From an uncultured Candidatus Saccharibacteria bacterium (GTDB lineage: Bacteria; Patescibacteriota; Minisyncoccia; Phycocordibacterales; SW-6-46-9), in assembly GCA_964534365.1 (NCBI GenBank), contig CAZHOI010000004.1, positions 1 through 57,179 on the forward strand: a DNA stretch of 57,179 nt, in the 5' to 3' direction. Positions 1 through 57,179 of this stretch are shown one piece after another. The position numbers and the translations under genes were made by a program. The first letter of the stretch is position 1. Each line of letters starts with the position of its first letter. The notes under the pieces were generated by a model. The model was not told where the DNA came from. It worked only from the letters and a program-made list of their open reading frames with translations, and did not search any database.

Positions 1-196
1 AGATCCTAGGGTACAAGTCAGCGTATGAAATCATGAGAGAAAATCAGTTATTATTTAAACAGAAGTGTCCTAATTGAGGGTGGAATTCAGGACACTAAAT
101 CTTAACATATATTACCTTAATTATTGTCTTTGTCAATACCATTAACTTATTGCGTTTAGTTTACTAGAATAGTTTGTCTGACTATAATCACAATCT

Positions 197-1129
197 ATGG
201 AAACAATATATATTGCGGGGCATAAATCACCTGATTTGGATAGTGTTATGGGTTCAATTTCATACGCTTATTTAAAATCCCAAGTTGATACCAAACATAA
301 ATTTCAACCAGTCATTACTGGTGAGCTTAATCTAGAAACCAAATATATATTGGATAAATATGATCTAGCACCACCAGATCAAATGGATTCTTTATCTGGT
401 AAATCAGTTATATTGGTGGATCATAATGAAGCGTATCAAGCGATTGACGGCTTAGCCGAGGCTGAAATTTTGGAAATAATTGATCATCATAAAATGAGCT
501 TTGATTATCATGCTCCGATTAAAATTATTGTCGAGCCAATTGGCTCATCCTGTAGTGTAATTTTCAAAATGTTCAAGGCCGAGCAAGTAGACATCCCACA
601 AAATATTGCCGCTGGTATGTTGGCAGCGGTTCTAACTGACACTGTTATTACGAAATCCCCTACTACTACGAGGCAAGACCGCGAGATCATCCCGCAACTA
701 TCAGATATCGCCGGAATTGATGACTGGCATGAATACGGAATGGAAATATTTAAAGTTAGATCATCAGTGTCAGATAAAACTGATGAAGAGATTATCGTTT
801 CTGACTATAAAGACTTTGAAATTGGAGGTAGTAAATTTGGCATCGGTCAAGTAGAAACAGTAGACATCACCGAATTTGATGATCGTAAACAGGATTTACT
901 CGACGCCTTGCAATCTAAAAGGAGTCATGAAAATTATCATACAATTATATTATTTATAACTGACATTTTGGCGGAAGAATCTACATTCTTGATTGCTTCC
1001 ACCGACGAGGACAAAGTGGCCAGGGCTTTTGGGACCACTTGTAAAGACCATCAATTTATCGCGCCGGTAATGTCGCGGAAAAAACAGGTGGTGCCTAGTT
1101 TGATGAAAGAGTTTAAGGAGACTAAATAA
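197..1129 (+). CDS. ppaC: Manganese-dependent inorganic pyrophosphatase (DHH family II PPase)
   Basis: N-terminal GHKSPDLDS, DHNE, IIDHH (DHH motif), DT motif, C-terminal SRKKQ. Confidence 0.93.
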   Translation: METIYIAGHKSPDLDSVMGSISYAYLKSQVDTKHKFQPVITGELNLETKYILDKYDLAPPDQMDSLSGKSVILVDHNEAYQAIDGLAEAEILEIIDHHKMSFDYHAPIKIIVEPIGSSCSVIFKMFKAEQVDIPQNIAAGMLAAVLTDTVITKSPTTTRQDREIIPQLSDIAGIDDWHEYGMEIFKVRSSVSDKTDEEIIVSDYKDFEIGGSKFGIGQVETVDITEFDDRKQDLLDALQSKRSHENYHTIILFITDILAEESTFLIASTDEDKVARAFGTTCKDHQFIAPVMSRKKQVVPSLMKEFKETK

Positions 1130-1209
1130 CAGATTTTTACATCAGTTGGAGAAAAGACCTCTAGAGCGAGTGGTATAATGACCTACGTAATAATTTTTGA
1201 ACTTTAAAT

Positions 1210-2121
1210 ATGTCATATCACTCCTACAATCCCTCGTTTATTGGCCTGTTACTAATATTGGCACTGATTGCGCCGGGACTATTATTAGCCCAGGTTGATA
1301 CTTCAGCCGAACTAGAAGCTGATTTGGAAACCAGTGTTGAAACACGAGATGCAGATCAATTGCAAAATAGACAGAATAACTTGATTCAATTACGTTCTGA
1401 TCGCAACTCATCTATCGAGGCCAGAAGTGAAGCCAGGACCGAAACCAGACTACAGCGCCAAAATAATATTCAAAACAATCTCGGCGATCGTCAGGCGCAA
1501 CAGGACGCCAGGCAATTGAACCGCCAAGATCTGAGTCAACAGCGCCAACAAAATCGCCAAAATGGAGCCGAAGCCAGACGCGAGCGTCGCGCAGAACGAT
1601 TGGCCGAGCGTCGCGTCGCACGTGAAGAACGTCAAGCCACGATCAGGCAAGATTTGATCACTCGATTAAATCTAACCCAACAACAACGCGCCGAAAATCG
1701 TGCCCAATTTAATGCTGACCAAATACAGAGGGTCGAAAACTCCGCAGCGCAACTAGCCTCTGCTTATCTAGCTAAACTAGAACGCGCCGAGAATATTTTC
1801 GCTCAACTACAAACCCGCCTGGAAGTGCAAGCTGATCAAGGTCAAGACATCGAATCGACTACCCTGTTATTAAACCAAGCCCAAGAATTGTTGACAAGTG
1901 CAGAAAATAGCGCGGCAACCGCCACCGTGAATGCCGAATTAATGTTGGAGGCGGATCAAACTGCCCTGGTCTGGGTAGAAGCACAAGAACAATTCTCTGA
2001 AGCCAAAGCAACATTGCAGCAATTGAAACCTATTTATCGCGAGGCTCTGGCAGAATTAAAACGTAATGAAGTAAGTATCAATGCAGAAGTCAGCGGCGAA
2101 GTTAATAATCAAATCAATTAA
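1210..2121 (+). CDS. Hypothetical secreted Q/R/E-rich coiled-coil protein
   Basis: 303-aa ORF; signal-peptide-like N-terminus (LLLILALIAPGLLLAQ) followed by long heptad-rich helices. Confidence 0.7.
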   Translation: MSYHSYNPSFIGLLLILALIAPGLLLAQVDTSAELEADLETSVETRDADQLQNRQNNLIQLRSDRNSSIEARSEARTETRLQRQNNIQNNLGDRQAQQDARQLNRQDLSQQRQQNRQNGAEARRERRAERLAERRVAREERQATIRQDLITRLNLTQQQRAENRAQFNADQIQRVENSAAQLASAYLAKLERAENIFAQLQTRLEVQADQGQDIESTTLLLNQAQELLTSAENSAATATVNAELMLEADQTALVWVEAQEQFSEAKATLQQLKPIYREALAELKRNEVSINAEVSGEVNNQIN

Positions 2122-2126
2122 TTTAT

Positions 2127-2402
2127 ATGAACCCGAGTAAATCTCATGACAGCAATAGCAGCGCTGCCGTAATTGGTGGCCTGGCTTTTATCGTCATTTT
2201 AGTTTTAATAGCCCTATATTTCTGGGGAGCGCGAGTGAGCTTGGAGAATCAAGCGACCAGAGTTAATATTGATGGTCCTTCAATTCAGAGCACCAGTCCA
2301 GGTGACACCACAGCTGATATCGAAGCACAGCTGGACCTATTCTCCCCCGATGAATTACCCACCAGTGATCCCAAAATCGAATCAGTGGTTGAAGCCGACT
2401 AA
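2127..2402 (+). CDS. Small single-pass membrane protein
   Basis: Hydrophobic stretch AAVIGGLAFIVILVLIALYFWG; starts 5 nt after the previous stop. Confidence 0.6.
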   Translation: MNPSKSHDSNSSAAVIGGLAFIVILVLIALYFWGARVSLENQATRVNIDGPSIQSTSPGDTTADIEAQLDLFSPDELPTSDPKIESVVEAD

Positions 2403-2414
2403 GCTCGGTCAAAC

Positions 2415-2442
2415 ACCGCCGAAATCTAAAAAGGCGGTTTTT
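2415..2442 (+). terminator. Possible intrinsic terminator
   Basis: accgcc/ggcggt stem followed by a short T-tract after the 1210-2402 gene pair. Confidence 0.4.
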
Positions 2443-2484
2443 ATTGCGCCAAACTGATTGCTGCAGTAGCATAACTAAATATTT

Positions 2485-3612
2485 ATGACAGAAAATAAAA
2501 CCGGCCTGAAAGACATTAGCAGCTCGACCAGCGAAGATACTAATGATGCCACAATTACCATTTCGGCCAAGGCTCCCTATCGATTCCTGGCTCAACACTA
2601 TGGTCAATCATTTAATAACTTGATTAAAAACCTCAAGCTGGATGGGTTTAGAAAGGGTAAGATTCCTCCTGAAGTTGCCAAATCGAAAATTCCCGAAATC
2701 TTAGTGTTGGAAAAGGCTGCTCAAACTGTGATTAGCGATTTATACCTGCCTCTGTTACAAAAACACCAGGTTGATGGTCTGGGTGAGCCTCAAATCCAAA
2801 TAACTAAACTAGCCAAAGACAATCCATTAGAGTTCACTATTACCTTGGCAAAGATTCCCCAGGTTGATTTAAAAGAATACCAGCGCATTCGTGACCAGAT
2901 TGATGATACCACTATTAATCCGGATGTAACTAAACAAGAGCTAGATCAGGCGATTGAAGGCTTGCGTCACCAGTGGGCGCAACAAGAAAAATATCAAAAA
3001 TTAATGGCTGAAGATCCAGAACAAGCGGGTAAAACCGACCCTCGTCAGATTAAAGTAGACGACCAGGATCTACCCCAGGTTGACGACAAATTTGTAAAAG
3101 GATTAGGAGATTATAAATCAACCGCTGATTTTCGTGATAAATTTCGTGAAAACATTAAATTAAACAAAGCCAAACAAGAACTAGATCGCCGTCGATCAGA
3201 AGCGTTATCTAAAATAATTGATCAAGCAGAATACACAGTACCCGAACTGGTATATGAGGCCGAACTGGACCGTATGTTTGAATTACGCCAGGCTGAAATC
3301 AAACAAGCGGGATTGAAATTTGGCGATTATCTAAAGGCGGTAAATAAAAGCTCTGCCGAATTACGCGCAGATATGAAGGTCGAAGCTAAAAATCGCGTTC
3401 ATTCCCAAATGGTTATTGCTAAAATTGCTAAACTAGAGGACTTGAAACCGGATAATGATTTGGTAGATCAGGAGGTCGAGCACTTGGCAAAGCTATATCC
3501 GGATGCCCCACAGCCTAATTTAGTAGCCTATGTTCAATCACAATTAACCTCGGGTGAAGTTTTAAAATGGTTGGTAGCGCCCACTGACGATAAAAATGAT
3601 ACCAAAAAGTAA
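2485..3612 (+). CDS. tig: Trigger factor (appears to lack the FKBP/PPIase domain)
   Basis: Ribosome-binding signature GFRKGKIP, C-terminal chaperone domain, tig-clpP synteny; only 375 aa. Confidence 0.85.
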   Translation: MTENKTGLKDISSSTSEDTNDATITISAKAPYRFLAQHYGQSFNNLIKNLKLDGFRKGKIPPEVAKSKIPEILVLEKAAQTVISDLYLPLLQKHQVDGLGEPQIQITKLAKDNPLEFTITLAKIPQVDLKEYQRIRDQIDDTTINPDVTKQELDQAIEGLRHQWAQQEKYQKLMAEDPEQAGKTDPRQIKVDDQDLPQVDDKFVKGLGDYKSTADFRDKFRENIKLNKAKQELDRRRSEALSKIIDQAEYTVPELVYEAELDRMFELRQAEIKQAGLKFGDYLKAVNKSSAELRADMKVEAKNRVHSQMVIAKIAKLEDLKPDNDLVDQEVEHLAKLYPDAPQPNLVAYVQSQLTSGEVLKWLVAPTDDKNDTKK

Positions 3613-3637
3613 GCTCCGCACATGTTAAAATAAATGT

Positions 3638-3847
3638 ATGGAAGATAAAAAGTATGATGAATTAATGCAGGCGGTAGCAACTGGTTTCAATCGAATGGAA
3701 GACAACATGGATTCAAGTTTTGAGAGACTGGAAAACAAGGTCGATGGGCTGCAAAATCAGCTTGATAATGAGGCTGTGCGAAACACTGACAAGCTAGCTG
3801 ACATGGAAACTCGGGTAGTTGATTTAGAACAAACCGTTTTTGAATAA
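3638..3847 (+). CDS. Small acidic coiled-coil hypothetical protein
   Basis: 69-aa ORF filling the tig-clpP gap, heptad pattern. Confidence 0.55.
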   Translation: MEDKKYDELMQAVATGFNRMEDNMDSSFERLENKVDGLQNQLDNEAVRNTDKLADMETRVVDLEQTVFE

Positions 3848-3965
3848 GTTTTAGAACATGCATCAAATGCTACGATTTGCGTTTGAACTATCATGGCAGG
3901 CGCTTGATTAATCGCTTTCTGAATATACTTCATACTCAATTCTCTATACGCTATACTATCCACAT

Positions 3966-4598
3966 ATGTTAATCCCAACTGTTATCGAAAAATCTACCTA
4001 TGGCGAGAGGGCGTATGATATTTATTCGCGATTACTAGAAGAAAGAATTGTATTTATTGGTGGTCCGGTCAATGATCAGATGGCCAATACTGTTGTAGCC
4101 CAGCTATTGTTTCTGGCCAGTAAAGACTCTAAAAAAGACATCAATGTATACATTAACTCCCCAGGTGGATCAGTAACTGCCGGGATGGCAATGCTGGATA
4201 CCATGAATTATGTAGCGCCTGATATTGTAACAACTTGCGTTGGTATGGCTGCATCAATGGGGGCAATACTGCTATCAGCTGGTAAAAAAGGTAAACGATA
4301 TGCCCTGCCTAATTCGGAAATCATGATCCATCAACCATTGGGTGGCGCCCAGGGTCAGGCTACCGATATTGAAATCACTGCTAAGCAAATCCTTAAGATT
4401 AAAGATAAACTGAACCGAATCCTGGCAGATAATACGGGACAAGATTTAGAGAAAATTGAATCGGACGTTGATCGCGATTATTATATGGGGGCTAGTGAAG
4501 CTAAAGAGTACGGGGTAATTGATGAAATTTTATACAGCAAAAACCCACTTGATGATCGTCTAAAATCTGATTCTGATCAAAACGAAAATATTAAGTAG
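3966..4598 (+). CDS. clpP: ATP-dependent Clp protease proteolytic subunit
   Basis: [28 protein letters not shown] (catalytic Ser), MIHQP (His). Confidence 0.97.
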
Positions 4599-4634
4599 TC
4601 GAAAACTAAGCCTAAAAAGCGTACTATAGAATTA

Positions 4635-6122
4635 ATGATTTCTGCTAGTAGCGCTTTTTTACTGTTAATTTTAGTCGGCCTATTAGGGCTGGCATTGGGC
4701 TATCTATTGCGGTTTTTACAAATGACAGTTGCCAAAGCACAATTGGAAGTAAATGTTAAAAAGAACCTCTTAAAAGCCCGGGAACAGGCAGCTGACATCA
4801 TCGCCAAAGCCAACACCCAAACCCTTGACCTTAGAACGGAGCTGGAGGCCAAACGCCAGCAATTACGCCATGACAAACTGGCCCTTGATGAAAATAAGGC
4901 TGAGTTGCAAGAACAAGTCAAAAAAAACGCCAGTCGTAAAACCGAACTTGATGATTTAGTCTCTAATTATAAAAAGTCTTTGAACGATATCGCGAACAGT
5001 AACCCTAATCTAGACCTATCGGATCTGCGGCAGCAAATGACTGACCTGGTTGATTTGCAACTGGAAAGCCATTATCAAACAAAAAAAAGTGCCCTGGAAA
5101 TAAGTCTCGACGATGATTTAAACAATATAATTCAGCAAGTACTTCCCCAAGTTGCTAGAAGAACGGTGCGAAATAATACCAGCGTTACGATCAACGTGTC
5201 GGGTAGCGAGATTGGCAAAATCATTGGCAAAGATGGTGTCAATATAAAATCCTTTGAACGCTATGCTGGGGTGGATTTGGTGATTGATGATGTTGCAAAC
5301 ACTGTTACCGTTTCCAGCCTTAGCCCTAAACGAAGGCTGATTGCCAAACAAGCCTTAATTGAATTGTTGGAAGACGGTCGAATTAACCGCGACCAAATTT
5401 ACCATTCAGTTCGTGAAGTTGAGGATCGTTTACTGGCCGAGGCCACTAAATTAGTCAATCGAGGGTTGCGCGACCTCAATCTAGATACCAATCCGATAAT
5501 TACGAAAAATCCTGAAATTAAATCGCACTTGGTTAATTTATATTTTCGACATTCATATGGTCAAAATCAACTAGAACACTCACTTGAGGTAGCAGACATT
5601 GCAGGACGTATTGCTGCCGAGATTTTGCCAGATCAAGTTGCTGGGGCTAAATTGGTTGGATTGCTTCATGATTTGGGCAAAGCTTCAATCGGCAGCACAA
5701 ATCATGTTGACGAGAGCATTAAATTACTACAACAATATTCAGAGGTTCCAAAACCAATTCTAAATGCAATTGCCGAACATCATGACACCAAACCTGGTTC
5801 GGTGCTGTCAGCTATCTTACAAGCTGCTGATGCCATATCATCAGGCAGGCCAGGAGCCAGAAACCCGCGCTCGGATCAAGCTCTAATCAGGCAGGAAAAA
5901 CTTGAAGAATTGATTTCTGAGTATCATGATGTGGATAACGTATTTGCCCTATCGGGTGGACGTGAAGTCCATATCTTGATTCGTAACCGCAATTATAGTC
6001 AGTCAAACATGCGCCAATTGCTTACCAACATAACTAAAAAAATTCAGGACGAAAATCTTGCCTATTCACCGATTACCATTACCATGATCAGAGAGGACGA
6101 AATTGTCCAAAATCTGGCTTAA
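4635..6122 (+). CDS. rny: Ribonuclease Y
   Basis: N-terminal TM helix, coiled coil, KH (GKIIGKDGVNI), HD domain (HSYGQN..HSLEV, LLHDLGK, HH, AADAISSGRPGAR). Confidence 0.85.
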   Translation: MISASSAFLLLILVGLLGLALGYLLRFLQMTVAKAQLEVNVKKNLLKAREQAADIIAKANTQTLDLRTELEAKRQQLRHDKLALDENKAELQEQVKKNASRKTELDDLVSNYKKSLNDIANSNPNLDLSDLRQQMTDLVDLQLESHYQTKKSALEISLDDDLNNIIQQVLPQVARRTVRNNTSVTINVSGSEIGKIIGKDGVNIKSFERYAGVDLVIDDVANTVTVSSLSPKRRLIAKQALIELLEDGRINRDQIYHSVREVEDRLLAEATKLVNRGLRDLNLDTNPIITKNPEIKSHLVNLYFRHSYGQNQLEHSLEVADIAGRIAAEILPDQVAGAKLVGLLHDLGKASIGSTNHVDESIKLLQQYSEVPKPILNAIAEHHDTKPGSVLSAILQAADAISSGRPGARNPRSDQALIRQEKLEELISEYHDVDNVFALSGGREVHILIRNRNYSQSNMRQLLTNITKKIQDENLAYSPITITMIREDEIVQNLA

Positions 6123-6441
6123 ATACTGGGTTAAATTTGTTTTATATGGCAATTGTTAAATGAATGCTTTCATTACTAAACTACCATCAACTGATTAAAC
6201 AAATTTTGAAGGATACCAACCTTTCTTAACCATTATTTATATGAATTTTATGATCGAGCTGCGATTTTATGTTTAGGGCAGTTTGTTATTTAATTATTAA
6301 GATTCGCGTATGGTAAAGGGATTTGGTAAAACGCCCTATTTTAGCGGTATAATTAATAACAGGTAAGGTTTTTACTTGACTGGGCGTGATAGTGGTCAAT
6401 CAAATTCCATCACCTATGTTTAGAAACTAATAAATAATAAT

Positions 6442-6726
6442 ATGGCAATGAATAAATCAGATTTAGCCGATAAGGTTCACGATTATTTAGGCGGAACTAA
6501 AGTTCAGGCCGACGGTGTGGTGCAGCTTGTTATTGACGAGATTCACCGATCACTTAAAAAAGGTGAAGACGTATCAATTGCGGGACTAGGGATCTTTAAA
6601 GTTACCCGACGCAAAGCCCGCAAGGCGCGTAATCCACGTACTGGCGAAGAGATTCAAGTACCGGCGATGAACGTACCAAAATTCAAAGCAGCAAAAGCTC
6701 TGAAAGACGCGGTTAAAAATAGTTAA
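6442..6726 (+). CDS. hup: DNA-binding protein HU
   Basis: MNKSDL N-terminus, GLGIF, RKARNPRTGE, PKFKAAKALKDAV. Confidence 0.93.
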   Translation: MAMNKSDLADKVHDYLGGTKVQADGVVQLVIDEIHRSLKKGEDVSIAGLGIFKVTRRKARKARNPRTGEEIQVPAMNVPKFKAAKALKDAVKNS

Positions 6727-6747
6727 CACTACCAGCTTCATGAAAAT

Positions 6748-6772
6748 AAACTACCACTTTGGTAGTTTTTTT
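6748..6772. terminator. Likely bidirectional intrinsic terminator between hup and the GIY-YIG gene
   Basis: aaactacc-acttt-ggtagttt hairpin, A-rich on the left and T-tract on the right. Confidence 0.6.
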
Positions 6773-6774
6773 AA

Positions 6775-7014
6775 TCATCCAAACAATTTCATTAATTCTT
6801 TTCTTCCTGAACTACTTTTCCACCATTTTCCCCTAGCTTTTGCTTCTTTCATAGCTCTGAATACTTCTGAATGCAACAATACTAGCGGAATTCTGTTTTT
6901 AGTAGATCTTACGTAACCTTTGTTATGTCGATCTAGTCTAGATTGAAGATCAGAAGTATAGCCGACATAAGTTCTAAGATTTTTTTTACTTAGCAAAATG
7001 TATACCCAATACAT
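6775..7014 (-). CDS. Small GIY-YIG nuclease-family protein (catalytic Glu apparently Gly)
   Basis: WVYIL..TYVGYT.DL..RL..HN.G...STK.R.P pattern; the usual RE motif reads RG. Confidence 0.8.
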   Translation of the reverse strand: MYWVYILLSKKNLRTYVGYTSDLQSRLDRHNKGYVRSTKNRIPLVLLHSEVFRAMKEAKARGKWWKSSSGRKELMKLFG

Positions 7015-7060
7015 TAATAATATTATATGTTACTAAATACAAAATAAGTCAGAAGGTGGT

Positions 7061-7183
7061 CTCGCACAAAACTTGGAAGTTTGTAAGTTCGGGTCGCCAT
7101 AAGCGAACCTTGCACAGATTTACGCTGCAGATTGCGGGTCGCCATAAGCGAACCTCGCACAAAACTGCTAGCAGTTTTGTGCG
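7061..7183. repeat. tRNA-3'-end-like tandem repeats with hairpin spacers
   Basis: gggtcgccataagcgaacct exact at 7091-7110 and 7136-7155; ctcgcacaaaact at 7061 and 7154; perfect 28-bp palindrome 7156-7183. Confidence 0.8.
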
Positions 7184-7250
7184 GGTGGAGAGAATCGAAC
7201 TCTCGACCACAGCTTGGAAGGCTGTTGTTATACCACTTAACTACACCCGC
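7180..7250 (-). tRNA. tRNA-Gly (TCC)
   Basis: GCGGGTG..CACCCGCA acceptor stem, anticodon arm acagc-CTTCCAA-gctgt, TTCGATT T-loop; no encoded CCA. Confidence 0.95.
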
Positions 7251-7274
7251 CCACTTATGCATAAGTGGGCGGGT
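7245..7274. repeat. Perfect 30-bp palindrome overlapping the tRNA-Gly(TCC) 5' end
   Basis: acccgcccacttatg|cataagtgggcgggt. Confidence 0.9.
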
Positions 7275-7436
7275 ACACCCATCTAATTCATAGTAGTAAA
7301 ACAATAATAGCTAAAGATAGGTTCTGATACAACATTAATTGCCTTCAAAGGCAATTTTGGTTATTCTTGTCAGTATTGTTTAGAGCATCGGTCTCTATAA
7401 CATCGGGCCGCTCTTTATATGGCGAGTCCCGCAAAA

Positions 7437-7510
7437 CGGGGTATAGTATAGTGGTAGTACGTATCGTTTGGGACGATATAGTCTCGGTTCGATTCCGAGT
7501 ACCCCGACCA
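7437..7510 (+). tRNA. tRNA-Pro (TGG)
   Basis: CGGGGTA..TACCCCG-A-CCA; anticodon arm tatcg-TTTGGGA-cgata; GTTCGATTC. Confidence 0.95.
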
Positions 7511-7562
7511 ACATAGAAACTACGTAACAATATGTGGATTTAAGCCTGATTTTAGTTACAAC

Positions 7563-7835
7563 CTATCTGTAAATATCTTTGCGTAAATCAATTGACTTCA
7601 AAATTACTTCGCTGTCGTCAATATCATAACGCAATCTTGCTTGTTTCATGCGATAACGCCACAACCCATCTCCCTGGGCGACGTTAGTAAGCTTTTTAAC
7701 TTTTGAAGAATTTGTAGGATTATTTCTAAGGTTAGTAATTGCCTTTTCAAAGTCAGACTTATAACAAGGATATTTCTTAAAGAATTTAATTGATTGCCTT
7801 TCAAAAGACTTGGTAAAGAAAATTTGGTATTCCAT
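7563..7835 (-). CDS. RelE/ParE-family type II toxin
   Basis: 90 aa, basic; WRYRMKQARLRY and terminal RKDIYR; directly downstream of the antitoxin. Confidence 0.8.
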   Translation of the reverse strand: MEYQIFFTKSFERQSIKFFKKYPCYKSDFEKAITNLRNNPTNSSKVKKLTNVAQGDGLWRYRMKQARLRYDIDDSEVILKSIDLRKDIYR

Positions 7836-7838
7836 TTG

Positions 7839-8090
7839 TTACAAACGTTTCAGTAAATCCTCAATTGGTTTTACTCTACCCGCCTTAATATCTTCATTCG
7901 ACTGCTCTATTTGGGCTTTGATTCTTGGATTAGTTGCATCCAAAAAATCCTCAAATTGATCAATATCAACTACCCCAACTACCGGATAGCCGTCCTTTTC
8001 AATAATTAGATGAGTTTTTTTAGTCCGCACTTCACGCACTAAATTTCCCAGTTGACGCCTAAAGTCTGTGATTGCAATTGTTTTAATCAT
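7839..8090 (-). CDS. Phd/YefM-family antitoxin
   Basis: I.ITDFRRQLGNLVREV...IIEKDGYPVVGVV N-terminal motif; start moved to the ATG at 8090. Confidence 0.8.
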   Translation of the reverse strand: MIKTIAITDFRRQLGNLVREVRTKKTHLIIEKDGYPVVGVVDIDQFEDFLDATNPRIKAQIEQSNEDIKAGRVKPIEDLLKRL

Positions 8091-8100
8091 AATGATCACT

Positions 8101-8120
8101 ATTGTACATTATTGTGCAAT
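8101..8120. promoter_or_regulatory. Probable TA operator in the antitoxin promoter
   Basis: attgtaca-ttat-tgtgcaat imperfect palindrome immediately upstream of the antitoxin. Confidence 0.5.
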
Positions 8121-8246
8121 ATTTGTAAAAGTTGTAACATCTTACACTCTCCTCGACTAATTTTATAAGTACAAGAGCAGATAACAATGGCTAAGAGAAA
8201 CAGCGCTATAAATATTAACTTGCCTTATTAGTCATGAACAAAAAAA

Positions 8247-10811
8247 CTAATTTTTGTTCAGTTTTACTGACCCTTTTTCATAATCCATTTTAATGCTATC
8301 GCCATCAACTAGATCGCCGGCGATTATTTTCTCGGCCAGTAGATCCAGGATCTCGTTTTGCAATACTCGTTTCAACGGTCTGGCTCCATAGGCCAGGTCA
8401 AAGCCTTGGGTAATTAGATAATCTTTTAGTTTATCAGTAATTTTCAAGCTTATATTTTTCTCGTCTTGGACTAGTTTAAAAATATCCTTTAATTGAATCT
8501 CTAATATCTCCGCCAGCATTTTTTTATCCAGCGCGTCAAATATCACTATGCTATCCAGTCGATTTATGAACTCGGGCCGGAAGTGGGCTTTTACCCGTTC
8601 CATGACTTTGGCATCGCGATCTTTGATTTTATCATCTAGCATAAATTCACTACCTAGGTTTGAAGTCATAATTATCACCGTATTGGTAAAATCGACTACC
8701 CGACCCTGTGAATCGGTCAACCGACCATCATCTAGCACTTGCAATAAGATGTTAAAGAAATCGGGATGAGCCTTTTCAACTTCATCTAGTAGAATCACCG
8801 AATATGGTCGGCGGCGAATTGGTTCAGTCAATTGCCCGCCTTCTTCATAACCAACATAACCTGGCGGCGCCCCTATCAATCGAGACACCGCAAATTTCTC
8901 CATATATTCTGACATATCTAATCGAATCAGAGATTTTTCTGAATCGAATAACTCGCGAGACAGTGCTTTGGCTAGTTCAGTTTTTCCTACCCCGGTAGGT
9001 CCCAAAAACAAGAAAGATCCGATTGGTCTGGTTCGAGATTTTAAACCGGCTCGAGATCGTCGGATTGCTCGTGCAACTTGCTCGACCGCCTCGTTTTGAC
9101 CAATTACCTGTTCGTGTAATTTGTCTTCGAGATTTAATAATCGATCGGCTTCGGTTTCTAATAATCGATCAACTGGAATTCCCGTCCATTTAGCCACTAC
9201 CAACGCAATATCTTCTTCTGTGACTTCTTCTTTGATCATTCGTTTAGTCTGATCGAGGCTTTCTAGGTGTTGCCTGGCTTGATCAATTTGTTTTTGTGTA
9301 TTAGGAATCTTTTCGTATTTAATTTTTGCCGCTTCATCATAGTCGCCTGATCGCTCGGCCTGCTCTTCTTCGATGCGTAACTGATCAAGTTTGGCTGCTA
9401 GTTCCCTGACCTTATCAACTGCCTGACGCTCGGATTCCCATTCCGCGTATTGCGCTTGGTACTCTTCATTTAGTGAAGCTAGTTTTTGTTTGATCTCTTC
9501 TTTACGAGCCTTTGTTTTTTTATCTTTATCACGCTTAAGTGCTTTGGATTCGATTTCTAGCTGTGCAATTTGGCGCTTCATTTGATCCAGCTCGGTTGGC
9601 ATACTCTCCATTTGCATTTTGATCATCGATGTTGCCTCATCAATTAAATCAATCGCCTTGTCGGGTGCTTGTCTGGCAGTTATATAGCGATCAGACAGTT
9701 TAGTGGCCGCCACCAAGGCTGGGTCAGTTATCTCGACCCCATGATGGATTTCATACTTTTCTTTGAGTCCCCGTAAAATAGCCAAAGTCGCTTCATTATC
9801 TGGTTCATCAATTAAAACGGTCTGAAATCGTCGTTCTAGGGCTGCGTCTTTTTCGATATGCTGTCGATATTCATTTAGTGTTGTTGCTCCCACTAATCGC
9901 AATTTTCCCCGGGCCAGCATCGGTTTCAGCATATTACCGGCATCAACCGCACCCTCACCTCCACCAGCTCCAACCAGAGTATGTAATTCATCAATAAACA
10001 AAATTACTTTGCCTGCCTCTTTTTCCACTTCATTCAACACAGCTTCTAGACGTTCTTCAAATTCGCCACGATATTTTGCCCCTGCAAGCAACGATCCAAT
10101 TTGTAGTCCAATTATTTTTTTATTCTTTAATGATTCCGGTACGTCACCAGACACAATCCGAGTCGCTAATCCTTCTACTACCGCGGTTTTCCCCACCCCA
10201 GGCTCGCCAATTAAAACTGGATTATTTTTAGTCCTCCTCGATAGCACTTGAATAATCCGCCGGATTTCTTCGTCGCGACCAATTACGGGATCTAGTTTTC
10301 CACTTTGGGCCAATTCAGTATAGTCTTCACCATATTTTTGCAAAACTTCTTGCTTGGCTTCTGGGTTCTTGTCGGTTACTTTCATGTCTCCTTTGATTGA
10401 GTTGATAATTTCTTCTGACTGCAATTTAGTCAAATCATATTTTCTTAGCAAGTTTGATATATCAGGCAAATCAAACAATGATAACCAAATATGTTCGGCA
10501 CTGATATATTCATCACCATTTTTTAGCCCTAGCGCAGAGGCCTGCCGCAGTAAATCAGCCACCTCAGACGAGAATTTTGGATTAACAGCATTGCTGAGTT
10601 TTGGCAATTTTTTTAATCTGACATCTAAATCATTTTGTAATTTAGCTTTATCAATTTCGGATTCGTCTAATACTCGCTGAACCAAGGTTCCCGACGATAT
10701 GGTAATGGCTTTCAGTACGTGTAGTGGCGCGACTTCACTATTACTTCCCCGATTCGCAACTGCAATTGCCTGGCTGACAATTTCTCTGGCTTTGTCAGTA
10801 AACTTATCCAT
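8247..10811 (-). CDS. clpB: Chaperone ClpB
   Basis: Two AAA+ modules ([16 protein letters not shown]), [13 protein letters not shown], middle coiled coil; start set to MDKFT after a tataat box at 10824-10829. Confidence 0.96.
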
Positions 10812-11002
10812 ATCTGTATATGAATTATACAAACGGTACGTTTTGTTAGCAAATTAGGTTATTACATCTAAAATTTTACAAATTGGTGTCATTGGCAGTT
10901 TGATTTACACCTGAATTCAATCTTGTCCTTTACAAAAAACTAGTAAGAGCTTGGTTTTATATCGAGCTACCTGTATTCCCCCATCAATTAAATCTGGTAA
11001 GG

Positions 11003-11377
11003 CTATATTAAGTTTTTAATAAATTTTAGACGAGACTTTTTGGTTTCGTGATTAATCTTGATCAAAATAGCACATAAATTAATTTCATATTGATATAAAT
11101 TATTAGCCGCTATATAAGTTTGAACTGACTTCTTGAATCGCTCTAATTTCCTAGGATACAGACGCTCCGACAGACTTACCAACATCGACGAATTTACATC
11201 AGCAGCTTTGACCTCAACAAAATAGTAGGTGTCACTTCTTTTCGCCACCAGATCAATTTCACCAAAAACATAAGTGACATTCTCGCTTATAACCTCATAT
11301 CCCTCATTTAAAAGAAACCTTTTGGCCAGTTGTTCACCTATTAACCCAGTTTTCCCCAATTGTGACTTTTTAGCCAT
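11003..11377 (-). CDS. yraN: YraN family (UPF0102) nuclease
   Basis: G..GE..A..FL...GY, GEIDLVA, FVEVK (PD-(D/E)XK) motifs. Confidence 0.85.
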   Translation of the reverse strand: MAKKSQLGKTGLIGEQLAKRFLLNEGYEVISENVTYVFGEIDLVAKRSDTYYFVEVKAADVNSSMLVSLSERLYPRKLERFKKSVQTYIAANNLYQYEINLCAILIKINHETKKSRLKFIKNLI

Positions 11378-11428
11378 ACCGCTTAGTATAGCGTTATTCC
11401 GTCTAAACCTCGCTTAAAGACCCGTCGT

Positions 11429-11501
11429 TTATCCCCTAATCCACATAGTTATCCCCTATTCCCCATAGTTATCCACACAAATAAATTGTCCCTGGGTATA
11501 A
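11429..11501. promoter_or_regulatory. Cluster of DnaA-box-like 9-mers with a 20-bp period
   Basis: ttatcccct 11429 and 11449, taatccaca 11437, tattcccca 11457, perfect ttatccaca 11469, inverted tgggtataa 11493. Confidence 0.6.
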
Positions 11502-11605
11502 CTTTTCCTTTAAGCGTCGATTATAAATTTATAAAGGTTGTTAGCCTAAATATTATTTGATTGAGAACTAGAGATTAATCAGTTATTCTAGACATTATAG
11601 TTTCA

Positions 11606-11680
11606 GCGGGCCGCACTCATTGTGTGAGCCTCGCATATATCAAAACTATTCCATATATGCGGGTATACCCACACACTCAG
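11606..11680. repeat. Palindromic element related to the 7134-7186 repeat, upstream of tRNA-Gly(GCC)
   Basis: gcggg-ccgc..gtgagcct-cgca(tatat..atata)tgcgggt; 11668-11680 is complementary to 11748-11760 (1 mismatch). Confidence 0.6.
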
Positions 11681-11755
11681 TTTTGAGTTATGATACTCGT
11701 TGTAGATTAAGTTAATCGCACGTTCCGCTTTAATTATTATTTTAGAGCTGAGTGT

Positions 11756-11826
11756 GCGGGTATAGTTTAGTGGTATGACACCTGCTTGCCATGCAGGAGA
11801 CGGGAGTTCGATTCTCCCTACCCGCA
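11756..11826 (+). tRNA. tRNA-Gly (GCC)
   Basis: GCGGGTA..TACCCGCA; anticodon arm cctgc-TTGCCAT-gcagg; GTTCGATTC. Confidence 0.95.
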
Positions 11827-11943
11827 CAAAATTTATCAAATTCAACAGCCTGTAATCTTTAATTTAGTAGCCGGTCTATTTAATAAGAAACTAGAAAAAT
11901 AAAGTGTCTAGGGCTAAAAACCGAGGGTTCATTAATCGCTCGT

Positions 11944-12080
11944 AATGTCTAAGGTAACCCTGACAGGACTCGAACACGAGCTTCTAATTCACACGCTCAC
12001 AAGAACTCTCGACCCTGGCTCACTTCCCTACCTTACAAGCGGGGCCTTCCGTCCTTCAAGCTTTCGCTGCCATAAACATC
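11944..12080 (-). ncRNA. Putative structured ncRNA (long irregular hairpin, possibly 6S-like)
   Basis: GC-rich non-coding island; on the minus strand gatgtttatggcagc pairs with ggttaccttagacatt and cttgaaggac pairs with gtcctgtcagg, using G-U pairs. Confidence 0.3.
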
Positions 12081-12110
12081 ATATTATGTTTTAAAGTCTG
12101 AGATAAGAAC

Positions 12111-12140
12111 GCTAATAGATTTTGACAAAATCTATGCCAT
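12111..12140. repeat. Dispersed intergenic palindromic motif, copy 1
   Basis: gctaatagattttgacaaaatctatgccat; near-identical copy at 16244-16275. Confidence 0.7.
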
Positions 12141-12143
12141 AGC

Positions 12144-12171
12144 AAAAGGAACTAGCGAGTAGCTAGTTCCT
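12144..12171 (-). terminator. Probable terminator after tRNA-Arg
   Basis: aggaactagc-gagta-gctagttcct 10-bp stem with a short U-tract on the minus strand. Confidence 0.5.
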
Positions 12172-12184
12172 AGAGCGTAAATAG

Positions 12185-12256
12185 TGCACCTGCCAGGACT
12201 CGAACCCAGAACGTCTGGTCCGAAGCCAGATGTGATATCCATTTCACCACAGGTGC
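12185..12256 (-). tRNA. tRNA-Arg (TCG)
   Basis: GCACCTG..CAGGTGCA; anticodon arm tctgg-CTTCGGA-ccaga; GTTCGAGTC. Confidence 0.95.
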
Positions 12257-12356
12257 AATTTATGTAAACAAGCTCTATCTTATAAACCTTGTTTACTTAT
12301 TATTTTGAACTGGTTCAAAGTATAGTTCAGCAGTATGATAAGACGCAAGCAATCTT

Positions 12357-13841
12357 ATGAAAATTCCTGACGAAATAATCGCTATTGGTGATCAGCTAAG
12401 TAGCGCTGGCTATAAACCATTTTTGGTTGGTGGTTGTGTTCGTGATCTAGCTCTTGGCAATAAACCCAAAGATTGGGACCTGGCCAGCGATGCCTTGCCC
12501 GATCAAGTATTAAATGTCTTCGAGCACGCGCATTATGACAATAACTACGGCACTGTCCGAATCGTAAATGATGAAACTAATGACCCGCTGCTAAAAGTTG
12601 TCGAGTTAACTACCTTTAGGCGTGAAATCGGCTATAGCGACGATCGTCGACCAGATCAGGTGACTTTCTCAACTAAAATTGTTGATGATTTGAAACGACG
12701 CGACTTCACTATAAACGCCCTTGCCTATCCATTATACGATTTAAATAATAATGTTTTTAACCCTGAATTAGTGATTGACCATCATCAAGGTCTGGAGGAT
12801 TTGACCAACCGACTAATTAAAACGGTCGGTGATCCAAATGATCGATTTGGCGAAGATGCTCTACGGTTATTAAGGGCAGTACGATTCGCAGCACAATTAG
12901 ATTTCGCAATTGAATCTAATACGTTAATCGCTATAACCAACCAATCAGAAAGGTTAAATAAAATTGCTGTCGAGCGAATAACCGATGAATTCAACAAATT
13001 AATTTTAACTCAAAATCCCGCAATGGGATTGGAAATGCTGCGACGCACTGGTTTGCTAGCGCAATTTATTCCCGAACTACTAGAAGGGGTTGGGGTACAA
13101 CAAAACCAAGCCCATTCATATACAGTCTGGGAGCATTTGCTGCGAACCCTACAGGCTGCAGCTGATAAAAACTTTGATTTAACCCTGCGAATTAGCGCTC
13201 TATTCCACGACATTGCCAAACCTAGAACCCGAGAGGTTTCACCAGAAACAGCTCAACCAACCTTTTATAATCATGAAGTAGTGGGGGCGATAATGACTAA
13301 AAAAATTTTGAAGCGCCTGAAATATTCGCGTGATAGTGTTTCACAAATAACTACATTTGTTCGCTGGCATATGTTTTTTTCTGATCCGGACGAAGTTACC
13401 CTGGCCGGAGTGCGACGATTAATTGCCAAAGTTGGACCAGATAACATTTGGGATTTGGTCAATTTGCGTATTTGTGACCGTATTGGCACTGGTAGACCAA
13501 AAGAACAACCGTATCGTCTGCGTAAATTTAAAGCCATGATCGAAGAAGCAGTTAGACAACCCACCACCGTAAAAATGTTAAAAATAAATGGTGATATTAT
13601 AATTAATCACTTAAATGTTAAACCCGGCCGGATTATTGGTGATATTTTGCATATTATCCTTGACCAGGTATTAGAAGACCCGAATTTAAATAATCTAGAT
13701 TACCAATTGTTAGAAGCCAGTCGATTGATCGAATTAGATAATCAAGAGCGTGAAAAACTGACGTTAAAGGCAAAAGAAAATTTAAGAAAAATTGAATCAG
13801 ACGCAATCCAGGAAATCCGACACAAACATCATGTCCGTTAA
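12357..13841 (+). CDS. cca: CCA tRNA nucleotidyltransferase / poly(A) polymerase family protein with HD domain
   Basis: VGGCVRD, DWDLAS, DLKRRDFTINA, EDALRLLRAVRF, FHDIAKP; several tRNAs here lack an encoded CCA. Confidence 0.85.
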   Translation: MKIPDEIIAIGDQLSSAGYKPFLVGGCVRDLALGNKPKDWDLASDALPDQVLNVFEHAHYDNNYGTVRIVNDETNDPLLKVVELTTFRREIGYSDDRRPDQVTFSTKIVDDLKRRDFTINALAYPLYDLNNNVFNPELVIDHHQGLEDLTNRLIKTVGDPNDRFGEDALRLLRAVRFAAQLDFAIESNTLIAITNQSERLNKIAVERITDEFNKLILTQNPAMGLEMLRRTGLLAQFIPELLEGVGVQQNQAHSYTVWEHLLRTLQAAADKNFDLTLRISALFHDIAKPRTREVSPETAQPTFYNHEVVGAIMTKKILKRLKYSRDSVSQITTFVRWHMFFSDPDEVTLAGVRRLIAKVGPDNIWDLVNLRICDRIGTGRPKEQPYRLRKFKAMIEEAVRQPTTVKMLKINGDIIINHLNVKPGRIIGDILHIILDQVLEDPNLNNLDYQLLEASRLIELDNQEREKLTLKAKENLRKIESDAIQEIRHKHHVR

Positions 13842-13848
13842 ATTTTAT

Positions 13849-14619
13849 CTACAGGTTAATGTCCAATACTATAGGACAATGATCCGAACCGAGTATTTCA
13901 ATATGTGTCTTATAGTTTTGTACCAGGGGAAATAAATCTTTAGATATAAACCAATAATCAATACGCCAACCAACATTTCTATCGCGAGCACCTGATTTCA
14001 TGTCCCAATACGTATAAACTTCAGCTTTTTTAGGATTTAGGATTCGAAATACATCAATGTATCCTTCTTCAATCACCTGATCTACCCAAGCGCGTTCAAT
14101 TGGCAAGAAGCCGGTGTTATTTTTATTTTGTTCAGGCCTGGTTAAATCAATTGGATGATGAGCGACATTTAAATCCCCACCAAAAATAATACTGTACCCA
14201 GCCTCTTTAAAATTATTTATATGATTTAAAAAAGCTTTGTAGAAAGCCAATTTATAATCTAAGTTTGAGGTTTTGCTGCCGCCGTTAGGAAAATACCCAT
14301 TTAAGATAATGTAATTGTCATAAACCGCCGTTAATAGTCGCCCTTGATTAACAAACCCAGCCTCTGGTAACCCTTTAATAATATCAATTGGAGCCTGTTT
14401 CACGTATAACGCCACACCACTATATCCTCTACGAATCGTTGCGGAATCAAAATAGGCGTGATAATCAGGACGATTCAATAAATAATCTGATAATTGGTCA
14501 GGATGGGATTTGGTTTCTTGCAATGCGATAACATCAAAATCATTTTCCCACAACCATTTATCTGCTTTTTTACGTTCAATAGCACGTAAACCGTTAACAT
14601 TCCAGGATACTAGTTTCAC
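13849..14619 (-). CDS. xth: Exodeoxyribonuclease III
   Basis: SWNVNGLRA, LQETK, GYSGVA, NGYFPNG, GDLNVAH, WRIDY, SDHCP. Confidence 0.95.
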   Translation of the reverse strand: MKLVSWNVNGLRAIERKKADKWLWENDFDVIALQETKSHPDQLSDYLLNRPDYHAYFDSATIRRGYSGVALYVKQAPIDIIKGLPEAGFVNQGRLLTAVYDNYIILNGYFPNGGSKTSNLDYKLAFYKAFLNHINNFKEAGYSIIFGGDLNVAHHPIDLTRPEQNKNNTGFLPIERAWVDQVIEEGYIDVFRILNPKKAEVYTYWDMKSGARDRNVGWRIDYWFISKDLFPLVQNYKTHIEILGSDHCPIVLDINL

Positions 14620-14860
14620 ATGAAAACAATACCATCAATTATAGTAAAACTCGATTTTGACTAATTTTAATATAAAAATTGAAACTTGTAGCAATGATTT
14701 AGATTACGGTTATAAAGATTAGTTATTCATGAAACGTTTTAAGTATAGTTACTTACTATCTTATATCAGGTTTTTAAATAGTAATTTTGTATAAATATAA
14801 AATTACTGTATAAAATTTAATAAATAATACTGCTAATGTACAAGGTTTCACCTGAAACAA

Positions 14861-15802
14861 TTAATTGGTTGAGTGATATTTTTTATGAACCTCACGCAGC
14901 CTTTCATTAGTTACATGGGTATAAATTTGAGTAGTGGAAATATCGGCATGTCCTAATAAATTCTGCACGGAACGAATATCAGCTCCATTGCGTAGTAAAT
15001 CGGTCGCGTAGGCATGCCGCAATACATGAGGGGTGACCTTTTTGGAGATTCCAGCTTTTATACCTGCTCGCTTAACGATTCTTTCTATGGATCTAACACT
15101 CAATCGTAAAGACTCATCTACTTCAGCTGATTTTCTTAGCCGAACTAACAACGCCTCATCAATATCTATTCGTTTTTCTAAATAATGTTTTATGGATTGT
15201 TGAGCTGCCCTGTTGACAAATACCAATCGCACCTTGCCACCTTTACCTCGTATGCTAAATTCCCCATTTTCCCACCCACAATCGCGATTTAATTTGGCCA
15301 ATTCCGACACTCGCAGTCCAGAAGAATACAATAGCTCGATAATAACTTTATTTCTTAATCCCTTTTCAGAATCTTTGCTTTCATAAATTTTCCTTAGACG
15401 TTCTAATTCAGCCATAGAAATAAGGTCTAATTCACGATCGGGGACTTTTGCTAAATCAATTCGGTCTGGTGCTAGTGAATCAATTTTATTTCTAACCAAG
15501 AATTTCAATAGGTTACGTAATGCTATCAAGTGATAGTTTTGGGTATTTTTGGACAAAATCTGTCCTTTACCATTATCTATCCGGTTGAGTAGCAATTGAT
15601 ATTTTAAAACGACATTGTCTGTTATGTCTTTTGGATTTTTTGCATTTGTTAAATTGACAAATCTTTTTAAATAACGACGATAGTTTTTGATCGTATTGAT
15701 ACTACGTCCTTTCTGAACCTCAAGGTGTACTAGATAATTATTAATCCATTTTTGTAATTCAGAACGCTGGTTATTAGTTTGATCCTGAGTTTGTTTGGAC
15801 AC
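14861..15802 (-). CDS. XerC/XerD-type tyrosine recombinase
   Basis: N-terminal SAM-like domain; intact catalytic set GLRVSEL, GKGGK, HVLRH, LGH, TQIYTH. Confidence 0.9.
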   Translation of the reverse strand: MSKQTQDQTNNQRSELQKWINNYLVHLEVQKGRSINTIKNYRRYLKRFVNLTNAKNPKDITDNVVLKYQLLLNRIDNGKGQILSKNTQNYHLIALRNLLKFLVRNKIDSLAPDRIDLAKVPDRELDLISMAELERLRKIYESKDSEKGLRNKVIIELLYSSGLRVSELAKLNRDCGWENGEFSIRGKGGKVRLVFVNRAAQQSIKHYLEKRIDIDEALLVRLRKSAEVDESLRLSVRSIERIVKRAGIKAGISKKVTPHVLRHAYATDLLRNGADIRSVQNLLGHADISTTQIYTHVTNERLREVHKKYHSTN

Positions 15803-15867
15803 GATAGTTAATTATACCAATTATTAAGTGTAGACTTTTGTGCTTTTTTTGCTATAATTGTGCAATC

Positions 15868-16143
15868 ATGGCTTTAACCAAGCGTCAAAAACAAAATACT
15901 ATTAAAGATATAAAACAGCACAATAACGATACAGGATCAACTGAAGTCCAAATTGCAATATTAACTAGACGAATCACTGAATTATCAGACCATCTAAAAA
16001 AGCATCGGGGTGATAATCATTCACGTCGCGGACTACTTAAACTAGTTGCCCAACGTCGCAAATTGGTAAAATACCTGCAAAAAACTTCTAAGAAGCGCTA
16101 CAATTTACTTGCTAAATCACTAGGTTTAAAGACTGTTTCATAA
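15868..16143 (+). CDS. rpsO: 30S ribosomal protein S15
   Basis: DTGSTEVQIAILT..I..L..HL..H..D.HSRRGL; start at MALTK, 9 nt after tataat. Confidence 0.97.
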   Translation: MALTKRQKQNTIKDIKQHNNDTGSTEVQIAILTRRITELSDHLKKHRGDNHSRRGLLKLVAQRRKLVKYLQKTSKKRYNLLAKSLGLKTVS

Positions 16144-16243
16144 ATAACCTCTAACAAGAGTAGTCTAAATTTTTTGTATATTAAATCTACGACGTAAGCA
16201 CACTAGCCATAAAATTTTAATAATTATATTTTAGAAAATATCA

Positions 16244-16275
16244 GCTAATAGATTTGCCTGACAAATCTATGCCAT
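16244..16275. repeat. Dispersed intergenic palindromic motif, copy 2
   Basis: gctaatagatttgcctgacaaatctatgccat; matches 12111-12140. Confidence 0.7.
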
Positions 16276-16345
16276 GAGGCAGATAATTTTCTAAAAATGA
16301 CTAAAATTTACTTTTAATCATAAATTAAAAGATAACGAAACAAGC

Positions 16346-16894
16346 ATGACTGTAATTAAACATCCTGATCAACGTGTGGCCGTATTTATTGACACTCAAA
16401 ATCTATACCACAGTGCCAAAAACCTTTATCGTGGAGCGCGAGTTAATTTTGACGAGGTCCTCTGGGGGAGTGTTGGAAATCGAAAACTAATAAGGGCGAT
16501 GGCATATGTCATTGCTACTGAAGGGGGTGAAGAAAATGCTTTTTTTGAAGCGCTAAATAATATGGGCATCGAAACCAAAATTAAAGATCTGCAAATATTT
16601 GGTGGTGGCGCAAAAAAGGCTGACTGGGACGTTAATCTAGCAATTGATGCCATAATTATGGCCCCAAAACTGGATGCAGTAATCATTGCCTCGGGTGATG
16701 GCGATTTCATTCCCCTGGTTAATTACTTGCAATACAACGAAGGCTGCCAGGTAGAGGTGGTATCATTTGGTAAATCAACCTCGGCGAATTTAATCGAAGC
16801 TTGTGATGATTTTATTGATATGGATGAAAACCCAGGCGCTTATTTGATGAATTACCGCAGTAGCAAGAGTAATGGTAAGTCAAAAGGGAAATAG
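16346..16894 (+). CDS. NYN domain (LabA/DUF88, PIN-like) protein
   Basis: VAVFIDTQNLY, KKADWDV.LAIDA, SGDGDFIPLV, S.NLIEACDDFID. Confidence 0.9.
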   Translation: MTVIKHPDQRVAVFIDTQNLYHSAKNLYRGARVNFDEVLWGSVGNRKLIRAMAYVIATEGGEENAFFEALNNMGIETKIKDLQIFGGGAKKADWDVNLAIDAIIMAPKLDAVIIASGDGDFIPLVNYLQYNEGCQVEVVSFGKSTSANLIEACDDFIDMDENPGAYLMNYRSSKSNGKSKGK

Positions 16895-17184
16895 CAAATT
16901 AATAAATTTCGAGCGCCCAATATCCCTACGTGTTTCACAAATAACTGATTTATTACAAAATCCTTCGAGATTATTTTTCAGCTTAATTAACCTTGGCAAG
17001 TTATTTGAATGTCAATCGGTCCTTTACAAACATTAAATTTAATTATAATCAGTCTGTATTTAGTCGTGGACATTTATTTTGATATAATAAATAGCGAAGA
17101 CAGTTTTTTGGGTTAATTGCCAAGTTTATCGACTACTATACCTGGATTGCAGTCTGTTACTAACCTAGTTTTACTCTAAATTAT

Positions 17185-19122
17185 ATGTCAGATTCTATTC
17201 AAACTATTTCCTATGGCCAATCACAAATTAAAATCGATTATAACACCGGCGCGCATCACGCACATGGTTCGGTTATCGTATCCCGCGATGGCACCAGCGT
17301 TATCGTTTGCGCTACTTTCGGCCCTGATCCAGTAAATGATGAACTCAGTCAAGTTCCTTTGCAGGTTAATTACCTCGAGCCCTGGCAGGTAAAATGTGGA
17401 GATAAGAGTTGTCGCTCCTCACAATTAAGTCCAGATACTCAGGCAGCAAGATTAATTGATCGATCAATCAGGCCCCATCTGCCAGCTGGATTACAGCACC
17501 CGCTTAACTTGACGGTACAAGTATTGGCGAGCGGTTCGGCTGATATTGATGCCCTGTCAATTATCGGCAGCTCAATTGCGATTTCTAGGACTGGCCTGGA
17601 TTGGTCAGGGCCAATTGCGGCTAGTGCGGTTGAAATATGTCAAAATTATGATTTTCATATTAATGAAAAATCTATTAACCTAGCCGGGCGGCTGATGATG
17701 TCTGGATCAAATAATCTGGCCACTATGGCCGAATTTAAAGGGGTCGAGCTCTCGGAGGAAGTAGTATCTAAGGCATTGGTTCAGGCACTAGAAGCTAATA
17801 ATGCTTTTATCGAGGCCCTAAATAATAATAAAGAAACAATTGAAGATGCTAATGAAACAATTTTAAATATTAACAAACTAGCCGCCGAACATCAGCCTGA
17901 CCCAGATAAGTATGCAGAGCGCCTGGGGACTGGATATCGCGAAGACGGTCGCGGTAGCAAAGAATTAAGAGAGTTGGTGATTAAACCAAGCTACCTCGGT
18001 GGCGCTCACGGATCAGCTAAGCTTCAGCAGGATGAAACGACTGTTATTGCTGCCCTAACATTGGATAATCCGATCTCGCCTTTGGAGGGTCGTGCTAGTG
18101 CCGCGGTTAATGATGTTAAAAACACCAACCGCTTTATTGCAGAATGTCTGATAAATCCCAATGCGGCCGACCAGATGAATCAAACTAATCTGGCTTCTAT
18201 AAAAGAACATGATAGCGGCAGCTTACTTTACCAAGCCCTAGTGCCAGCACTGCCTGATGAAGGCGATTATCCATACCTGATCAAATTGGCTAGCCAGGTA
18301 ATATCCTCGGACGGATCGGCTGGCGTCGCATCAGTTGCAGCGGGATCCCTTGCCCTATATACGGCGGGGGTGCCGGTAAACAGTTTATGTGCTGGGGTAA
18401 ATATTGGATTGGCTGGATCAACAGATGAGCCTGTATTGTTAACTGATATTACCGACAGCGAGAAAGATCATGGTCAAATGCGCCTCGCAATTGCTGGAAC
18501 TACCAAGGGCATTAATGCTCTGCAGTTAGATACCAAAAATAATGGGGTGAGTTTAAAAAACTTTACCAACGCGCTTTCCAATGGCAAAGAAGCCAGAGCT
18601 GATATTATCGAGGCAATGCAAACTGCTGTAGCAGGTAGTGCCTATAACCATCCTGAAAATGCGCCCCTGATTGTTGAGATACCTCGCGAACATATTGGCC
18701 GATTAATCGGCAAAGGTGGTACTAATATCAGGCAAATTGAAGACTCTACCGAGGCCAAAATCACCGTAGAAAACAATCAATACGCTATTATTGAGGGCAG
18801 TAAAGACGCAAAAAACAAGGTGTTGGAAAAAATTGAAGCCGAAACTAGACATTATCATGTCGGCGAAGACTTCAAAGCTACAGTTCGCGAATTTCTGCCT
18901 TATGGCGCCATCGTCGAGCTGGAAGCAGGACGCGAAGCCCTATTGCACGTATCAGAATTACGTGATGCATATGTTGAGAAAACCGAAGATCTGTTAAAAG
19001 TAGGGGACGAAGTGCCGGTAACCATTGTCGAGACTTCCTCCGACGGAAGAATTAAGGTTTCAATCCGTGAAAAATACCCGGAATTTTTCAACGACTCCGC
19101 CACCACTCCCGATCAAATTTAA
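17185..19122 (+). CDS. pnp: Polynucleotide phosphorylase orthologue with degenerate active site (2 RNase PH + KH + S1)
   Basis: ARLIDRSIRP, REDGR, HGSA, LQLDTK, KH (IGRLIGKGGTNI) and S1 (GAIVEL..LLHVSEL) retained; position after rpsO; catalytic motifs altered. Confidence 0.85.
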   Translation: MSDSIQTISYGQSQIKIDYNTGAHHAHGSVIVSRDGTSVIVCATFGPDPVNDELSQVPLQVNYLEPWQVKCGDKSCRSSQLSPDTQAARLIDRSIRPHLPAGLQHPLNLTVQVLASGSADIDALSIIGSSIAISRTGLDWSGPIAASAVEICQNYDFHINEKSINLAGRLMMSGSNNLATMAEFKGVELSEEVVSKALVQALEANNAFIEALNNNKETIEDANETILNINKLAAEHQPDPDKYAERLGTGYREDGRGSKELRELVIKPSYLGGAHGSAKLQQDETTVIAALTLDNPISPLEGRASAAVNDVKNTNRFIAECLINPNAADQMNQTNLASIKEHDSGSLLYQALVPALPDEGDYPYLIKLASQVISSDGSAGVASVAAGSLALYTAGVPVNSLCAGVNIGLAGSTDEPVLLTDITDSEKDHGQMRLAIAGTTKGINALQLDTKNNGVSLKNFTNALSNGKEARADIIEAMQTAVAGSAYNHPENAPLIVEIPREHIGRLIGKGGTNIRQIEDSTEAKITVENNQYAIIEGSKDAKNKVLEKIEAETRHYHVGEDFKATVREFLPYGAIVELEAGREALLHVSELRDAYVEKTEDLLKVGDEVPVTIVETSSDGRIKVSIREKYPEFFNDSATTPDQI

Positions 19123-19176
19123 TTTATCATCCTTGGTTTGCTTTAGAGCAAGTGCGCTATAATTAGAGAAAGTTAT

Positions 19177-21030
19177 ATGGCAACCAAAATCAAACCAATC
19201 AGTAGTAATTCAAATCCTCAATCATCGGTTAGTAATGCCGGTGTTCAAACACAAATATTGCCCAGCCGCACCATGGCCAGCGACGCCGATCGTGCCCATA
19301 AAATCGAGGCCGATCGCCAACAGGCCTCACAAGACGCTATTGCCGAAATTAAAGAACTGGAAAGGGCTTTGTCACAAAATGATTCTGATAAAAAGCCAGT
19401 AGGAACTGATTTAGAGCGTCATACACACTCACAAAAAAATCAACATGATAAGTTTAATTCTAATGAAGATTTAGACAAGAACAGTATCCAGAATAAGATC
19501 AGTAATGAGGTTGATAAGGTTGACACTCCAAAAATGGTAAAAGGCGACGATCAAATTGCGGCTAATCCAGATAATAATAGCAGTCTTGTCACTGCGCTAG
19601 ATTTGGATTTGAATAGTTCGGACTCCGGTTTAGAGCCGATGTTTGACAACCGTGATATCAACAATGATGCTGCTATTGGTACAAAAAAAATAAAGGCAAT
19701 GGGCGGCAATGATGATGAGGTTAGGCCTGAAAATAACTTTGCTAACGGCGATGTTACTACCATTGGTAATATTAAATCTAATCGATCTAATTCAGCACCC
19801 AGCTCCCAGCAACCTAAAAGCGCTGATAGGAAAGCTCTTGATTTGGAAAAATTAGCCCTTACCAATAGCCAATCTACTGACAGTGATGATGCATCAAAAA
19901 CCTCTCGTGATGGTTCTGATGATCAAGATAGTGGTGACAAATCCAATGACAGTAATCATAAAGCCTCTAAAGCTTCGCCAGCAGCTGAGAGCCAGTTCCG
20001 AACCAGTAAAGCTAGTCAATCTAGCGATTCAACCAGAAAAGAAGCAGCAAAAACTAAAGACAGTAAAGAGGAAGAGTCTAGTGATCCAAATAAAACCAAG
20101 ACTACATTCAGCGACAGTCATCTGGTGCGGGTAATCAAAGATGAAGAGGAGGCTGTCATTGAACCTGCTGCTGACACGGTTTCAAATCACGAAGATATTC
20201 GCATCACTACTTTGCGCAAAGAAATCGTAAAAGAAGAAAAAGCAAAACTAGGTTACATCCAGCAGCGGTCCGAATTCACCAGCAAAGAACAACCAATTCG
20301 TCATCAGATCGAAGATTTAAAGCATAAGTTTGAAAAAGCTAAATCCGAGCTGGAACCGTTTCAAAATAAACAACAATCTATTGAAGCCAAGATCACTCAA
20401 ACCGAACAATCTGAAGAGTCAGCCGCAACCCCAGACGAGCGCCATCAAATCGAGAGTCAGCGCTGGCAACTAGAAGACGAGCGCCATGAACTAGAACAAC
20501 AAAAATGGCAAAAAAGCAAAGCTGCCGAGGCGATTGGTTTAGAAATAAAAGACAAAGAGTCTGAACTTGCTAATATCCTTGACGAAGCTAGGTCAATTGA
20601 CGAAGCGATAGAAAATTCAAATCAGCGAGTTCGACAACTAGATTTAGAGATTACCCTGGTAGAGTTAAGTGATCAAAAAGATGCCTTGGAAGAGAAATGG
20701 GTTAATTTGAACGAACAAAAACGCCAAGCCGATAAACAATTAGAGGAAGCGGTTCAGAACGAGCAGGTAATCGAAGAGCAGATTGATCAACTGCGACAAA
20801 ATGCAATTGAAACCAAAGATTTATCAGTCAAGCATGAATTCGAAGAGGAAAGGCGACGACTATCATTGGAACGTCGAAAACTAGAACAAAAACGGTGGAA
20901 ACTAGAACAAAAAACTACTGCCACACAGTCACAAATCGAGAGCCTGAAACCGCAGTATCAACAGGCCCTTGATGCCGAAAACGAGGCCAAACAAGAATTG
21001 CAAAATATCAAGCCATCCAACAAAAATTGA
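19177..21030 (+). CDS. Hypothetical protein: low-complexity S/D/N-rich N-half, long coiled-coil C-half
   Basis: 617-aa ORF; tataat at 19158; recurrent W-containing heptads (RWQLE, QKWQ, EKW, KRWKL). Confidence 0.7.
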   Translation: MATKIKPISSNSNPQSSVSNAGVQTQILPSRTMASDADRAHKIEADRQQASQDAIAEIKELERALSQNDSDKKPVGTDLERHTHSQKNQHDKFNSNEDLDKNSIQNKISNEVDKVDTPKMVKGDDQIAANPDNNSSLVTALDLDLNSSDSGLEPMFDNRDINNDAAIGTKKIKAMGGNDDEVRPENNFANGDVTTIGNIKSNRSNSAPSSQQPKSADRKALDLEKLALTNSQSTDSDDASKTSRDGSDDQDSGDKSNDSNHKASKASPAAESQFRTSKASQSSDSTRKEAAKTKDSKEEESSDPNKTKTTFSDSHLVRVIKDEEEAVIEPAADTVSNHEDIRITTLRKEIVKEEKAKLGYIQQRSEFTSKEQPIRHQIEDLKHKFEKAKSELEPFQNKQQSIEAKITQTEQSEESAATPDERHQIESQRWQLEDERHELEQQKWQKSKAAEAIGLEIKDKESELANILDEARSIDEAIENSNQRVRQLDLEITLVELSDQKDALEEKWVNLNEQKRQADKQLEEAVQNEQVIEEQIDQLRQNAIETKDLSVKHEFEEERRRLSLERRKLEQKRWKLEQKTTATQSQIESLKPQYQQALDAENEAKQELQNIKPSNKN

Positions 21031-21812
21031 TGCCCCCTGTCGAAAACACCTCCGAATCTGACAATACTGACCAACAATCTAGCTATTCAACCCTGCCACG
21101 TGATGACCAGTCCGAAATTACTGAAACCCTACGTCGCCTTAAATCCTCTAGTGATAATAACAATCCTACGATCTACCATTCGGCCATAAACGAAAGTCCT
21201 GCTAGATTATTTAGAAGTCGGTACTTTATTCTAATCATTCTGTCACTATCAATTATTGCCCTTATCGGATTTATAGGATTAACTGCGATTAACTATACTC
21301 AGAATTCAAATCAGACAATTGTGCAGATCGAGGTTAATAATGTAATCGAGATAGAGGAGAAAATAGCCGACTTTCGCGGGCGAGAAAGCTCGATTATTGA
21401 TTTTCAGTTTGCGGCTGAATCTAGCGAGTCTTCGCCAGACGATCAAGCTCGATTCTATCAACAGGTGTTCAGTGAATTAGGTATTTCAAATACACAGCGT
21501 CTGGCATTAAATCTAAGATCTAATGTTGTGATACAAAAATCTGGTCAACACTGGCTTAGTGCTTGGGCAGTTTATGATCCATCACTGGCTACCGCCAGCT
21601 TGCGGCAGGCAGAATCTAATTTAAATATCAGTGGATCAAGTCCGACAGGGAACACATGGCAGGATAGTGTTGTTGCCGACGATTCATTTAGAACTAATGG
21701 GGAGATGGTTTATCTGATTGATAATAATGTAGTGATGATTGGTAGCGACCCTGAATTTTTGCAGCAGCACCGATCTGAAATAATTTCACGACTTCAGCCT
21801 TTAAATAATTAG
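21027..21812 (+). CDS. Hypothetical single-pass membrane protein
   Basis: TM segment YFILIILSLSIIALIGFIGL; 4-nt overlap with the upstream gene. Confidence 0.65.
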   Translation: MMPPVENTSESDNTDQQSSYSTLPRDDQSEITETLRRLKSSSDNNNPTIYHSAINESPARLFRSRYFILIILSLSIIALIGFIGLTAINYTQNSNQTIVQIEVNNVIEIEEKIADFRGRESSIIDFQFAAESSESSPDDQARFYQQVFSELGISNTQRLALNLRSNVVIQKSGQHWLSAWAVYDPSLATASLRQAESNLNISGSSPTGNTWQDSVVADDSFRTNGEMVYLIDNNVVMIGSDPEFLQQHRSEIISRLQPLNN

Positions 21813-21850
21813 TTTGATTATCTAATTTTTAAACGCTACGATACCTAATT

Positions 21851-22252
21851 ATGGACACTAATAAATACCAACAGCAGCTAGAAAAAGAGCGCGATCGCTT
21901 AATTGCTGAATTAGAAAAAATAGCCTTTCGCGATGATGAAAACCCAAATGACTGGGTACCGCGTCGCGAAGATCAGAATATCTCGGACAATGAAGCGGTC
22001 GAGAACTTTGAGCTGGCCGAAGAAATTGAAGAGTATGAAAAAAATACGGCGACCGTTAAAGAATTAGAAGGTAGGCTAAATGAGGTAAAGGCGGCCCTAA
22101 AAAGAATTTCCGACGGTAAATTTGGAATTGACGAAGTATCTGGCGAGCCTATTTCACCCGAACGTCTAGAAGCAAATCCAGCTGCGCGATCATCGGTTGC
22201 CAACGCTCCACAATTGGAACGCAAACCCAAAACTGAAAACGAGATTGATTAA
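21851..22252 (+). CDS. DksA/TraR-like protein without zinc-finger cysteines
   Basis: N-terminal coiled coil, LEGRLNEVKAALKRI.DGKFG, GEPI..ERLEANPAAR; no Cys anywhere. Confidence 0.8.
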   Translation: MDTNKYQQQLEKERDRLIAELEKIAFRDDENPNDWVPRREDQNISDNEAVENFELAEEIEEYEKNTATVKELEGRLNEVKAALKRISDGKFGIDEVSGEPISPERLEANPAARSSVANAPQLERKPKTENEID

Positions 22253-22274
22253 TACTTTGGACAAGAAATGATTG

Positions 22275-22297
22275 CCTCGTGATAGCGAGGTTTTTTT
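22275..22297 (+). terminator. Intrinsic terminator
   Basis: cctcg-tgatag-cgagg followed by T7. Confidence 0.65.
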
Positions 22298-22311
22298 AAT
22301 ATGATGTATAC

Positions 22312-23811
22312 ATGAAGTACAGATCAAATAATAGTAAGGTTAATGTGCTTTTAAACGATTTAGCTGAACACAACACTTATTCTAGAATAGGCAACTTGTT
22401 ACGCTGGGACCTTGAAACTCAATTGCCAGGCCAAGGGATCGAATTACGCACCGAAGAATTGGCTAAAATTGACGTCTTATCCCATCAAGCTTTTTTAAAC
22501 ATCAATAAAAATAGCAATTTGGAAAATCTAAGCAGAGAGATAGAAGATTTAAGCGAAGAAGATCAAATCATTGTAAGAGAAGTGAAACGAGAGTATGAAA
22601 AGCAGGCCGTATTGCCAGATAGCTTAGTCAAGAAAATTTCGAAGTGTTCTTCATCTGGAACAATAGCTTGGCAAAAATCTTTAAAATCTGATGACTCGAC
22701 ATACTTTTTGCCAAAATTAGAAGAAATGATCGATTTAAAAAAACAAGTTATTAAACACAGAAATACAGCTGCCTCTCCCTATGATGTTCTCCTGGATGAG
22801 TATGAACCAGGTTTGACTACTAATGAAATTAGGCCTGTTCTCGAGCAAACAAAATCGGCAACTATAGATTTGCTTGATAGCCTACCTAAAAAACAAAACC
22901 AGATAAACCTTTCTCACAACAAAATATTTATTCCTGTTCAACATGAATTCAATGATTATATATCTGAATTAGTAGGGTTTGATTTTAATAAAGGCGTTAG
23001 TTCAGTTAGTACCCACCCCTTTACATCACAACAAAGCCCTAATGATGTTCGTTTTACCAGTCGCTACAAAACAGGCGACGTCCTCTATGCCATCTCTTCA
23101 ACAATGCATGAAACGGGCCATGCGCTTTATGAACAAAACTTGCCTTATCAAAAATACGGTACACCGCTCGCACAATATATCTCATTAGGCGTGCACGAAT
23201 CTCAGTCGAGATTTTACGAAAACCAAATAGGTAGATCAAAAGAATTTGCTGAAATTTTAGCTAAAGAGCTAAGCAACAGGATAGACATAAAATTTACGTC
23301 AAGTGAAATTTATCATTACTACAATACATTTGCACCTAGTCTTATTAGAGTAGAGGCAGACGAATTGACATATAATCTTCATATAGTCATCAGATTTGAA
23401 ATAGAAAACGCTATTTTTAACGAAAACTTAAAAGTGGGTCAGATAGAGGATATGTGGAACAATAAATATAAGGAGTACCTCGGAGTTACGCCAAATAATT
23501 TATCAGAAGGTTTTTTACAAGATGTTCACTGGTCGCAAGGCTTGTTCGGGTATTTTCCAACTTATACCCTAGGAAGCATTTATGCTGCCCAAATAACTAC
23601 TGCAATGCAGAATCAAATTGGTGATTTATCTGACTTGATTTCTAATCAAAGTTTCGAAACTATTCTTACTTGGTTAGATCAAAATATATACAAATATGGC
23701 AAGACATATAATGCAACAGAACTCATTGAAAAAATTACTGGCAACAAGCTTGATGCTGGTCCTTTAATATTTAGGTTAAAAAATAAAGTTGATAGCATAT
23801 CAAGTGATTAA
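22312..23811 (+). CDS. Carboxypeptidase M32 (Taq-type)
   Basis: HPF, DVRFTSRY, HETGH (HEXXH), GVHESQSRFYEN, IRVEADE.TYNLH, QDVHW, GYFPTY.LG. Confidence 0.93.
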   Translation: MKYRSNNSKVNVLLNDLAEHNTYSRIGNLLRWDLETQLPGQGIELRTEELAKIDVLSHQAFLNINKNSNLENLSREIEDLSEEDQIIVREVKREYEKQAVLPDSLVKKISKCSSSGTIAWQKSLKSDDSTYFLPKLEEMIDLKKQVIKHRNTAASPYDVLLDEYEPGLTTNEIRPVLEQTKSATIDLLDSLPKKQNQINLSHNKIFIPVQHEFNDYISELVGFDFNKGVSSVSTHPFTSQQSPNDVRFTSRYKTGDVLYAISSTMHETGHALYEQNLPYQKYGTPLAQYISLGVHESQSRFYENQIGRSKEFAEILAKELSNRIDIKFTSSEIYHYYNTFAPSLIRVEADELTYNLHIVIRFEIENAIFNENLKVGQIEDMWNNKYKEYLGVTPNNLSEGFLQDVHWSQGLFGYFPTYTLGSIYAAQITTAMQNQIGDLSDLISNQSFETILTWLDQNIYKYGKTYNATELIEKITGNKLDAGPLIFRLKNKVDSISSD

Positions 23812-23832
23812 TTTTGTCATATAATAGTAGAG

Positions 23833-25365
23833 ATGAAAAAATACTATGCGCAAGTATATTCAGCGCAAGTTGACGGCCTGAACGGTCATCTAGTGACGGT
23901 CGAGCTGGATCTTTCAAACGGATTGTATAATTTTTCCATAGTTGGATTAGGGGACAAGGCAGTTGATGAGGCTCGTGATCGTGTATCGGCTGCAATCAAG
24001 AATTCAGGGTTCAAACCACCAAAACAGCGCCAGCAAAAGGTAGTAGTGTCACTGGCCCCAGCTGATTTACCCAAAGGTGGTTCACGGTTTGATTTGGCAA
24101 TTGCAGTGGGATATTTAAAAGCAGCGGGCGAGATTGATTTTGATTCTAGTGATAAAGCTTTTGTCGGCGAGCTATCACTCGACGGTGGGGTGCGTCCGGT
24201 TAAGGGATCGTTGCGATTAGCCCAGGCGGCCTTGTCAGCTGGCATCGGCGAACTATATGTCCCGGTTGATAACGTTGGCGAGGCCGCGCTAATTGATGGT
24301 ATTGACGTAATTGGTGTTGAGAGTTTGTCTGATCTAGTCGCTCATTTGGATTCTAGCCGCGAAGAGACCCTGCCAATCCACACGGCAAAACTAGATAACC
24401 GCCGTCAAGAAACCGGGCCGATTATTGATTTTTCAGATGTTCGCGGACAACAATCAGCCAAGCGTGCGCTAGAAATCGCTGCTGCTGGCGGGCACAATCT
24501 GGCGATGTACGGGCCGCCGGGAACTGGTAAAACTATGCTGGCTAAAGCTTTTTCCGGAATTCTACCCAACCTTAGTCAAGACGAAATGTTGGAGGTAACT
24601 GCCATTCATTCAGTAGTTGATCGGGTTGATGGACCAATATTTCAACCGCCACTTCGATCTCCTCACCATACCGCCAGTCACGTAGCAATTGTTGGGGGCG
24701 GATCAAATCCACGACCGGGCGAGATCACCCTGGCCCATCATGGGGTCATTTTTATGGACGAATTTCCTGAATTTGATCGCAAAGTTTTGGAGACGCTGCG
24801 ACAACCTCTTGAAGATGGCACCGTTACAGTTTCGCGCGCCCGCGGCACCTATACTTTCCCCGCCAGATTTATTCTATTAGCGGCAATGAATCCATGTCCC
24901 TGTGGATTTTTAGGATCACACAAACCCTGCACCTGCAGCCCGATTCAGATTGAACGTTACAAGAAAAAACTTTCGGGTCCAATAATTGATCGAATTGACC
25001 TTTGGACCGAGGTCGCCCACGTAGACATTGCAAAGCTGGGCCAACGCGATCCCCAAGCTGATACCACCAAAGTTATTCGCGGTCGAGTTCGCAAAGCTCG
25101 CGACACACAACGCGAGCGCTACCGCAAAAAATCAATTTCATATAATCGAGACCTGCCGTCATCAGTTATCGAGCAGGTTATTAATATATCGAACTCGGCG
25201 AAATCCCTTGCTCAACAGTCTGCCCGCAAACTCGAGCTCTCGCCTCGATCATATTTTCGAGTCCTGCGAGTCGCCAGAACCATTGCTGACCTGGACGAAT
25301 CAAAAGACGTTAACGAACCTCATATCCTAGAAGCCTTGCAATACCGCCCTAAACAAATGCTTTAA
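23833..25365 (+). CDS. comM: YifB/ComM family Mg-chelatase-like AAA+ ATPase
   Basis: Lon-like N-domain (LAPADLPKGGSRFDLAIA), GPPGTGKT, RSPHHTAS, DEFPEF, NPCPCG, SGPIIDRID. Confidence 0.9.
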   Translation: MKKYYAQVYSAQVDGLNGHLVTVELDLSNGLYNFSIVGLGDKAVDEARDRVSAAIKNSGFKPPKQRQQKVVVSLAPADLPKGGSRFDLAIAVGYLKAAGEIDFDSSDKAFVGELSLDGGVRPVKGSLRLAQAALSAGIGELYVPVDNVGEAALIDGIDVIGVESLSDLVAHLDSSREETLPIHTAKLDNRRQETGPIIDFSDVRGQQSAKRALEIAAAGGHNLAMYGPPGTGKTMLAKAFSGILPNLSQDEMLEVTAIHSVVDRVDGPIFQPPLRSPHHTASHVAIVGGGSNPRPGEITLAHHGVIFMDEFPEFDRKVLETLRQPLEDGTVTVSRARGTYTFPARFILLAAMNPCPCGFLGSHKPCTCSPIQIERYKKKLSGPIIDRIDLWTEVAHVDIAKLGQRDPQADTTKVIRGRVRKARDTQRERYRKKSISYNRDLPSSVIEQVINISNSAKSLAQQSARKLELSPRSYFRVLRVARTIADLDESKDVNEPHILEALQYRPKQML

Positions 25366-25425
25366 GCAGCGGCAGTAATCACCCTAAAATTTTTAAGTAG
25401 GGTATCTCTAGATTCTTTATGGAAA

Positions 25426-26328
25426 TTAAGCGCCGCAGCGCGATAGGTAACCGCAGGATGCAAATGGATTGGTGGATCCGTGAATTTCAAAATGTAGATG
25501 CGGCCCTGAAGACCGACCAGTATTACCAACGTAACCAATCACTTCACCAGCAGAAACAGTTTGTCCAGATGCTATTTGAAGAGACGATAAATGCGCGTAG
25601 CGACTCCAGGTGCCATCCTGATGATCGATCTCGATGACCGTGCCAAACCCGCCATTATAGCCTGTGGACGCTTTGGTAATAACACCTCCATCAGAGGCCA
25701 ATACCGCCGTTCCAACTGGTGCGCCAAAGTCTACCGCTCGTGCCTGGCCATGAGTAGTTTGAGTCACAATTGATCCGGGGGAGGGATGTAGCCAACCACC
25801 TCGAGTCTGTGATTCTGGTTCCGGTTCTGATTCTGATTCTGACTGAGATTCATTATCGTCAGCACCACCACGACCAATTAGATAGGAACCTTGTGCGAGT
25901 TTATACGGTATCACTAACCTTTGACCAACTGATATTTGTTGGTTGTTCAAATCGTTTAATTCGATTAAATCTGGGGCAGAAACTTGGAATCGGGTTGCGA
26001 TTGCCGAAATGCTATCACCTTCTTTAGTTAAATAAACCAGTCCGTCAAGAGGCAAAATAGCCAATTCTTGACCGGGCTGGATTGGCGTATCTGCAGTTAT
26101 GCCATTTGCCCAAAATATGGTTTCCACTCGCAAATTATAATGATCGGCAATTTCAGAAATCGTTTCCCCCGATGTGACCTGATGGGTATTTATGTCAACT
26201 GGGTGTGGTAAATCCTCTAGCGGTAATTGAGAATTGGACTCGGCCACAGTTGTTGTAGGCTCTTTAACCACCATTTGTTTTTCGACTTGCTGCCCAGTTG
26301 ATGGACTGTAAACTGCCAGCGAAACCAT
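25426..26328 (-). CDS. LysM-M23 peptidase (true start probably further upstream)
   Basis: Two LysM repeats (HQVTSGETISEIA, YLTKEGDSISAIA); M23 motifs H....VDF and RSSGPHLHFE. Confidence 0.88.
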   Translation of the reverse strand: MVSLAVYSPSTGQQVEKQMVVKEPTTTVAESNSQLPLEDLPHPVDINTHQVTSGETISEIADHYNLRVETIFWANGITADTPIQPGQELAILPLDGLVYLTKEGDSISAIATRFQVSAPDLIELNDLNNQQISVGQRLVIPYKLAQGSYLIGRGGADDNESQSESESEPEPESQTRGGWLHPSPGSIVTQTTHGQARAVDFGAPVGTAVLASDGGVITKASTGYNGGFGTVIEIDHQDGTWSRYAHLSSLQIASGQTVSAGEVIGYVGNTGRSSGPHLHFEIHGSTNPFASCGYLSRCGA

Positions 26329-26709
26329 TGAAACAAATAATAATACAAAAGCTGCTGTTATCTGATTGGTTTTTTTACCTACCGCGCCAGTGCTGTCAGG
26401 GCGAGTAATTTTTTCAAGTTGTCTAAAACCGTTATTCCAAGAATATAAAATATAATCTTTTTTAGGTAGTAATGAGGACCTCCAATTAAGTCAATATCAT
26501 CCTCACTTATCGCAGTGATCCTAGATTGCTCCAGATTCCATTTGCGAGTAAGTGAATAAGATAATAACAATCCTATATCTTACGTCAGCCTTGTAGGATA
26601 CGAAACATCTCGTATTGTTATTGTCAAATCTGATTGCCAACTAAAATCTTTTATTTGCTAATTTAGCTATAGCTGTACTTTACTGATCTAGGGTCTATAG
26701 TACGAATAA

Positions 26710-28653
26710 ATGTCATCTGATAATCCAATTCTAGATTCACTAAATCCAGGACAACGCGAGGCCGCCCGGCATACTACCGGACCATTATTGATTGTTGCGG
26801 GGGCCGGGGCCGGCAAGACCAAAACGGTTACGCACCGAATCGCAAATTTAATTAAACAAGGCGTACCCGCAGATTCAATTCTGGCGATAACATTCACCAA
26901 CAAAGCTGCCAAAGAATTACGAGAGCGTATTAGCCAGCTACTAAATCAATTGGATCTTGATAACAAATACACTGGCCTACCTACCGCTTCAACTTTTCAT
27001 TCCCTGGGTGTCACCCTGCTGCGACAATATGGTTCGGCAATTGGGATCAAATCGTCTTTTACGATCATGGATAGAGGCGATCAAGAACGGTTGGTCAAGG
27101 AAATACTCAAAGACCTAGGCTATGACGGGCAGCAATGGACACCACGCAAAGTTGCTGGCTATATTTCCAATCGCCGGCTGGGTCGAGCGGCGGCCTTGCA
27201 GCAGCTAGAACCAATAATTGACCGTTATGCCAACCTGAAACAAGAACGAGTTTTGCTGGATTTTGATGATTTGATCTGGCGGTCCAAAGAGCTTTTAGAA
27301 GCCAATGAATCAGTCAAACAGGTAGTAAATAATCGCTGGACCCATCTTCACGTGGACGAATATCAGGACACCAATAGCACTCAATACGAACTGGTTAGGC
27401 TGCTTGCAGGCCAATATCAAAATGTTTGCGCGGTAGGGGATACTGACCAAACTATTTACACCTGGCGCGGGGCCGAGATTAAAAATTTGATGCGATTTGA
27501 AACTGATTTCCCCGGCACTACCACCGTTTTACTAGAGCAAAATTATCGCTGCAGCAATACTATTATTTCAGTGGCCAACAACTGTATTTCACGCAATAAA
27601 ACTCGCATCGAAAAAAACTTGTATACGGATAATCCAGATGGTGAAAAACTCGAGCTATTAATAGGAACTGACGAGCGTGATGAGGCCCGTCAAATAGCCC
27701 GATCAATCGCTGGCCTAAAACAAGCTGGATCGGGGGCCGAGGTCGCTATTTTATATCGCGCCAATTTTCAGTCACAAGCCTTGGAAAAAGCCTTGATCGG
27801 CGAAAATATTCCCTATGATTTGTTGGGTACGAAATTTTATGCCCGCCGTGAAATCAAAGATATGTTGTGTTATTTACGCTACGGCCTTAATCCTAATAAC
27901 CCCGCTGACCTAGAGCGGATTGCTGGAGTGCCAAAAAGGGGGATTGGCCCCAAAACCGTCGCGGCAATTCTGCAGGACCGGATTACAGAGTTGGGACCCA
28001 GCGCACAGAACAAAGCCCTGAAATTTAAAGAATTTATTGCTGAAATCTCGCAATTAATTAAAACCGCCCCCCCGGCTGAAGTTATGACCCATGTGCTGGA
28101 TAAATCTGGTTGGCTAGCCAGTCTGGAAAATACTACCGGAAAGGACGCCAAAACCATCGAAGAAGACCAAGGGCGAATTGAAAACCTGGCTGAATTAATA
28201 AATGTGGCTAGTGAATACGACAATTTTGAACCTCCTCTAGGGGCACAGAAATTCTTGGAAGAGGCCGCGCTCATGGCCGAGGCCGACACAATGACCGACA
28301 CCACTGAATCAAAAGTGCGTTTGATGACTATTCACGCTTCAAAGGGTCTGGAATTTGATCAGGTTTATATCACCGGCCTAGAAGAAGGTTTGTTTCCGTC
28401 TGATCGTTCGCAATCACTAGCCGAACAAGAAGAAGAGCGTCGATTGTTTTATGTTGCCTTGACCCGAGCCAAACGAAAAGCCACTTTATCCTACGCCACC
28501 ATGCGTAACCGTTTCGGCAGTCTGACTTTTAATTCACCTTCAGAATTTATCACTGAAATTGACCCCAAATTTTTGGAACAAACAGGTCGTGGCGGCTTTG
28601 GATCAGCTGGGAGCAGCGCAACTACCGGATTATTAAGTGATATCGAGTTTTAA
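26710..28653 (+). CDS. uvrD: UvrD/PcrA/Rep superfamily 1 DNA helicase
   Basis: AGAGAGKT, TFTNKAA, VDEYQD, VGDTDQTIY, QNYR, MTIHASKGLEF, EERRLFYVALTRA. Confidence 0.95.
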   Translation: MSSDNPILDSLNPGQREAARHTTGPLLIVAGAGAGKTKTVTHRIANLIKQGVPADSILAITFTNKAAKELRERISQLLNQLDLDNKYTGLPTASTFHSLGVTLLRQYGSAIGIKSSFTIMDRGDQERLVKEILKDLGYDGQQWTPRKVAGYISNRRLGRAAALQQLEPIIDRYANLKQERVLLDFDDLIWRSKELLEANESVKQVVNNRWTHLHVDEYQDTNSTQYELVRLLAGQYQNVCAVGDTDQTIYTWRGAEIKNLMRFETDFPGTTTVLLEQNYRCSNTIISVANNCISRNKTRIEKNLYTDNPDGEKLELLIGTDERDEARQIARSIAGLKQAGSGAEVAILYRANFQSQALEKALIGENIPYDLLGTKFYARREIKDMLCYLRYGLNPNNPADLERIAGVPKRGIGPKTVAAILQDRITELGPSAQNKALKFKEFIAEISQLIKTAPPAEVMTHVLDKSGWLASLENTTGKDAKTIEEDQGRIENLAELINVASEYDNFEPPLGAQKFLEEAALMAEADTMTDTTESKVRLMTIHASKGLEFDQVYITGLEEGLFPSDRSQSLAEQEEERRLFYVALTRAKRKATLSYATMRNRFGSLTFNSPSEFITEIDPKFLEQTGRGGFGSAGSSATTGLLSDIEF

Positions 28654-28752
28654 TCACCTAGATTCAATCTTCCTACTAAAAAACTTGCCCACCTTTAAGT
28701 AACTTTATAACGCGCTAAATAGCAATCTATAAGCTAAAATAGCTCTAATAAT

Positions 28753-29523
28753 ATGGGTGACGATCATAATTTTAAAAAACACCTTGGTCAAAACTGGCTA
28801 ATAGATACCACGGTCATAAAAGATATTGTGCAAGCTGCCAAAATCAGCAGTAATAGAATGGTGGTTGAGATTGGACCTGGGGCGGGAGCATTGACCAAAG
28901 CACTGCTGGAGGCTGGCTCATCAGTAATTGCGATTGAAAAGGATCGCGATTTGATCCCAGAATTAGAGTCGCAGTTTGCCCGATACTCGAGTCAATTCCA
29001 GCTGCTACAGAGCGATATTCGCGACATTGATTTAGCCGATTTGATCATTAATGGCCAACCGTACCAATTGGTGGCAAATATTCCCTATTATCTTAGCGGC
29101 TTGATTATGAAAAAATTCCTCACCGCTAGTCAACAACCTGATTCAATGACATTGCTAATTCAGCGTGAAGTAGCTGATCGTATTTTAGCCTTGGATAACA
29201 AACAGTCAGTATTATCATTGTCAGTCCAAGTATATGGTCAGGCTATCAAAATTCGCAATGTCAAGGCAGGGGCCTTTCGCCCGATTCCAAAGGTGCAGTC
29301 AGCGGTAATCCATATCAAAAACATTAATCGCAACTGGTTTGCCCAAAACCAAATTGCCGAGGCGAGATTCTTTGATATTATCAAGCGCGCCTTTAACCAG
29401 AAACGTAAAACCTTAGGAGCTAGTCTGGGATTAGATGCCCATTCCAGCTATCAAAAACGCCGTCCAGAAAGCATGTCGTTGAATGACTGGGCCGCATTGA
29501 TTCAAGGTAATCCACAATTATAA
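28753..29523 (+). CDS. rsmA: 16S rRNA dimethyladenosine transferase
   Basis: KKHLGQNWL, VEIGPGAGALT, VANIPY, F.P.PKV.S, RKTL. Confidence 0.93.
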   Translation: MGDDHNFKKHLGQNWLIDTTVIKDIVQAAKISSNRMVVEIGPGAGALTKALLEAGSSVIAIEKDRDLIPELESQFARYSSQFQLLQSDIRDIDLADLIINGQPYQLVANIPYYLSGLIMKKFLTASQQPDSMTLLIQREVADRILALDNKQSVLSLSVQVYGQAIKIRNVKAGAFRPIPKVQSAVIHIKNINRNWFAQNQIAEARFFDIIKRAFNQKRKTLGASLGLDAHSSYQKRRPESMSLNDWAALIQGNPQL

Positions 29524-29576
29524 AACGCCTCTGTTGTCATGGTAGGGCTCGATTGCTGCTACACTTTAGACTAGTA

Positions 29577-30500
29577 ATGGCCGCCAATTATCTACCTTCT
29601 AAAAAGTTTCAAAAACGAGCTGGAATTGGCTTGGGGGTTTTGGCATTAATTTTGACTGCCGGCACTTTGTTCAACCTTGATTCCAATTCAACCGATGATG
29701 AGACCGCGCCACTAGCATTTTCTAAAACTGATTCAGATCAGGATGGTTTGCGCGATTGGGAAGAGAGAATTTGGGGCAGTGATCCATTCAATCCAGATAG
29801 TGACAATGACGGCATTCTTGACGGTCTCGAGGTCGAAGACGGCCGCGACCCCCTAAAAACGGGCGCTGATGAATTGACTGATTCACGTTTGGCGTCAGTT
29901 TATTCCGGCTACAAACGCCGAAGTCTGGAAAATATTAATATTACCGATCAAATATCTGACAAGATTTTGCCACACAGTTTATTGCTGGCTAACGAGCTAC
30001 GTGAAACCGATCGACTCGCCAACACCAATCGCACCGATTTATTAATTCAGCCGGTCGTCAATGAATATCGTATATCTGATAATAAACTTACTATCGAAGA
30101 CCTTAATCTGGTTCCAGCCAATGCCGAAAGTTTAACGAATTATTTCACCCTGGTGCTAGAAACTGCTAATTCCGGCCTTGGTAATATTGGGGGTAATGAA
30201 GTTTCGCTAGCTCTAAATAGCGATAATCTGAATGTGGAAAAAACCCTTAATAATTATCGCCGAGTGGTAAATGAATTGAGTCGCGCCAGCGTGCCCAGCC
30301 CAATTGCCGAACGTCACATAGCAGTTTTAAATAATTTTATCCGGATGCGAGATAGCTTTAATTTATTATTAAGCGCCGAAGAAGACGACAGTGCTAAAAA
30401 GATTTATGCCCTTGATGAACTAAAAATCCTGCAAAGTCAAAATCTGACTGAAATAGAAAGACTCGCCCAGGCGTGGCGTAATAGTGTCGATAATCTCTAA
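29577..30500 (+). CDS. Membrane-anchored protein with thrombospondin-type-3-like Ca-binding repeats (first gene of the T4SS-like locus)
   Basis: TM helix then DSDQDGLRDWEE / DSDNDGILDGLE repeats; start set to the ATG at 29577. Confidence 0.7.
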   Translation: MAANYLPSKKFQKRAGIGLGVLALILTAGTLFNLDSNSTDDETAPLAFSKTDSDQDGLRDWEERIWGSDPFNPDSDNDGILDGLEVEDGRDPLKTGADELTDSRLASVYSGYKRRSLENINITDQISDKILPHSLLLANELRETDRLANTNRTDLLIQPVVNEYRISDNKLTIEDLNLVPANAESLTNYFTLVLETANSGLGNIGGNEVSLALNSDNLNVEKTLNNYRRVVNELSRASVPSPIAERHIAVLNNFIRMRDSFNLLLSAEEDDSAKKIYALDELKILQSQNLTEIERLAQAWRNSVDNL

Positions 30501-30505
30501 ATTAT

Positions 30506-33500
30506 ATGAACTCTGGACAACTCATGAAATTATTATCAAAGACTATCTCGCTTACCCTGGGTCTAGTTTTTGCGATAGTTTCTTTCATGCCCCAATATGC
30601 CGCAGCTCAAATATCCAGCCTAGAACCCCAACCCCCACGAGCGCCCAATGTAGAGCCTGGCGCGCTGCAATCAATTGATCTAGAAGACACCAATGTGGGT
30701 GCCAGTCTGGTTACTGGTGGCGCCTTTGCAATTGATGAATGTGTCGATCAACCACTGGGTGAGTTTAGCGGCATTCTGTCCAGTAACATGACCGCCATGG
30801 CCACAGAGTTCCTAGGTGGTGCGGGAGTAGTAGATGAAGTTAGCAATGCAGTTGCTACAGCCACAAATATTGCTAATGCTGCCTTGGGCTTGGCTCAGGT
30901 GGGGGCTAAACTAGGCCCATTAATTGGTTTACCTCCGGGCATAGGTGACTTTTTAGGTGGTGCAGAAAAAACCCAGGACGATCGTACCTTCAATGCAATT
31001 TTGCAGTCTTCAACTGAACTAACAAAACTAAATGCCAAAATTGGCGAGGTTCAGGCACGAGGCACGAGTGATATATTGGGGGTTTTGCAAAATATGCAAG
31101 TGTCAGACAATTGTTTGGACCGAGTGGTATTTATTCAGGCCCAAAATCTACTGTTCGACATGCGCAATCAGGCGTCCGAATGGATCGTGTCCGGATTCGA
31201 GGGCGGAAATCCAGGTTTTGTACAAAATATTGAACAGAGGGAACGCAATCTGGCTGCCGCGCAATGGTTAAATTTCCTTGACCCAGATCAAGGATCATTT
31301 AGCGGCATTTGCTCTGCCTTTCGAGAGGACGTAGTATTTAATGTCCGACAAGCCTATAACAGATCATTTGGCGGTGATCCTGCCCAAGTCATTCCCGAGG
31401 TAGATTTATCAACTACCGAGGAACTGTTGCTGCGCCGAGCAGTCACCGATGATGAAGGGGATGGCTGTGCGTTGAATCAAATTACTGGATCAGAAGAAAA
31501 TACCCAGCGGTTTCTAGATGGCGAATTTGTTACCGGCAGTTGGGAAGGATGGTTTACATTGTTTAATGACCCCAATTCTAATCCCAATACTGCCTCCAGG
31601 GTTTATACCCAGCAATTAAACAATTCAATTCAGAGTGAATGGGATGCTGATCGACGCCGACTAGCCTATTCTGGTGGTTATTTAGATGATCGACGTTGTA
31701 TTGACGAAAATGGCAATGCGTCCGAAGTTGGCTTTGCGGGAATATGTGCTGACGGATCAGACCCAATTACCGTAACCCCAGGTAGTGCGGTAGCCGCTGT
31801 AATCGAGGGCTTGGCCCAGGCTGATATTGATAGAGCAGTAATGGTGGACAAAGTTGGCGAGGTTGTAGAATCAATTGGCATGACCTTGATAGGCCAACTG
31901 TTTCCAACTGGATCACAATCACGCGCCCCTGGACTAGCTAACCTTAGCGCGCAGTCATTTGAACAGGCTTTTGCGCAAGCTTATGAAAATACTGCTAATT
32001 TTGCTGGACCGAACCCTGATTCATTCAGCATTGCCATGTTAGATCGACAAGTTTCCACCGAAGAAGCCATGTATTCAATGTTTTCTGATATTTGGGAATT
32101 ACGCAACTCGCAGGGGTTTACGGATGTAGAGCAATGTATTGAAGGGAATTCAAATTTGCAGACCTCATTGCAGGAACTAGATGCGTTGATTGAAAGTATT
32201 ATCCCAGGATCACAGTCTAGCCTTGAAGCCAAATATGATTATGAACCACCTGGGCAATATAAAGTCGATTGGGCAGGGAACGATTTTGAGTGGCTAGAAG
32301 AAAAAGTCTACGGTTTAGAAACTTGCGAAATAGATACTTATGGTGATTATGAGACAGAGATCGATCAATTATTAGAAAGATTTATTGATCGACCGCAGTT
32401 TTCGTTCAGGATGCCTACCGATGGTGATAGTTGGCAAATTTCTATATGTGCACCCCTCGGTGACGGAGGCCGTACCCAATTTTTTAAAATTGGTTACTCT
32501 CCACCAGGATATAGAGAAGCCAATAACAATCTAAAGGTTGATTGGAATGGATTACCTTTTAACTGGAAGCGATATGACCCGTTCCAAAAAGAGAATGCTT
32601 ACGAGATAAGGCAATGTGACACAAGAACCGAAGGAGAATTTGGTTACTCTGCAGGACAAAGATTGTCTACAGACGACGTAAGAGGTCCAAGTAGCTCTGA
32701 CTGGTCAGCCATCTATCCCATCGATGGAAACGAACGCAAAGGAGTGAGAAATTGGTGTGTATATTTTGGGCATTTATTAGGTTTTGCCGAATGTACAGGT
32801 GACAATCAGGATCCTGAGTCAAGAGAGCAGATATCGATAGGTATGAGCAGGGGCTTAGAGTACTTACTAGGAACTAAGCTTAATTATTCAGTTAATGGCA
32901 GTGGCTTATTAGAAATAAATAACTCTAACTGGTACCGCAATCGCTGTGCGCTAGAGGGAATAGGAGATGTAGAAGGAGGGAAAATATATGCAGCCTATAA
33001 AGGATATTACGATCAATCTACACAAGGTTCAGCTGCCTATTCTCCTCAACCAAAACCAACTTCATTAGATGTACTACTGGCTAATATCGCCGTTACCCTG
33101 GATGGTCTGCCAGATTTAATTGCTCCGCAATCAATTATTGACGAAGTCAGACCGGCAGGGGCAGCCGATCGTGCTGCAATTGAAAATGGGTTGTATGACC
33201 TGCGTCAACAATTTAATAGTGGTACCCCCAGTTCGCTAGTCGCGCAATCATTTTATGAACTAGCCCAAAATCGTAACTTCCATAGTCGCGAGGACGTTGA
33301 AATAGCCCGATCTGGTTACGAGCAGATCCTTAACCTATATGAGCTGATACTAGAACAATCCGAGGACTGTCAGACAACACCAGGTGGGGGGGTTACTGAC
33401 ATTCTGGCAGATGGTGACATTGCCGTTGATGGCATTAACACCTACCAGGACGAGATTGATCTGCCAAATGATTACGAGCAGCCAATTACTATTTCCTGGG

Positions 33501-34843
33501 AGACCGAATATTGTGACCCAAATATCGGTGTTTATGTATATCGCAATGGGGTCGAAATTGCCTCGGGCCTATCAGGGTCAGAATTGGATGACACCTTGGT
33601 TGGAGTCGATGCGACCGCTGTTTACGAGCTGTATTGTGGTCGACCTGATGAAACCATCGGCCGTCAGGCCCGATCAACTGATGATGGATCATATAATCAA
33701 AGTAATCGAAACAGAGGACTAGTCGCCCAACTATGGACTATGATTCTACCTACTGCCCAGGCCCAGGTAAATAGTCAGTCCAGCAATAATAAGGCCAGGT
33801 TATTGGACTATGTGATCGTAGATTCTAATTTAAGCGCCGGTAGTGCCGGCAATAATCCAGGCACTATTGCCCAATCCAGCGGAGTATTAACCATCAATGG
33901 TCGTAATAATAATTTCTCGATCGATTCATCGCGGGCTGATCTAAATATATCTTGGGTAACTGATCAATGTCCTACCGATTTAAACCTGTATCGGGACGCG
34001 ATCAATCTATACAGCGGCGAGGCTGACAGTGAATACCGCGACAATCGCATTGGATCCCCTGATACCTATCGTTACGAGCTCTACTGTGGCCAACGTCAAC
34101 CCCATTCGCGTGCTGATCGCGCTTCGGGATCATCTACTACAACCAATGTTAATGGCCAGGTTATCAGCAAATTATTAGACAGCATTCGTGTTAGCGTGAT
34201 TGATGATACTGATCCCGTTGTGATCGAAGATGACGACACCAATGATCCAGCTGTGGGTGATGATAACGAATCAGCTGACGATCAAACTGGTGACAGCCCT
34301 GAACCAAATGGCATTGATGATGATGGGGATGGTTGCATTGATGACACATCCCTAGATTCAGATGGCCAGTGCGACAATGGTGGAGCGTATAATGCCCCTG
34401 AAGAGAATACCGCAAATAATTTGGATGATGACAGTGACGGCTGTATTGATGATTCCTACTTGGACCCGGACGGCAGTTGTAATGATGGTGGCGATTATAC
34501 CCGTGGCGAAGACGAGACAGACCTAGATGAGAGCGCAAACAACATTAATGCAGTTGCCCTGACCAATGGCATTGATGATGATGGGGATGGATTAATTGAC
34601 GAAGACGACGAGGCCAGCCTACCGATTACTGATTTGTCTAATTTAGGTCAGGTTGAAAATGAGGATGAGTCGCCAATAATCTGGTGGTTGTGGCTGCTGA
34701 TACTGCTGTTGATTATTTTGATAGGATACTTTTTATATCGTCTGATTCGATCGCGTCGCAATAAAAATCAAGTTATCGAAATTAATGCTGCCAACGCCGC
34801 CCGACAAACAGAGGTGACGGTGCCAACCCCTGCTAAAAATTAG
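30506..34843 (+). CDS. Large secreted/surface protein (1445 aa) with tandem beta-rich domains, acidic DDDGDG repeats and C-terminal TM anchor
   Basis: Signal peptide (..YAAAQ), two ISW.T..C...YELYCG domains, three N(G/N)(I/L)DDD(G/S)DG repeats, WWLWLLILLLIILIGYFLY followed by RRNK. Confidence 0.75.
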   Translation: MNSGQLMKLLSKTISLTLGLVFAIVSFMPQYAAAQISSLEPQPPRAPNVEPGALQSIDLEDTNVGASLVTGGAFAIDECVDQPLGEFSGILSSNMTAMATEFLGGAGVVDEVSNAVATATNIANAALGLAQVGAKLGPLIGLPPGIGDFLGGAEKTQDDRTFNAILQSSTELTKLNAKIGEVQARGTSDILGVLQNMQVSDNCLDRVVFIQAQNLLFDMRNQASEWIVSGFEGGNPGFVQNIEQRERNLAAAQWLNFLDPDQGSFSGICSAFREDVVFNVRQAYNRSFGGDPAQVIPEVDLSTTEELLLRRAVTDDEGDGCALNQITGSEENTQRFLDGEFVTGSWEGWFTLFNDPNSNPNTASRVYTQQLNNSIQSEWDADRRRLAYSGGYLDDRRCIDENGNASEVGFAGICADGSDPITVTPGSAVAAVIEGLAQADIDRAVMVDKVGEVVESIGMTLIGQLFPTGSQSRAPGLANLSAQSFEQAFAQAYENTANFAGPNPDSFSIAMLDRQVSTEEAMYSMFSDIWELRNSQGFTDVEQCIEGNSNLQTSLQELDALIESIIPGSQSSLEAKYDYEPPGQYKVDWAGNDFEWLEEKVYGLETCEIDTYGDYETEIDQLLERFIDRPQFSFRMPTDGDSWQISICAPLGDGGRTQFFKIGYSPPGYREANNNLKVDWNGLPFNWKRYDPFQKENAYEIRQCDTRTEGEFGYSAGQRLSTDDVRGPSSSDWSAIYPIDGNERKGVRNWCVYFGHLLGFAECTGDNQDPESREQISIGMSRGLEYLLGTKLNYSVNGSGLLEINNSNWYRNRCALEGIGDVEGGKIYAAYKGYYDQSTQGSAAYSPQPKPTSLDVLLANIAVTLDGLPDLIAPQSIIDEVRPAGAADRAAIENGLYDLRQQFNSGTPSSLVAQSFYELAQNRNFHSREDVEIARSGYEQILNLYELILEQSEDCQTTPGGGVTDILADGDIAVDGINTYQDEIDLPNDYEQPITISWETEYCDPNIGVYVYRNGVEIASGLSGSELDDTLVGVDATAVYELYCGRPDETIGRQARSTDDGSYNQSNRNRGLVAQLWTMILPTAQAQVNSQSSNNKARLLDYVIVDSNLSAGSAGNNPGTIAQSSGVLTINGRNNNFSIDSSRADLNISWVTDQCPTDLNLYRDAINLYSGEADSEYRDNRIGSPDTYRYELYCGQRQPHSRADRASGSSTTTNVNGQVISKLLDSIRVSVIDDTDPVVIEDDDTNDPAVGDDNESADDQTGDSPEPNGIDDDGDGCIDDTSLDSDGQCDNGGAYNAPEENTANNLDDDSDGCIDDSYLDPDGSCNDGGDYTRGEDETDLDESANNINAVALTNGIDDDGDGLIDEDDEASLPITDLSNLGQVENEDESPIIWWLWLLILLLIILIGYFLYRLIRSRRNKNQVIEINAANAARQTEVTVPTPAKN

Positions 34844-34940
34844 ATGGTTTTAAACGGTCGTACCGCTTAAAAGTAGTGGTAGTCAACCTAATCCTTGAAC
34901 CCGATCAATCAGGCCTTGCTATCGTGATATTATAAGGGCA

Positions 34941-37481
34941 GTGATTAAATGGTCGCGATTTTTATCAGTGGTTTACCATACAGTAGCGCGTTTTTTTAAA
35001 ACAATATTTTCCCGACTGCAATTATTTCTGACCAAAATAATTCAGTATAAATTTTCGATCATTACTATTGCTGTGGTCGCATTTATTGCGCTGCTGCCAG
35101 AAACTGCCTCGGCCAACATTAACTTTGGCTGTGGTGGGGTTGGAATAGGTGACGCTTTCCCGGATTTTCCGTGTTTATTAGGGCAAACCATGCTGCAATT
35201 AACCTCGGTATTTGCCTTTATTGCCGGTAATCTACTGGATTTGGTGACTAAATTATTTGTATTTGAAATGTCTACCACCCTGGAACAAGGGCAGCTGTTC
35301 GTTACGCCAGAAACTGGCGAATGGGCCGGGGTACCGGTATATCGCGCGATGTGGTTTATCGTGCGCGACCTTGCCAATTTGTCATTTATTTTTATTCTAA
35401 TTTATGCATCAGTGTCGATGATCTTTAACAATAAATTTGGACTAGATGCCAAAAAGATTGTCCCGCAGTTGGTACTAGTGGCAATACTCATGAATTTTTC
35501 ACTGTTTTTTGTACAGGTAGCCACAGATTTTTCCAACTATATTGCGTACCAGTTCTTTACCAATGTCGAAGTCCAGGTCTGGCAAAATGACGAGAATGAA
35601 GAGATTTTGATTGATCCTGAAACTGGCGAGCCGGCTTTTGTCCAAATCGGATCTACCGAATCAGGAGCCGCGACCCTGTCTGACATCATAATGAACGTTA
35701 CCAAGGTCACCGCGCTGGTGGCCAGCCCTGCCGATCTGGCCAGTTCGCAGGCAGCCAGTCGTAGTGCCGAGCTGGATCGTCAGCCCGGATTTGCGTTTGG
35801 ATTTTTTGCCAGTATATTCGTATTTTTTGCCGGTTTGGTTATGCTGGCTGGCGCATTTTTACTATTTCTGCGGTTTTTCATGATTTTGATATTTATGGTG
35901 TCGGCCCCAATTGCCTTTGCCTCTAGCATTGTCGAAGGAGGTAAAAACAAAGATAGTGGCAAAGGGTTGTTTAAAGGCTGGTGGTTGCCTGGACTAACCA
36001 ATCAATTGATTTTTGCACCGGCATATTTTGGACTGCTATATCTGGCCCTACAGTTTTTGCAAACGATTACTGATGCGGGGTTGGGCGCGCCCAAAGACTC
36101 GACCTTTGCCTATTGGGTTCAAAACGCCTTTATATTTATTGTGTCAGCTGCATTTCTGATTGCCGCTATATGGTATGCCAAAAGACTCTCGATTGCTGGT
36201 TCTAAACTAGCAGTAAATAACACTAAACGCATGTTTGCAGCAGGAGTTTTGGGTGGAGCTGGATTAGCAGGGCGTCAAACTATAGGGCGCTTATCAAATC
36301 GCTACCTAAACTCTAACCAAGATCGACTAAAACAAAGAATTGCAAGCGGTGGGGTTAGCGGTAAAATTGCCCGAATGCAATTAGATGCAGGTAAAAGGAT
36401 GACCAAAGCCAGTTTCGACGGACGACTAGCCCTTGATCGTATCCCAGGAATTAGAATGAATGAAATCTCTTATGGCAATCGTGATAGCCTCAAGAAAGGA
36501 TTCGGGGGAAGAAGAGCCGAAAAACTTGAGAAAGAAACCGAGAAGGTCGTAGACGTTGCACAAGCTCTAAATGAAAAGCAACGCGACCGTTACGCGAATA
36601 GGTTGATGTCACAAAAAACAGGGCTAAAGGGACTGTTCCAATTTATAACTCACAGTCAAGATGTTGAAACAGGAAAACTTGAACCTCGGCCCGGAGCAAA
36701 AAAACTACTGAACAAATATAATAATATTGTTATGGGCTTGGGCGGTTCACTAGAGGACAAATTACTTGAAGGAAGTCCTGGTTTAAGTAAGCGAAAAACA
36801 GCTGCTGCAGTAAATAGAACCAAGAATTTCTTAGCGCGTAATGAGCCAGTGTACGGTCAAGGGGCTGAGCCCGATTGGATTACAAAAGCGCAAGAAAGAG
36901 AAATAACCAAAAGGAAACATCAGGCTGAGGTTTTAATCGCAGAAAACGAACGAGAGGCCGCCACCTTAGAGCGCGAGATGGCTGAGCGTCAGGCAGAAGC
37001 TAAGAAACATGCTAACAGGCTTAAAGATTTACGTAAGAGGCTTGAAAGAGCGAGAGAGCTAGGAAATGAAACTGAGGTCAACCGATATGAAGGTGAATTG
37101 AATGATGAGCAGCAAAGATTGGCTGGAATAAACAATCAAATAAATACCAGGAACTCTCGGCTGAATACACTCAAAAAAGACACCGCCAGAATTCAAAAGG
37201 TGAAAAGTAGAAGAATAAACTCGGCAAGGGATGCATACAATCGAGATAGGACACAGATGCGTTACTCTAATGGAGGTTATATTAATTACAAATTAGGAAA
37301 CGCAATCTCTGGATCAAATTGGGAAAGAACTAAAACAAGTCTCAAGAAAAGAAAGGACGCAGATGAATATTTCAACCGTATGAAAGATGTCGTTAGTGAA
37401 GGGAACTTGAATGCTCCGGAAAAACGAACCGCTGCTGACGCTGGAGACTCAGAGGATTCTTCGGATGGAAACGAAAACTAA
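34941..37481 (+). CDS. VirB6/TrbL-like polytopic membrane protein with long basic coiled-coil C-tail
   Basis: W..VRDLAN..FIF, LV.VAIL.NFSLFF, multiple TM segments; context next to PrgI and VirB4. Confidence 0.7.
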   Translation: MIKWSRFLSVVYHTVARFFKTIFSRLQLFLTKIIQYKFSIITIAVVAFIALLPETASANINFGCGGVGIGDAFPDFPCLLGQTMLQLTSVFAFIAGNLLDLVTKLFVFEMSTTLEQGQLFVTPETGEWAGVPVYRAMWFIVRDLANLSFIFILIYASVSMIFNNKFGLDAKKIVPQLVLVAILMNFSLFFVQVATDFSNYIAYQFFTNVEVQVWQNDENEEILIDPETGEPAFVQIGSTESGAATLSDIIMNVTKVTALVASPADLASSQAASRSAELDRQPGFAFGFFASIFVFFAGLVMLAGAFLLFLRFFMILIFMVSAPIAFASSIVEGGKNKDSGKGLFKGWWLPGLTNQLIFAPAYFGLLYLALQFLQTITDAGLGAPKDSTFAYWVQNAFIFIVSAAFLIAAIWYAKRLSIAGSKLAVNNTKRMFAAGVLGGAGLAGRQTIGRLSNRYLNSNQDRLKQRIASGGVSGKIARMQLDAGKRMTKASFDGRLALDRIPGIRMNEISYGNRDSLKKGFGGRRAEKLEKETEKVVDVAQALNEKQRDRYANRLMSQKTGLKGLFQFITHSQDVETGKLEPRPGAKKLLNKYNNIVMGLGGSLEDKLLEGSPGLSKRKTAAAVNRTKNFLARNEPVYGQGAEPDWITKAQEREITKRKHQAEVLIAENEREAATLEREMAERQAEAKKHANRLKDLRKRLERARELGNETEVNRYEGELNDEQQRLAGINNQINTRNSRLNTLKKDTARIQKVKSRRINSARDAYNRDRTQMRYSNGGYINYKLGNAISGSNWERTKTSLKKRKDADEYFNRMKDVVSEGNLNAPEKRTAADAGDSEDSSDGNEN

Positions 37482-37486
37482 TAAAT

Positions 37487-38332
37487 ATGAATAAATTACC
37501 CCCAGAATTAAAACAACATCTGCAAAATATTCCTGATTTTATGAAGGATATCAGCCAGGTCAAGGAATTTGTAAGCACAGCTGATATTAAATTAACTGAT
37601 GACCAAAAAAGCGCTTTGCGTCTACAACTATTACTAGTCATGACTGGCCTCAAAGACTATCGTTTATTGCCAATAATCATCGAGGAATTTTGTGAACTGG
37701 ATTTTGAAGTATCAGCCTATATAGCTGACAGATTTATGGAAGAAGTGATCGAGCCAATGGGTTATGGATATTTATCAACGGTGTTAAAAGCAGCTAATAA
37801 TGAGGATGTTACCTTTGATCCTGATGACGTAGAAATCTTGCAGACCATATCTCAAGAGCTAGAAGACCAAGAAGGGGCCCCAGAAGTGCCAAAGCCGCCA
37901 AAGGTGGTGTCGCCAAAGTTGGTATTGAATCAAGATCAGAAACGCACCGCGTATCAGGATCTGCGAAATCAGGATTGGTACGAGAATTTACTGAACGAGC
38001 TGTATAAAAAACACAAAATCGGTGATGAGGCTGCCCGCGCACTGGAGCAGGTATTGCAGAAGGCTGTGATTGATGATGATACTACTGGCCTAAAGCGTTT
38101 GGCCACCAATCCGGCACTGGTACCGGTGTCACGAGACCTGCAGGACATCCATGATTATATAGAGGACAAATTTCAAGAAGTGTTAAGGGACATTCAGCAA
38201 AACACAGCCCCAAATCCAGGTATTGATAAAAATAATGATGGAAAGTCGGCTAAAACCCAGTCTAACATTGACCAAATCCGGCCCAAACCTCATCAGGATG
38301 ACCATGATCCGTACCGTGAAGAGGTCAAGTAG
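37487..38332 (+). CDS. Hypothetical acidic cytoplasmic protein of the T4SS-like locus
   Basis: 281-aa ORF, co-oriented; ends with DPYRE. Confidence 0.6.
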   Translation: MNKLPPELKQHLQNIPDFMKDISQVKEFVSTADIKLTDDQKSALRLQLLLVMTGLKDYRLLPIIIEEFCELDFEVSAYIADRFMEEVIEPMGYGYLSTVLKAANNEDVTFDPDDVEILQTISQELEDQEGAPEVPKPPKVVSPKLVLNQDQKRTAYQDLRNQDWYENLLNELYKKHKIGDEAARALEQVLQKAVIDDDTTGLKRLATNPALVPVSRDLQDIHDYIEDKFQEVLRDIQQNTAPNPGIDKNNDGKSAKTQSNIDQIRPKPHQDDHDPYREEVK

Positions 38333-38347
38333 CATATATCATAAAAC

Positions 38348-38698
38348 ATGGAGCAGAAAACCTTTCACGAAAAGCTATCAAACAAAATCGAGACTTTTAT
38401 TCACCAGTCATACGATATTGCTAATCAATTTCCAAAAGAAGAACTATACGGAGCAGGTTCACAACTTAAACGTGCAGCACTTTCGATCGGCTTAAACACG
38501 ACCGAAGGTTATGCTAGATCAAGCAGTAAGTCGTATCGTCACTTTTTATTAATTGCCTATGGGTCATTAAAAGAAAGTTTGTATGTTATTAACTTTTCTT
38601 CAAAGCGCTCTTGGATTACCACCAAACAATCGCAAGATCTTCTAGATAAAGGTGATGAATTGGGAAAAATGTTATGGAGCATTATCTCGAAACTGTGA
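38348..38698 (+). CDS. Four helix bundle protein (23S rRNA IVP-like family)
   Basis: FPKEELYGAGSQLKRAALSIGLNTTEGYAR, FLLIAYGSLKE. Confidence 0.9.
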   Translation: MEQKTFHEKLSNKIETFIHQSYDIANQFPKEELYGAGSQLKRAALSIGLNTTEGYARSSSKSYRHFLLIAYGSLKESLYVINFSSKRSWITTKQSQDLLDKGDELGKMLWSIISKL

Positions 38699-38725
38699 TC
38701 GTGCTTTATGCTTTGTGTTACATGA

Positions 38726-38758
38726 GCACTTGATAATTATTGTATAATTATCAAGTGC
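38726..38758. repeat. Perfect 15-bp inverted repeat over the prgI -10 box and GTG start
   Basis: gcacttgataattat-tgt-ataattatcaagtgc. Confidence 0.9.
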
Positions 38759-39174
38759 AGCATCAAACTCCGCAATTTATCGATATCGAAGACAAGGTGG
38801 TTGGACCGTTTACGGTCAAGCAATTTATTTATTTGATCGCCGGGGGAGGGGCCGCGTTTTTGCTGTTTCGATTTTTGCCATTTTTCTTGTTTTTAGTGGT
38901 AGCAACTCCTATTGTGTCGTTATTTTTGGCCCTGGCATTTTACAAACACAATGAACGTCCGTTTGTTCATTTGGTTGAGTCAGTTTTTAAATATTTGGTC
39001 AACACCAGGTTATATCTGTGGCGCCACCGCAAGCCAACTGACGTCGCCCGTGAACAGGCCAGTGTGCAAGCACCGCAAAAAACCAAAGTGGTTAATTCAG
39101 GGGCGGGCATGGGATCATCAAAGCTAAAGGATCTTTCTTGGAACCTAGAAGTCAAGAAAGAGGATCTTTCTTGA
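38755..39174 (+). CDS. PrgI family protein (T4SS VirB3-like membrane component)
   Basis: PQFIDIEDKVVGPFTVKQFIYL, two TM helices, LAFYK.NERPF; GTG start 6 nt after tataat. Confidence 0.85.
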   Translation: MQHQTPQFIDIEDKVVGPFTVKQFIYLIAGGGAAFLLFRFLPFFLFLVVATPIVSLFLALAFYKHNERPFVHLVESVFKYLVNTRLYLWRHRKPTDVAREQASVQAPQKTKVVNSGAGMGSSKLKDLSWNLEVKKEDLS

Positions 39175-39179
39175 CTTCT
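39147..39179. repeat. Perfect 15-bp inverted repeat over the prgI stop
   Basis: agaagtcaagaaaga-gga-tctttcttgacttct. Confidence 0.9.
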
Positions 39180-39194
39180 GACTTGAACCAGAAC

Positions 39195-39581
39195 ATGTAC
39201 ACGGACAACACAAGTATAAAACCAGATGGATTTAGATTTCTTAAGTGGCAAATTTATGACGATGCTCAAAATTTATATTTAGAAATAAATACAATCACTA
39301 AAGATCTGCCAAAAGCTATGCGATTTGAAGCCACCTCTCAACTGTTACGATCAAGCCATTCTGTAGTTTTAAACATAGCTGAAGGAGCTGGAAAAGAGTC
39401 CGATAAAGAACTTAGGACGTTTTTGTCAATTTCAATGGGTTCGCTGTATGAAACCGTGGCTTGCCTTGATTCATTGGTGAAACTTAACTTGATTAAAGAA
39501 AGTGAATTCCAAAATTTAAAGGCTCGTTACAATAAATTAGCGTCTCAAATAGGAGGTTTTAGAAAGTCTTTGAAACAGTAG
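39195..39581 (+). CDS. Four helix bundle protein (second copy, divergent)
   Basis: FRFLKWQIY, SQLLRSSHSVVLNIAEGAG, FLSISMGSLYETVACLD; start set to the ATG at 39195. Confidence 0.9.
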   Translation: MYTDNTSIKPDGFRFLKWQIYDDAQNLYLEINTITKDLPKAMRFEATSQLLRSSHSVVLNIAEGAGKESDKELRTFLSISMGSLYETVACLDSLVKLNLIKESEFQNLKARYNKLASQIGGFRKSLKQ

Positions 39582-39608
39582 TTATTCTTGTCCCAGTTCT
39601 TGTCCAGG

Positions 39609-39636
39609 TAACTTTTGCTATAATTAGCAAAAGTTA
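39609..39636. repeat. Perfect 12-bp inverted repeat over the -10 box and start of the 39636 gene
   Basis: taacttttgcta-taat-tagcaaaagtta. Confidence 0.85.
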
Positions 39637-40271
39637 TGGCTGAACCCCTCAAAGCACCAGCGACGCAAAACTTTGTTCCGGTGAAAGAAATCCGTGATGG
39701 GGTAGTGATATTGAAAAATAATTCATTGTGTGCGGTATTATTGGCTTCATCACAAAACTTTGCCCTTAAATCCGGCGACGAGCAGACCGGGGTATTAATG
39801 CAATTTCAAAATTTTCTAAATTCACTGGATTTTCCAGTACAGATTGTAGTGCAATCACGCAAAGCTGATATTCGACCCTATATCCAAATGTTGGAAGAGC
39901 GCCTGAAAACTCAAACCAATGAACTGTTACGGGTGCAAAACTATGAATACATCCGATTTGTGCAGTCGTTCGTTGAACAGGTAGATATTATGAAAAAGTC
40001 ATTTTTCGTAGTAGTACCTTATAATCCCGCTATCGCAGACACTACATCAATCACCTCCTTGGTCAAAGGTAAATCAACTGATGATCAACTAACGCTCGAG
40101 CGCTTTGAAGAGTTCCGCACCCAGCTAAATCAGCGATTGGCTATTGTCGAGTCAGGACTTAATCGTTCAGGTATTCGCACCTTGGCGTTAGGAACCGATG
40201 AACTGATCGAGTTGTTCTATCACACCCTAAACCCTGCTGATGCTACGTCAAATGCCCCAGTAAGCAGCTAG
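39636..40271 (+). CDS. VirB4/TraC-associated protein (resembles the N-terminal part of conjugative ATPases)
   Basis: TQ.FVPVKEIRDGVVILK, S.NFALKS.DEQ, FLNSLDFPVQIVVQSRK.DI.PY; lies directly upstream of VirB4. Confidence 0.7.
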   Translation: MAEPLKAPATQNFVPVKEIRDGVVILKNNSLCAVLLASSQNFALKSGDEQTGVLMQFQNFLNSLDFPVQIVVQSRKADIRPYIQMLEERLKTQTNELLRVQNYEYIRFVQSFVEQVDIMKKSFFVVVPYNPAIADTTSITSLVKGKSTDDQLTLERFEEFRTQLNQRLAIVESGLNRSGIRTLALGTDELIELFYHTLNPADATSNAPVSS

Positions 40272-40378
40272 CTGCTTACTGACAACTAATAAAATCTGAG
40301 TCGCTTAGTGATTTCTTAGATTGTAAGTAGTTAGTTGTAGGTGGTAGGAGGTTAAAATTAGATGCTATAATTTTAACC
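40258..40378. repeat. Gene-less palindromic cassette between the 39636 gene and VirB4
   Basis: 24-bp perfect palindrome 40258-40281; nested stems; 7-mer array 40321-40348; 11-bp inverted repeat 40350-40360/40368-40378. Confidence 0.8.
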
Positions 40379-40380
40379 AC

Positions 40381-42180
40381 ATGGGACTTCTGGACTTTAT
40401 AAAATCTGATGACAAACCCGAGCCAGCAGCGGCTGATTCTGGTATCAGCAGCCTGGCATTGTCGGATGTGATTGCTCCATCTGCGCTCGAGATCAAGCCC
40501 AAATCAGTTAACGTATCTGGTAAATTGGCCCGAACGTTATTTGTAATTTCTTATCCCCGTTTTTTAACTGACGGCTGGTTTGCCCCGATTATCAACCTGG
40601 ATCGAATCTTTGACGTTTCACTGCATATTCATCCGGTAGATACTGGGGATTTATTAAAGAAATTCCAGAAAAAAGTAGCCGAGGTTGAATCACAAATCTC
40701 TATACGGCAAGAAAAGGGCATGGTGCGCGACCCAAAATTGGAAACCGCTTATCGTGATCTGGAAAATTTGCGTGATCAGTTAATGCAGGCCCAGGAAAAA
40801 ATGTTTGATGTCGGTCTCTACCTAACTATTTATGCCGATAATGAAACCGATTTAAATAAATTTGAATCCGAAATCAAATCAATTCTCGAGTCCAAATTGA
40901 TTTATCTGAAACCCGCCCTATTTCAGCAAGAACAAGGCCTGCAAACAGTACTACCGACCGCTACTGACGCCCTGCAGGTTCAGTCCAAACTAAACTCGTC
41001 CCCGTTATCGAGCCTATTTCCATTTTTATCCTTTGATTTGTCATCAGACACCGGGATTCTTTACGGTATCAATCGACATAATTCCGGATTGATCTTATTC
41101 GATCGATTTTCAATGCCCAATTACAATTCGATCACCTTTGCGACCTCTGGAGCGGGTAAATCATTTGCCACGAAGCTCGAGCTACTACGATCAATGATGT
41201 TTGATATTGACGTGATTGTGATTGACCCCGAGCGCGAATACGAATATTTGGCCGAGGCGGTAGGGGGCCGGTATTTCAATATCTCATTATCGTCCGAACA
41301 CCACATCAACCCATTTGATATTCCACCGGTCGGCCCAGATGAATCACCCGAGGACGTCTTGCGGTCACATATCATCTCTTTGGTGGGATTATTTCGCATT
41401 ATGTTAAGCGGACTTACTCCTGAAGAAGATTCGATAATAGACCAGGCGATTACCGAGACCTACGCCCTCAAAGACATCAATCCGGGAATTGATTTTAGTC
41501 AAGCCGAGCCACCACTGTTGTCAGATTTCGAACTGGTATTAGCCGGTATCGAAGGGGCCGAAAATATTCTAGCGCGACTGGCCAAATACACTCGTGGTAC
41601 CTGGTCTGGATTTCTGAATCGTCCGTCAAATGTCGATATTAATAAGAAGTTTATTGTTTTTTCGGTGCGTGACATGGAGGACGAGCTAAAACCAGTCGCC
41701 ATGCATTTGATTACTAACTTTATCTGGAACCGAGTGAGGCGTGAACTGCGCAAACGAATTTTGGTAATTGACGAGGCCTGGTGGATGATGAAAGAAGAAG
41801 ATACGGCATCATTTTTATTTGGTCTAGCCAAACGAGGTCGTAAATACTATCTGGGTGTATCAACCATTACCCAGGACGTCGGCGATTTCCTGCGGTCGCC
41901 ATATGGTTTGCCAATTATCACTAACTCGTCAATCCAGCTTTTGTTAAAACAATCGCCAACTTCAATTGATTTACTGCAAGAGACTTTTAACCTAACTGAT
42001 GAAGAAAAATATCTGCTGTTGGAATCAGGGGTAGGCGAGGGCATATTCTTTGCCGGTTTAAAGCACGTAGCCATTCGCATTATTGCGTCCAATACCGAAT
42101 CCCAAATCATAACCTCGGACCCATCCGAGATACTGGCGATTAAAAAGGCCAAACAGCAATTTGCTGACAGTAATGAATAA
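40381..42180 (+). CDS. VirB4/TraC-family type IV secretion ATPase
   Basis: Walker A ATSGAGKS, IDPEREY, HHINPFD, Walker B LVIDEAW, GRKYYLG...ITQDV.DFL. Confidence 0.9.
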   Translation: MGLLDFIKSDDKPEPAAADSGISSLALSDVIAPSALEIKPKSVNVSGKLARTLFVISYPRFLTDGWFAPIINLDRIFDVSLHIHPVDTGDLLKKFQKKVAEVESQISIRQEKGMVRDPKLETAYRDLENLRDQLMQAQEKMFDVGLYLTIYADNETDLNKFESEIKSILESKLIYLKPALFQQEQGLQTVLPTATDALQVQSKLNSSPLSSLFPFLSFDLSSDTGILYGINRHNSGLILFDRFSMPNYNSITFATSGAGKSFATKLELLRSMMFDIDVIVIDPEREYEYLAEAVGGRYFNISLSSEHHINPFDIPPVGPDESPEDVLRSHIISLVGLFRIMLSGLTPEEDSIIDQAITETYALKDINPGIDFSQAEPPLLSDFELVLAGIEGAENILARLAKYTRGTWSGFLNRPSNVDINKKFIVFSVRDMEDELKPVAMHLITNFIWNRVRRELRKRILVIDEAWWMMKEEDTASFLFGLAKRGRKYYLGVSTITQDVGDFLRSPYGLPIITNSSIQLLLKQSPTSIDLLQETFNLTDEEKYLLLESGVGEGIFFAGLKHVAIRIIASNTESQIITSDPSEILAIKKAKQQFADSNE

Positions 42181-42185
42181 ATTTT

Positions 42186-42854
42186 ATGGCCCGAAATACT
42201 AGTTCAGTAAATTCTGAACCGACCCAGCGCCGGCGAAAATCATTCAACCTCGACCCGATTGATTCAAACCGTAATCGCAGTGATCAGTTCAGCGGCTATC
42301 AAGATGACCTGACCCCAAGATCAACCACCAAACAGCAATTGCGAAAGAGTTCTGGACTGACATCAATAAAAAAAGAACGGGAAGGATCAGATTTTGAAGT
42401 AAATCCTACTGGTGAGCTAGGCAACAGACGCCCATCGCCTAATCGAATACGTCGCAATGATCAACGTCGCAGCCAAACGTCTGGCAGACGTGCAGCCACA
42501 AAACTAATTAAAAACGCGGTTGATTCTAAGGGCAACCTTGCCGGGTTAGCCCTGAAATCCCTGGGTGATGCCGAGCTGCGAAAAGTTTTTATGGAACATT
42601 TTTGGATTTTAGCTATTGCAGTTATCGGTGATTTACTAGACGCCATTCCATTTTTTATTGGTTTTTTTATCAATTTAATATGTTGGATCCTGGTGAAATA
42701 TCTTTTTGATTTAAAAGGTGTCAATTTTGCTGGCCGGGTTACTAAAAACTCCTTTGGCCTGATGAATGTTGGTGCTGAAGTAATTGTCGGGGCAATCGCA
42801 TTTTGGCCTGGATTAACCATTGGTGTAATTCAAACCATTCTCTCTGAAGATTAA
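42186..42854 (+). CDS. Hypothetical membrane protein (basic disordered N-half, C-terminal hydrophobic hairpins)
   Basis: ILAIAVIGDLLDAIPFFIGFFINLICW; co-oriented in the T4SS-like locus. Confidence 0.6.
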   Translation: MARNTSSVNSEPTQRRRKSFNLDPIDSNRNRSDQFSGYQDDLTPRSTTKQQLRKSSGLTSIKKEREGSDFEVNPTGELGNRRPSPNRIRRNDQRRSQTSGRRAATKLIKNAVDSKGNLAGLALKSLGDAELRKVFMEHFWILAIAVIGDLLDAIPFFIGFFINLICWILVKYLFDLKGVNFAGRVTKNSFGLMNVGAEVIVGAIAFWPGLTIGVIQTILSED

Positions 42855-42874
42855 TATCTTGCTATACTTAGCGT

Positions 42875-43528
42875 ATGAAGGTTTCATTAATAATTTTTGC
42901 TGCTTTGCTAGTTACTGTTCTAGGTTTAACCTCCGAGTCTCAAGCTCAGAATAGTAATGTGGTTTTGATTGCCGAATCTGATTCATATGTGCCTAGTAAC
43001 TATGCTGGAGCTCGACCTCTTACCCCTGGTTCAACCATTAGCCTAGTAGCCTTGGGAGCTCCGCGAATTGCTAAATATCAGTGGCGCATTAATGGTCGTC
43101 AATTGACCGAGCTGTCTGGCATTGGCCAGTCACGGGTTGATATTCAATTAACCGATCGACCAATTGATGCCCAGGTATCGGTTTATCAAAACAGTGATTT
43201 GATCGGGGTAGACCAAATAACCATAAATCCCGATCCATTGGAAATTGTCCTATACCAAAATCATCCGACCAGGGGACCACTGTTTCAAACTGCCTTGTCA
43301 GGCCAAATCCGATCAACCAGTCCGGTAATTGATATTATTGGTAGTGCCTATGGTGCCAATGGAGTCAATCCGCTGTTGCAGTGGCAAATTAACAACAGCG
43401 AATCATTTGCCCTACCTGCTGTTTCACTGGATCGGCAAGCTAGTCCACAAACCACCATTGTCGCTAGCTATCTTAACAATATTTTTACCCAGGCAACCAA
43501 AGAGCTGCGGATTCAATTCAGTCGCTAG
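42875..43528 (+). CDS. Hypothetical secreted beta-rich protein
   Basis: Signal peptide ending SQA-Q; own tatact box 6 nt upstream. Confidence 0.65.
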   Translation: MKVSLIIFAALLVTVLGLTSESQAQNSNVVLIAESDSYVPSNYAGARPLTPGSTISLVALGAPRIAKYQWRINGRQLTELSGIGQSRVDIQLTDRPIDAQVSVYQNSDLIGVDQITINPDPLEIVLYQNHPTRGPLFQTALSGQIRSTSPVIDIIGSAYGANGVNPLLQWQINNSESFALPAVSLDRQASPQTTIVASYLNNIFTQATKELRIQFSR

Positions 43529-43534
43529 ATTTAT

Positions 43535-44716
43535 ATGAAATTAAATGATAAAACTAAATTTTTAATCGCCGGCGGGGTATTGGCCCTGCTGTTTGTAATA
43601 TTGTTTTTCTACTACCTCAACCGGGCCACAAATCGCCTTGGCTCAGAAACTGCCACCGTGCCTAATAATAGCCAGTTTGAGGTCCTAGATAGTTCAGGTA
43701 ATTTAGTAGCTGGCAATCAGCCTAGCCCTAGCCAGAATTCTGAAAATCAATCCGAAATACAACTAATCAGTGAAGGCCCGGTGGCCGGATTTAGGATTGT
43801 TGAAAATGATTTTGGAGTGGCACTGCGATACATTAGCGCCGAAACTGGTCAGATTTATAATTATTTACCTGGCCCTAGTGCGACAACACGCCTAACTACT
43901 GACACCCTGCTGGCAATCACCCGCGCACAGTGGGTAGGCAACGATCATATTTTATTGACCTATTATGCTGAAGGACAGCCGGTTAATTTATTAGCCCAAA
44001 TTGATCTAGCAAACGCCAGACTGAATACCGTGGTTTTTCCCCAAACCCTCGAGTCGATTGCCAAGGCTGATGATGACCAGGCGTATTATCTATTGCGGGA
44101 CAATGAGGGCAGCAGTTTGTATCGATATCAATTTGATACTGGGCGTAGTAATTTTGTTCAGGCATTTGATATTAGCGCTCTCGATTTGCGCGACATTGAT
44201 GGGGAAAGCGATTTATTGCTGGCAACTACAAAAATTCATCAGAGCCATGATCAAGCTGGACTGATAATTGATGTTGCGGACAATTCATCAAGCCTGCTAC
44301 AAACCGGAGTTGAATTCTCCCAAGGAGCGCTGCTATTTGAAAACTTTAGGGTATTAATCAACCAGGCCGGTCTGGTACTGCAAAATATTGATTCGGGAGA
44401 AGATATTTTGGTTGCGGGAAATTTTGTGGTTGATAAATGTGCCGTCGATTTAATGTCAACCGGCGAGCTAGTATGTGCCGAGGTAATTCTGACGTCCTCG
44501 CAATTGCGTAATTGGCCGACCAACTGGTTTCGCGGGCAATTACGTCCTGTCGAGCGGCTAGTTGCGATCAACCCCCAGTTTGGCAGTAAACGGATTTTGG
44601 CTGATTTGGGATCTCAATATGATATCAGTTACTTACAAACCTCGGCCGATGACATTTATTTCATCAACCGTCGCGACGGGCGATTGTATAGTTATGAAGT
44701 AGCTAATTTAGATTGA
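43535..44716 (+). CDS. Membrane-anchored protein, probable beta-propeller-like ectodomain
   Basis: N-terminal TM helix; repeated short beta-strand pattern. Confidence 0.6.
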   Translation: MKLNDKTKFLIAGGVLALLFVILFFYYLNRATNRLGSETATVPNNSQFEVLDSSGNLVAGNQPSPSQNSENQSEIQLISEGPVAGFRIVENDFGVALRYISAETGQIYNYLPGPSATTRLTTDTLLAITRAQWVGNDHILLTYYAEGQPVNLLAQIDLANARLNTVVFPQTLESIAKADDDQAYYLLRDNEGSSLYRYQFDTGRSNFVQAFDISALDLRDIDGESDLLLATTKIHQSHDQAGLIIDVADNSSSLLQTGVEFSQGALLFENFRVLINQAGLVLQNIDSGEDILVAGNFVVDKCAVDLMSTGELVCAEVILTSSQLRNWPTNWFRGQLRPVERLVAINPQFGSKRILADLGSQYDISYLQTSADDIYFINRRDGRLYSYEVANLD

Positions 44717-44769
44717 TAATTATTAAATTCTGTTAAATAACTTTGCCCAACCCTTGTTATAATCTGGTT

Positions 44770-46383
44770 GTGAAGTCAGTTTTATTTAATTGTTTTGTTT
44801 TATCATTTGCTTTGTTAGGGGTTTTTTCAGTTGTCCAGGCTCAGGATTATGCCGCTCCAGCTAGTAACCCAGTTTGTTCAAGAAATGTACAAGATGCAGT
44901 TTACTGCGCTGCTTTTGAACGCCTCGACGAGCAACTATATGAAGTGTATTTCAGGAACTCAGAAGCTTGCGAAGACTTTTGTAACGACACAACCTGTAAA
45001 AGCACGCCAGAATGTATAAACCTTGCCATTGAAGATTCTGGCACCACCCCTCAAGGACAAGCTTGCTTTAATGCCCAAAACTACTGTAGGGCGCGCTCAG
45101 AAGACAATTGTCAGGCGCTTAACAATGGAACCAGGGAAGTAAATTGTGAATATGTAGAAAATAGTGATCAATGTATTCCGTCTAGGGGTGAATGTGGGAG
45201 TTATTGTTATTCAGAGGTAGATTGGCAAAATGAAGTAGTATGCCGTGATAGCCGTGATGAATGCATAATAGAGCTTCTTGATGAAAACCCGGAACCCGGA
45301 GACTTGCGATTCCCTGCGTGTGGTTGTGATCAATCAAATGTTTCAGTTGAACAAGCCAATGGCGGTTGTGGATTACGAGTAGGCACCAGTGCCAGTGAGT
45401 GGCGTGAGGGAATCGGCGACGACAATCAATCTCTATTTGGTTCTCCAATTGATGCGTCATTCGAATTGGATGGATTCAAGCCGTTTGAAGACGTAAGGGT
45501 GGGGGATAATGAATTATATGGCGATAACAACTTGCCCGGCTTTATTAATACGTTTCTAAGCTTTGTGATTGGGTTGTCCGGGGCCATTGTGGTCGTCATG
45601 ATAGTAGTTGGTGGATTTCAATACGTGCTGGCGGCGGCGGCACCAGTTAAAAATGATGCCAAAGACAAGATTCGGGATGCCCTGATCGGTTTGGGACTAT
45701 TGCTGGGATCTGTCGCATTACTAAACACTATTAACCCACAGCTGCTAAACCTGGCGGGATTACGACCGGTAGAAATTACTATCACCGAGCGTGAGTTTCA
45801 AGGTGATACTGATGTGTTGCTAGGATTGGGTGGTGCAAATTATGGCAGTGATGCGGTGCAGAAGGCAATTTATGAATATGAAGCCAATTGGGCGAGCGGT
45901 ACAAAGAAAGAAGACGATGAATCTCAATACTCAATACTCAATACTTACTGGGAAAGTATTGGGTGGAACGAGTCTCAATGGTCACCATCTGGTACTGCAT
46001 GGAGCGCCGCTTTTATCTCTTATGTAACTGGTTTGCGAGCTTCAGCCCATTGGCAGTACATTAATGCAGCTTATGATGATCGGAAAAATGGCTGGGCCTT
46101 CTGTGAACCTAATGAACACGTTCCGCAACCAGGAGACTTAGTATGTCGAACCAGGGCAGGTGGCTCATTTACTCCTCAAGGAAGCTATACTTCACATTGT
46201 GATTTAGTAGTATCTAACAATGGAACCTCAATCGAATATATTGGTGGTAACGTCTCAAATTCTAGCTCTGAGGGCCGGGGTGTAACGGTAAATAAAAAGT
46301 CTAGATCGCTTTCAGCTGGCAAAACACCTTCATTCTTTAATATTGGCGCCTTAGTTCCTCCGGGTAAAAATTGTTCCGGCTAA
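44770..46383 (+). CDS. Pilin (TrbC/VirB2-like) fusion: Cys-rich domain + pilin + DUF2272/CHAP-like domain
   Basis: Signal peptide, 18 Cys, pilin hairpin (..MIVVGGFQY...AKDKIRDALIGL.LLL....LNTINPQL), C-terminal WSAAFISYV..P.PGDLVC..SHCDLVV..GGN; GTG start 6 nt after tataat. Confidence 0.75.
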   Translation: MKSVLFNCFVLSFALLGVFSVVQAQDYAAPASNPVCSRNVQDAVYCAAFERLDEQLYEVYFRNSEACEDFCNDTTCKSTPECINLAIEDSGTTPQGQACFNAQNYCRARSEDNCQALNNGTREVNCEYVENSDQCIPSRGECGSYCYSEVDWQNEVVCRDSRDECIIELLDENPEPGDLRFPACGCDQSNVSVEQANGGCGLRVGTSASEWREGIGDDNQSLFGSPIDASFELDGFKPFEDVRVGDNELYGDNNLPGFINTFLSFVIGLSGAIVVVMIVVGGFQYVLAAAAPVKNDAKDKIRDALIGLGLLLGSVALLNTINPQLLNLAGLRPVEITITEREFQGDTDVLLGLGGANYGSDAVQKAIYEYEANWASGTKKEDDESQYSILNTYWESIGWNESQWSPSGTAWSAAFISYVTGLRASAHWQYINAAYDDRKNGWAFCEPNEHVPQPGDLVCRTRAGGSFTPQGSYTSHCDLVVSNNGTSIEYIGGNVSNSSSEGRGVTVNKKSRSLSAGKTPSFFNIGALVPPGKNCSG

Positions 46384-46964
46384 ATCTTAAAGTTAAAGGT
46401 TTTGGTATCGGTACCAAATTCACTAATGTTATTTAGCTCTCTAGGGTGTTTATGCAAAACTATTTGATAGTTGCTACCGTAGTTTACACATGGGGCTTCA
46501 TAACTTTGATAGGATGCTTTTTGGGAAAATGATTCATTGTTTAACGAGCGGGCAACGACCTCGCCGGTGTCAATTGATTTGATATAAAATGACAAATAAC
46601 TTTGGTTTGAATAATTACTATAGGTTATTGGCAGGGGTTGGTCATTGCATTTGTATGCTTCAGACAACATTTTGCTTGAAATAGCATCGGTGTAAACGGT
46701 GATAAAGTCCGTGGTTTGGCTTGGATCACCCAATGATGCGATTATTATATTGTCACTTACTAATTCAATATCATTATTGTCTGGTTCAGCAATTGACTGG
46801 CTGGCAAAACCGGATTGATCGATGTCAAATGATTGGGTAGGGCCGGTTGTGTTATCGCCCTCCTCGGTAAAGCTGACTCTGCCAGTTTGGCTTAGAAATA
46901 ACACTATAAATATGCTTATAATGACCATTAAAACTCCGGTAATAATTAAAAGTTTTTTATTCAT
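46380..46964 (-). CDS. Hypothetical membrane-anchored protein convergent with the pilin fusion
   Basis: KKLLIITGVLMVIISIFIVLFL anchor; stop overlaps the pilin-fusion stop by 4 nt. Confidence 0.6.
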   Translation of the reverse strand: MNKKLLIITGVLMVIISIFIVLFLSQTGRVSFTEEGDNTTGPTQSFDIDQSGFASQSIAEPDNNDIELVSDNIIIASLGDPSQTTDFITVYTDAISSKMLSEAYKCNDQPLPITYSNYSNQSYLSFYIKSIDTGEVVARSLNNESFSQKASYQSYEAPCVNYGSNYQIVLHKHPRELNNISEFGTDTKTFNFKI

Positions 46965-47443
46965 TTACTAATTATAACCTTACGATCTGCACCAGTTCCT
47001 TGTGACTGTGAACTCAAGTCTTTTGACTGAATGTAGCTGTGCACTATTCGGCGTTGAAAGGCAGTCATAGGTCGCAGTTCAATCGCGTTATCTTCAGCCG
47101 ATGACAACTGCTTTATGGACTTGTCAATCTCGTCTAATAGTTTTTTAACCTCGGCCTCTTGATAACCATCTACATCAATCACATAATTCTCCAACTCGAA
47201 ATGCGAGTCCAGACTATGCGCCCGACACAACACAATTTCGCGCACTATTTTCGACAGGGCTTGCAAATTGCGTCCGTCCCGCCCAATCAATAGCGCCGAA
47301 TCCGGTCCGGTCACGTTATATACCACATGCCCTGGGATTGCTGATGATTCCAGTGACACGCGATAGTCCTTAAATCCCATATGGGCTAGCAATTCGTCAA
47401 TTACTCGCTGGATTGGGGGCAATTTCGAGCGTAGACGATTCAT
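46961..47443 (-). CDS. jag: Jag/EloR-like KH-R3H RNA-binding protein (short form)
   Basis: LLIGRDGRNLQAL (KH), L.PMTAFQRRIVH (R3H), S.G.G.DRKV. Confidence 0.85.
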   Translation of the reverse strand: MNRLRSKLPPIQRVIDELLAHMGFKDYRVSLESSAIPGHVVYNVTGPDSALLIGRDGRNLQALSKIVREIVLCRAHSLDSHFELENYVIDVDGYQEAEVKKLLDEIDKSIKQLSSAEDNAIELRPMTAFQRRIVHSYIQSKDLSSQSQGTGADRKVIISK

Positions 47444-47526
47444 ACCAGACAGTATAAACTAGCCAACGTTCAACATAAACTATATCTAGCTAATCTACTA
47501 GGATCACCCGCTTTTGCAAGGAAGTA

Positions 47527-47546
47527 TACTGCGATATATCGCAGTA
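47527..47546. promoter_or_regulatory. 20-bp perfect palindrome, copy 1
   Basis: tactgcgatatatcgcagta followed 4 nt later by tgttataac. Confidence 0.8.
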
Positions 47547-47651
47547 GTAGTGTTATAACTACATAATTTACTAAATTAGCAAAGTATTTAATCTTCTTAA
47601 ACCCGTTAGGAGAATAAAAACTAAGACGTAAAACCATTAAAGAATGATGGG

Positions 47652-47671
47652 TACTACGATATATCGTAGTA
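47652..47671. promoter_or_regulatory. 20-bp perfect palindrome, copy 2, over the promoter of the TrpR-like gene
   Basis: tactacgatatatcgtagta followed 4 nt later by tgttataat (extended -10, 47676-47684). Confidence 0.8.
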
Positions 47672-47694
47672 ATGGTGTTATAATAGATTTCGAT

Positions 47695-48099
47695 ATGCCT
47701 CATATTTCAAATCGTAAGATTTCTGATAAGGTCAGCCATAAAATTAATACTAACTTGGCTGGAATGTTCAATCACGCTGCAAAAACCAATAATACAGCTG
47801 CCGTGGTACGGGAACTTTTAACCGATACTGAACAGATTATGTTGGCCAAACGCTTAGGAGCAGTCTATCTTTTAGGTCAAGACCTTAGTAATTACAAAAT
47901 CAGTCAGATATTAAAAATGAGCGAATCAACCATTGCACGTATCGCGGTTAGTAGGGAAGCTGGAGCTTTTGACACCATTAAAAGTTTACTAAGTAAAAAT
48001 ACTCAAAATCAACCCTTTATTGATGTAATAGACCAAATTATTACCTTTTTACCCTCAAAAGCTAATAGAAAGTTCCGCGGTCAGATTCACAATAAATAA
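47695..48099 (+). CDS. TrpR-like (YerC/YecD-type) helix-turn-helix protein
   Basis: LLTDTEQIMLAKRL.A..LL....S.Y.ISQ.LKMS.STIARI; start set to MPHIS, 10 nt after the -10 box. Confidence 0.8.
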   Translation: MPHISNRKISDKVSHKINTNLAGMFNHAAKTNNTAAVVRELLTDTEQIMLAKRLGAVYLLGQDLSNYKISQILKMSESTIARIAVSREAGAFDTIKSLLSKNTQNQPFIDVIDQIITFLPSKANRKFRGQIHNK

Positions 48100-48127
48100 G
48101 CTTTCACAACATAAGAGTTCATAATAA

Positions 48128-48147
48128 CACTACGATATATCGCAGTA
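48128..48147. promoter_or_regulatory. 20-bp palindrome, copy 3 (hybrid of copies 1 and 2)
   Basis: cactacgatatatcgcagta, 28 nt after the stop of the TrpR-like gene. Confidence 0.75.
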
Positions 48148-48284
48148 TAATCGATCCATTTGTTTAGCTAATATATTAAGATAAAGCGACTTAACTAATC
48201 GTGGGATGTTTGACTCAGAAATTTGAAATGCCTCGATTATTTTGTAAAGCTTAGATAACACCTTGTCTTTATTGGTATAAATTC

Positions 48285-49016
48285 CTAGATATCAAAGGCG
48301 ACAGGGGTTTGGTCTTTGATCCCTCGCGAGCGAACGTAGAGCTCTTGGAGGATGTGAAATATGTTTGAGGTAACAAAGTACAGCGCAACCGCTGCAGAAA
48401 GCGTATAGGCAATGACAGTAATCACCACCGGGAAGACATATTTCATTTGTTTGATGATCGTATTCATCATTTGTTGCTGCATGGTTGCATCCGAATCAAC
48501 CGCATTGGCTGGCAAGGCGATCTTGGTCTGAATAAATTGGGCAATTCCGGCCAATAATGCTAATGGTATAGAGCGGGCTGCAACGTCAATCACGCCAAAC
48601 AACAACGGCGAGGGATTGGTTTCTGGTGCGGTAATAAATGAATACAGTCGAGAAGGATCAATTTCAGGCAAACCTGATCGCAATACAATGTAATAGAGGC
48701 CAAAAATTATTGGAATTTGTACCAAAATCAGTCCAAATGAAGAAAAAGGGGAGACATCGTTTTCTCGATATAATTCCATTAGCTTAATCCCCAGTTCCTG
48801 ACGATTGTCTTTATGTTTTTTTTGCAATTCTTTGACCTGAGGCTCGATTTTGCGAATGGCCTGTTGGGCACGAATGGCCTTGAGCGCAAATGGCAGCAGA
48901 ATGATTTTGACCAGGAGAGTAAACAGTATAATGTAGATCCCTAAATCCAAACCAGGAATCAAGTCGATTAGTAGTACCAATAAATTGTAAAGGGGCGTGT
49001 AAATTAAAGTATCCAT
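48285..49016 (-). CDS. yidC: Membrane protein insertase YidC (short, Gram-positive/CPR type)
   Basis: LGI.IILFTLLVKIILLP, QPQ-like EPQVKELQKKHK, LYRENDVSPFSS...LVQIPI, LYFVTSNIF. Confidence 0.93.
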   Translation of the reverse strand: MDTLIYTPLYNLLVLLIDLIPGLDLGIYIILFTLLVKIILLPFALKAIRAQQAIRKIEPQVKELQKKHKDNRQELGIKLMELYRENDVSPFSSFGLILVQIPIIFGLYYIVLRSGLPEIDPSRLYSFITAPETNPSPLLFGVIDVAARSIPLALLAGIAQFIQTKIALPANAVDSDATMQQQMMNTIIKQMKYVFPVVITVIAYTLSAAVALYFVTSNIFHILQELYVRSRGIKDQTPVAFDI

Positions 49017-49070
49017 AAAGTTTATTAGTATGGTAAGCCCGATCGAGACTTATTGCAATTTTCAGGGGTA

Positions 49071-49448
49071 TTAAGAGGTGTCATTTGACAATTTCAAGGC
49101 AGTTGCCAGATCATTGTATATAGCCGTCATGACTTCGGTTTTATTTTCTTTACAGGCCATCAAGGTTCCTTTTTTTACCACCACAATACCACCGGTAAGA
49201 GTGGCGGCTGGATTTTCATCTAAAAGCTGCTTGATCGCGCGATAAAATATTCGACGTAAATGATTACGATCGACCCGTCGGCGCCACTTTTTTTTACTGG
49301 CAGCCACCGCATATTTTTCCTCTAGTCTTGTCTCTAGTCTCGAATCATCAGATTCTAAAAAAATAAACCACCGGAAGTGATGGGGTTTATTGTGGTTAAA
49401 TACCTGATCAAACTCTTTAGTAGTTAGGCGATTGGCCTTTTTGAGCAT
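49071..49448 (-). CDS. rnpA: Ribonuclease P protein component
   Basis: MLKK.NRL...EF..VF, AV..SKK, VDRNHLRR (RNR motif); synteny with rpmH and yidC. Confidence 0.85.
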   Translation of the reverse strand: MLKKANRLTTKEFDQVFNHNKPHHFRWFIFLESDDSRLETRLEEKYAVAASKKKWRRRVDRNHLRRIFYRAIKQLLDENPAATLTGGIVVVKKGTLMACKENKTEVMTAIYNDLATALKLSNDTS

Positions 49449-49466
49449 ACTTATAACAAACCTTTG

Positions 49467-49604
49467 CTAGGCTGATAGTTTCTTGCGACCTCGTCGTCGG
49501 CGGTTTTTGATGATTTTTCGACCACCTGGGGTACTCATCCGGGCCAAAAAACCGTGAACTCGTTTTCGCTTGCGACGTTTTGGATTTGGGGTAGTTACTG
49601 ACAT
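49467..49604 (-). CDS. rpmH: 50S ribosomal protein L34 (absent from the ORF track, 45 aa)
   Basis: Manual translation [45 protein letters not shown]. Confidence 0.95.
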
Positions 49605-49762
49605 AGTGGCTAATTTATACCATATCCAGTACCGAGATGAAAGTTATAGTGTCTGTTAGTCCGCTTAACGTTCTCTGCCGAGAATAGGGTGATTAAACAA
49701 TGCCATAATTTAATGTCTAGCTGTTATTAACCTGGGGATAACATTATGGTATAACCAATACA

Positions 49763-51124
49763 ATGGAAAAAAAGACGGATGACAGAACGCTAAGTGATTT
49801 GTGGGAGGCGGTGTTGGCATCCATCAAAGAAGACGTACCCGACGCTACATATAAAACCTGGTTCAAAGACACTTTCATAACCGCTTATAAAAACAACGAG
49901 ATATCTATTGGTGTCCCCAGCGAATTCGTGCGCAGCTGGTTGCACGAAAAATATCGCACTATGGTGCTGAAGAAATTACGTGATGAACATCCGTCTATTC
50001 GATCGGTTCAGTTTTCGATATCGCGCAAGCGCTTGCCCAGGCAATCAACTGCCAAGCAAAAACTGGTTCCCGAAAAAACTGGTTCCCTGCAGCTACAAAA
50101 CTACTATATTGACCGCAAAAATAATTTAAATCCACGCTACACCTTTGATAATTTTGTTATTGGACCTTTTAATGAGTTGGCCTTTGCCGCCTCCCAGGCG
50201 GTTATCAAAAATCCGGGCACAGCTTATAACCCATTATTTATCTATGGTAAAACCGGCCATGGCAAAACTCATCTGATTCAGTCGGTTGGAAATTATATTA
50301 AAGATAACTTTGAATTAAGTGTCTTTTATTTAACTTCCGAAAAATTTGCCCTTGATTATATTAGCGCAGTAAAAACTCAAGCTGTCGAGGCTTTCAAAGA
50401 ACGTTATCGACGTTACGACGTATTAATTATGGATGACGTGCAATTTTTTGCCAATAAAGAAAAAACCCAAGAAGAATTATTCCACTTGTTTAATTATCTT
50501 TATGACAAAAATAAACAGATCGTATTTTCTTCTGATATGCATCCAAATTATGTTAATGGCCTAGAAGATCGACTACGATCGAGGTTTGCGGCCGGAATGA
50601 TTGTTGATATTCCTTCACCTGATCACGAATCCCGAGTGGCATTACTACAAGCCAAATCTTCCGCAGGAGGCATTAGGCTGGAAAATGACGTAATCGATTT
50701 TCTAGCCAATTCAATCGAAGGTAACGTCAGGGAATTAGAGGGGGTGATTAATTCTGTGGTTGTCCAAACTCAACTAAAAGATCGCCCCCTTAGTTTAAAT
50801 GAGGTTAAAAATCTGATCAGAAATTCGATAAAAACTAAAAAAGCTGTCTCGGTAGAGAATATCTTGCAAATCGTGGCTGATTATTATGGTATTGAGCCCG
50901 AACTAATTTTGAAAAAAACCCGACGTAAAGAGGTGGTCAAACCTCGGCAGATAGCAATGTATATTTTGCGTGAAGATTTCTCGATTGCGTATCCGACGAT
51001 TGGTCAGAAATTAGGGGGTCGCGATCACACTACTGTCATCCACTCTTATGAAAAAATCAAAACTGAATTAAAAACTGATTCGGAATTAGTACAGCAAATC
51101 AACCAATTACGAACCATGATATAA
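49763..51124 (+). CDS. dnaA: Chromosomal replication initiator DnaA
   Basis: LNPRYTFDNFV.G..N..A, YNPLFIYGKTGHGKTHL, DDVQF, RLRSRF, GNVRELEG, GGRDHTTVIH. Confidence 0.98.
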   Translation: MEKKTDDRTLSDLWEAVLASIKEDVPDATYKTWFKDTFITAYKNNEISIGVPSEFVRSWLHEKYRTMVLKKLRDEHPSIRSVQFSISRKRLPRQSTAKQKLVPEKTGSLQLQNYYIDRKNNLNPRYTFDNFVIGPFNELAFAASQAVIKNPGTAYNPLFIYGKTGHGKTHLIQSVGNYIKDNFELSVFYLTSEKFALDYISAVKTQAVEAFKERYRRYDVLIMDDVQFFANKEKTQEELFHLFNYLYDKNKQIVFSSDMHPNYVNGLEDRLRSRFAAGMIVDIPSPDHESRVALLQAKSSAGGIRLENDVIDFLANSIEGNVRELEGVINSVVVQTQLKDRPLSLNEVKNLIRNSIKTKKAVSVENILQIVADYYGIEPELILKKTRRKEVVKPRQIAMYILREDFSIAYPTIGQKLGGRDHTTVIHSYEKIKTELKTDSELVQQINQLRTMI

Positions 51125-51432
51125 GGGGATAACTAGGGTGATAAGTTAATAATAAGTCTGGGGAAAACGTCTTTATTTTAGCTGGGCAGCTGTGAGTAAT
51201 ATAGACCTTGACAGAGGCTACCCACAAGTTAAGCCCGACGTGATGGTGCTAGTCCACTTGGTCAAATCGAACAATCACGGTTGGTAGGGCTCTTAGTTAA
51301 AGAGTTTTACCCACTATCAACAGGCCTAATAGTAGTAATAGATTCTTTTAATAAATACCTTATTTAATAACTAGCTGCAGACAAAAAACGATATCAGTTT
51401 TTTTATAAGGATATAAAAGCTATAATTTGTTT
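51125..51432. other. Probable replication origin oriC (dnaA-dnaN intergenic region)
   Basis: Degenerate DnaA boxes at 51124, 51159, 51191, 51218; tandem ttacccact/ctatcaaca 51307-51322, then ggcc, NTA trinucleotide repeats and an AT-rich tract. Confidence 0.75.
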
Positions 51433-52530
51433 ATGATCATTACCGTTTCCACTCAAGCATTATTTCAACTAGTAAGTAAAACCGACCGAGTTACCTCGCG
51501 AAAATCAGCTCTACCTATCTTGAGTAATATTCTATTTACAATTTCTGGTCAAACCTTATTCATAAGAGCTACCAATTTGGAAATCGGTGTCGAGGGCGAA
51601 ATTAATTTGGAAACAAAAGTCGATTCTGATACCAGCTTTGTTATCGATGCTGGCTTGCTGAAGAATTTTCTACAACAAGTTAAAAATGGTGGCAAAACCA
51701 CAATCGAGATTTCTGAATCTAGTGCCACATTTAAAACTGCTAAATCCGAAGCCTTAATTGCTATTCAAGATGGTGGCGATTTTCCTACCCTGCCTACTAT
51801 TCAAGATGACCATACCAAATTGAGCCTTCCAGCCGATGAGTTTGTACAGGGAATTATCTCAGTAAATTACGCTTCAGCTACTTCGACAATGAAGCCCGAG
51901 CTATCAAGTATTTATATACATACCCATAATGGGGAATTGTTTTTTGTGGCGACTGACACTTTTAGATTGGCCGAAAGAGTATTGCCAAGTCGGTCATTTA
52001 ATGACCAAATATCATTACTAGTGCCAAGTGCTAATGCTTTGGAATTAACTAAGCTAATCGAACCAGAAGACGAGCTAGAGCTACAATTTGATTCTAATCT
52101 ATTACAGATTAATCAACATAAACTAAAACTTACCGCTCGCGTGGTAGATGGAAATTTTCCCGATTATCGCCAAATTATACCGGCTGAATTTGATGTCAAA
52201 GCCACTGGTTTATTTCATGACCTAGAGTCAGCTCTACGTCTATCATCTATTTTTGCCGATAAATATTATCAGGTTACGCTGGATTTTAAAGATGATTCAT
52301 TAATCCTAGAATCCAAGGGTTCTGAACAGGGCAAATCGATAACATCGGTTCCAGTTTCAATCGATGGTCAGAATGTCGAATCTAAATTCAATCAAAAGTA
52401 TTTAATTGAGCCTCTGTCATCACTCAAAGGAGACAATGTAGTATTTGAGTTATCCCCCAACAAACCAATGATGATGAGCAATCCCGCTGACAATACGTTT
52501 CGTTATCTAGTAATGCCAATGCATCAATAG
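51433..52530 (+). CDS. dnaN: DNA polymerase III beta sliding clamp
   Basis: LPILSNIL, ATNLEIG, FPTLP, ATDTFRLAE, DGNFPDY..IIP, Y.VMPM; ATG 6 nt after tataat. Confidence 0.95.
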   Translation: MIITVSTQALFQLVSKTDRVTSRKSALPILSNILFTISGQTLFIRATNLEIGVEGEINLETKVDSDTSFVIDAGLLKNFLQQVKNGGKTTIEISESSATFKTAKSEALIAIQDGGDFPTLPTIQDDHTKLSLPADEFVQGIISVNYASATSTMKPELSSIYIHTHNGELFFVATDTFRLAERVLPSRSFNDQISLLVPSANALELTKLIEPEDELELQFDSNLLQINQHKLKLTARVVDGNFPDYRQIIPAEFDVKATGLFHDLESALRLSSIFADKYYQVTLDFKDDSLILESKGSEQGKSITSVPVSIDGQNVESKFNQKYLIEPLSSLKGDNVVFELSPNKPMMMSNPADNTFRYLVMPMHQ

Positions 52531-52827
52531 ATGAAAATAGATTCAAAAATAAAGAAGCTAGACACTCTTCTGGACAAACGATTAGATCAATTAGATCAAT
52601 CGTCCGAAAATAAAATTAGGCGTTGTTTAAACCAGATTTTAATTGAGGCTGGGGTGGCAGATCAATTAACTAAACCCATAAAGGCAATCAGGATTAGCAG
52701 TAAAACTATTACCACTGAATCCACGCCGGTGATTAAAACTTATCTGAAACTACATCAGCAAACCATTTTGCAACAACTTAATCATGATTTAAAAGATTGC
52801 CCGATAACATTTAACCAGATTTACTAG
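52531..52827 (+). CDS. Putative DciA/DUF721-family helicase operator
   Basis: 98 aa directly after dnaN; S.VIK..L.L.QQ.IL..L pattern resembles the DUF721 C-terminus. Confidence 0.5.
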   Translation: MKIDSKIKKLDTLLDKRLDQLDQSSENKIRRCLNQILIEAGVADQLTKPIKAIRISSKTITTESTPVIKTYLKLHQQTILQQLNHDLKDCPITFNQIY

Positions 52828-52849
52828 CCTAACGCTTTCTTGTTTGCTT

Positions 52850-55375
52850 TTAATCTTCGATAGGAGTCAATATGCTGCCGCTTTGATCATCCTCTTGGTC
52901 CTCGTTATCTGACTGATCATCCGATTGCATATCACCAGGTATTCTTGGCTGCCGGTCCTCTTCGGCCGGTTCTGGTTCAGAGTCAGTAGTAAAATTGATC
53001 GAGAATTCGCCAACCTTACCTGATCCTGTTAATAAGATTCGCAAGGTGTGTCGATTGCCTCCCGAAAGCAAGCTTTGATCGAGGGTAAAGCTAACCACAC
53101 CAGAGTCGGTTGTAGATCCGGCTAAATTACCATCGATAAATACGGCCATATTATCAATCTGATCATCAGAAACCGCTACCAGATCAATAACATCACCAGG
53201 ATTATAACTACTTTGAGCGCCGAGAATTTCAAAATTAAGAACATTGCGATTATCAATATCAAGTTGATAGTCACCAGTTGTCGATCCAAAGTTGTTGTAA
53301 CCCAGGTAAGCACCACTAGCTACCCAGCGCCTGACTGACGTTTCCCAATTCTGAAATTGATTATCACGTTGTGGATTCTGCGGTGGAGGTCCTAATGGGT
53401 CTTGGCGGTCAACCCAAGCCAAAATCGAATGAATTGAATTGGGGCCACCAGTGCGCCACACTCCTCGCAGAATTGGTTTCAAATCATCATAATCAGTATC
53501 TGGCCGAGCAAAAGCCTGACCTTCGTATCCTTGATCAATTGCCTCATTCATAATCTCGTTCCAGATTGGGCTAACAATCAGACCTGACAATCCATTCATA
53601 GACCGATTGTCATTATTTCCAGCCCACACCCCAATAACAATGTCGGTATTGTAACCGACTAACCAAGCGTCCCGGCTATTATTAGTAGTACCACTTTTTG
53701 CAGCGGTGTTAGGAATATTGATCAAGGAATTAGCTCCCCATAATGGGGTTCGAGCTGCATTATCAGACAATATACTATTGATTTGTCTGGCAACTTGGCG
53801 ATCTAATATCCGTGAGCCTTCGCGATCTTTGGTTTCCAGTAAAATATCACCGGATTTATCAATTACTTCCAGAATCGGAGTATGTTTGGCCACACGACCA
53901 TCATTGGCAAATCCCGCATAGGCGCCCGTCATGTCAACCAAGGTTACCTCGCCACCCCCTAAAACCAGAGTAAGGCCATATTGGTCAATGTCATTTAGGG
54001 TAGAAATACCCAAGCTCTCGGCCGTGTCGACGGAATTCTGTAGTCCTGACAGATAAAAAGCTTTGACTGCTGGAATATTACGAGACTGAGCCAGGGCTTG
54101 TCTGATAGTCATCGGTCCTTTATAGCTGCCATCGTAGTTTATAGGGGCATAACAGCCGTCATCATTACTAAATTGTCCGGCCGGGCAGTTGACATTAAAT
54201 TGGGTTCGCAAATCAAACAAAACCGTGTCTGGGGTGTAACCTTGATCAAATGCTGTGGCGTAAATAAATGGTTTAAAAGTAGAACCTGGTTGTCTGAGGG
54301 CAGTAGCGGCATTAAATTTACCATCAAAACTATCATCAAACCAATCGCGCGAACCGACCATGGATAGGATCTGTCCGTTGTCAGGGTCAATGGCTACAGC
54401 CGCTGCATTTTCAGCATTGTGACGATCAATATTGCGTTCACCATAACGCTTGACAATGTCCTCGGCTTCTTCTTGCAGCTCTAGATCCAGAGTGGTAATT
54501 ACTCGCAAACCACCGTTTTCTACTACTTCGGTACCCAGCTGTTCTTCTAGAATCGAGCGAACATAGAACACAAAATGCGGTGCGCGAATACCTTGGGCCG
54601 ATCGCGGTTTGAACGCGACTTCCTCGTCTTTAGCTTCACTGGCCTCGTCTGGAGTGATGTAACCCAAATTAACCATTCGATCAAGTACCAAGCTCTGTCG
54701 GCGTTGCAGGGCCTCTACATTCTCGCCATATGGTGAGTAATAGGTTGGGGCCTGTGGCAGAGCAGCTAAATAGGCAGCCTCGGCCAGCGTAAGTTCGGCG
54801 GCGGTTTTATTGAAGAAGCTTCTGGCGGCTTCCTCGGCGCCGTAAATAGTTCCGCCATAAGGACTTTCATTTAAATATATTTCTAGGATTTCGTCTTTTT
54901 CTAGCAAGCGCTCTAATCTGATTGCTAAAATCGCTTCTTTGATTTTTCGCGTGTAAGATTTTTCGCGTGTTAGAAGTGCATTCTTTACCACTTGCTGGGT
55001 AATGGTTGATCCACCTTGGGTTCGGCCACCCTCGCGCAGGTTAGTCACAGCCGCACGTAAAATTGATTCGGGTCTGACACCCGAATGCTCATAAAAAGTA
55101 TCATCCTCAATTGCAATAGCCGCTTGCTGTAAGTATTCGGAAATCTCTTCTAGCTCGACCTCGGTTCGTCGTACGTCTTGATTAAAATCAAATAAAACAA
55201 ATTCACCAGTTCGGTCGTAAATTTTGGTAGATTGTAGCGCACGACGTTCTTCGAAATTATTTAGGGTGGGCAATTGCAAAGTAGCGGCCCAAATAATACT
55301 TCCGGTAATAAATATTAACCCTGCCAAAATAGCAATTCTAATTATTCGCCAGCCGGTAGAAAAGATTTTTTTCAT
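52850..55375 (-). CDS. Class A penicillin-binding protein (PBP1A family) with C-terminal beta domain and acidic tail
   Basis: Transglycosylase EDDTFYEH.G, GGSTITQQVVKN, RKIKE; transpeptidase STFK, SRN, KSGT; start set to MKKIF. Confidence 0.93.
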   Translation of the reverse strand: MKKIFSTGWRIIRIAILAGLIFITGSIIWAATLQLPTLNNFEERRALQSTKIYDRTGEFVLFDFNQDVRRTEVELEEISEYLQQAAIAIEDDTFYEHSGVRPESILRAAVTNLREGGRTQGGSTITQQVVKNALLTREKSYTRKIKEAILAIRLERLLEKDEILEIYLNESPYGGTIYGAEEAARSFFNKTAAELTLAEAAYLAALPQAPTYYSPYGENVEALQRRQSLVLDRMVNLGYITPDEASEAKDEEVAFKPRSAQGIRAPHFVFYVRSILEEQLGTEVVENGGLRVITTLDLELQEEAEDIVKRYGERNIDRHNAENAAAVAIDPDNGQILSMVGSRDWFDDSFDGKFNAATALRQPGSTFKPFIYATAFDQGYTPDTVLFDLRTQFNVNCPAGQFSNDDGCYAPINYDGSYKGPMTIRQALAQSRNIPAVKAFYLSGLQNSVDTAESLGISTLNDIDQYGLTLVLGGGEVTLVDMTGAYAGFANDGRVAKHTPILEVIDKSGDILLETKDREGSRILDRQVARQINSILSDNAARTPLWGANSLINIPNTAAKSGTTNNSRDAWLVGYNTDIVIGVWAGNNDNRSMNGLSGLIVSPIWNEIMNEAIDQGYEGQAFARPDTDYDDLKPILRGVWRTGGPNSIHSILAWVDRQDPLGPPPQNPQRDNQFQNWETSVRRWVASGAYLGYNNFGSTTGDYQLDIDNRNVLNFEILGAQSSYNPGDVIDLVAVSDDQIDNMAVFIDGNLAGSTTDSGVVSFTLDQSLLSGGNRHTLRILLTGSGKVGEFSINFTTDSEPEPAEEDRQPRIPGDMQSDDQSDNEDQEDDQSGSILTPIED

Positions 55376-55531
55376 ATGTTGATTACTTGGTTGATAAGCA
55401 GGGGATATCTTTGGCGCTAGTATACTCAAAAAAACGTCCTGACGTAAGTAATTTGATAAGTAATCGTGGGAGTTTAGAGACTTATATTCAGACTGAATCC
55501 AATTTCAGGTTTTGGTATGATATTGTTCTAG

Positions 55532-56938
55532 ATGAAAAAAACCGCCCAACAACGAGTTGAAGATATTTTTAGCCGCGCCACCGAACGTTTTGTCGATCCT
55601 AATGATCATTTCAAAAATAAACTAATCCGTTTTGCCAACCAGCAGTCTGATGAACGTCCGGTGGTCAAACTGGGGGCTGACCCAACCCGGCCTGATATTC
55701 ATATCGGACATGCGGTAGTCCTGCGTAAATTACGTGCGATGCAAGATTTGGGAGCCAAAGTAGTCTTTTTGGTAGGCGACTTTACGGCTATGATTGGGGA
55801 TCCTACTGGCAAATCAAAAGTAAGGCCCGAGCTTTCCGCTCGCGACATCGAGAAGAATATGCAAACCTACCTCGAACAAATCGGAAAAATCCTCAAAACC
55901 GAGGACCCTAACATTTTTGCCTGGACCAAAAACTCGGACTGGTTTTTATCCCTCTCTGATTTGGTGGCCCCAGCCCAAACAATAGTGGCCAACCCTGATG
56001 CACCGATCAAGGGGCTCAAACAAATTAAAATGAACTTCCCTGAAAATTCCTATCTGGCCAAGGCAGTACTTTATCAAAAAACTAGGCGGCAAAAATCTGA
56101 TAATCTCCAGATGATAAGTGTTCGGGATTTTTTGCAAACCCTGCGGGGAATAACTCATAGCAATTTAATCCAGCGCGACATGTTTCAAGATCGAATTGAG
56201 GGCCACCAAGAGCTGTATTTGCATGAATTAATGTATCCCGTACTGCAAGGTCTAGATTCACTGATGATTCATCGAATATTCGGATCCTGTGATCTGGAAA
56301 TTGGCGGCACCGACCAGTTATTCAATAATTTAATGGGTCGGACCGTTATGAAAAATGCTGGGGTGCCTCCACAATCGGTGGCGGCATTTTCTTTACTTGA
56401 GGGCCTAGACGGTTCCGAGAAAATGTCAAAATCCCAAGACAACTATATTGGAGTCAATGACGATCCCGAGGATATGTATGGCAAAGTAATGTCGCTGCCA
56501 GATGAATTAATTGGCCGGTGGTTTGAACTAACTACCTTCTCTCCTGAAATAGAGGTTAATGACATCAAGAAAGCCCTAACTTCCGAGAATGCCAATCCCT
56601 ATGATTTAAAAAAACGTCTCGCTCGAGAGATTGTAGTTATTTATCATGGAGAAGATGCGGCCGATAAAGCAGCTCAGTCATTCAGCAACACTTTTTCCAA
56701 GGGTGAAATCCCAGCGGATATTCCGGAAATAAAATTAAATGACAGCGAAACCTTGGGGGAGGCTCTGGTACGTCAGAAAATTGTACCGTCAAAAACCCAG
56801 TGGCGCAGACTGATTGATCAAAATTCTGTCACCGAATTAAATTCTAATAAAAAAGTAACTGATGAAAAACTAGTCCCTCAATCAGGTGAAGTATTCCGCA
56901 TCGGCAAGAAAAGATTTGTTAGAGTAACGGATAACTAA
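55532..56938 (+). CDS. tyrS: Tyrosine--tRNA ligase
   Basis: GADPT..DIHIGH, IGDPTGK, YPVLQGLD, GGTDQLFN, KMSKS, C-terminal S4-like domain. Confidence 0.96.
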   Translation: MKKTAQQRVEDIFSRATERFVDPNDHFKNKLIRFANQQSDERPVVKLGADPTRPDIHIGHAVVLRKLRAMQDLGAKVVFLVGDFTAMIGDPTGKSKVRPELSARDIEKNMQTYLEQIGKILKTEDPNIFAWTKNSDWFLSLSDLVAPAQTIVANPDAPIKGLKQIKMNFPENSYLAKAVLYQKTRRQKSDNLQMISVRDFLQTLRGITHSNLIQRDMFQDRIEGHQELYLHELMYPVLQGLDSLMIHRIFGSCDLEIGGTDQLFNNLMGRTVMKNAGVPPQSVAAFSLLEGLDGSEKMSKSQDNYIGVNDDPEDMYGKVMSLPDELIGRWFELTTFSPEIEVNDIKKALTSENANPYDLKKRLAREIVVIYHGEDAADKAAQSFSNTFSKGEIPADIPEIKLNDSETLGEALVRQKIVPSKTQWRRLIDQNSVTELNSNKKVTDEKLVPQSGEVFRIGKKRFVRVTDN

Positions 56939-57179
56939 AGACGCTTAACACAAAAAAACGTTCACTTAGACCTATATTCGCAGTGACTGGCTCATCTGCC
57001 TGATAAGGCTAGGATGCCTGCTGTGCCCAGCTTAGCCTTGGCAACGTTGGGTTACTTTCTAATATTTGTTTAATTACCAAGTAAATAATAAGGAGCCAGA
57101 TATTGGGTGTATAAGGTGCCAGGGGGTAATCTCTAAACACATATGGCGGTTTTTAGTAACGTTAATTAATGACCGTAAT

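Follow-up and report, generated by a model that had tools for sequence, protein, structure and literature searches.

Ribosomal RNA (rRNA) intervening sequences (IVSs) are among the described systems closest to the element analysed here. The 23S IVS of Coxiella contains the S23p open reading frame (ORF) and tandem heptamers, and its 28-bp terminal stem is cut by RNase III; that IVSs are remnants of transposition is one hypothesis cited (PMC4990558). IVSs of rRNA without an ORF are also known (PMC11270868). In Xanthomonas, inverted pairs of GGGAATC heptamer arrays are located between co-oriented ORFs, and heptamer repeats have likewise been described in Nostoc (Rehm et al. 2015, PMC4692102). The literature searched contained no description of CPR bacteria with PF05635 cassettes in operons of protein-coding genes.

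The locus described here is a 109-nt spacer within a 57,179-nt stretch of DNA (the window) from an ultra-small bacterium. Several features are common to this locus with its relatives and to the 23S rRNA IVSs (Coxiella burnetii helix 45, Leptospira, and the short IVS of the Salmonella type). The S23p/PF05635 family occurs in the gene-bearing neighbours of the spacer and in relatives, and the IVP cassettes of the clade have an ORF between complementary, stem-forming termini. Tandem heptamers (GACAGAT in Coxiella), ORF-bearing and ORF-less forms, a sporadic distribution among relatives, and a host that encodes RNase III complete the likeness. In contrast to the IVSs, which are located in rRNA helices, the spacer is situated between type IV secretion cistrons and carries a predicted promoter of the downstream gene and a hairpin on the upstream stop codon; its complementary stems are short (8–12 bp), imperfect, and decayed.

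The Xanthomonas arrays resemble the elements of the clade as gene-less convergent heptamers in gaps of co-oriented genes that are capable of forming stem-loops or cruciforms, with action as DNA or RNA undecided. However, they are multi-copy, have one G-rich unit per genome, and are read as quadruplex formers, whereas each element of the clade has its own unit, is single-copy, and alternates with PF05635 genes at the same site. As in outward promoters of insertion sequences (IS) and promoters of leaderless mRNAs, the insert brings a −10 box for the downstream gene, which in the leaderless manner is located 6–11 nt before the ATG, as at about 60–100 other genes of this genome. Unlike the IS promoters, it has neither a transposase nor a −35 box, and a perfect inverted repeat of 11 bp surrounds its −10 box. 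MITEs and REP/BIME elements are similarly short, gene-less, palindromic, and located between cistrons; the spacer differs from them in that it is unrepeated in the genome and has no target duplication and no shared consensus.

The spacer and its host genes

The spacer (40272..40380, plus strand) extends from the g211 stop to the VirB4 start. The upstream host gene g211 (39636..40271, plus strand) encodes a TraC-like protein (precomputed Pfam PF26593) that is named VirB4 component by one source and resembles an N-terminal portion of VirB4 that has been split off. The downstream host gene (40381..42180, plus strand) encodes a VirB4/TraC-family ATPase of 599 aa (PF19044, PF12846) with 69–76% identity across the order. 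The insert is hosted by a type IV secretion operon, between protein-coding cistrons, and its junctions read g211 end followed by CTGCTTACTGACAAC on one side and TTTTAACCAC followed by ATGGGACTT on the other. Three independent assemblies of the species have the same insert sequence.

Two PF05635 four-helix-bundle genes are encoded upstream on the plus strand: IVP1 (38348..38698; E=2.7e-25) in gene-bearing cassette 1 at the g281|PrgI junction, and IVP2 (39195..39581; E=1.3e-27), the start of which was moved to the ATG at 39195, in gene-bearing cassette 2 at the PrgI|g211 junction. Between the arms of the spacer itself, where the apex measures only about 15 nt, no ORF, PF05635 remnant, or protein-level similarity was detected.

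Hairpins and heptamers of the spacer

A preliminary description of the locus had reported a palindrome, nested stems, and an inverted repeat in this region, and all three were recovered. The 24-bp palindrome over the upstream stop is a perfect 12+12 repeat at 40258–40281 with the g211 TAG (40269–40271) in its centre. Its 5′ arm comprises the last four g211 codons and the stop, and its 3′ arm is the g211 coding end copied in inverted orientation. The adjoining imperfect central hairpin (40282..40338, plus strand) consists of a perfect outer stem, ACAACTAA/TTAGTTGT (40282–40289/40331–40338), and an inner stem, AATCTGAG/CTTAGATT (40293–40300/40316–40323), with seven Watson-Crick pairs and one G.T. 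Its apex corresponds to the position of the ORF in gene-bearing cassettes, and we read the two stems as residual cassette arms. The third structure is a perfect inverted repeat of 11 bp (40350..40378, plus strand; arms 40350–40360/40368–40378) around the −10 box TGCTATAAT; its loop is 7 nt long, and only 2 nt separate its 3′ arm from the VirB4 ATG.

The fold of the 141-nt region consisted of exactly these three hairpins, with a minimum free energy of −44.7 kcal/mol. None of 200 dinucleotide shuffles was equally stable (z = −4.2; z = −5.1 in another run). In the window, the sense fold of the spacer was favoured over the antisense fold (−36.1 kcal/mol). Selection on the sense-strand RNA, for which G.U asymmetry served as the test, was rejected as an explanation, as this advantage was absent across 18 gene-less elements, in which the sense fold was better than the antisense in 7 cases (p = 0.59); an RNA-level function is therefore unsupported in general.

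The 57-kb window contained 12 perfect hairpins with arms of 10 nt or more, compared to about 0.6 expected, and 5 of the 12 were located within 38726–40378. Genome-wide (755 kb), 46 perfect hairpins had arms of at least 11 nt; the same five were included, concentrated in 1.65 kb holding both IVP genes and the spacer. Beyond that 1.65 kb, only two hairpins among those listed overlapped a gene end. At the g211 stop, hairpins were present at 4 of 20 large-gap junctions and at none of 61 tight ones, the corresponding value for random coding positions being 0.7%. No intrinsic (Rho-independent) terminator, consisting of a GC-rich hairpin and a T-run, was found in 38200–40500. The sole Rfam match, to the folP RNA elsewhere in the region, was a chance match (19 bits versus a gathering score of 99).

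A 7-mer array had also been proposed at 40321–40348 (plus strand; ttgtaag tagttag ttgtagg tggtagg). Its lag-7 self-identity (15/21 = 0.71, from four units only) was the highest of lags 2–12, but the periodicity is weak, and the run was not called by Tandem Repeats Finder, even at score 30. The GT-rich run resembles the 3′ array GTGGTTA x3 ...GATTAGTTGTGGGT of the lineage L060, and we read it as the decayed remnant of a 3′ arm.

Predicted promoter of VirB4

The extended −10 promoter box was defined as TGnTATAAT at a genome-typical spacing from the ATG. In the spacer, TGCTATAAT (40363..40371, plus strand) ends 9 nt before the VirB4 ATG (40381), a spacing within the genome norm. Genome-wide, exact TATAAT was found in 62 cases at 6–11 nt before an ATG, compared to 0–5 cases at other spacings. 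Likewise, 98 of 526 long ORFs had TAnAAT 5–12 nt before the first ATG; a motif resembling a Shine-Dalgarno (SD) site preceded 10 of the 526, and it displayed no spacing peak. The genome follows a −10/ATG rule and is without SD use. No −35/−10 promoter was found at the locus, the −10 box being without a −35 box. The position of TGCTATAAT suggests that it acts as a promoter, with a predicted start of the leaderless type.

The sequence AGGAGG at 40345–40350 was considered in two roles, as an SD site for an ATG-CTA-TAA mini-ORF at 40362 and as an SD site bridged by the hairpin to the VirB4 ATG. Both were rejected because the genome lacks SD usage, as seen from the ORF counts and the missing spacing peak given above.

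The g211|VirB4 junction in relatives

In most relatives, the closest included, g211 and VirB4 are separated by −14 to about 25 nt. Of 28 species representatives, 20 have a junction of −14 to 18 nt, and a survey of 81 distinct junctions included 61 shorter than 55 nt. Among the closest lineages, with a g211 identity of 79–83%, its length is 4 nt in L060/L061, 15 nt in L144, 8–9 nt in L149/L150, and 1 nt in L152. The segment is thus not the fixed, conserved VirB4 leader that the preliminary description had named as the finding that would speak against a cassette origin, and the comparison shows the 109 nt to be a lineage-specific insertion.

The suggested search of relatives for a small gene at this exact junction was successful. 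A PF05635 gene was found there in three genomes, G035 (L041), G008 (L054), and G033 (L153), and a GIY-YIG gene in G032. On the VirB4 tree, the three IVP-occupied genomes require at least 2–3 changes. About 18 other genomes have gene-less inverted-repeat hairpins at g211|VirB4, which are mostly heptamer arrays. A gene-less inverted-repeat hairpin was likewise observed in G020. No strain was found with a gene at this junction together with matching arms, the three assemblies of the species being identical.

Gene-bearing cassettes are exchangeable units

The proposed common architecture of the spacer and the two gene-bearing cassettes holds, with the exception that the upstream stop of IVP1 is without a hairpin. 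IVP2 has a 15-bp hairpin over the PrgI stop (39147–39179), and its 12-bp repeat (39609–39636) covers the −10 box of g211; IVP1 is followed by a 15-bp repeat over the PrgI −10 box (38726–38758). An inverted repeat around the −10 box also precedes PrgI in L149 and L150.

Throughout the clade, IVP genes are flanked by cassette-specific inverted arms. The mean duplex energy was −29.9 kcal/mol for a gene's own flanks versus −16.8 kcal/mol for mismatched flanks (permutation p = 1e-4). Plain heptamer arrays were observed in L054, L114, L117, L135, L060, and L154, as well as at the other two IVP genes of the genome. The sequences of the arms differ between nearly all cassettes.

A direct case of exchange is provided by L060 and L061: the 1610 nt that begin with the PrgI ATG are 99.88% identical between the two, but upstream of that ATG they differ in the IVP gene and its arms. 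The L060 form was seen again in an independent run. The cassettes are exchangeable units with a boundary at the downstream ATG. As the arms change together with the gene at one site, they travel with the ORF and did not pre-exist at the junction.

Features shared with gene-bearing inserts

A stop-codon hairpin was present at all three IVP-occupied junctions but at only 1 of 17 other gene-less ones. Similarly, a −10 box 6–9 nt before the VirB4 ATG was present in 3 of 4 gene-bearing inserts, compared to only 2 of 21 gene-less inserts. By both features, the spacer groups with the gene-bearing inserts and not with arms-only hairpins.

The best of 39 element alignments was obtained with the flanks of the L060 IVP cassette after removal of the ORF (score 48, shuffling p≤0.001); this match is short and of low complexity, and its score is only at the 95th percentile of all element pairs. 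A gene-less element of L149 ranked second (score 38), and all others scored 34 or less. Both matches are from the sister clade. Alignment of the spacer arms with those of the two resident IVP cassettes showed them to be dissimilar (scores of 22–26). Two further candidates were rejected. Scores for the gene-less L088 against the L105/L139 IVP flanks, considered as a second case of arm homology, were barely above A/T-rich nulls. L149 and L150, considered as a near-identical filled/empty pair, have the same g211 protein, yet their DNA identity is only about 82%, and hence they do not represent a clean polymorphism.

Origin of the spacer

Our preferred reading, to which we give about an even chance, is that an IVS-type cassette lost its gene and that its relic, the present spacer, is now the source of the predicted leaderless-type promoter of VirB4. 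The preliminary description is partly supported. Its core claim, a gene-less version of the neighbouring cassettes, passes the check set there, with a leader that is not conserved and genes at the junction in relatives, and the spacer also shares end modules with gene-bearing inserts. The labels suggested there, MITE-like derivative or excision scar, are not supported, and a cassette that lost its gene is better wording.

On the relic reading, an IVS-type cassette, i.e. a PF05635 four-helix-bundle gene between complementary heptamer-built arms, would have inserted between the two parts of the split ATPase, g211 and VirB4, where the junction had until then been tight. The ORF, which we infer was once present, would have been lost later. 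Three modules would remain: the palindrome with its 3′ arm inverted from the last g211 codons, the two arms now pairing directly to a short hairpin, and a cassette-borne extended −10 promoter adjoining the VirB4 ATG. In a genome without SD sites, such an insert would break stop-start coupling, and the promoter would restore VirB4 expression via a leaderless mRNA. On read-through transcripts, the hairpins would probably serve as 3′-end structures or be processed; the genome encodes an RNase III (C1:54756–55142).

According to the rival that survives best, the spacer had no gene on arrival and is an arms-only element, either spreading by itself or forming an unoccupied landing hairpin whose loop would later take up small genes. 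At this junction, gene-less hairpins of 55–200 nt are about six times more common than IVP-occupied ones, and most have fold z values below −3. In addition, the L149 gene-less element, with similar arms, is located at another junction, PrgI|g211, and both the gene-less paired heptamer arrays of Xanthomonas (PMC4692102) and the ORF-less IVSs of rRNA (PMC11270868) provide precedents. However, in L060/L061 the arms differ together with the gene at the same site. A stop-codon hairpin and a −10 box at the ATG, both present in the spacer, mark gene-bearing inserts and are rare in arms-only ones, and the spacer is single-copy in the genome. We regard the arms-only explanation as rather unlikely.

Alternatively, the spacer may be a locally evolved regulatory region, an internal promoter of VirB4 with stabilising or insulating stem-loops and no link to cassettes. 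The arrangement TGCTATAAT-N9-ATG matches the promoter rule of the genome itself, a 38-nt spacer with a −10 box and without cassette features exists in L052, and the spacer has no coding remnant and only a weak heptamer signal. On the other hand, 5 of the 46 long perfect hairpins of the genome are clustered with both IVP genes and the spacer, close relatives need no spacer here, selfish small genes are found repeatedly at the same junction, and the arm similarity points toward an IVP cassette of the sister clade. Taken together, we consider a purely local origin improbable.

A search of the 755-kb genome with 120 nt of this segment returned only the segment itself and chance short matches. No duplication was present at the TAG/ATG boundaries of the spacer. 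An 11-nt repeat, ATAAAATCTGA (40289/40399), was rejected as a target-site duplication or duplicated VirB4 5′ end (p = 0.055); among 19 other loci, a similar signal was found in none except L054. A MITE mobilised by a transposase in trans, or the footprint of DNA-transposon excision, has a very slight probability despite the inverted repeats and the presence or absence of the insert among relatives, as the spacer, being single-copy without target-site duplication, is not a MITE in the usual sense, no transposase is evident within or beside the cassettes, and arms that differ between nearly all cassettes leave no common recognition sequence.

Implications

The locus ties gene-less hairpin spacers to the intervening sequences of rRNA. 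The origin and mobility of 23S rRNA IVSs and their PF05635 proteins have been open questions since the 1990s. At one junction, a comparative series is now available that comprises tight junctions, an IVP gene, a GIY-YIG gene, gene-less arms, and a relic with end modules. Together with the cassette swap between two strains of 99.9% identity, the breakpoint of which is at a start codon, this series makes the mobility, boundaries, and decay of such elements testable.

It is possible, though we hold it as somewhat doubtful, that hairpin cassettes with small genes belong to a single class of insertable modules colonising the junctions between cistrons, a class that includes the rRNA IVSs. If so, the IVSs would be copies that landed in rRNA. 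PF05635 genes would be carried between heptamer arms, and GIY-YIG genes with palindromes of the GGGAATGAC type would be a parallel set within the class. The gene downstream of each module would receive from it a promoter of the leaderless type. Insertion would copy the flanking end of the host in inverted orientation, the footprint of a fold-back or hairpin-primed mechanism, and the perfect palindromes over stop codons would thus be explained by this copying. Such modules would commonly end as gene-less relics, and in Paceibacteria they would preferentially target the junction of the split VirB4.

The finding also bears on operon structure and gene regulation in Patescibacteria, which are experimentally almost uncharted: in a genome without SD sites, an insert between cistrons may be tolerated by bringing a predicted leaderless-mRNA promoter for the downstream gene.

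The g211–VirB4 spacer as an insertion

The spacer studied here (109 nt, 40272-40380) lies within a co-oriented type IV secretion operon of G000, an ultra-small bacterium's genome of 755 kb in 15 contigs; homologues of the window's proteins carry the source labels Paceibacteria or Parcubacteria. A VirB6-like gene (34941-37481) is followed by g281 (37487-38332), IVP1 (38348-38698, at the g281|PrgI junction), PrgI (38755-39174, GTG start), IVP2 (39195-39581, at the PrgI|g211 junction), g211 (39636-40271) and, beyond the spacer, VirB4 (40381-42180). Both IVP genes encode a PF05635 '23S rRNA intervening sequence protein' four-helix bundle. g211 falls in the precomputed family PF26593 'TraC-like' and is a 'VirB4 component' in one source; its junction with VirB4 looks like the divide between two halves of a split VirB4. 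Synteny of PrgI, g211 and VirB4 is kept throughout the order.

The g211|VirB4 junction was readable in 28 species representatives. In these, the distance from g211 stop to VirB4 start was -14 to 18 nt in 20, 38 nt in one, 71-117 nt without a gene in three (the window's genome included) and 467-599 nt with a gene in four. When these and 80 metagenomic loci were combined, 61 of 81 distinct junctions were shorter than 55 nt. The nearest lineages, with g211 identities of 79-83%, have gaps of 4 nt (loci L060/L061), 15 nt (the L144 group, entirely devoid of IVP genes), 8-9 nt (L149/L150) and 1 nt (L152). Similarity between the window and L060 ends at the TAG and starts again at the ATG, and the spacer sequence is the same in three independent assemblies of the window's species. 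By sequence comparison, the spacer was inserted at this junction and does not represent a conserved VirB4 leader.

Structure of the spacer

The palindrome, nested stems, inverted repeat and -10 box reported in the preliminary description are all present. A perfect 12+12 palindrome (40258-40281) is centred on the g211 TAG; a perfect outer stem (40282-40289/40331-40338) encloses an inner stem with one G.T pair (40293-40300/40316-40323); and a perfect 11-bp inverted repeat (40350-40360/40368-40378) encloses TGCTATAAT, the -10 box (40363-40371), 9 nt 5' of the VirB4 ATG. The predicted RNA fold of the region, at -44.7 kcal/mol (z = -4.2), consists of precisely these three hairpins, and none of 200 shuffles was as stable. 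The proposed 7-mer array is the weak part: over just four units it has a lag-7 identity of 0.71, and TRF did not call it.

The window contains 12 perfect hairpins whose arms are 10 nt or longer, where about 0.6 would be expected; the stretch 38726-40378 holds five of the 12. These five are among 46 in the whole genome with arms of at least 11 nt; elsewhere in that list, only two hairpins overlap a gene end. Two perfect palindromes, one of 28 bp (7156-7183) and one of 30 bp (7245-7274), share an intergenic region and are separated by 60 nt. Palindromes sharing the core TGGAAGTC/GACTTCCA (ATTTGGAAGTCnGACTTCCAAAT is one of them) form a family dispersed over the genome's contigs, at C1:156167, C2:6119, C2:12784, C3:32296, C5:5706 and C5:6325, the last copy (C5:6325-6347) spanning a stop/start junction. 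An exact 11-nt direct repeat, ATAAAATCTGA, is shared by the spacer (40289-40299) and VirB4 codons 7-10 (40399-40409); the extended alignment around it was not significant (p = 0.055).

Occupied and gene-less junctions in relatives

PF05635 genes are located between g211 and VirB4 in the related genomes G035 (L041:3484-3849), G008 (L054:3485-3844) and G033 (L153), and in G032 the junction (L026:806-1389) holds a 97-aa GIY-YIG gene (L026:960-1253). Small genes thus do occur at this exact junction, contrary to a fixed VirB4 leader that never contains one. The GIY-YIG gene is preceded by GTCATTCCCGCGAAAGCGGGAATCCAG-type palindromes; at g211|VirB4 of L068 and L095 these palindromes stand alone, with no gene. 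A second type of cassette, gene-less forms included, seems to be represented here. In the VirB4 tree, the three IVP-occupied genomes do not form one clade, requiring at least 2-3 changes, and G033 is sister to G020, an additional gene-less case with heptamer arrays at the junction.

In total, 18 distinct loci, the window among them, have 55-200 nt and no gene at g211|VirB4. Most of these spacers are long inverted repeats, many of them plainly inverted heptamer arrays (L081, z = -9.9; L123, L137, L119, L065, L136 and L082), and 12 of the 18 have a fold z of -3 or below. Inverted heptamer-array pairs between co-oriented ORFs, not tied to any gene family, have been described in Xanthomonas (PMC4692102), and insertions without an ORF occur alongside ORF-bearing ones in CPR rRNA genes (PMC11270868).

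Anatomy and exchange of IVP cassettes

About 100 related operon loci contain 21 PF05635 ORFs, every one co-oriented with the operon and located at X|PrgI (X being whichever gene precedes PrgI, g281 in the window), PrgI|g211 or g211|VirB4. Roughly 11 of the 52 PF05635 matches in 41 related genomes (loci L153, L154 and L155 included) fall at these three junctions, about 50-fold over a random junction: a strong hot spot. G040 has two IVP genes in the same layout as the window.

The flanks of an IVP gene are complementary in a cassette-specific manner: pairing of own 5' with own 3' flank averaged -29.9 kcal/mol, compared to -16.8 for mismatched pairs (permutation p = 1e-4). In many cassettes the flanks are oppositely oriented tandem heptamer arrays, with the units GTAGTGA (L054), TAGGCTT (L114), AATTACG (L117 and L135), GTGGTTA (L060) and GTTTACA (L154). 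The other two IVP genes of G000, at C1:177370-177723 (between rpe and tkt) and from C7:3424 onward, have the same flank design. This anatomy is shared with the published Coxiella 23S rRNA IVS (intervening sequence), in which an S23p ORF is combined with tandem GACAGAT heptamers and a terminal stem of 28 bp that RNase III cleaves, and whose mobility is proposed but unproven (PMC4990558). L117 and L120, 98% identical, have two and three CGTAATT units in the 3' arm of their IVP cassette, matching the strain variation reported for Coxiella IVS heptamers.

In the rpe/tkt cassette (C1:177351-177760, minus strand), the 5' array of GCGCTTAGG units includes the stop codon of rpe and so encodes the last Rpe residues; the C-terminal extension of the L060 g281 homologue is likewise encoded by the 5' arm. 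At C7:3424-5760, the PF05635 ORF continues in frame through two ATACCCACTTCCCA copies into a prepilin-like protein (…RGFTLIEIVVA…), giving an open frame of 778 aa that is either a fusion or an unusual start of a pilin-like gene.

A stretch of 1610 nt that begins exactly at the PrgI ATG (L060:896/L061:325) is 99.88% identical between L060 and L061. Upstream of it the two share no similarity: an IVP2-like gene accompanied by GTGGTTA arrays is found in L060, an IVP1-like gene accompanied by TTTCATG repeats in L061. The L060 form was found again, identical, in an unrelated run (L156:2140-4725). By this swap, the arms and the promoter-proximal segment travel with the gene, and the cassettes act as units of exchange that end at the start codon of the next gene. 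IVP2-type genes occupy PrgI|g211 in the window and X|PrgI in L060 and L149; the L054b type occupies g211|VirB4 in G008 and PrgI|g211 in G040.

Origin of the window's spacer

The comparative evidence supports the earlier description of the spacer as a gene-less version of the cassette. The g211 stop is spanned by a perfect hairpin of 8 bp or more in the window and at every one of the three IVP-occupied junctions (L041, L054 and, by inspection, L153). The same is true of only one of 17 other gene-less spacers, of none of the 61 tight junctions, and of 0.7% of random coding positions. Similarly, the window and three of the four gene-bearing inserts (those of L041, L153 and G032) have a -10 box 6-9 nt 5' of the VirB4 ATG, which occurs in only two of 21 other gene-less spacers. 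Both features place the spacer with the gene-bearing inserts and set it apart from the arms-only hairpins. Among 39 comparable elements, its top alignment is with the L060 IVP cassette flanks, ORF removed (score 48; TACTGACAACTAATAA ~ TATTGACGACTAACAA and GTAGTTAGTTGTAGGT ~ GTGATTAGTTGTGGGT), followed by the gene-less element at L149 PrgI|g211 (38), the remainder scoring at most 34. The top score has a shuffling p of at most 0.001, yet, since it is merely at the 95th percentile of all element pairs and the sequences are of low complexity, it is only suggestive.

We put at about even the chance that a gene-bearing IVS-type cassette once occupied this junction and has since lost its ORF. Arrival of an element already without a gene, for which the gene-less arrays of relatives offer examples and from which the stop-codon hairpin and -10 box set the spacer apart, is rather unlikely. 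A regulatory spacer unrelated to the cassettes, to which a -10 box would be suited, is improbable. The preliminary description had suggested a MITE-like derivative or an excision scar; neither is supported, because the spacer is single-copy, lacks a target duplication and a transposase, and has arms unlike those of the resident cassettes, and a MITE or transposon footprint is very implausible.

Insertion, RNA ends and promoters

Inverted copies of the host coding end occur in the window at both the g211 and the PrgI stops, in L041, L054, L153 and L137 at the g211 stop, and in L135 and L050 at g281-like stops. Such perfect copying at cassette boundaries speculatively suggests fold-back synthesis upon insertion. 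The 3' end of PrgI contains a direct repeat of 20 nt with 85% identity (39121-39140 and 39154-39173; KLKDLSW/KKEDLS*); the last PrgI codons may derive from a duplication made on arrival of cassette 2.

The stop-codon palindrome may protect or define the g211 RNA 3' end, and the central stem may be a substrate of RNase III, which G000 encodes. The sense strand folds better in the window's spacer, whereas the gene-less class overall has no sense-strand advantage; the elements may act at the DNA or the RNA level.

G000 effectively lacks Shine-Dalgarno sites: an SD-like tetramer lies at 3-12 nt in only 10 of 526 long ORFs, with no peak. TAnAAT occurs 5-12 nt 5' of the first ATG in 98 of the 526, peaking sharply at 6-9 nt (examples in the window are at 39616-39636, 40363-40381 and 47694), and leaderless mRNAs from extended -10 promoters seem to be one of the chief routes of expression. 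Inverted repeats of 11-15 bp are centred on -10 boxes three times in the window and 5' of PrgI in L149 and L150, their sequences unrelated from case to case. Given the absence of SD use and the TAnAAT peak, downstream cistrons need either tight stop-start coupling or their own leaderless-mRNA promoter. An insert between g211 and VirB4 would abolish this coupling, and TGCTATAAT-N9-ATG at the right end of the spacer, a putatively active promoter, would replace it for VirB4. The IVP1 cassette would likewise equip PrgI (TGTATAAT-N6-GTG), and the IVP2 cassette g211 (TGCTATAAT-N11-ATG).

Follow-up and report, generated by a model that had tools for sequence, protein, structure and literature searches.

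Patescibacteria depend on other cells, and their type IV secretion system (T4SS) is essential in the one system tested; how such an apparatus crosses murein is the question raised by a gene that stands last in a T4SS operon of the monoderm type (PrgI/VirB3, split VirB4) in a Paceibacteria genome. The 57,179-nucleotide stretch of DNA analysed here, referred to below as the window, carries this operon adjoining jag-yidC-rnpA-dnaA, and the placement of the T4SS near dnaA has already been published for the Paceibacteria (PMC12102498). Our best reading is that the product of the gene is probably a T4SS pilin with extensions that serves as a pilin-anchored extracytoplasmic wall-breaching enzyme, doing the job of VirB1. 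The relevant genes are:

34941..37481, forward strand: 846-aa polytopic membrane protein, at least six hydrophobic segments and a large hydrophilic part
38740..39174, forward strand: PrgI/VirB3-like T4SS component (Pfam PrgI, 3.2e-9), same operon as the fusion
39636..42180, forward strand: VirB4 ATPase as two ORFs, the TraC-like N-domain (39636-40271) and the P-loop domain (40381-42180)
42186..44716, forward strand: three conserved ORFs for membrane or secreted proteins (222, 217 and 393 aa), separating virB4 from the pilin fusion
44770..46383, forward strand: complete CDS of the pilin–hydrolase fusion, 537 aa plus stop with a GTG start, at the end of the T4SS operon

The split of VirB4 recurs in the related loci L001, L004 and L088, and the order and sizes of the 222-, 217- and 393-aa ORFs, all with transmembrane or signal segments, are kept in L004, L086 and L088. 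The 846-aa protein, for which no Pfam match was obtained, is by its hydrophobicity a candidate for an extended VirB6-like channel subunit. The GTG start at 44770 agrees with the database protein P0001, an alternative start being possible at the TTG upstream (44743), and a cluster look-up returned no public names for the pilin-fusion proteins. The parts of the 537-aa protein are as follows:

44770..44841, forward strand: Sec-type signal peptide, aa 1-24 (hydrophobicity and sequence), predicted to be cleaved between VQA and QD
44842..45414, forward strand: extracytoplasmic Cys-rich module specific to the lineage, with 18 Cys at aa 36-200
45460..45768, forward strand: VirB2/T4SS_pilin module, HMM envelope aa 231-333 (HMM, AF2, hydrophobicity)
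about 45532-45630, forward strand: pilin helix 1, about aa 255-287 (hydrophobicity, AF2)
aa 288-290/302, forward strand: Lys/Arg-rich loop between the pilin helices, four Lys/Arg
about 45640-45732, forward strand: pilin helix 2, about aa 291-321, ending in the conserved NTINPQLL
45733..45843, forward strand: linker (NPQLLNLAGLRPVEITITEREF...), about 35 aa, by alignment the head-exchange point in relatives
45844..46380, forward strand: DUF2272 domain, CHAP/NlpC-P60-like fold (Pfam, AF2, BFVD Foldseek)
46003..46005, forward strand: Ser412 codon, papain-like nucleophile position, invariant, at the start of model helix 62-71
46195..46197, forward strand: His476 codon (HCD), candidate general base, invariant, at the start of model strand 126-134
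46249..46251, forward strand: Asn494 codon (IGGN), candidate third triad residue, invariant, just past the next strand in the model

The initial annotation had proposed that a Cys-rich region, a pilin hairpin and a DUF2272-like domain are joined here behind a signal peptide, and this three-part architecture is real. The signal peptide is found at aa 1-24, exactly 18 Cys fall within aa 36-200 (nt 44875-45369), the VirB2-like hairpin consists of two hydrophobic helices (by hydrophobicity at aa 257-293 and 303-322, nt about 45538-45735), and every motif that had been quoted is present (YWESIG, AWSAAFISYV, H427, PQPGDLVC, SHCDLVV and IGGNVSNS). About 230 residues flank the hairpin on the N-terminal side and about 215 on the C-terminal side.

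The assignment of the hairpin to the T4SS pilins rests on several lines of evidence. It is modelled by AlphaFold2 (AF2) as helix-loop-helix with a pLDDT of about 93-95. The Pfam T4SS_pilin model matches the fusion with E=1.8e-5 and 25.2 bits, i.e. 1.4 bits short of the cut-off of 26.6, the TrbC/VirB2 and NCBIfam Mbov_0395 pilin models score 0.02 and 1e-3, and relatives built on the same scaffold lie above the T4SS_pilin cut-off (34.3 for P0005, 29.9 for the second L088 paralogue). A profile of the hairpin and its relatives recovers 209 proteins, and the 120 matches listed are short (97-186 aa) and mostly belong to PF18895. With the PF18895 pilins of Patescibacteria the protein shares the hairpin family, the signal peptide followed by two hydrophobic helices with a short basic loop, the GGFxY...K..I..A..GL...NTINP motifs and the location beside virB4 and virB3 in a monoderm-type T4SS locus near dnaA, with no relaxase or coupling protein seen in the vicinity. 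Ca. Southlakia epibionticum has an essential array of VirB2-like pilins (Wang et al. 2023, PMC10633639; Quinonero-Coronel et al. 2025, PMC12102498). In contrast to the described pilins of Patescibacteria, which are small single-domain subunits of about 100-190 aa often encoded in arrays, the fusion has 537 aa with modules at both ends and is the sole pilin found in the window, where no second pilin ORF is detectable. Since it has a signal peptide and two helices separated by a loop with four Lys/Arg, and since its flanks contain 18 and 4 Cys, both appended domains come to lie outside the cytoplasm in the deduced topology, as the initial proposal of a wall hydrolase requires.

In the N-terminal module, fifteen of the 18 Cys are invariant across five proteins with the same Cys-rich domain. 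The module has no Pfam, PDB or Foldseek match. Because an exhaustive HMMER search found only three representatives among 1.84 billion proteins, the module has no wider family; a genome scan of GTDB species representatives with the Cys-rich-pilin alignment also returned zero relatives. The AF2 model of the N-domain with the hairpin is of low confidence in the Cys-rich part (pLDDT 38-85) and Foldseek matched it to generic helical hairpins only (E>1), so no fold can be assigned.

The C-terminal domain belongs to a defined family. It matches DUF2272 (PF10030) with E=1.4e-15 and 58 bits against a cut-off of 27. The papain-like fold proposed at the outset is upheld by the AF2 model (pLDDT 84.7), for which Foldseek ranks a DUF2272 protein of a phage first in BFVD (E 4.5e-7, TM 0.72); CHAP, NlpC/P60 and endolysin proteins, likewise from phages, come next at probability 1.0. 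Against the PDB the Foldseek matches are weak, CHAP domains being on top with E 0.086-0.11, and sequence searches of the PDB, by the full-length protein as well as by the DUF2272 profile, gave no match. Pfam CHAP is weakly matched by 17 of 33 DUF2272 sequences (best E 2e-6). In hhalign comparisons with pilin-fused NlpC/P60 heads, at probabilities of 2-6%, the GDLV and His motifs align, His476 pairing with the NlpC/P60 His, while the nucleophile falls one residue out of register. The overall fold and the His on the following beta-strand are thus those of the CHAP/NlpC-P60 group in the model, whereas the N-terminus of the nucleophile helix bears Ser412 in place of Cys.

The Trp-Ser pair that the initial annotation gave for DUF2272 is correct: W411-S412 does not vary among the 33 sequences aligned. 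The substitution of Ser for Cys is therefore present as noted, but it is not peculiar to this gene or special to the fusion protein: it is the published hallmark of the whole family, described as a Ser-based papain-like family of the NlpC/P60-CHAP group and as mostly proteobacterial (Ozhelvaci and Steczkiewicz 2023, PMC10318531), whose authors label their own functional proposal speculative. The fusion has the HMM membership, the WSAAF Ser, HCD His and GGN Asn and the predicted CHAP-like fold of this family. The DUF2272 relatives found in this analysis are fused to wall-related domains (GH25, Amidase_2, VanY, glucosaminidase, PG-binding), while here the partner is a T4SS pilin in a Patescibacteria genome.

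Evidence for a cell-wall function comes from the relatives. As the matches listed for the pilin-only profile were all short, the fusions were surveyed instead by scanning 80 virB4 loci locally with an HMM. Pilins with a C-terminal extension of at least 100 aa were present in 46 of the 67 related Paceibacteria virB4 loci that have a pilin, and the majority of loci have no pilin near virB4 other than the extended one. Among 60 extended pilins that were scanned, at least 20 contain known peptidoglycan-active domains; Pfam found NlpC/P60 in five, VanY/M15 in four, SLT/SLT_2 in three, CHAP, DUF2272 and YkuD in two each and 3D in one, and about two thirds bear a head without a recognised domain. Altogether 56 heads fall into 32 sequence clusters. 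On the Cys-rich-pilin scaffold itself the place of DUF2272 is taken by VanY (P0004, in locus L004, whose gene order matches that of the window), SLT (P0040, in which the E-S/GLTQI/AYNGY motifs are visible by eye) or an SLT_3-like domain (P0005). The cell-wall role proposed initially for the fusion is strongly supported by these exchanges on one and the same scaffold.

The exchange is abrupt. Between L004 and L086 the identity is 99.97% over 3174 nt and is lost completely from codon 353 onwards, the DNA breakpoint coinciding with the end of the linker, whose pattern ..RPIxVTITxEEF is conserved among the fusions. In L088 there are two tandem paralogues with 92% identical pilin cores (DNA) and unrelated heads. 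A conserved N-terminal scaffold with a sharp junction to unrelated C-terminal domains is the organisation of polymorphic effectors; no immunity-like gene covarying with head type was found.

Among the closest known systems are PrgK (pCF10), TraG (pIP501), CwlT (ICEBs1) and TcpG (pCW3), which are likewise membrane-tethered products of T4SS operons with extracytoplasmic domains of the SLT, CHAP or NlpC/P60 type. Like VirB1-type wall hydrolases, the fusion combines membership of a T4SS operon with a location outside the membrane and a putatively active wall-hydrolase domain. Those proteins, however, have a simple N-terminal transmembrane anchor and a Cys nucleophile; the fusion is tethered by a pilin hairpin in mid-protein, carries a Ser-type DUF2272 domain as an exchangeable head, and contains neither SLT, which is present in its scaffold relatives, nor a Cys-type NlpC/P60 domain. 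Some related loci pair an SLT-pilin with an NlpC/P60-pilin, mirroring the two-domain make-up of these hydrolases.

From this we propose the following scheme. The pilin fusion would be exported by Sec and its signal peptide then removed, the pilin helices would enter the membrane as a hairpin, leaving the Lys/Arg loop on the cytoplasmic side, and the 18-Cys module and the DUF2272 domain would end up on the outer face of the membrane. The latter would use Ser412-His476-Asn494 instead of Cys-His-Asn/Glu, peptidoglycan cleavage being the most likely reaction. In this way the wall-cutting of VirB1/PrgK/CwlT-type hydrolases would be coupled directly to the pilin, the enzyme acting beside the machine, and the head would open murein for the apparatus. 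If VirB4 extracts the subunit as it does an ordinary VirB2, the enzyme might be carried along or at the end of the pilus or conduit; by a steric estimate, heads of about 230 and 180 aa may block the canonical helical packing of a VirB2 filament. Because near-identical strains exchange heads, we favour a reading in which the host wall is an important target in addition to that of the cell itself, although the pairs of SLT and NlpC/P60 pilins fit the remodelling of the own wall equally well.

The alternative that survives best is that the protein is a membrane-anchored VirB1 analogue and nothing else, in which the hairpin anchors it or docks it to the T4SS, never polymerises, and the enzyme locally opens the organism's own peptidoglycan to let the apparatus assemble, in the manner of PrgK, TraG (pIP501) and CwlT. 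The organism does make murein, as its class A PBP (52850-55429) and M23-LysM peptidase (25426-26328) in the window indicate; monoderm T4SSs need such hydrolases, and a recognisable VirB1 is missing in most Patescibacteria clusters (PMC12102498). The tandem genes for SLT- and NlpC/P60-pilins reproduce the make-up of TraG and PrgK, and two bulky heads would disfavour tight filament packing. Yet a self-directed housekeeping enzyme has little cause to swap heads between strains that are 99.97% identical, or to diversify into so many head clusters. The hairpin is, moreover, a full member of the pilin family, with a close paralogue in the free-standing 131-aa pilin that adjoins the P0003 fusion, and most loci offer no other pilin near virB4. 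We regard this explanation as a possible rather than a probable one.

C-terminal processing of a VirB2-type pilin is established for TrbC of RP4. By analogy with such trimming of TrbC/VirB2 pilins and with the release of VirB1*, the pilin may be a mere carrier, the head being cut off at the linker to become a free secreted enzyme or effector and the trimmed pilin forming an ordinary pilus. The free-standing pilins of the family stop 0-16 aa past TINPxL, exactly where the linker of the fusion starts, the linker is both conserved and the recombination junction, and the steric problem would be removed. Against this, the 230-aa N-terminal module would stay attached, and no TraF- or signal-peptidase-like maturase was seen among the operon ORFs scanned. 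The carrier role is rather unlikely.

A further alternative keeps the enzyme fold and denies the enzyme: with Ser where the nucleophilic Cys belongs, the DUF2272 head may be a peptidoglycan-binding module, and the protein an adhesin-pilin that grips the wall. Inactive NlpC/P60-like binders such as DUF1175 exist (cited in PMC10318531), and activity has been reported for no DUF2272 protein. The invariance of Ser412, His476, Asn494 and 13 further positions in 33 divergent sequences is, however, what is expected for catalysis, the pocket of the family is negatively charged and compatible with Ser-based catalysis (PMC10318531), and the scaffold relatives place domains with catalytic motifs at this position (SLT in P0040, VanY in P0004). 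A purely binding head is accordingly quite doubtful. That assembly or gene calling joined separate pilin and hydrolase genes is highly improbable: L011 and L080 do have the pilin ORF and the enzyme ORF in different, overlapping frames, but ORF 44770-46383 is uninterrupted, independent contigs from different sources encode the identical 537-aa protein, and dozens of independent genomes show the same architecture.

The architecture is new, while the replacement of Cys by Ser was already described in 2023 (PMC10318531). Pilin–enzyme fusions receive no mention in the searchable papers on Patescibacteria T4SSs, and no paper describing such a fusion was found; one of the papers on these systems concluded that pilus biogenesis in the Patescibacteria T4SS may not need VirB1. 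Pilins that carry wall enzymes in exchangeable versions suggest, in a form open to testing, how the apparatus gets across murein, and as most related genomes surveyed have extended pilins, they may explain the passage of walls by these cell-dependent bacteria. The exchangeable heads are a possible determinant of host specificity, and DUF2272, an uncharacterised Ser-type papain-like domain, gains a defined biological setting.

Structural subunits bearing wall enzymes are known from other puncturing machines, such as VgrG-3 of V. cholerae with its lysozyme-like domain and the tail-tip and tape-measure lysins of phages, for which the stoichiometry of the spike or tip is known. The fusion resembles them by analogy, as a subunit of a puncturing machine joined to an interchangeable peptidoglycan hydrolase head, though the machinery (T6SS or phage tail) is unrelated. 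Extending the pilin-anchored enzyme reading, it may tentatively be suggested that in Paceibacteria the T4SS filament or conduit consists of ‘armed’ pilins, all or a subset of which display interchangeable murein-cleaving heads that drill the wall of the partner. If so, a variable adhesin-like module would often be displayed as well, recombination at the conserved linker would swap heads in an arms race fought against the wall chemistry of hosts, and an essential secretion system of episymbionts would owe to the heads both its missing VirB1 function and a determinant of its host range.

Two observations on the surroundings and diversity of the heads may be added. The downstream 194-aa ORF was considered as an immunity gene and rejected for lack of covariation with head type; membrane-anchored ORFs located downstream are positional orthologues irrespective of head type, and the others are unrelated. 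Three head clusters without Pfam assignment gave no PDB sequence matches, and hhalign linked them neither with one another nor with the assigned clusters; by eye, they contain glucosaminidase-like or LAS-peptidase-like motifs.

The gene at window positions 44770-46383 joins an 18-Cys module, a VirB2-like hairpin and a DUF2272 domain in one polypeptide; when the ORF, the cysteines, the hairpin and the C-terminal domain were rechecked, the initial annotation, which had described such a fusion, proved accurate in coordinates and content.

Parts of the fusion protein
44770-46383, + strand: ORF of 537 aa starting with GTG; database protein P0001 is identical and has this start
aa 1-24: Sec-type signal peptide, ending VQA/QD
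aa 36-200 (nt 44875-45369): Cys-rich module with exactly 18 Cys
aa 257-293 and 303-322: the two hydrophobic stretches of the hairpin
35 aa between hairpin and DUF2272: linker
C-terminus: DUF2272 (PF10030), scoring 58 bits (cut-off 27)

AlphaFold2 models the hairpin as helix-loop-helix (aa 255-287 and 291-321, pLDDT about 93-95) with the loop APVKNDAKDKIRD, which has four Lys/Arg. Pfam T4SS_pilin scores 25.2 bits on the fusion (E 1.8e-5), slightly below its cut-off of 26.6, and the TrbC/VirB2 and NCBIfam Mbov_0395 pilin models give weak support. A profile built from this hairpin and its relatives found 209 proteins; among the 120 matches listed the length is 97-186 aa and PF18895 is present in most, while Patescibacteria 'pilin' entries are among the few whose source is named. 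The signal peptide and the two helices with their basic loop place both appended modules, as far as sequence predicts, outside the cytoplasm, where the hydrolase first proposed would have to act, and the 18 and 4 Cys of the modules on either side of the hairpin fit this topology.

The Cys-rich module is rare: 1.84 billion representatives, searched exhaustively, yielded three proteins. Across the five aligned proteins that have it, 15 of the 18 Cys are invariant. The domains flanking the pilin in related proteins, a point raised in the initial annotation, include DUF2272, VanY, SLT_3-like and SLT heads on one scaffold, and the relatives fill the DUF2272 position with other wall-active enzymes.

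Heads on the shared scaffold (Cys-rich module plus pilin hairpin)
P0001 and P0002, database proteins: DUF2272
P0004: VanY, with the gene order as in the window
P0005: SLT_3-like lysozyme domain
P0040: domain with classic SLT motifs (TESNG / GLTQI / AYNGY)
second paralogue in L088: unmatched in Pfam; by eye, H..D and H.H motifs

Two contigs, L004 (4132-7305) and L086 (1-3174), are 99.97% identical across 3174 nt, and the similarity ends completely where the conserved ..TITQEEFDR linker does, at codon 353, beyond which L004 encodes a VanY head and L086 an SLT_3-like one. The difference is a clean cassette exchange. The two tandem Cys-rich pilin fusions of L088 (10001-11737 and 12316-14031, with a 184-aa ORF in between) have pilin cores 92% identical in DNA over 404 nt, as if homogenised, N-modules that are only partly similar, and unrelated heads (SLT and the unassigned H..D/H.H domain). 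P0003 and P0006 are short pilins fused to DUF2272 and without the Cys module; in locus L001 a short pilin-DUF2272 fusion adjoins a free-standing 131-aa pilin to which its own pilin part is closely paralogous.

The Ser at the catalytic Cys position, stressed in the initial annotation, is ordinary for DUF2272. Invariant in an alignment of 33 sequences are W411-S412-A-A-F, H427, Y430, G455-D456, H476 and I-G-G-N494, which bears out, in 33 of 33 cases, the WS that the initial annotation ascribed to this family; Cys459, Cys477 and Asp478 are near-invariant. In a published classification of papain-like enzymes DUF2272 belongs to the NlpC/P60-CHAP group and is listed among the few families with a conserved Ser replacing Cys, with a functional proposal that its own authors term speculative (PMC10318531). 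Ser412 is therefore a family hallmark rather than a sign of degeneration in this particular gene. In the AlphaFold2 model of aa 350-537 (pLDDT 84.7, pTM 0.84) Ser412 lies at a helix N-terminus, His476 opens a beta-strand and Asn494 stands just past the next strand, a papain-like arrangement as modelled. Foldseek against solved structures gave weak matches headed by CHAP domains (9eum, E 0.086; PlyC, E 0.11), and a sequence search of the PDB gave no match. Among predicted viral structures the matches were significant: a Caulobacter phage DUF2272 protein was best (E 4.5e-7, TM 0.72), and phage CHAP, NlpC/P60 and endolysin proteins came next (E 1e-5 to 1e-3, probability 1.0). Together with the model, these matches agree with the papain-like fold first suggested. 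Pfam CHAP weakly matches 17 of the 33 members (best E 2e-6).

The fusion gene is the last of a long plus-strand operon.

Operon order (all + strand)
29553-30500: bacterial TSP3-repeat protein, operon head
30506-34843: 1445-aa surface protein with signal peptide, 22 Cys and a C-terminal TM segment; no Pfam match
third gene: 846-aa polytopic membrane protein, VirB6-like by hydrophobicity only
fourth gene: 281-aa ORF
38348-38698 and 39138-39581: 23S_rRNA_IVP (four-helix-bundle) genes, one either side of PrgI/VirB3
39636-40271: split virB4, TraC-like N-domain, 211 aa
40381-42180: split virB4, P-loop ATPase, 599 aa
three conserved ORFs, membrane or secreted, then the fusion gene

The 1445-aa protein may serve the T4SS locus as surface or adhesion cargo. 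L088 has one 23S_rRNA_IVP gene at the corresponding position. The two virB4 ORFs lie 110 nt apart, and since the split recurs in L001, L004 and L088 it is a lineage feature rather than a pseudogene. VirB4 has its nearest matches (70-76% identity over the best segment) in MAGs that bear the labels Paceibacteria or Parcubacteria (Nomura-, Kaiser-, Taylor-, Wolfe-, Yonathbacteria), generic Patescibacteria, 'uncultured Candidatus Saccharibacteria' or just 'bacterium'. With ksgA upstream of the operon and jag, yidC, rnpA, dnaA and dnaN downstream of the fusion, the origin-proximal position matches the published Paceibacteria T4SS arrangement (PMC12102498).

Extended pilins are common in related genomes. 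Among 80 virB4 loci from GTDB species representatives scanned with a pilin HMM, 67 have a pilin ORF, and in 46 of these 67 the pilin continues for at least 100 aa past the hairpin; in only one of the 46 do the 10-kb flanks contain a plain short pilin as well. No further pilin ORF was detectable in the 57-kb window. The C-extensions (56) fall into 32 BLAST clusters. A Pfam scan of 60 extended pilins recognised NlpC/P60 (5), VanY (3), CHAP, DUF2272, YkuD and SLT_2 (2 each), and Peptidase_M15_4, SLT and 3D heads (1 each); in roughly two thirds of the heads no domain was recognised, and profile searches against PDB sequences and inter-cluster hhalign gave no resolution. In several loci an SLT-pilin adjoins an NlpC/P60-pilin, splitting two activities that TraG (pIP501), PrgK and CwlT combine. 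Some extended pilins (L052:13232-14365, L053:3694-4815) bear a long low-complexity head, coiled-coil-like by eye and not enzyme-like. At L011:12731-14184 and L080:7152-8575 the pilin ORF overlaps an NlpC/P60-like or VanY-like ORF in a different frame, through either a split of the fusion or a frameshift error.

The data demonstrate that a T4SS operon encodes an exported VirB2-family hairpin protein whose CHAP-like Ser-His-Asn domain is extracytoplasmic. This domain would cleave peptidoglycan, and the fusion would supply a VirB1-type wall opening physically joined to the pilin. We consider it likely that the protein serves the T4SS as a wall enzyme tethered by its pilin outside the cytoplasm; its entry into a filament has somewhat less than an even chance, and the chance that the host wall is among its main targets is about one in two. 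A host-directed role is favoured by the swapping of heads between near-identical strains, the extreme head diversity and the variable N-modules. Self-remodelling by a membrane-resident fusion is favoured by the pairing of SLT with NlpC/P60, the lack of an immunity gene covarying with head type and the bulkiness of a protein with two heads. The organism has murein of its own, since a class A PBP and an M23-LysM peptidase are encoded in the genome. RP4 TrbC undergoes C-terminal trimming, and by analogy the head may be cut off at the linker.

VirB2-like pilins of Patescibacteria, the arrays they form, the finding that they are essential in Ca. Southlakia and the origin-proximal T4SS have been published (PMC10633639, PMC12102498, PMC12857230), as has the Ser-type DUF2272 family (PMC10318531). 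Full-text literature searches found no description of pilin-wall-enzyme fusions. The interest of the fusion lies in its architecture and modularity, not in Ser-for-Cys. The data suggest that in related Paceibacteria loci the pilin gene often includes the wall enzyme.

On the - strand a convergent ORF of 194 aa (46380-46964), membrane-anchored, overlaps the fusion stop codon by 4 nt and, at its own start, the jag stop; its weak orthologues in L087 and L088 occur irrespective of head type, so nothing clearly marks it as an immunity gene. Ordinary chromosomal content at 7179-7510, 11756-12256 and 14861-15802 comprises four tRNA genes (Gly-TCC, Pro-TGG, Gly-GCC, Arg-TCG) and a XerC/D-like tyrosine recombinase.

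Follow-up and report, generated by a model that had tools for sequence, protein, structure and literature searches.

A TrpR-like gene of Patescibacteria bracketed by palindromes that are candidate operators for its own product

Results

The gene and its TrpR-like product

The window analysed here, by which we mean the whole stretch of 57,179 nt, contains a small gene on the plus strand that sits between jag/KhpB and yidC, both on the minus strand, with rnpA, rpmH and dnaA following, and that is accompanied by three copies of a palindrome (Table 1). The longest open reading frame begins at 47644, but alignments of the family begin with M-P-H-I-S at 47695, and in the protein as called (150 aa) the profile match sets in at residue 17. 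With the start reset to this position, the protein is therefore 134 aa long and the second palindrome, O2, lies upstream of the gene, outside its coding part.

Table 1. Features at the jag-yidC interval, with positions in the window
Feature	Position	Strand	Description
jag/KhpB	46961-47443	-	R3H and KH domains
O1, operator copy 1	47527-47546	.	Perfect 20-bp palindrome TACTGCGATATATCGCAGTA (tactgcgatatatcgcagta); putative auxiliary upstream operator
P1 element TGTTATAAC	47551-47559	+	Degenerate extended -10 copy, 4 nt after O1; putative promoter role
O2, operator copy 2	47652-47671	.	Perfect 20-bp palindrome TACTACGATATATCGTAGTA (tactacgatatatcgtagta); about -39 to -20 of predicted P2
P2 element TGTTATAAT	47676-47684	+	Extended -10, 4 nt after O2; ends 10 nt before ATG
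TrpR/YerC-family HTH gene	47695-48099	+	134 aa, MPHISNRK...; invariant motif LTxTEQIMLAKR; recognition helix about residues 77-88
Promoter-like ATAACA-16-TATAAT	48124-48151	+	Wraps O3 and points at the 3' end of convergent yidC; function uncertain
O3, operator copy 3	48128-48147	.	CACTACGATATATCGCAGTA (cactacgatatatcgcagta); putative 3' flanking operator, family-typical
yidC	48285-49016	-	Convergent with TrpR-like gene

Homology to the TrpR/YerC superfamily is clear at the profile level. A profile of the family retrieves the YerC/HisR-type structures 3g1c, 3frw and 3kor from the PDB at about 1e-11 (YerC-type entries 3e-11), and hhalign against E. coli TrpR gives E=1e-5. The window protein itself scores 22.8 bits (E=1e-4) against Pfam Trp_repressor (PF01371), below the gathering score of 27, and its homologues carry this domain; against the TrpR equivalog TIGR01321 it scores 13.9 bits (E=0.054), far below the cut-off of 67.25. 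By its AF2 monomer model (mean pLDDT 76; 80-92 for residues 11-90), the protein is all-helical with an HTH and has the TrpR fold: the top 30 Foldseek matches in the PDB are TrpR or YerC-like chains, E. coli TrpR chains first, at probabilities of 0.98-1.0 and target-normalised TM values of about 0.63-0.78. Fold and profile-level homology to YerC/HisR thus uphold the TrpR/YerC-like identity that had been assigned from the sequence alone. T43, R53 and T79 are nearly invariant and align with the ligand-contacting T44, R54 and T81 of TrpR, while the equivalent of R84 varies.

At a 50% identity level, the family falls into about 1,850 clusters or more in Patescibacteria. Its members have a modal length of 147-150 aa, with about 50 extra C-terminal residues and a conserved N-terminal M-P-H-V-S-K arm; in the window protein the extra C-terminal helices (residues 93-133) were modelled at pLDDT 54-60. 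Searching the 57-kb window by tblastn and profile revealed no second family member or paralogue, and weak repeats of fragments of the gene between O3 and yidC (E=1.6) were taken as noise. Five other assemblies of the same species carry an identical cassette and therefore provide no population-level signal. A phage or defence origin was considered and rejected, as viral contigs contained no relatives, three family members had no PHROG match and the window protein had no PADLOC match. In the PHROG and PADLOC searches the member at locus L003 gave one weak CARF match.

Palindromes and predicted promoters around the gene

The sequence-only reading had described three palindrome copies, the first two perfect and differing by a compensatory pair of changes, each followed exactly 4 nt later by a 9-nt element, and the third beyond the stop codon; every detail of this description proved correct. 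The sole differences between O1 and O2 are at the symmetric positions 5 (G/A) and 16 (C/T), and O3, which starts 28 nt past the TAA stop codon (48097-48099), is a hybrid of one O1-type and one O2-type arm. The two 41-nt units formed by O1 and O2 with their 9-nt elements are 80% identical, supporting the proposed duplication of the unit. Centre to centre, O1 and O2 are 125 bp apart (about 12 helical turns) and O2 and O3 476 bp, and O1 and O3 have the same outer arm (TATACTGCGATATATCG). When the search for the palindrome was extended beyond the gene, the 18-mer ACTRCGATATATCGYAGT matched with up to 3 mismatches at exactly these 3 sites and at no fourth site elsewhere in the 57-kb window, compared to 0.05 sites expected from shuffles, and none of 100 shuffled windows contained three or more. 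This count covers 57 kb of the genome, and distant targets may exist. We further observed that the geometry of O3 is unlike that of O1 and O2, and that the perfection and length of the palindromes, with arms of up to 20 nt, go beyond the need of a dimer footprint.

Downstream of O1, the hexamer of the P1 element (TATAAC) has C in its last position and misses the conserved final T, so P1 is probably a weak or dead promoter. At P2, the closeness of the element to the ATG and the lack of a Shine-Dalgarno sequence before it predict a nearly leaderless mRNA for the window gene, with a start site placed by the promoter element. Comparison across loci lends this prediction modest support: TGnTAnnnT occurs 6-12 nt upstream of the ATG in 9 loci (the window and 8 homologous ones), and a Shine-Dalgarno-like motif precedes 2 of 39 TF genes versus 22% of control ORFs in the same loci, a comparison weakened by the fact that the control ORFs, too, often lack one. 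A sigma-70 consensus scan of 47300-48400 returned 1 site versus 4.2 expected, which is not above chance; this sole site is the promoter-like sequence around O3.

A conserved layout with locus-specific palindromes

Motif discovery around the genes of relatives, proposed in the sequence-only reading, uncovered bracketing palindromes of locus-specific sequence: an element of 14 nt or more (median 22 nt) is common to both flanks of the gene at 34 of 39 non-redundant homologous loci, whereas the cross-locus control gave a median of 10 nt and reached 14 nt in 7.6% of pairs. The typical layout consists of a palindrome shortly before the ATG that recurs 0-30 nt past the stop codon. In 27 of 31 loci, the end of the proximal palindrome lies 1-27 nt ahead of the ATG, a placement that would suit repression, and among the 28 loci with a 3' copy, 25 have it no more than 31 nt past the stop codon. 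All copies of each locus's own palindrome fall within 1.7 kb of the TF gene (31 loci, 220 kb), and the 10-mer CGATATATCG occurs solely beside TF genes across 66 loci, being absent in L063-L066, which are without the gene. Spacings of 123 bp and 475 bp in L013 resemble those of the window, and L010 contains three consecutive genes with the same palindrome, each ATG 15 nt from the palindrome centre.

The TrpR-like gene occurs in many different genomic contexts. Co-directional genes after the 3' site encode tRNA-Trp (directly next in L009, L014, L033 and L044), ArgRS, a release factor, SHMT, RNase H and lamin-tail-domain (LTD) surface proteins, and in the convergent context of L024 the space between the two facing stop codons is taken up by the palindrome. 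In the window, no his genes stand beside the cassette and the gene has no tRNA or aaRS neighbour. Synteny is kept within sub-clades, with L007, L026 and L030 located before RNase H and the L010 group before LTD genes, and the joint divergence of protein and palindrome within these sub-clades indicates vertical descent.

Furthermore, palindromes and the recognition helices of the neighbouring proteins co-vary. Helices with SxST pair with CGATATATCG, TxQT pairs with TGATATATCA in two clades that are just 29% identical (L009, L013), STTTITRV pairs with CATGTATTAATACATG and TR[IMV]T pairs with GTATCATA...TATGATAC; the operators of the window read TACTRCGATATATCGYAGTA. If this rule is true, Ser to Gln in the helix matches C to T in the site, and an S78Q exchange would be predicted to move the preference of the window protein from ACGATATATCGT to ATGATATATCAT, as in L009 and L013.

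Together, the computed layout in 34 of 39 loci and the co-variation with the helix support the earlier suggestion of cognate operators, binding itself being predicted. We favour operators because the sites are local, the layout is conserved, the helix co-varies and operators of the TrpR family are likewise 20-bp palindromes. Specifically, HisR/YerC proteins bind 20-bp palindromes of lineage-specific sequence, including a site at their own gene (PMC9413887). We therefore consider it likely, from sequence and model comparisons, that the gene encodes a Patescibacteria-specific dimeric HTH repressor of the TrpR/YerC(HisR) type, that the three palindromes are its own operators and that it represses itself at O2/P2.

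Hairpins, mobile ends or unlinked sites as alternatives

Palindromes at gene boundaries, such as the one between the stop codons of L024, with arms that reach 17-20 nt, could instead serve chiefly as nucleic-acid hairpins, be it RNA terminators, stabilisers or insulators or DNA cruciforms, with the neighbouring protein not their reader or only a secondary one. The change pair between O1 and O2 is symmetric, and symmetry persists more generally at positions that vary among the copies within a locus (40-57% symmetric, positions 10-16). This is a hint of a mutational process or of a function as hairpin or cruciform; perfect symmetry may also be a neutral outcome of template switching, which corrects quasipalindromes. 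The stems fold at -9 to -11 kcal/mol (z about -2, modestly better than shuffles), and O3 folds well solely as minus-strand RNA, the strand of yidC-to-jag read-through (-14.8 versus -4.2 kcal/mol). However, the palindromes lack following U-tracts, the 5' copy, being placed ahead of the inferred start site, would escape transcription, and an Rfam search of 47300-48400 at E<=1 gave no match. The core of about 18-20 bp has the size of a TrpR-family operator (PMC9413887), and the locus-specific sequence changes along with the recognition helix of the protein encoded next to it, behaviour not expected of a generic hairpin, making a primary hairpin role unlikely in our judgement. Folding against shuffles detected no RNA structure in the 146-nt spacer between O3 and yidC.

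The surroundings of the gene bear on its origin. Relatives with a 70-74% identical YidC (L063-L066) lack a TrpR-like gene in the yidC-jag interval: 59 nt separate the two genes in L066, the 252-nt spacer of L063 is gene-free, and L064 and L065 have a GIY-YIG gene in the interval. Because these relatives lack the gene at this place, we read it as a lineage-specific insertion, antisense in rpmH-rnpA-yidC-jag, in agreement with the sequence-only reading, which had proposed this comparison with relatives in which jag adjoins yidC. Relative to the empty site, the window has about 137 and about 83 nt of additional non-coding DNA outside the palindromes; the yidC-jag spacers of the relatives are not alignable with its flanks and yielded no insertion boundaries.

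Whether the palindromes might be the terminal repeats of a minimal mobile cassette carrying the HTH gene, as had been offered as an alternative at the outset, can be judged from these comparisons. The varied contexts of the gene, its absence from the spacers of the relatives (including the GIY-YIG loci), the identical outer arms of O1 and O3 and a 49-nt direct repeat that brackets the cassette in L003 would fit such an element, and small genes flanked by palindromic repeats are likewise found in REPtrons and at IS200/IS605 ends. RAYT/TnpA proteins are HUH-Y1 enzymes, however, and REPs occur in many copies genome-wide, whereas the window protein has a predicted HTH repressor fold, matched the Trp_repressor and HTH_23 families alone, with no transposase, recombinase, nuclease or HUH domain, and has its palindrome copies at the gene alone (57-kb window; likewise in the 31 loci). 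One gene copy and three sites were found in 57 kb, no target-site duplication or direct repeat adjoins O1 or O3, and the additional DNA outside the palindromes argues that these are not the insertion boundaries. With vertical descent in the syntenic sub-clades and no relatives in viral contigs scanned with the family alignment, we found no positive evidence for a mobile unit and consider it very improbable. That the palindromes belong to a different, unlinked factor or are functionless, lying near the gene by accident, is scarcely credible given their linkage to it in 34 of 39 independent loci with differing palindromes, their co-variation with the adjacent protein and the 0.05 sites expected by chance in the window.

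Discussion

Returning to the reading of a self-regulated repressor, we propose that O2 would cover the -35/spacer region of the extended -10 promoter P2, from which an almost leaderless mRNA would start, and that protein on O2 would exclude RNA polymerase, such that the gene represses itself, possibly with the aid of a small-molecule corepressor. O1 would be the operator of the duplicated, decayed promoter unit, most likely an auxiliary, cooperative site. O3 would be the second flanking operator just past the stop codon, as in nearly all family members. Where the downstream gene is co-directional, the 3' site may be its promoter/operator. Because the next gene in the window, yidC, is convergent, O3 is here more likely to be an auxiliary operator that would loop to O2 over 476 bp, a protein roadblock, or both. 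As a roadblock, O3 would insulate the antisense-inserted cassette against yidC-to-jag read-through and would render jag expression repressor-dependent. Looping is plausible, and the spacing of O1, O2 and O3 is within looping range; across loci, the O2-O3-type distances (423-593 bp) show no helical phasing and therefore provide no specific support for it. Overall, the family proteins look like local regulators with one or few targets and a specificity that would diverge fast.

Looping operators around a gene are familiar from lac O1-O2/O3, gal OE-OI and lambda CI, whose OL and OR sites lie around cI and whose cI mRNA is leaderless from PRM. The window resembles these systems in having several near-identical sites around a gene, one lying about 125 bp upstream and another some hundreds of bp downstream, and the predicted leaderless repressor mRNA recalls cI. 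The protein family differs from theirs, and a single small gene would lie inside the putative loop. The C-terminal extension is a candidate for the oligomerisation, into tetramers or beyond, that a bridge between operators would require.

By profile, the nearest relatives with a solved structure are the HisR/YerC proteins (the Firmicutes histidine repressor; 3g1c, 3frw, 3kor), with which the family shares its fold. HisR has fewer than about 100 aa and no extensions, whereas the Patescibacteria family has 134-150 aa, with the N-terminal arm and the C-terminal helices. The HisR operator consensus cacTTTA-N6-TAAAgtg, located upstream of his or yuiF genes (PMC9413887), differs from the operators of the window with their CGATATATCG-type cores, and a second operator directly after the stop codon, as predicted for the Patescibacteria family, is undescribed for HisR. 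E. coli TrpR has the same fold at 16-20% identity, and its gene is autorepressed via a palindrome of about 20 bp over the core promoter, as we propose for the window gene; trpR has a single operator, in contrast to the bracketing pair or triplet seen here. The likeness to the TrpR operator noted earlier stands as a loose resemblance (GTACT-N8-AGTAC versus TACT-N12-AGTA in the window), but the conserved core here is CGATATATCG. Finally, 'trp repressor' genes of the Candidate Phyla Radiation (CPR) were noted to head tRNA-Trp(A73)/TrpRS-A operons (PMC5370408). These belong to the same protein family and match the gene order of L009, L014, L033 and L044; that study reported gene order, with no account of operators, of a bracketing layout or of how broad the family is.

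A broader design may tentatively be drawn from these observations, although we hold it to be doubtful. Each family member would have its gene enclosed by perfect palindromes, two or three in number, serving both as operators and as promoters of leaderless transcripts, and a small bridged repression loop or insulated domain would control one neighbour in response to an amino-acid-like ligand, the flanking sites perhaps being bridged through the family-specific C-terminal helices of the model. Because each regulator would have just two or three sites, protein and site could drift together quickly. If this is true, the family would constitute a natural collection of repressor-operator pairs, orthogonal to one another and governed by a recognition code that can be read.

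To our knowledge, transcription control in the CPR is almost unstudied, and our search of the CPR literature found no study of TrpR-like proteins. The gene-bracketing operator layout is undescribed for TrpR, HisR or YerC. The loci compared here provide about 40 concrete candidate protein-operator pairs with predicted promoters, which are open to testing in vitro or in E. coli with no need to grow the organisms themselves. They also offer a lead on how reduced genomes may regulate tRNA-Trp, ArgRS, a release factor, SHMT and surface proteins, and, in the organism of the window, suggest that the insertion of a self-regulated repressor cassette has cut jag off from the rpmH-rnpA-yidC operon next to oriC.

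Operator-like palindromes and the predicted promoter of the TrpR-like gene

Direct read-out of the sequence confirmed three 20-mers (O1, O2 and O3) at the positions assigned to them by the sequence-only reading. Searching the 57,179-nt window with ACTRCGATATATCGYAGT at up to 3 mismatches returned these three sites, where 0.05 would be expected, and no other, and no further exact copy of the 10-mer core CGATATATCG was found anywhere in the window. As that reading had also stated, O1 and O2 are perfect palindromes separated by a single symmetric pair of changes, and each lies in a copy of a duplicated unit in which TGTTATAAC or TGTTATAAT occurs 4 nt past the palindrome. The unit measures 41 nt, and its two copies are 80% identical. 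O3 combines an O1-type arm with an O2-type arm.

Features of the window and of the fetched loci
Feature	Locus	Position (strand)	Remark
O1	window	47527-47546	
O2	window	47652-47671	
O3	window	48128-48147	
TrpR-like gene	window	47695-48099 (+)	134 aa; predicted start
Weak repeats of TrpR-like gene pieces	window	48152-48284	O3 to yidC stop codon; tblastn E=1.6
Large ORF	window	44743-46383 (+)	weak T4SS_pilin match and DUF2272; adjoins oriC gene cluster
Perfect palindrome CAGTAAGCAGCTAGCTGCTTACTG	window	40258-40281	24 nt; apparent end of a coding stretch, no T-run after it
tRNA-Gly(TCC)	window	7179-7250 (-)	
Perfect palindromes overlapping both tRNA-Gly ends	window	7156-7183; 7245-7274	28 nt; 30 nt
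Direct repeat near tRNA-Gly	window	~7091; ~7137	~27 nt
Adjacent small ORFs	window	7563-8099 (-)	90 and 86 aa; by eye resemble a RelE/ParE and Phd/YefM toxin-antitoxin pair
Small ORF	window	6775-7014 (-)	79 aa; by eye resembles a GIY-YIG nuclease
GIY-YIG gene in yidC-jag spacer	L064	4294-4569	91 aa
GIY-YIG gene in yidC-jag spacer	L065	1988-2263	91 aa
Direct repeat around cassette	L003	3706-3754; 4456-4504	49 nt; 76% identical
Palindrome GTTAAAATGATTTAAATCATTTAAAC	L010	3976; 4454; 6057	
tRNA-Trp(CCA) 3' of palindrome	L009	4538-4609	
tRNA-Trp(CCA) 3' of palindrome	L014	6530-6603	
tRNA-Trp(CCA) 3' of palindrome	L033	1030-1101	
tRNA-Trp(CCA) 3' of palindrome	L044	921-993	

In the unit proximal to the gene, TGTTATAAT forms a perfect extended -10 element, and the 10 nt that separate it from the ATG contain no Shine-Dalgarno sequence. 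Transcription would start about 7 nt past this element, giving a leader of 3-4 nt; O2 would then span about -39 to -20, where a bound dimer would block RNA polymerase. Unit 1, where the hexamer reads TATAAC without the conserved final T, is probably a duplicate that has decayed. Its operator has stayed perfect, at a distance of 125 bp (about 12 helical turns) from O2. An ATAACA-16-TATAAT element that wraps O3 and is directed at the end of the convergent yidC is given little weight, because the promoter scan was not above chance there. Among 85 ordinary ORFs in the homologous Patescibacteria loci, just 19 have a Shine-Dalgarno motif and 11 have TGnTAnnnT 4-12 nt upstream of the first ATG; these bacteria may often make mRNAs with no leader or almost none.

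The protein belongs to the TrpR/YerC superfamily

The longest ORF of the gene begins at 47644. Since all homologues begin M-[PTA]-[HQ]-[VI]-S-K and the family profile aligns with the called protein from residue 17 on, we place the real start at 47695. Pfam Trp_repressor matches the window protein at E=1e-4, under the gathering score, whereas a profile of 53 family sequences retrieves the YerC/HisR-type structures 3g1c, 3frw and 3kor at E about 1e-11 and aligns with E. coli TrpR at E=1e-5, so that homology to TrpR/YerC is secure at the profile level. The best structural matches to an AlphaFold model (pLDDT 76) are TrpR chains, with target-normalised TM of 0.63-0.78; by fold and profile, the protein belongs to the TrpR/YerC superfamily. 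The tryptophan-contacting TrpR residues T44, R54 and T81 align with the nearly invariant family residues T43, R53 and T79, while the equivalent of R84 varies across the family. The family also has a conserved N-terminal arm and ~50 additional C-terminal residues, which are of low confidence in the model. Assignment to TrpR proper was rejected on a failing equivalog model score and a different operator, and orthology to HisR on differences in operator, size and context. Representatives searched without an index gave 4,107 matches at E<=1e-3, of which 1,850 reached E<=1e-10; this large family, annotated at source as 'YerC/YecD family TrpR-related protein', is restricted to Patescibacteria to judge by the source names.

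A locus-specific palindrome brackets the gene across the family

Homologous loci were fetched from genome contigs (13), from metagenome contigs (42) and via a database homologue (1). In nearly all of them the TrpR-like gene is bracketed by a palindrome particular to that locus, for example CACTACGATATATCGTAGTG, TAGTTCGATATATCGAACTA, ACTATGATATATCATAGT, ACTTCGATGCATCGAAGT, AATGATTTAAATCATT, TAATCATGTATTAATACATGATTA or GTATCATA...TATGATAC. When 125 nt upstream of the ATG were compared with 165 nt surrounding and following the stop codon, 34 of the 39 non-redundant complete loci had a common element of 14 nt or more in the two flanks (median 22 nt); pairing upstream flanks with the downstream flanks of other loci gave a median of 10 nt, with 7.6% of pairs reaching at least 14. 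The proximal copy ends 1-27 nt upstream of the ATG in 27/31 loci and the 3' copy sets in no more than 31 nt from the stop codon in 25/28, overlapping it twice; a third copy is present in the window and in L001, L004, L010, L013 and L023. The bracketing architecture is thus a family trait. A literature search found no description of operators or of this layout for TrpR-like proteins of the Candidate Phyla Radiation (CPR, Patescibacteria).

We then sorted loci by operator and compared recognition helices. An S-x-S-T helix goes with CGATATATCG or CGATGCATCG cores, STTTITRV with CATGTATTAATACATG, SL[TP]TIARV with ATGATTTAAATCAT and TR[IMV]T[VA]SR with GTATCATA...TATGATAC. Shared ancestry accounts for part of this overall correlation. 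The most telling case is L009 and L013, which are 29% identical and both combine a T-x-Q-T helix with TGATATATCA; the closest relatives of L013 (39-41% identical) are S-x-S-T loci, three of four with CGATATATCG sites. The repeated Ser-to-Gln change together with C-to-T is the pattern that direct base readout would give. Such fast joint drift of protein and operator argues for a very small regulon. Scanning 220 kb (the window and 30 loci) for each locus's own palindrome at 2-3 mismatches recovered the flanking copies and a few extras, all within 1.7 kb, and among the 66 fetched loci the 10-mer CGATATATCG occurs exclusively beside family genes.

The 3' copy and neighbouring genes

Where the next gene is co-directional, the 3' site stands upstream of it. 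In four loci (L009, L014, L033, L044) that gene is tRNA-Trp; the others in this position encode arginyl-tRNA synthetase (L029, L032), a release factor (L002), SHMT (L001), RNase H (L007, L026), lamin-tail-domain proteins (L010, L011, L036, L041) and LytR_C, LysM and DUF3160 proteins. In L010 each of three consecutive genes (TrpR-like, lamin-tail-domain and a third) has one copy of the palindrome, centred 15 nt from the ATG, which clearly reads as a reused promoter-operator unit predicted to serve a small local regulon. A 'trp repressor gene' has been described at the head of tRNA-Trp/TrpRS-A operons in CPR bacteria (PMC5370408), and our four tRNA-Trp loci agree with that gene order; their TrpR-like proteins may be true tryptophan sensors. 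The 3' copy keeps an equally narrow placement where a convergent gene follows (the window, L003, L005, L022/L027, L024, L043/L053, L062), and its role is therefore also tied to the regulator gene itself. We favour a function as an auxiliary operator, which would act by looping, and/or as a roadblock.

Probable autorepression and its alternatives

The bracketing layout, the helix co-variation and the TrpR/YerC homology uphold the main proposal of the sequence-only reading, and the palindromes are probably cognate operators of an autorepressing local regulator of TrpR/YerC type. The mode would be that of TrpR and HisR, in which a dimeric HTH repressor regulates itself from a 20-bp palindrome; purely by analogy, the bracketing operators bring to mind the lac and gal auxiliary operators and, together with the predicted leaderless repressor mRNA, lambda CI with OL/OR.

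A function of the palindromes solely as hairpins is unlikely, although their symmetry exceeds the need of a dimer footprint. Their symmetry is unusually complete, they often exceed 20 bp, and their arms can reach 17-20 nt. At those positions 10-16 from the centre at which the copies within a locus disagree, each copy is nonetheless symmetric in 40-57% of cases, a share that drops to about 20% at positions 20-22. This could stem from a hairpin or cruciform function, from additional half-sites (as seen in L007) or from neutral quasipalindrome correction. As a single data point, the minus-strand RNA of O3 can pair along its whole length, by way of a G-U pair, and the plus-strand RNA cannot (-14.8 vs -4.2 kcal/mol); the minus strand is that of any read-through from yidC to jag.

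That the palindromes are the ends of a mobile element, as had also been suggested, is more doubtful still. The minus-strand neighbours of the cassette are jag/KhpB (R3H and KH domains), yidC, rnpA and rpmH, with dnaA and dnaN farther out, so the locus adjoins the replication-origin gene cluster. Four relatives (L063-L066; YidC 70-74% identical) share the synteny dnaN-dnaA/rpmH-rnpA-yidC-jag-pilin-like, and the palindrome was found in none of them; the TrpR-like gene is missing from their yidC-jag spacer, which is 59 nt in L066, 252 nt and gene-free in L063 and occupied by a GIY-YIG gene in L064 and L065. This makes the cassette a lineage-specific addition, in line with the sequence-only reading, and the spacer a variable one; with a GIY-YIG gene at the same spot in relatives, this spacer seems to serve small accessory genes as a landing site. 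No transposon hallmark was found with the cassette: no catalytic domain was found in the protein and no target duplication at the cassette, the gene is single-copy in the window, and non-coding DNA continues beyond the palindromes (137 nt outside O3, 83 nt outside O1). Moreover, gene neighbours are conserved within sub-clades in which protein and palindrome have diverged jointly, and a search of viral contigs and phage families found no relatives of the protein. L003 alone looks unusual, with a 49-nt terminator-like hairpin sequence repeated directly around the whole palindrome-gene-palindrome cassette. The weak repeats beyond O3 in the window are probably noise but could be a decayed remnant; the neighbourhood of the large ORF with the weak T4SS_pilin match is kept in L063 and L064. 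Sites for another factor, or palindromes without function, are the least probable readings, and very improbable ones.

The pattern of a probable autorepressor bracketed by its own putative operators holds across a regulator family that is both large and unstudied, and it lends itself to direct tests.
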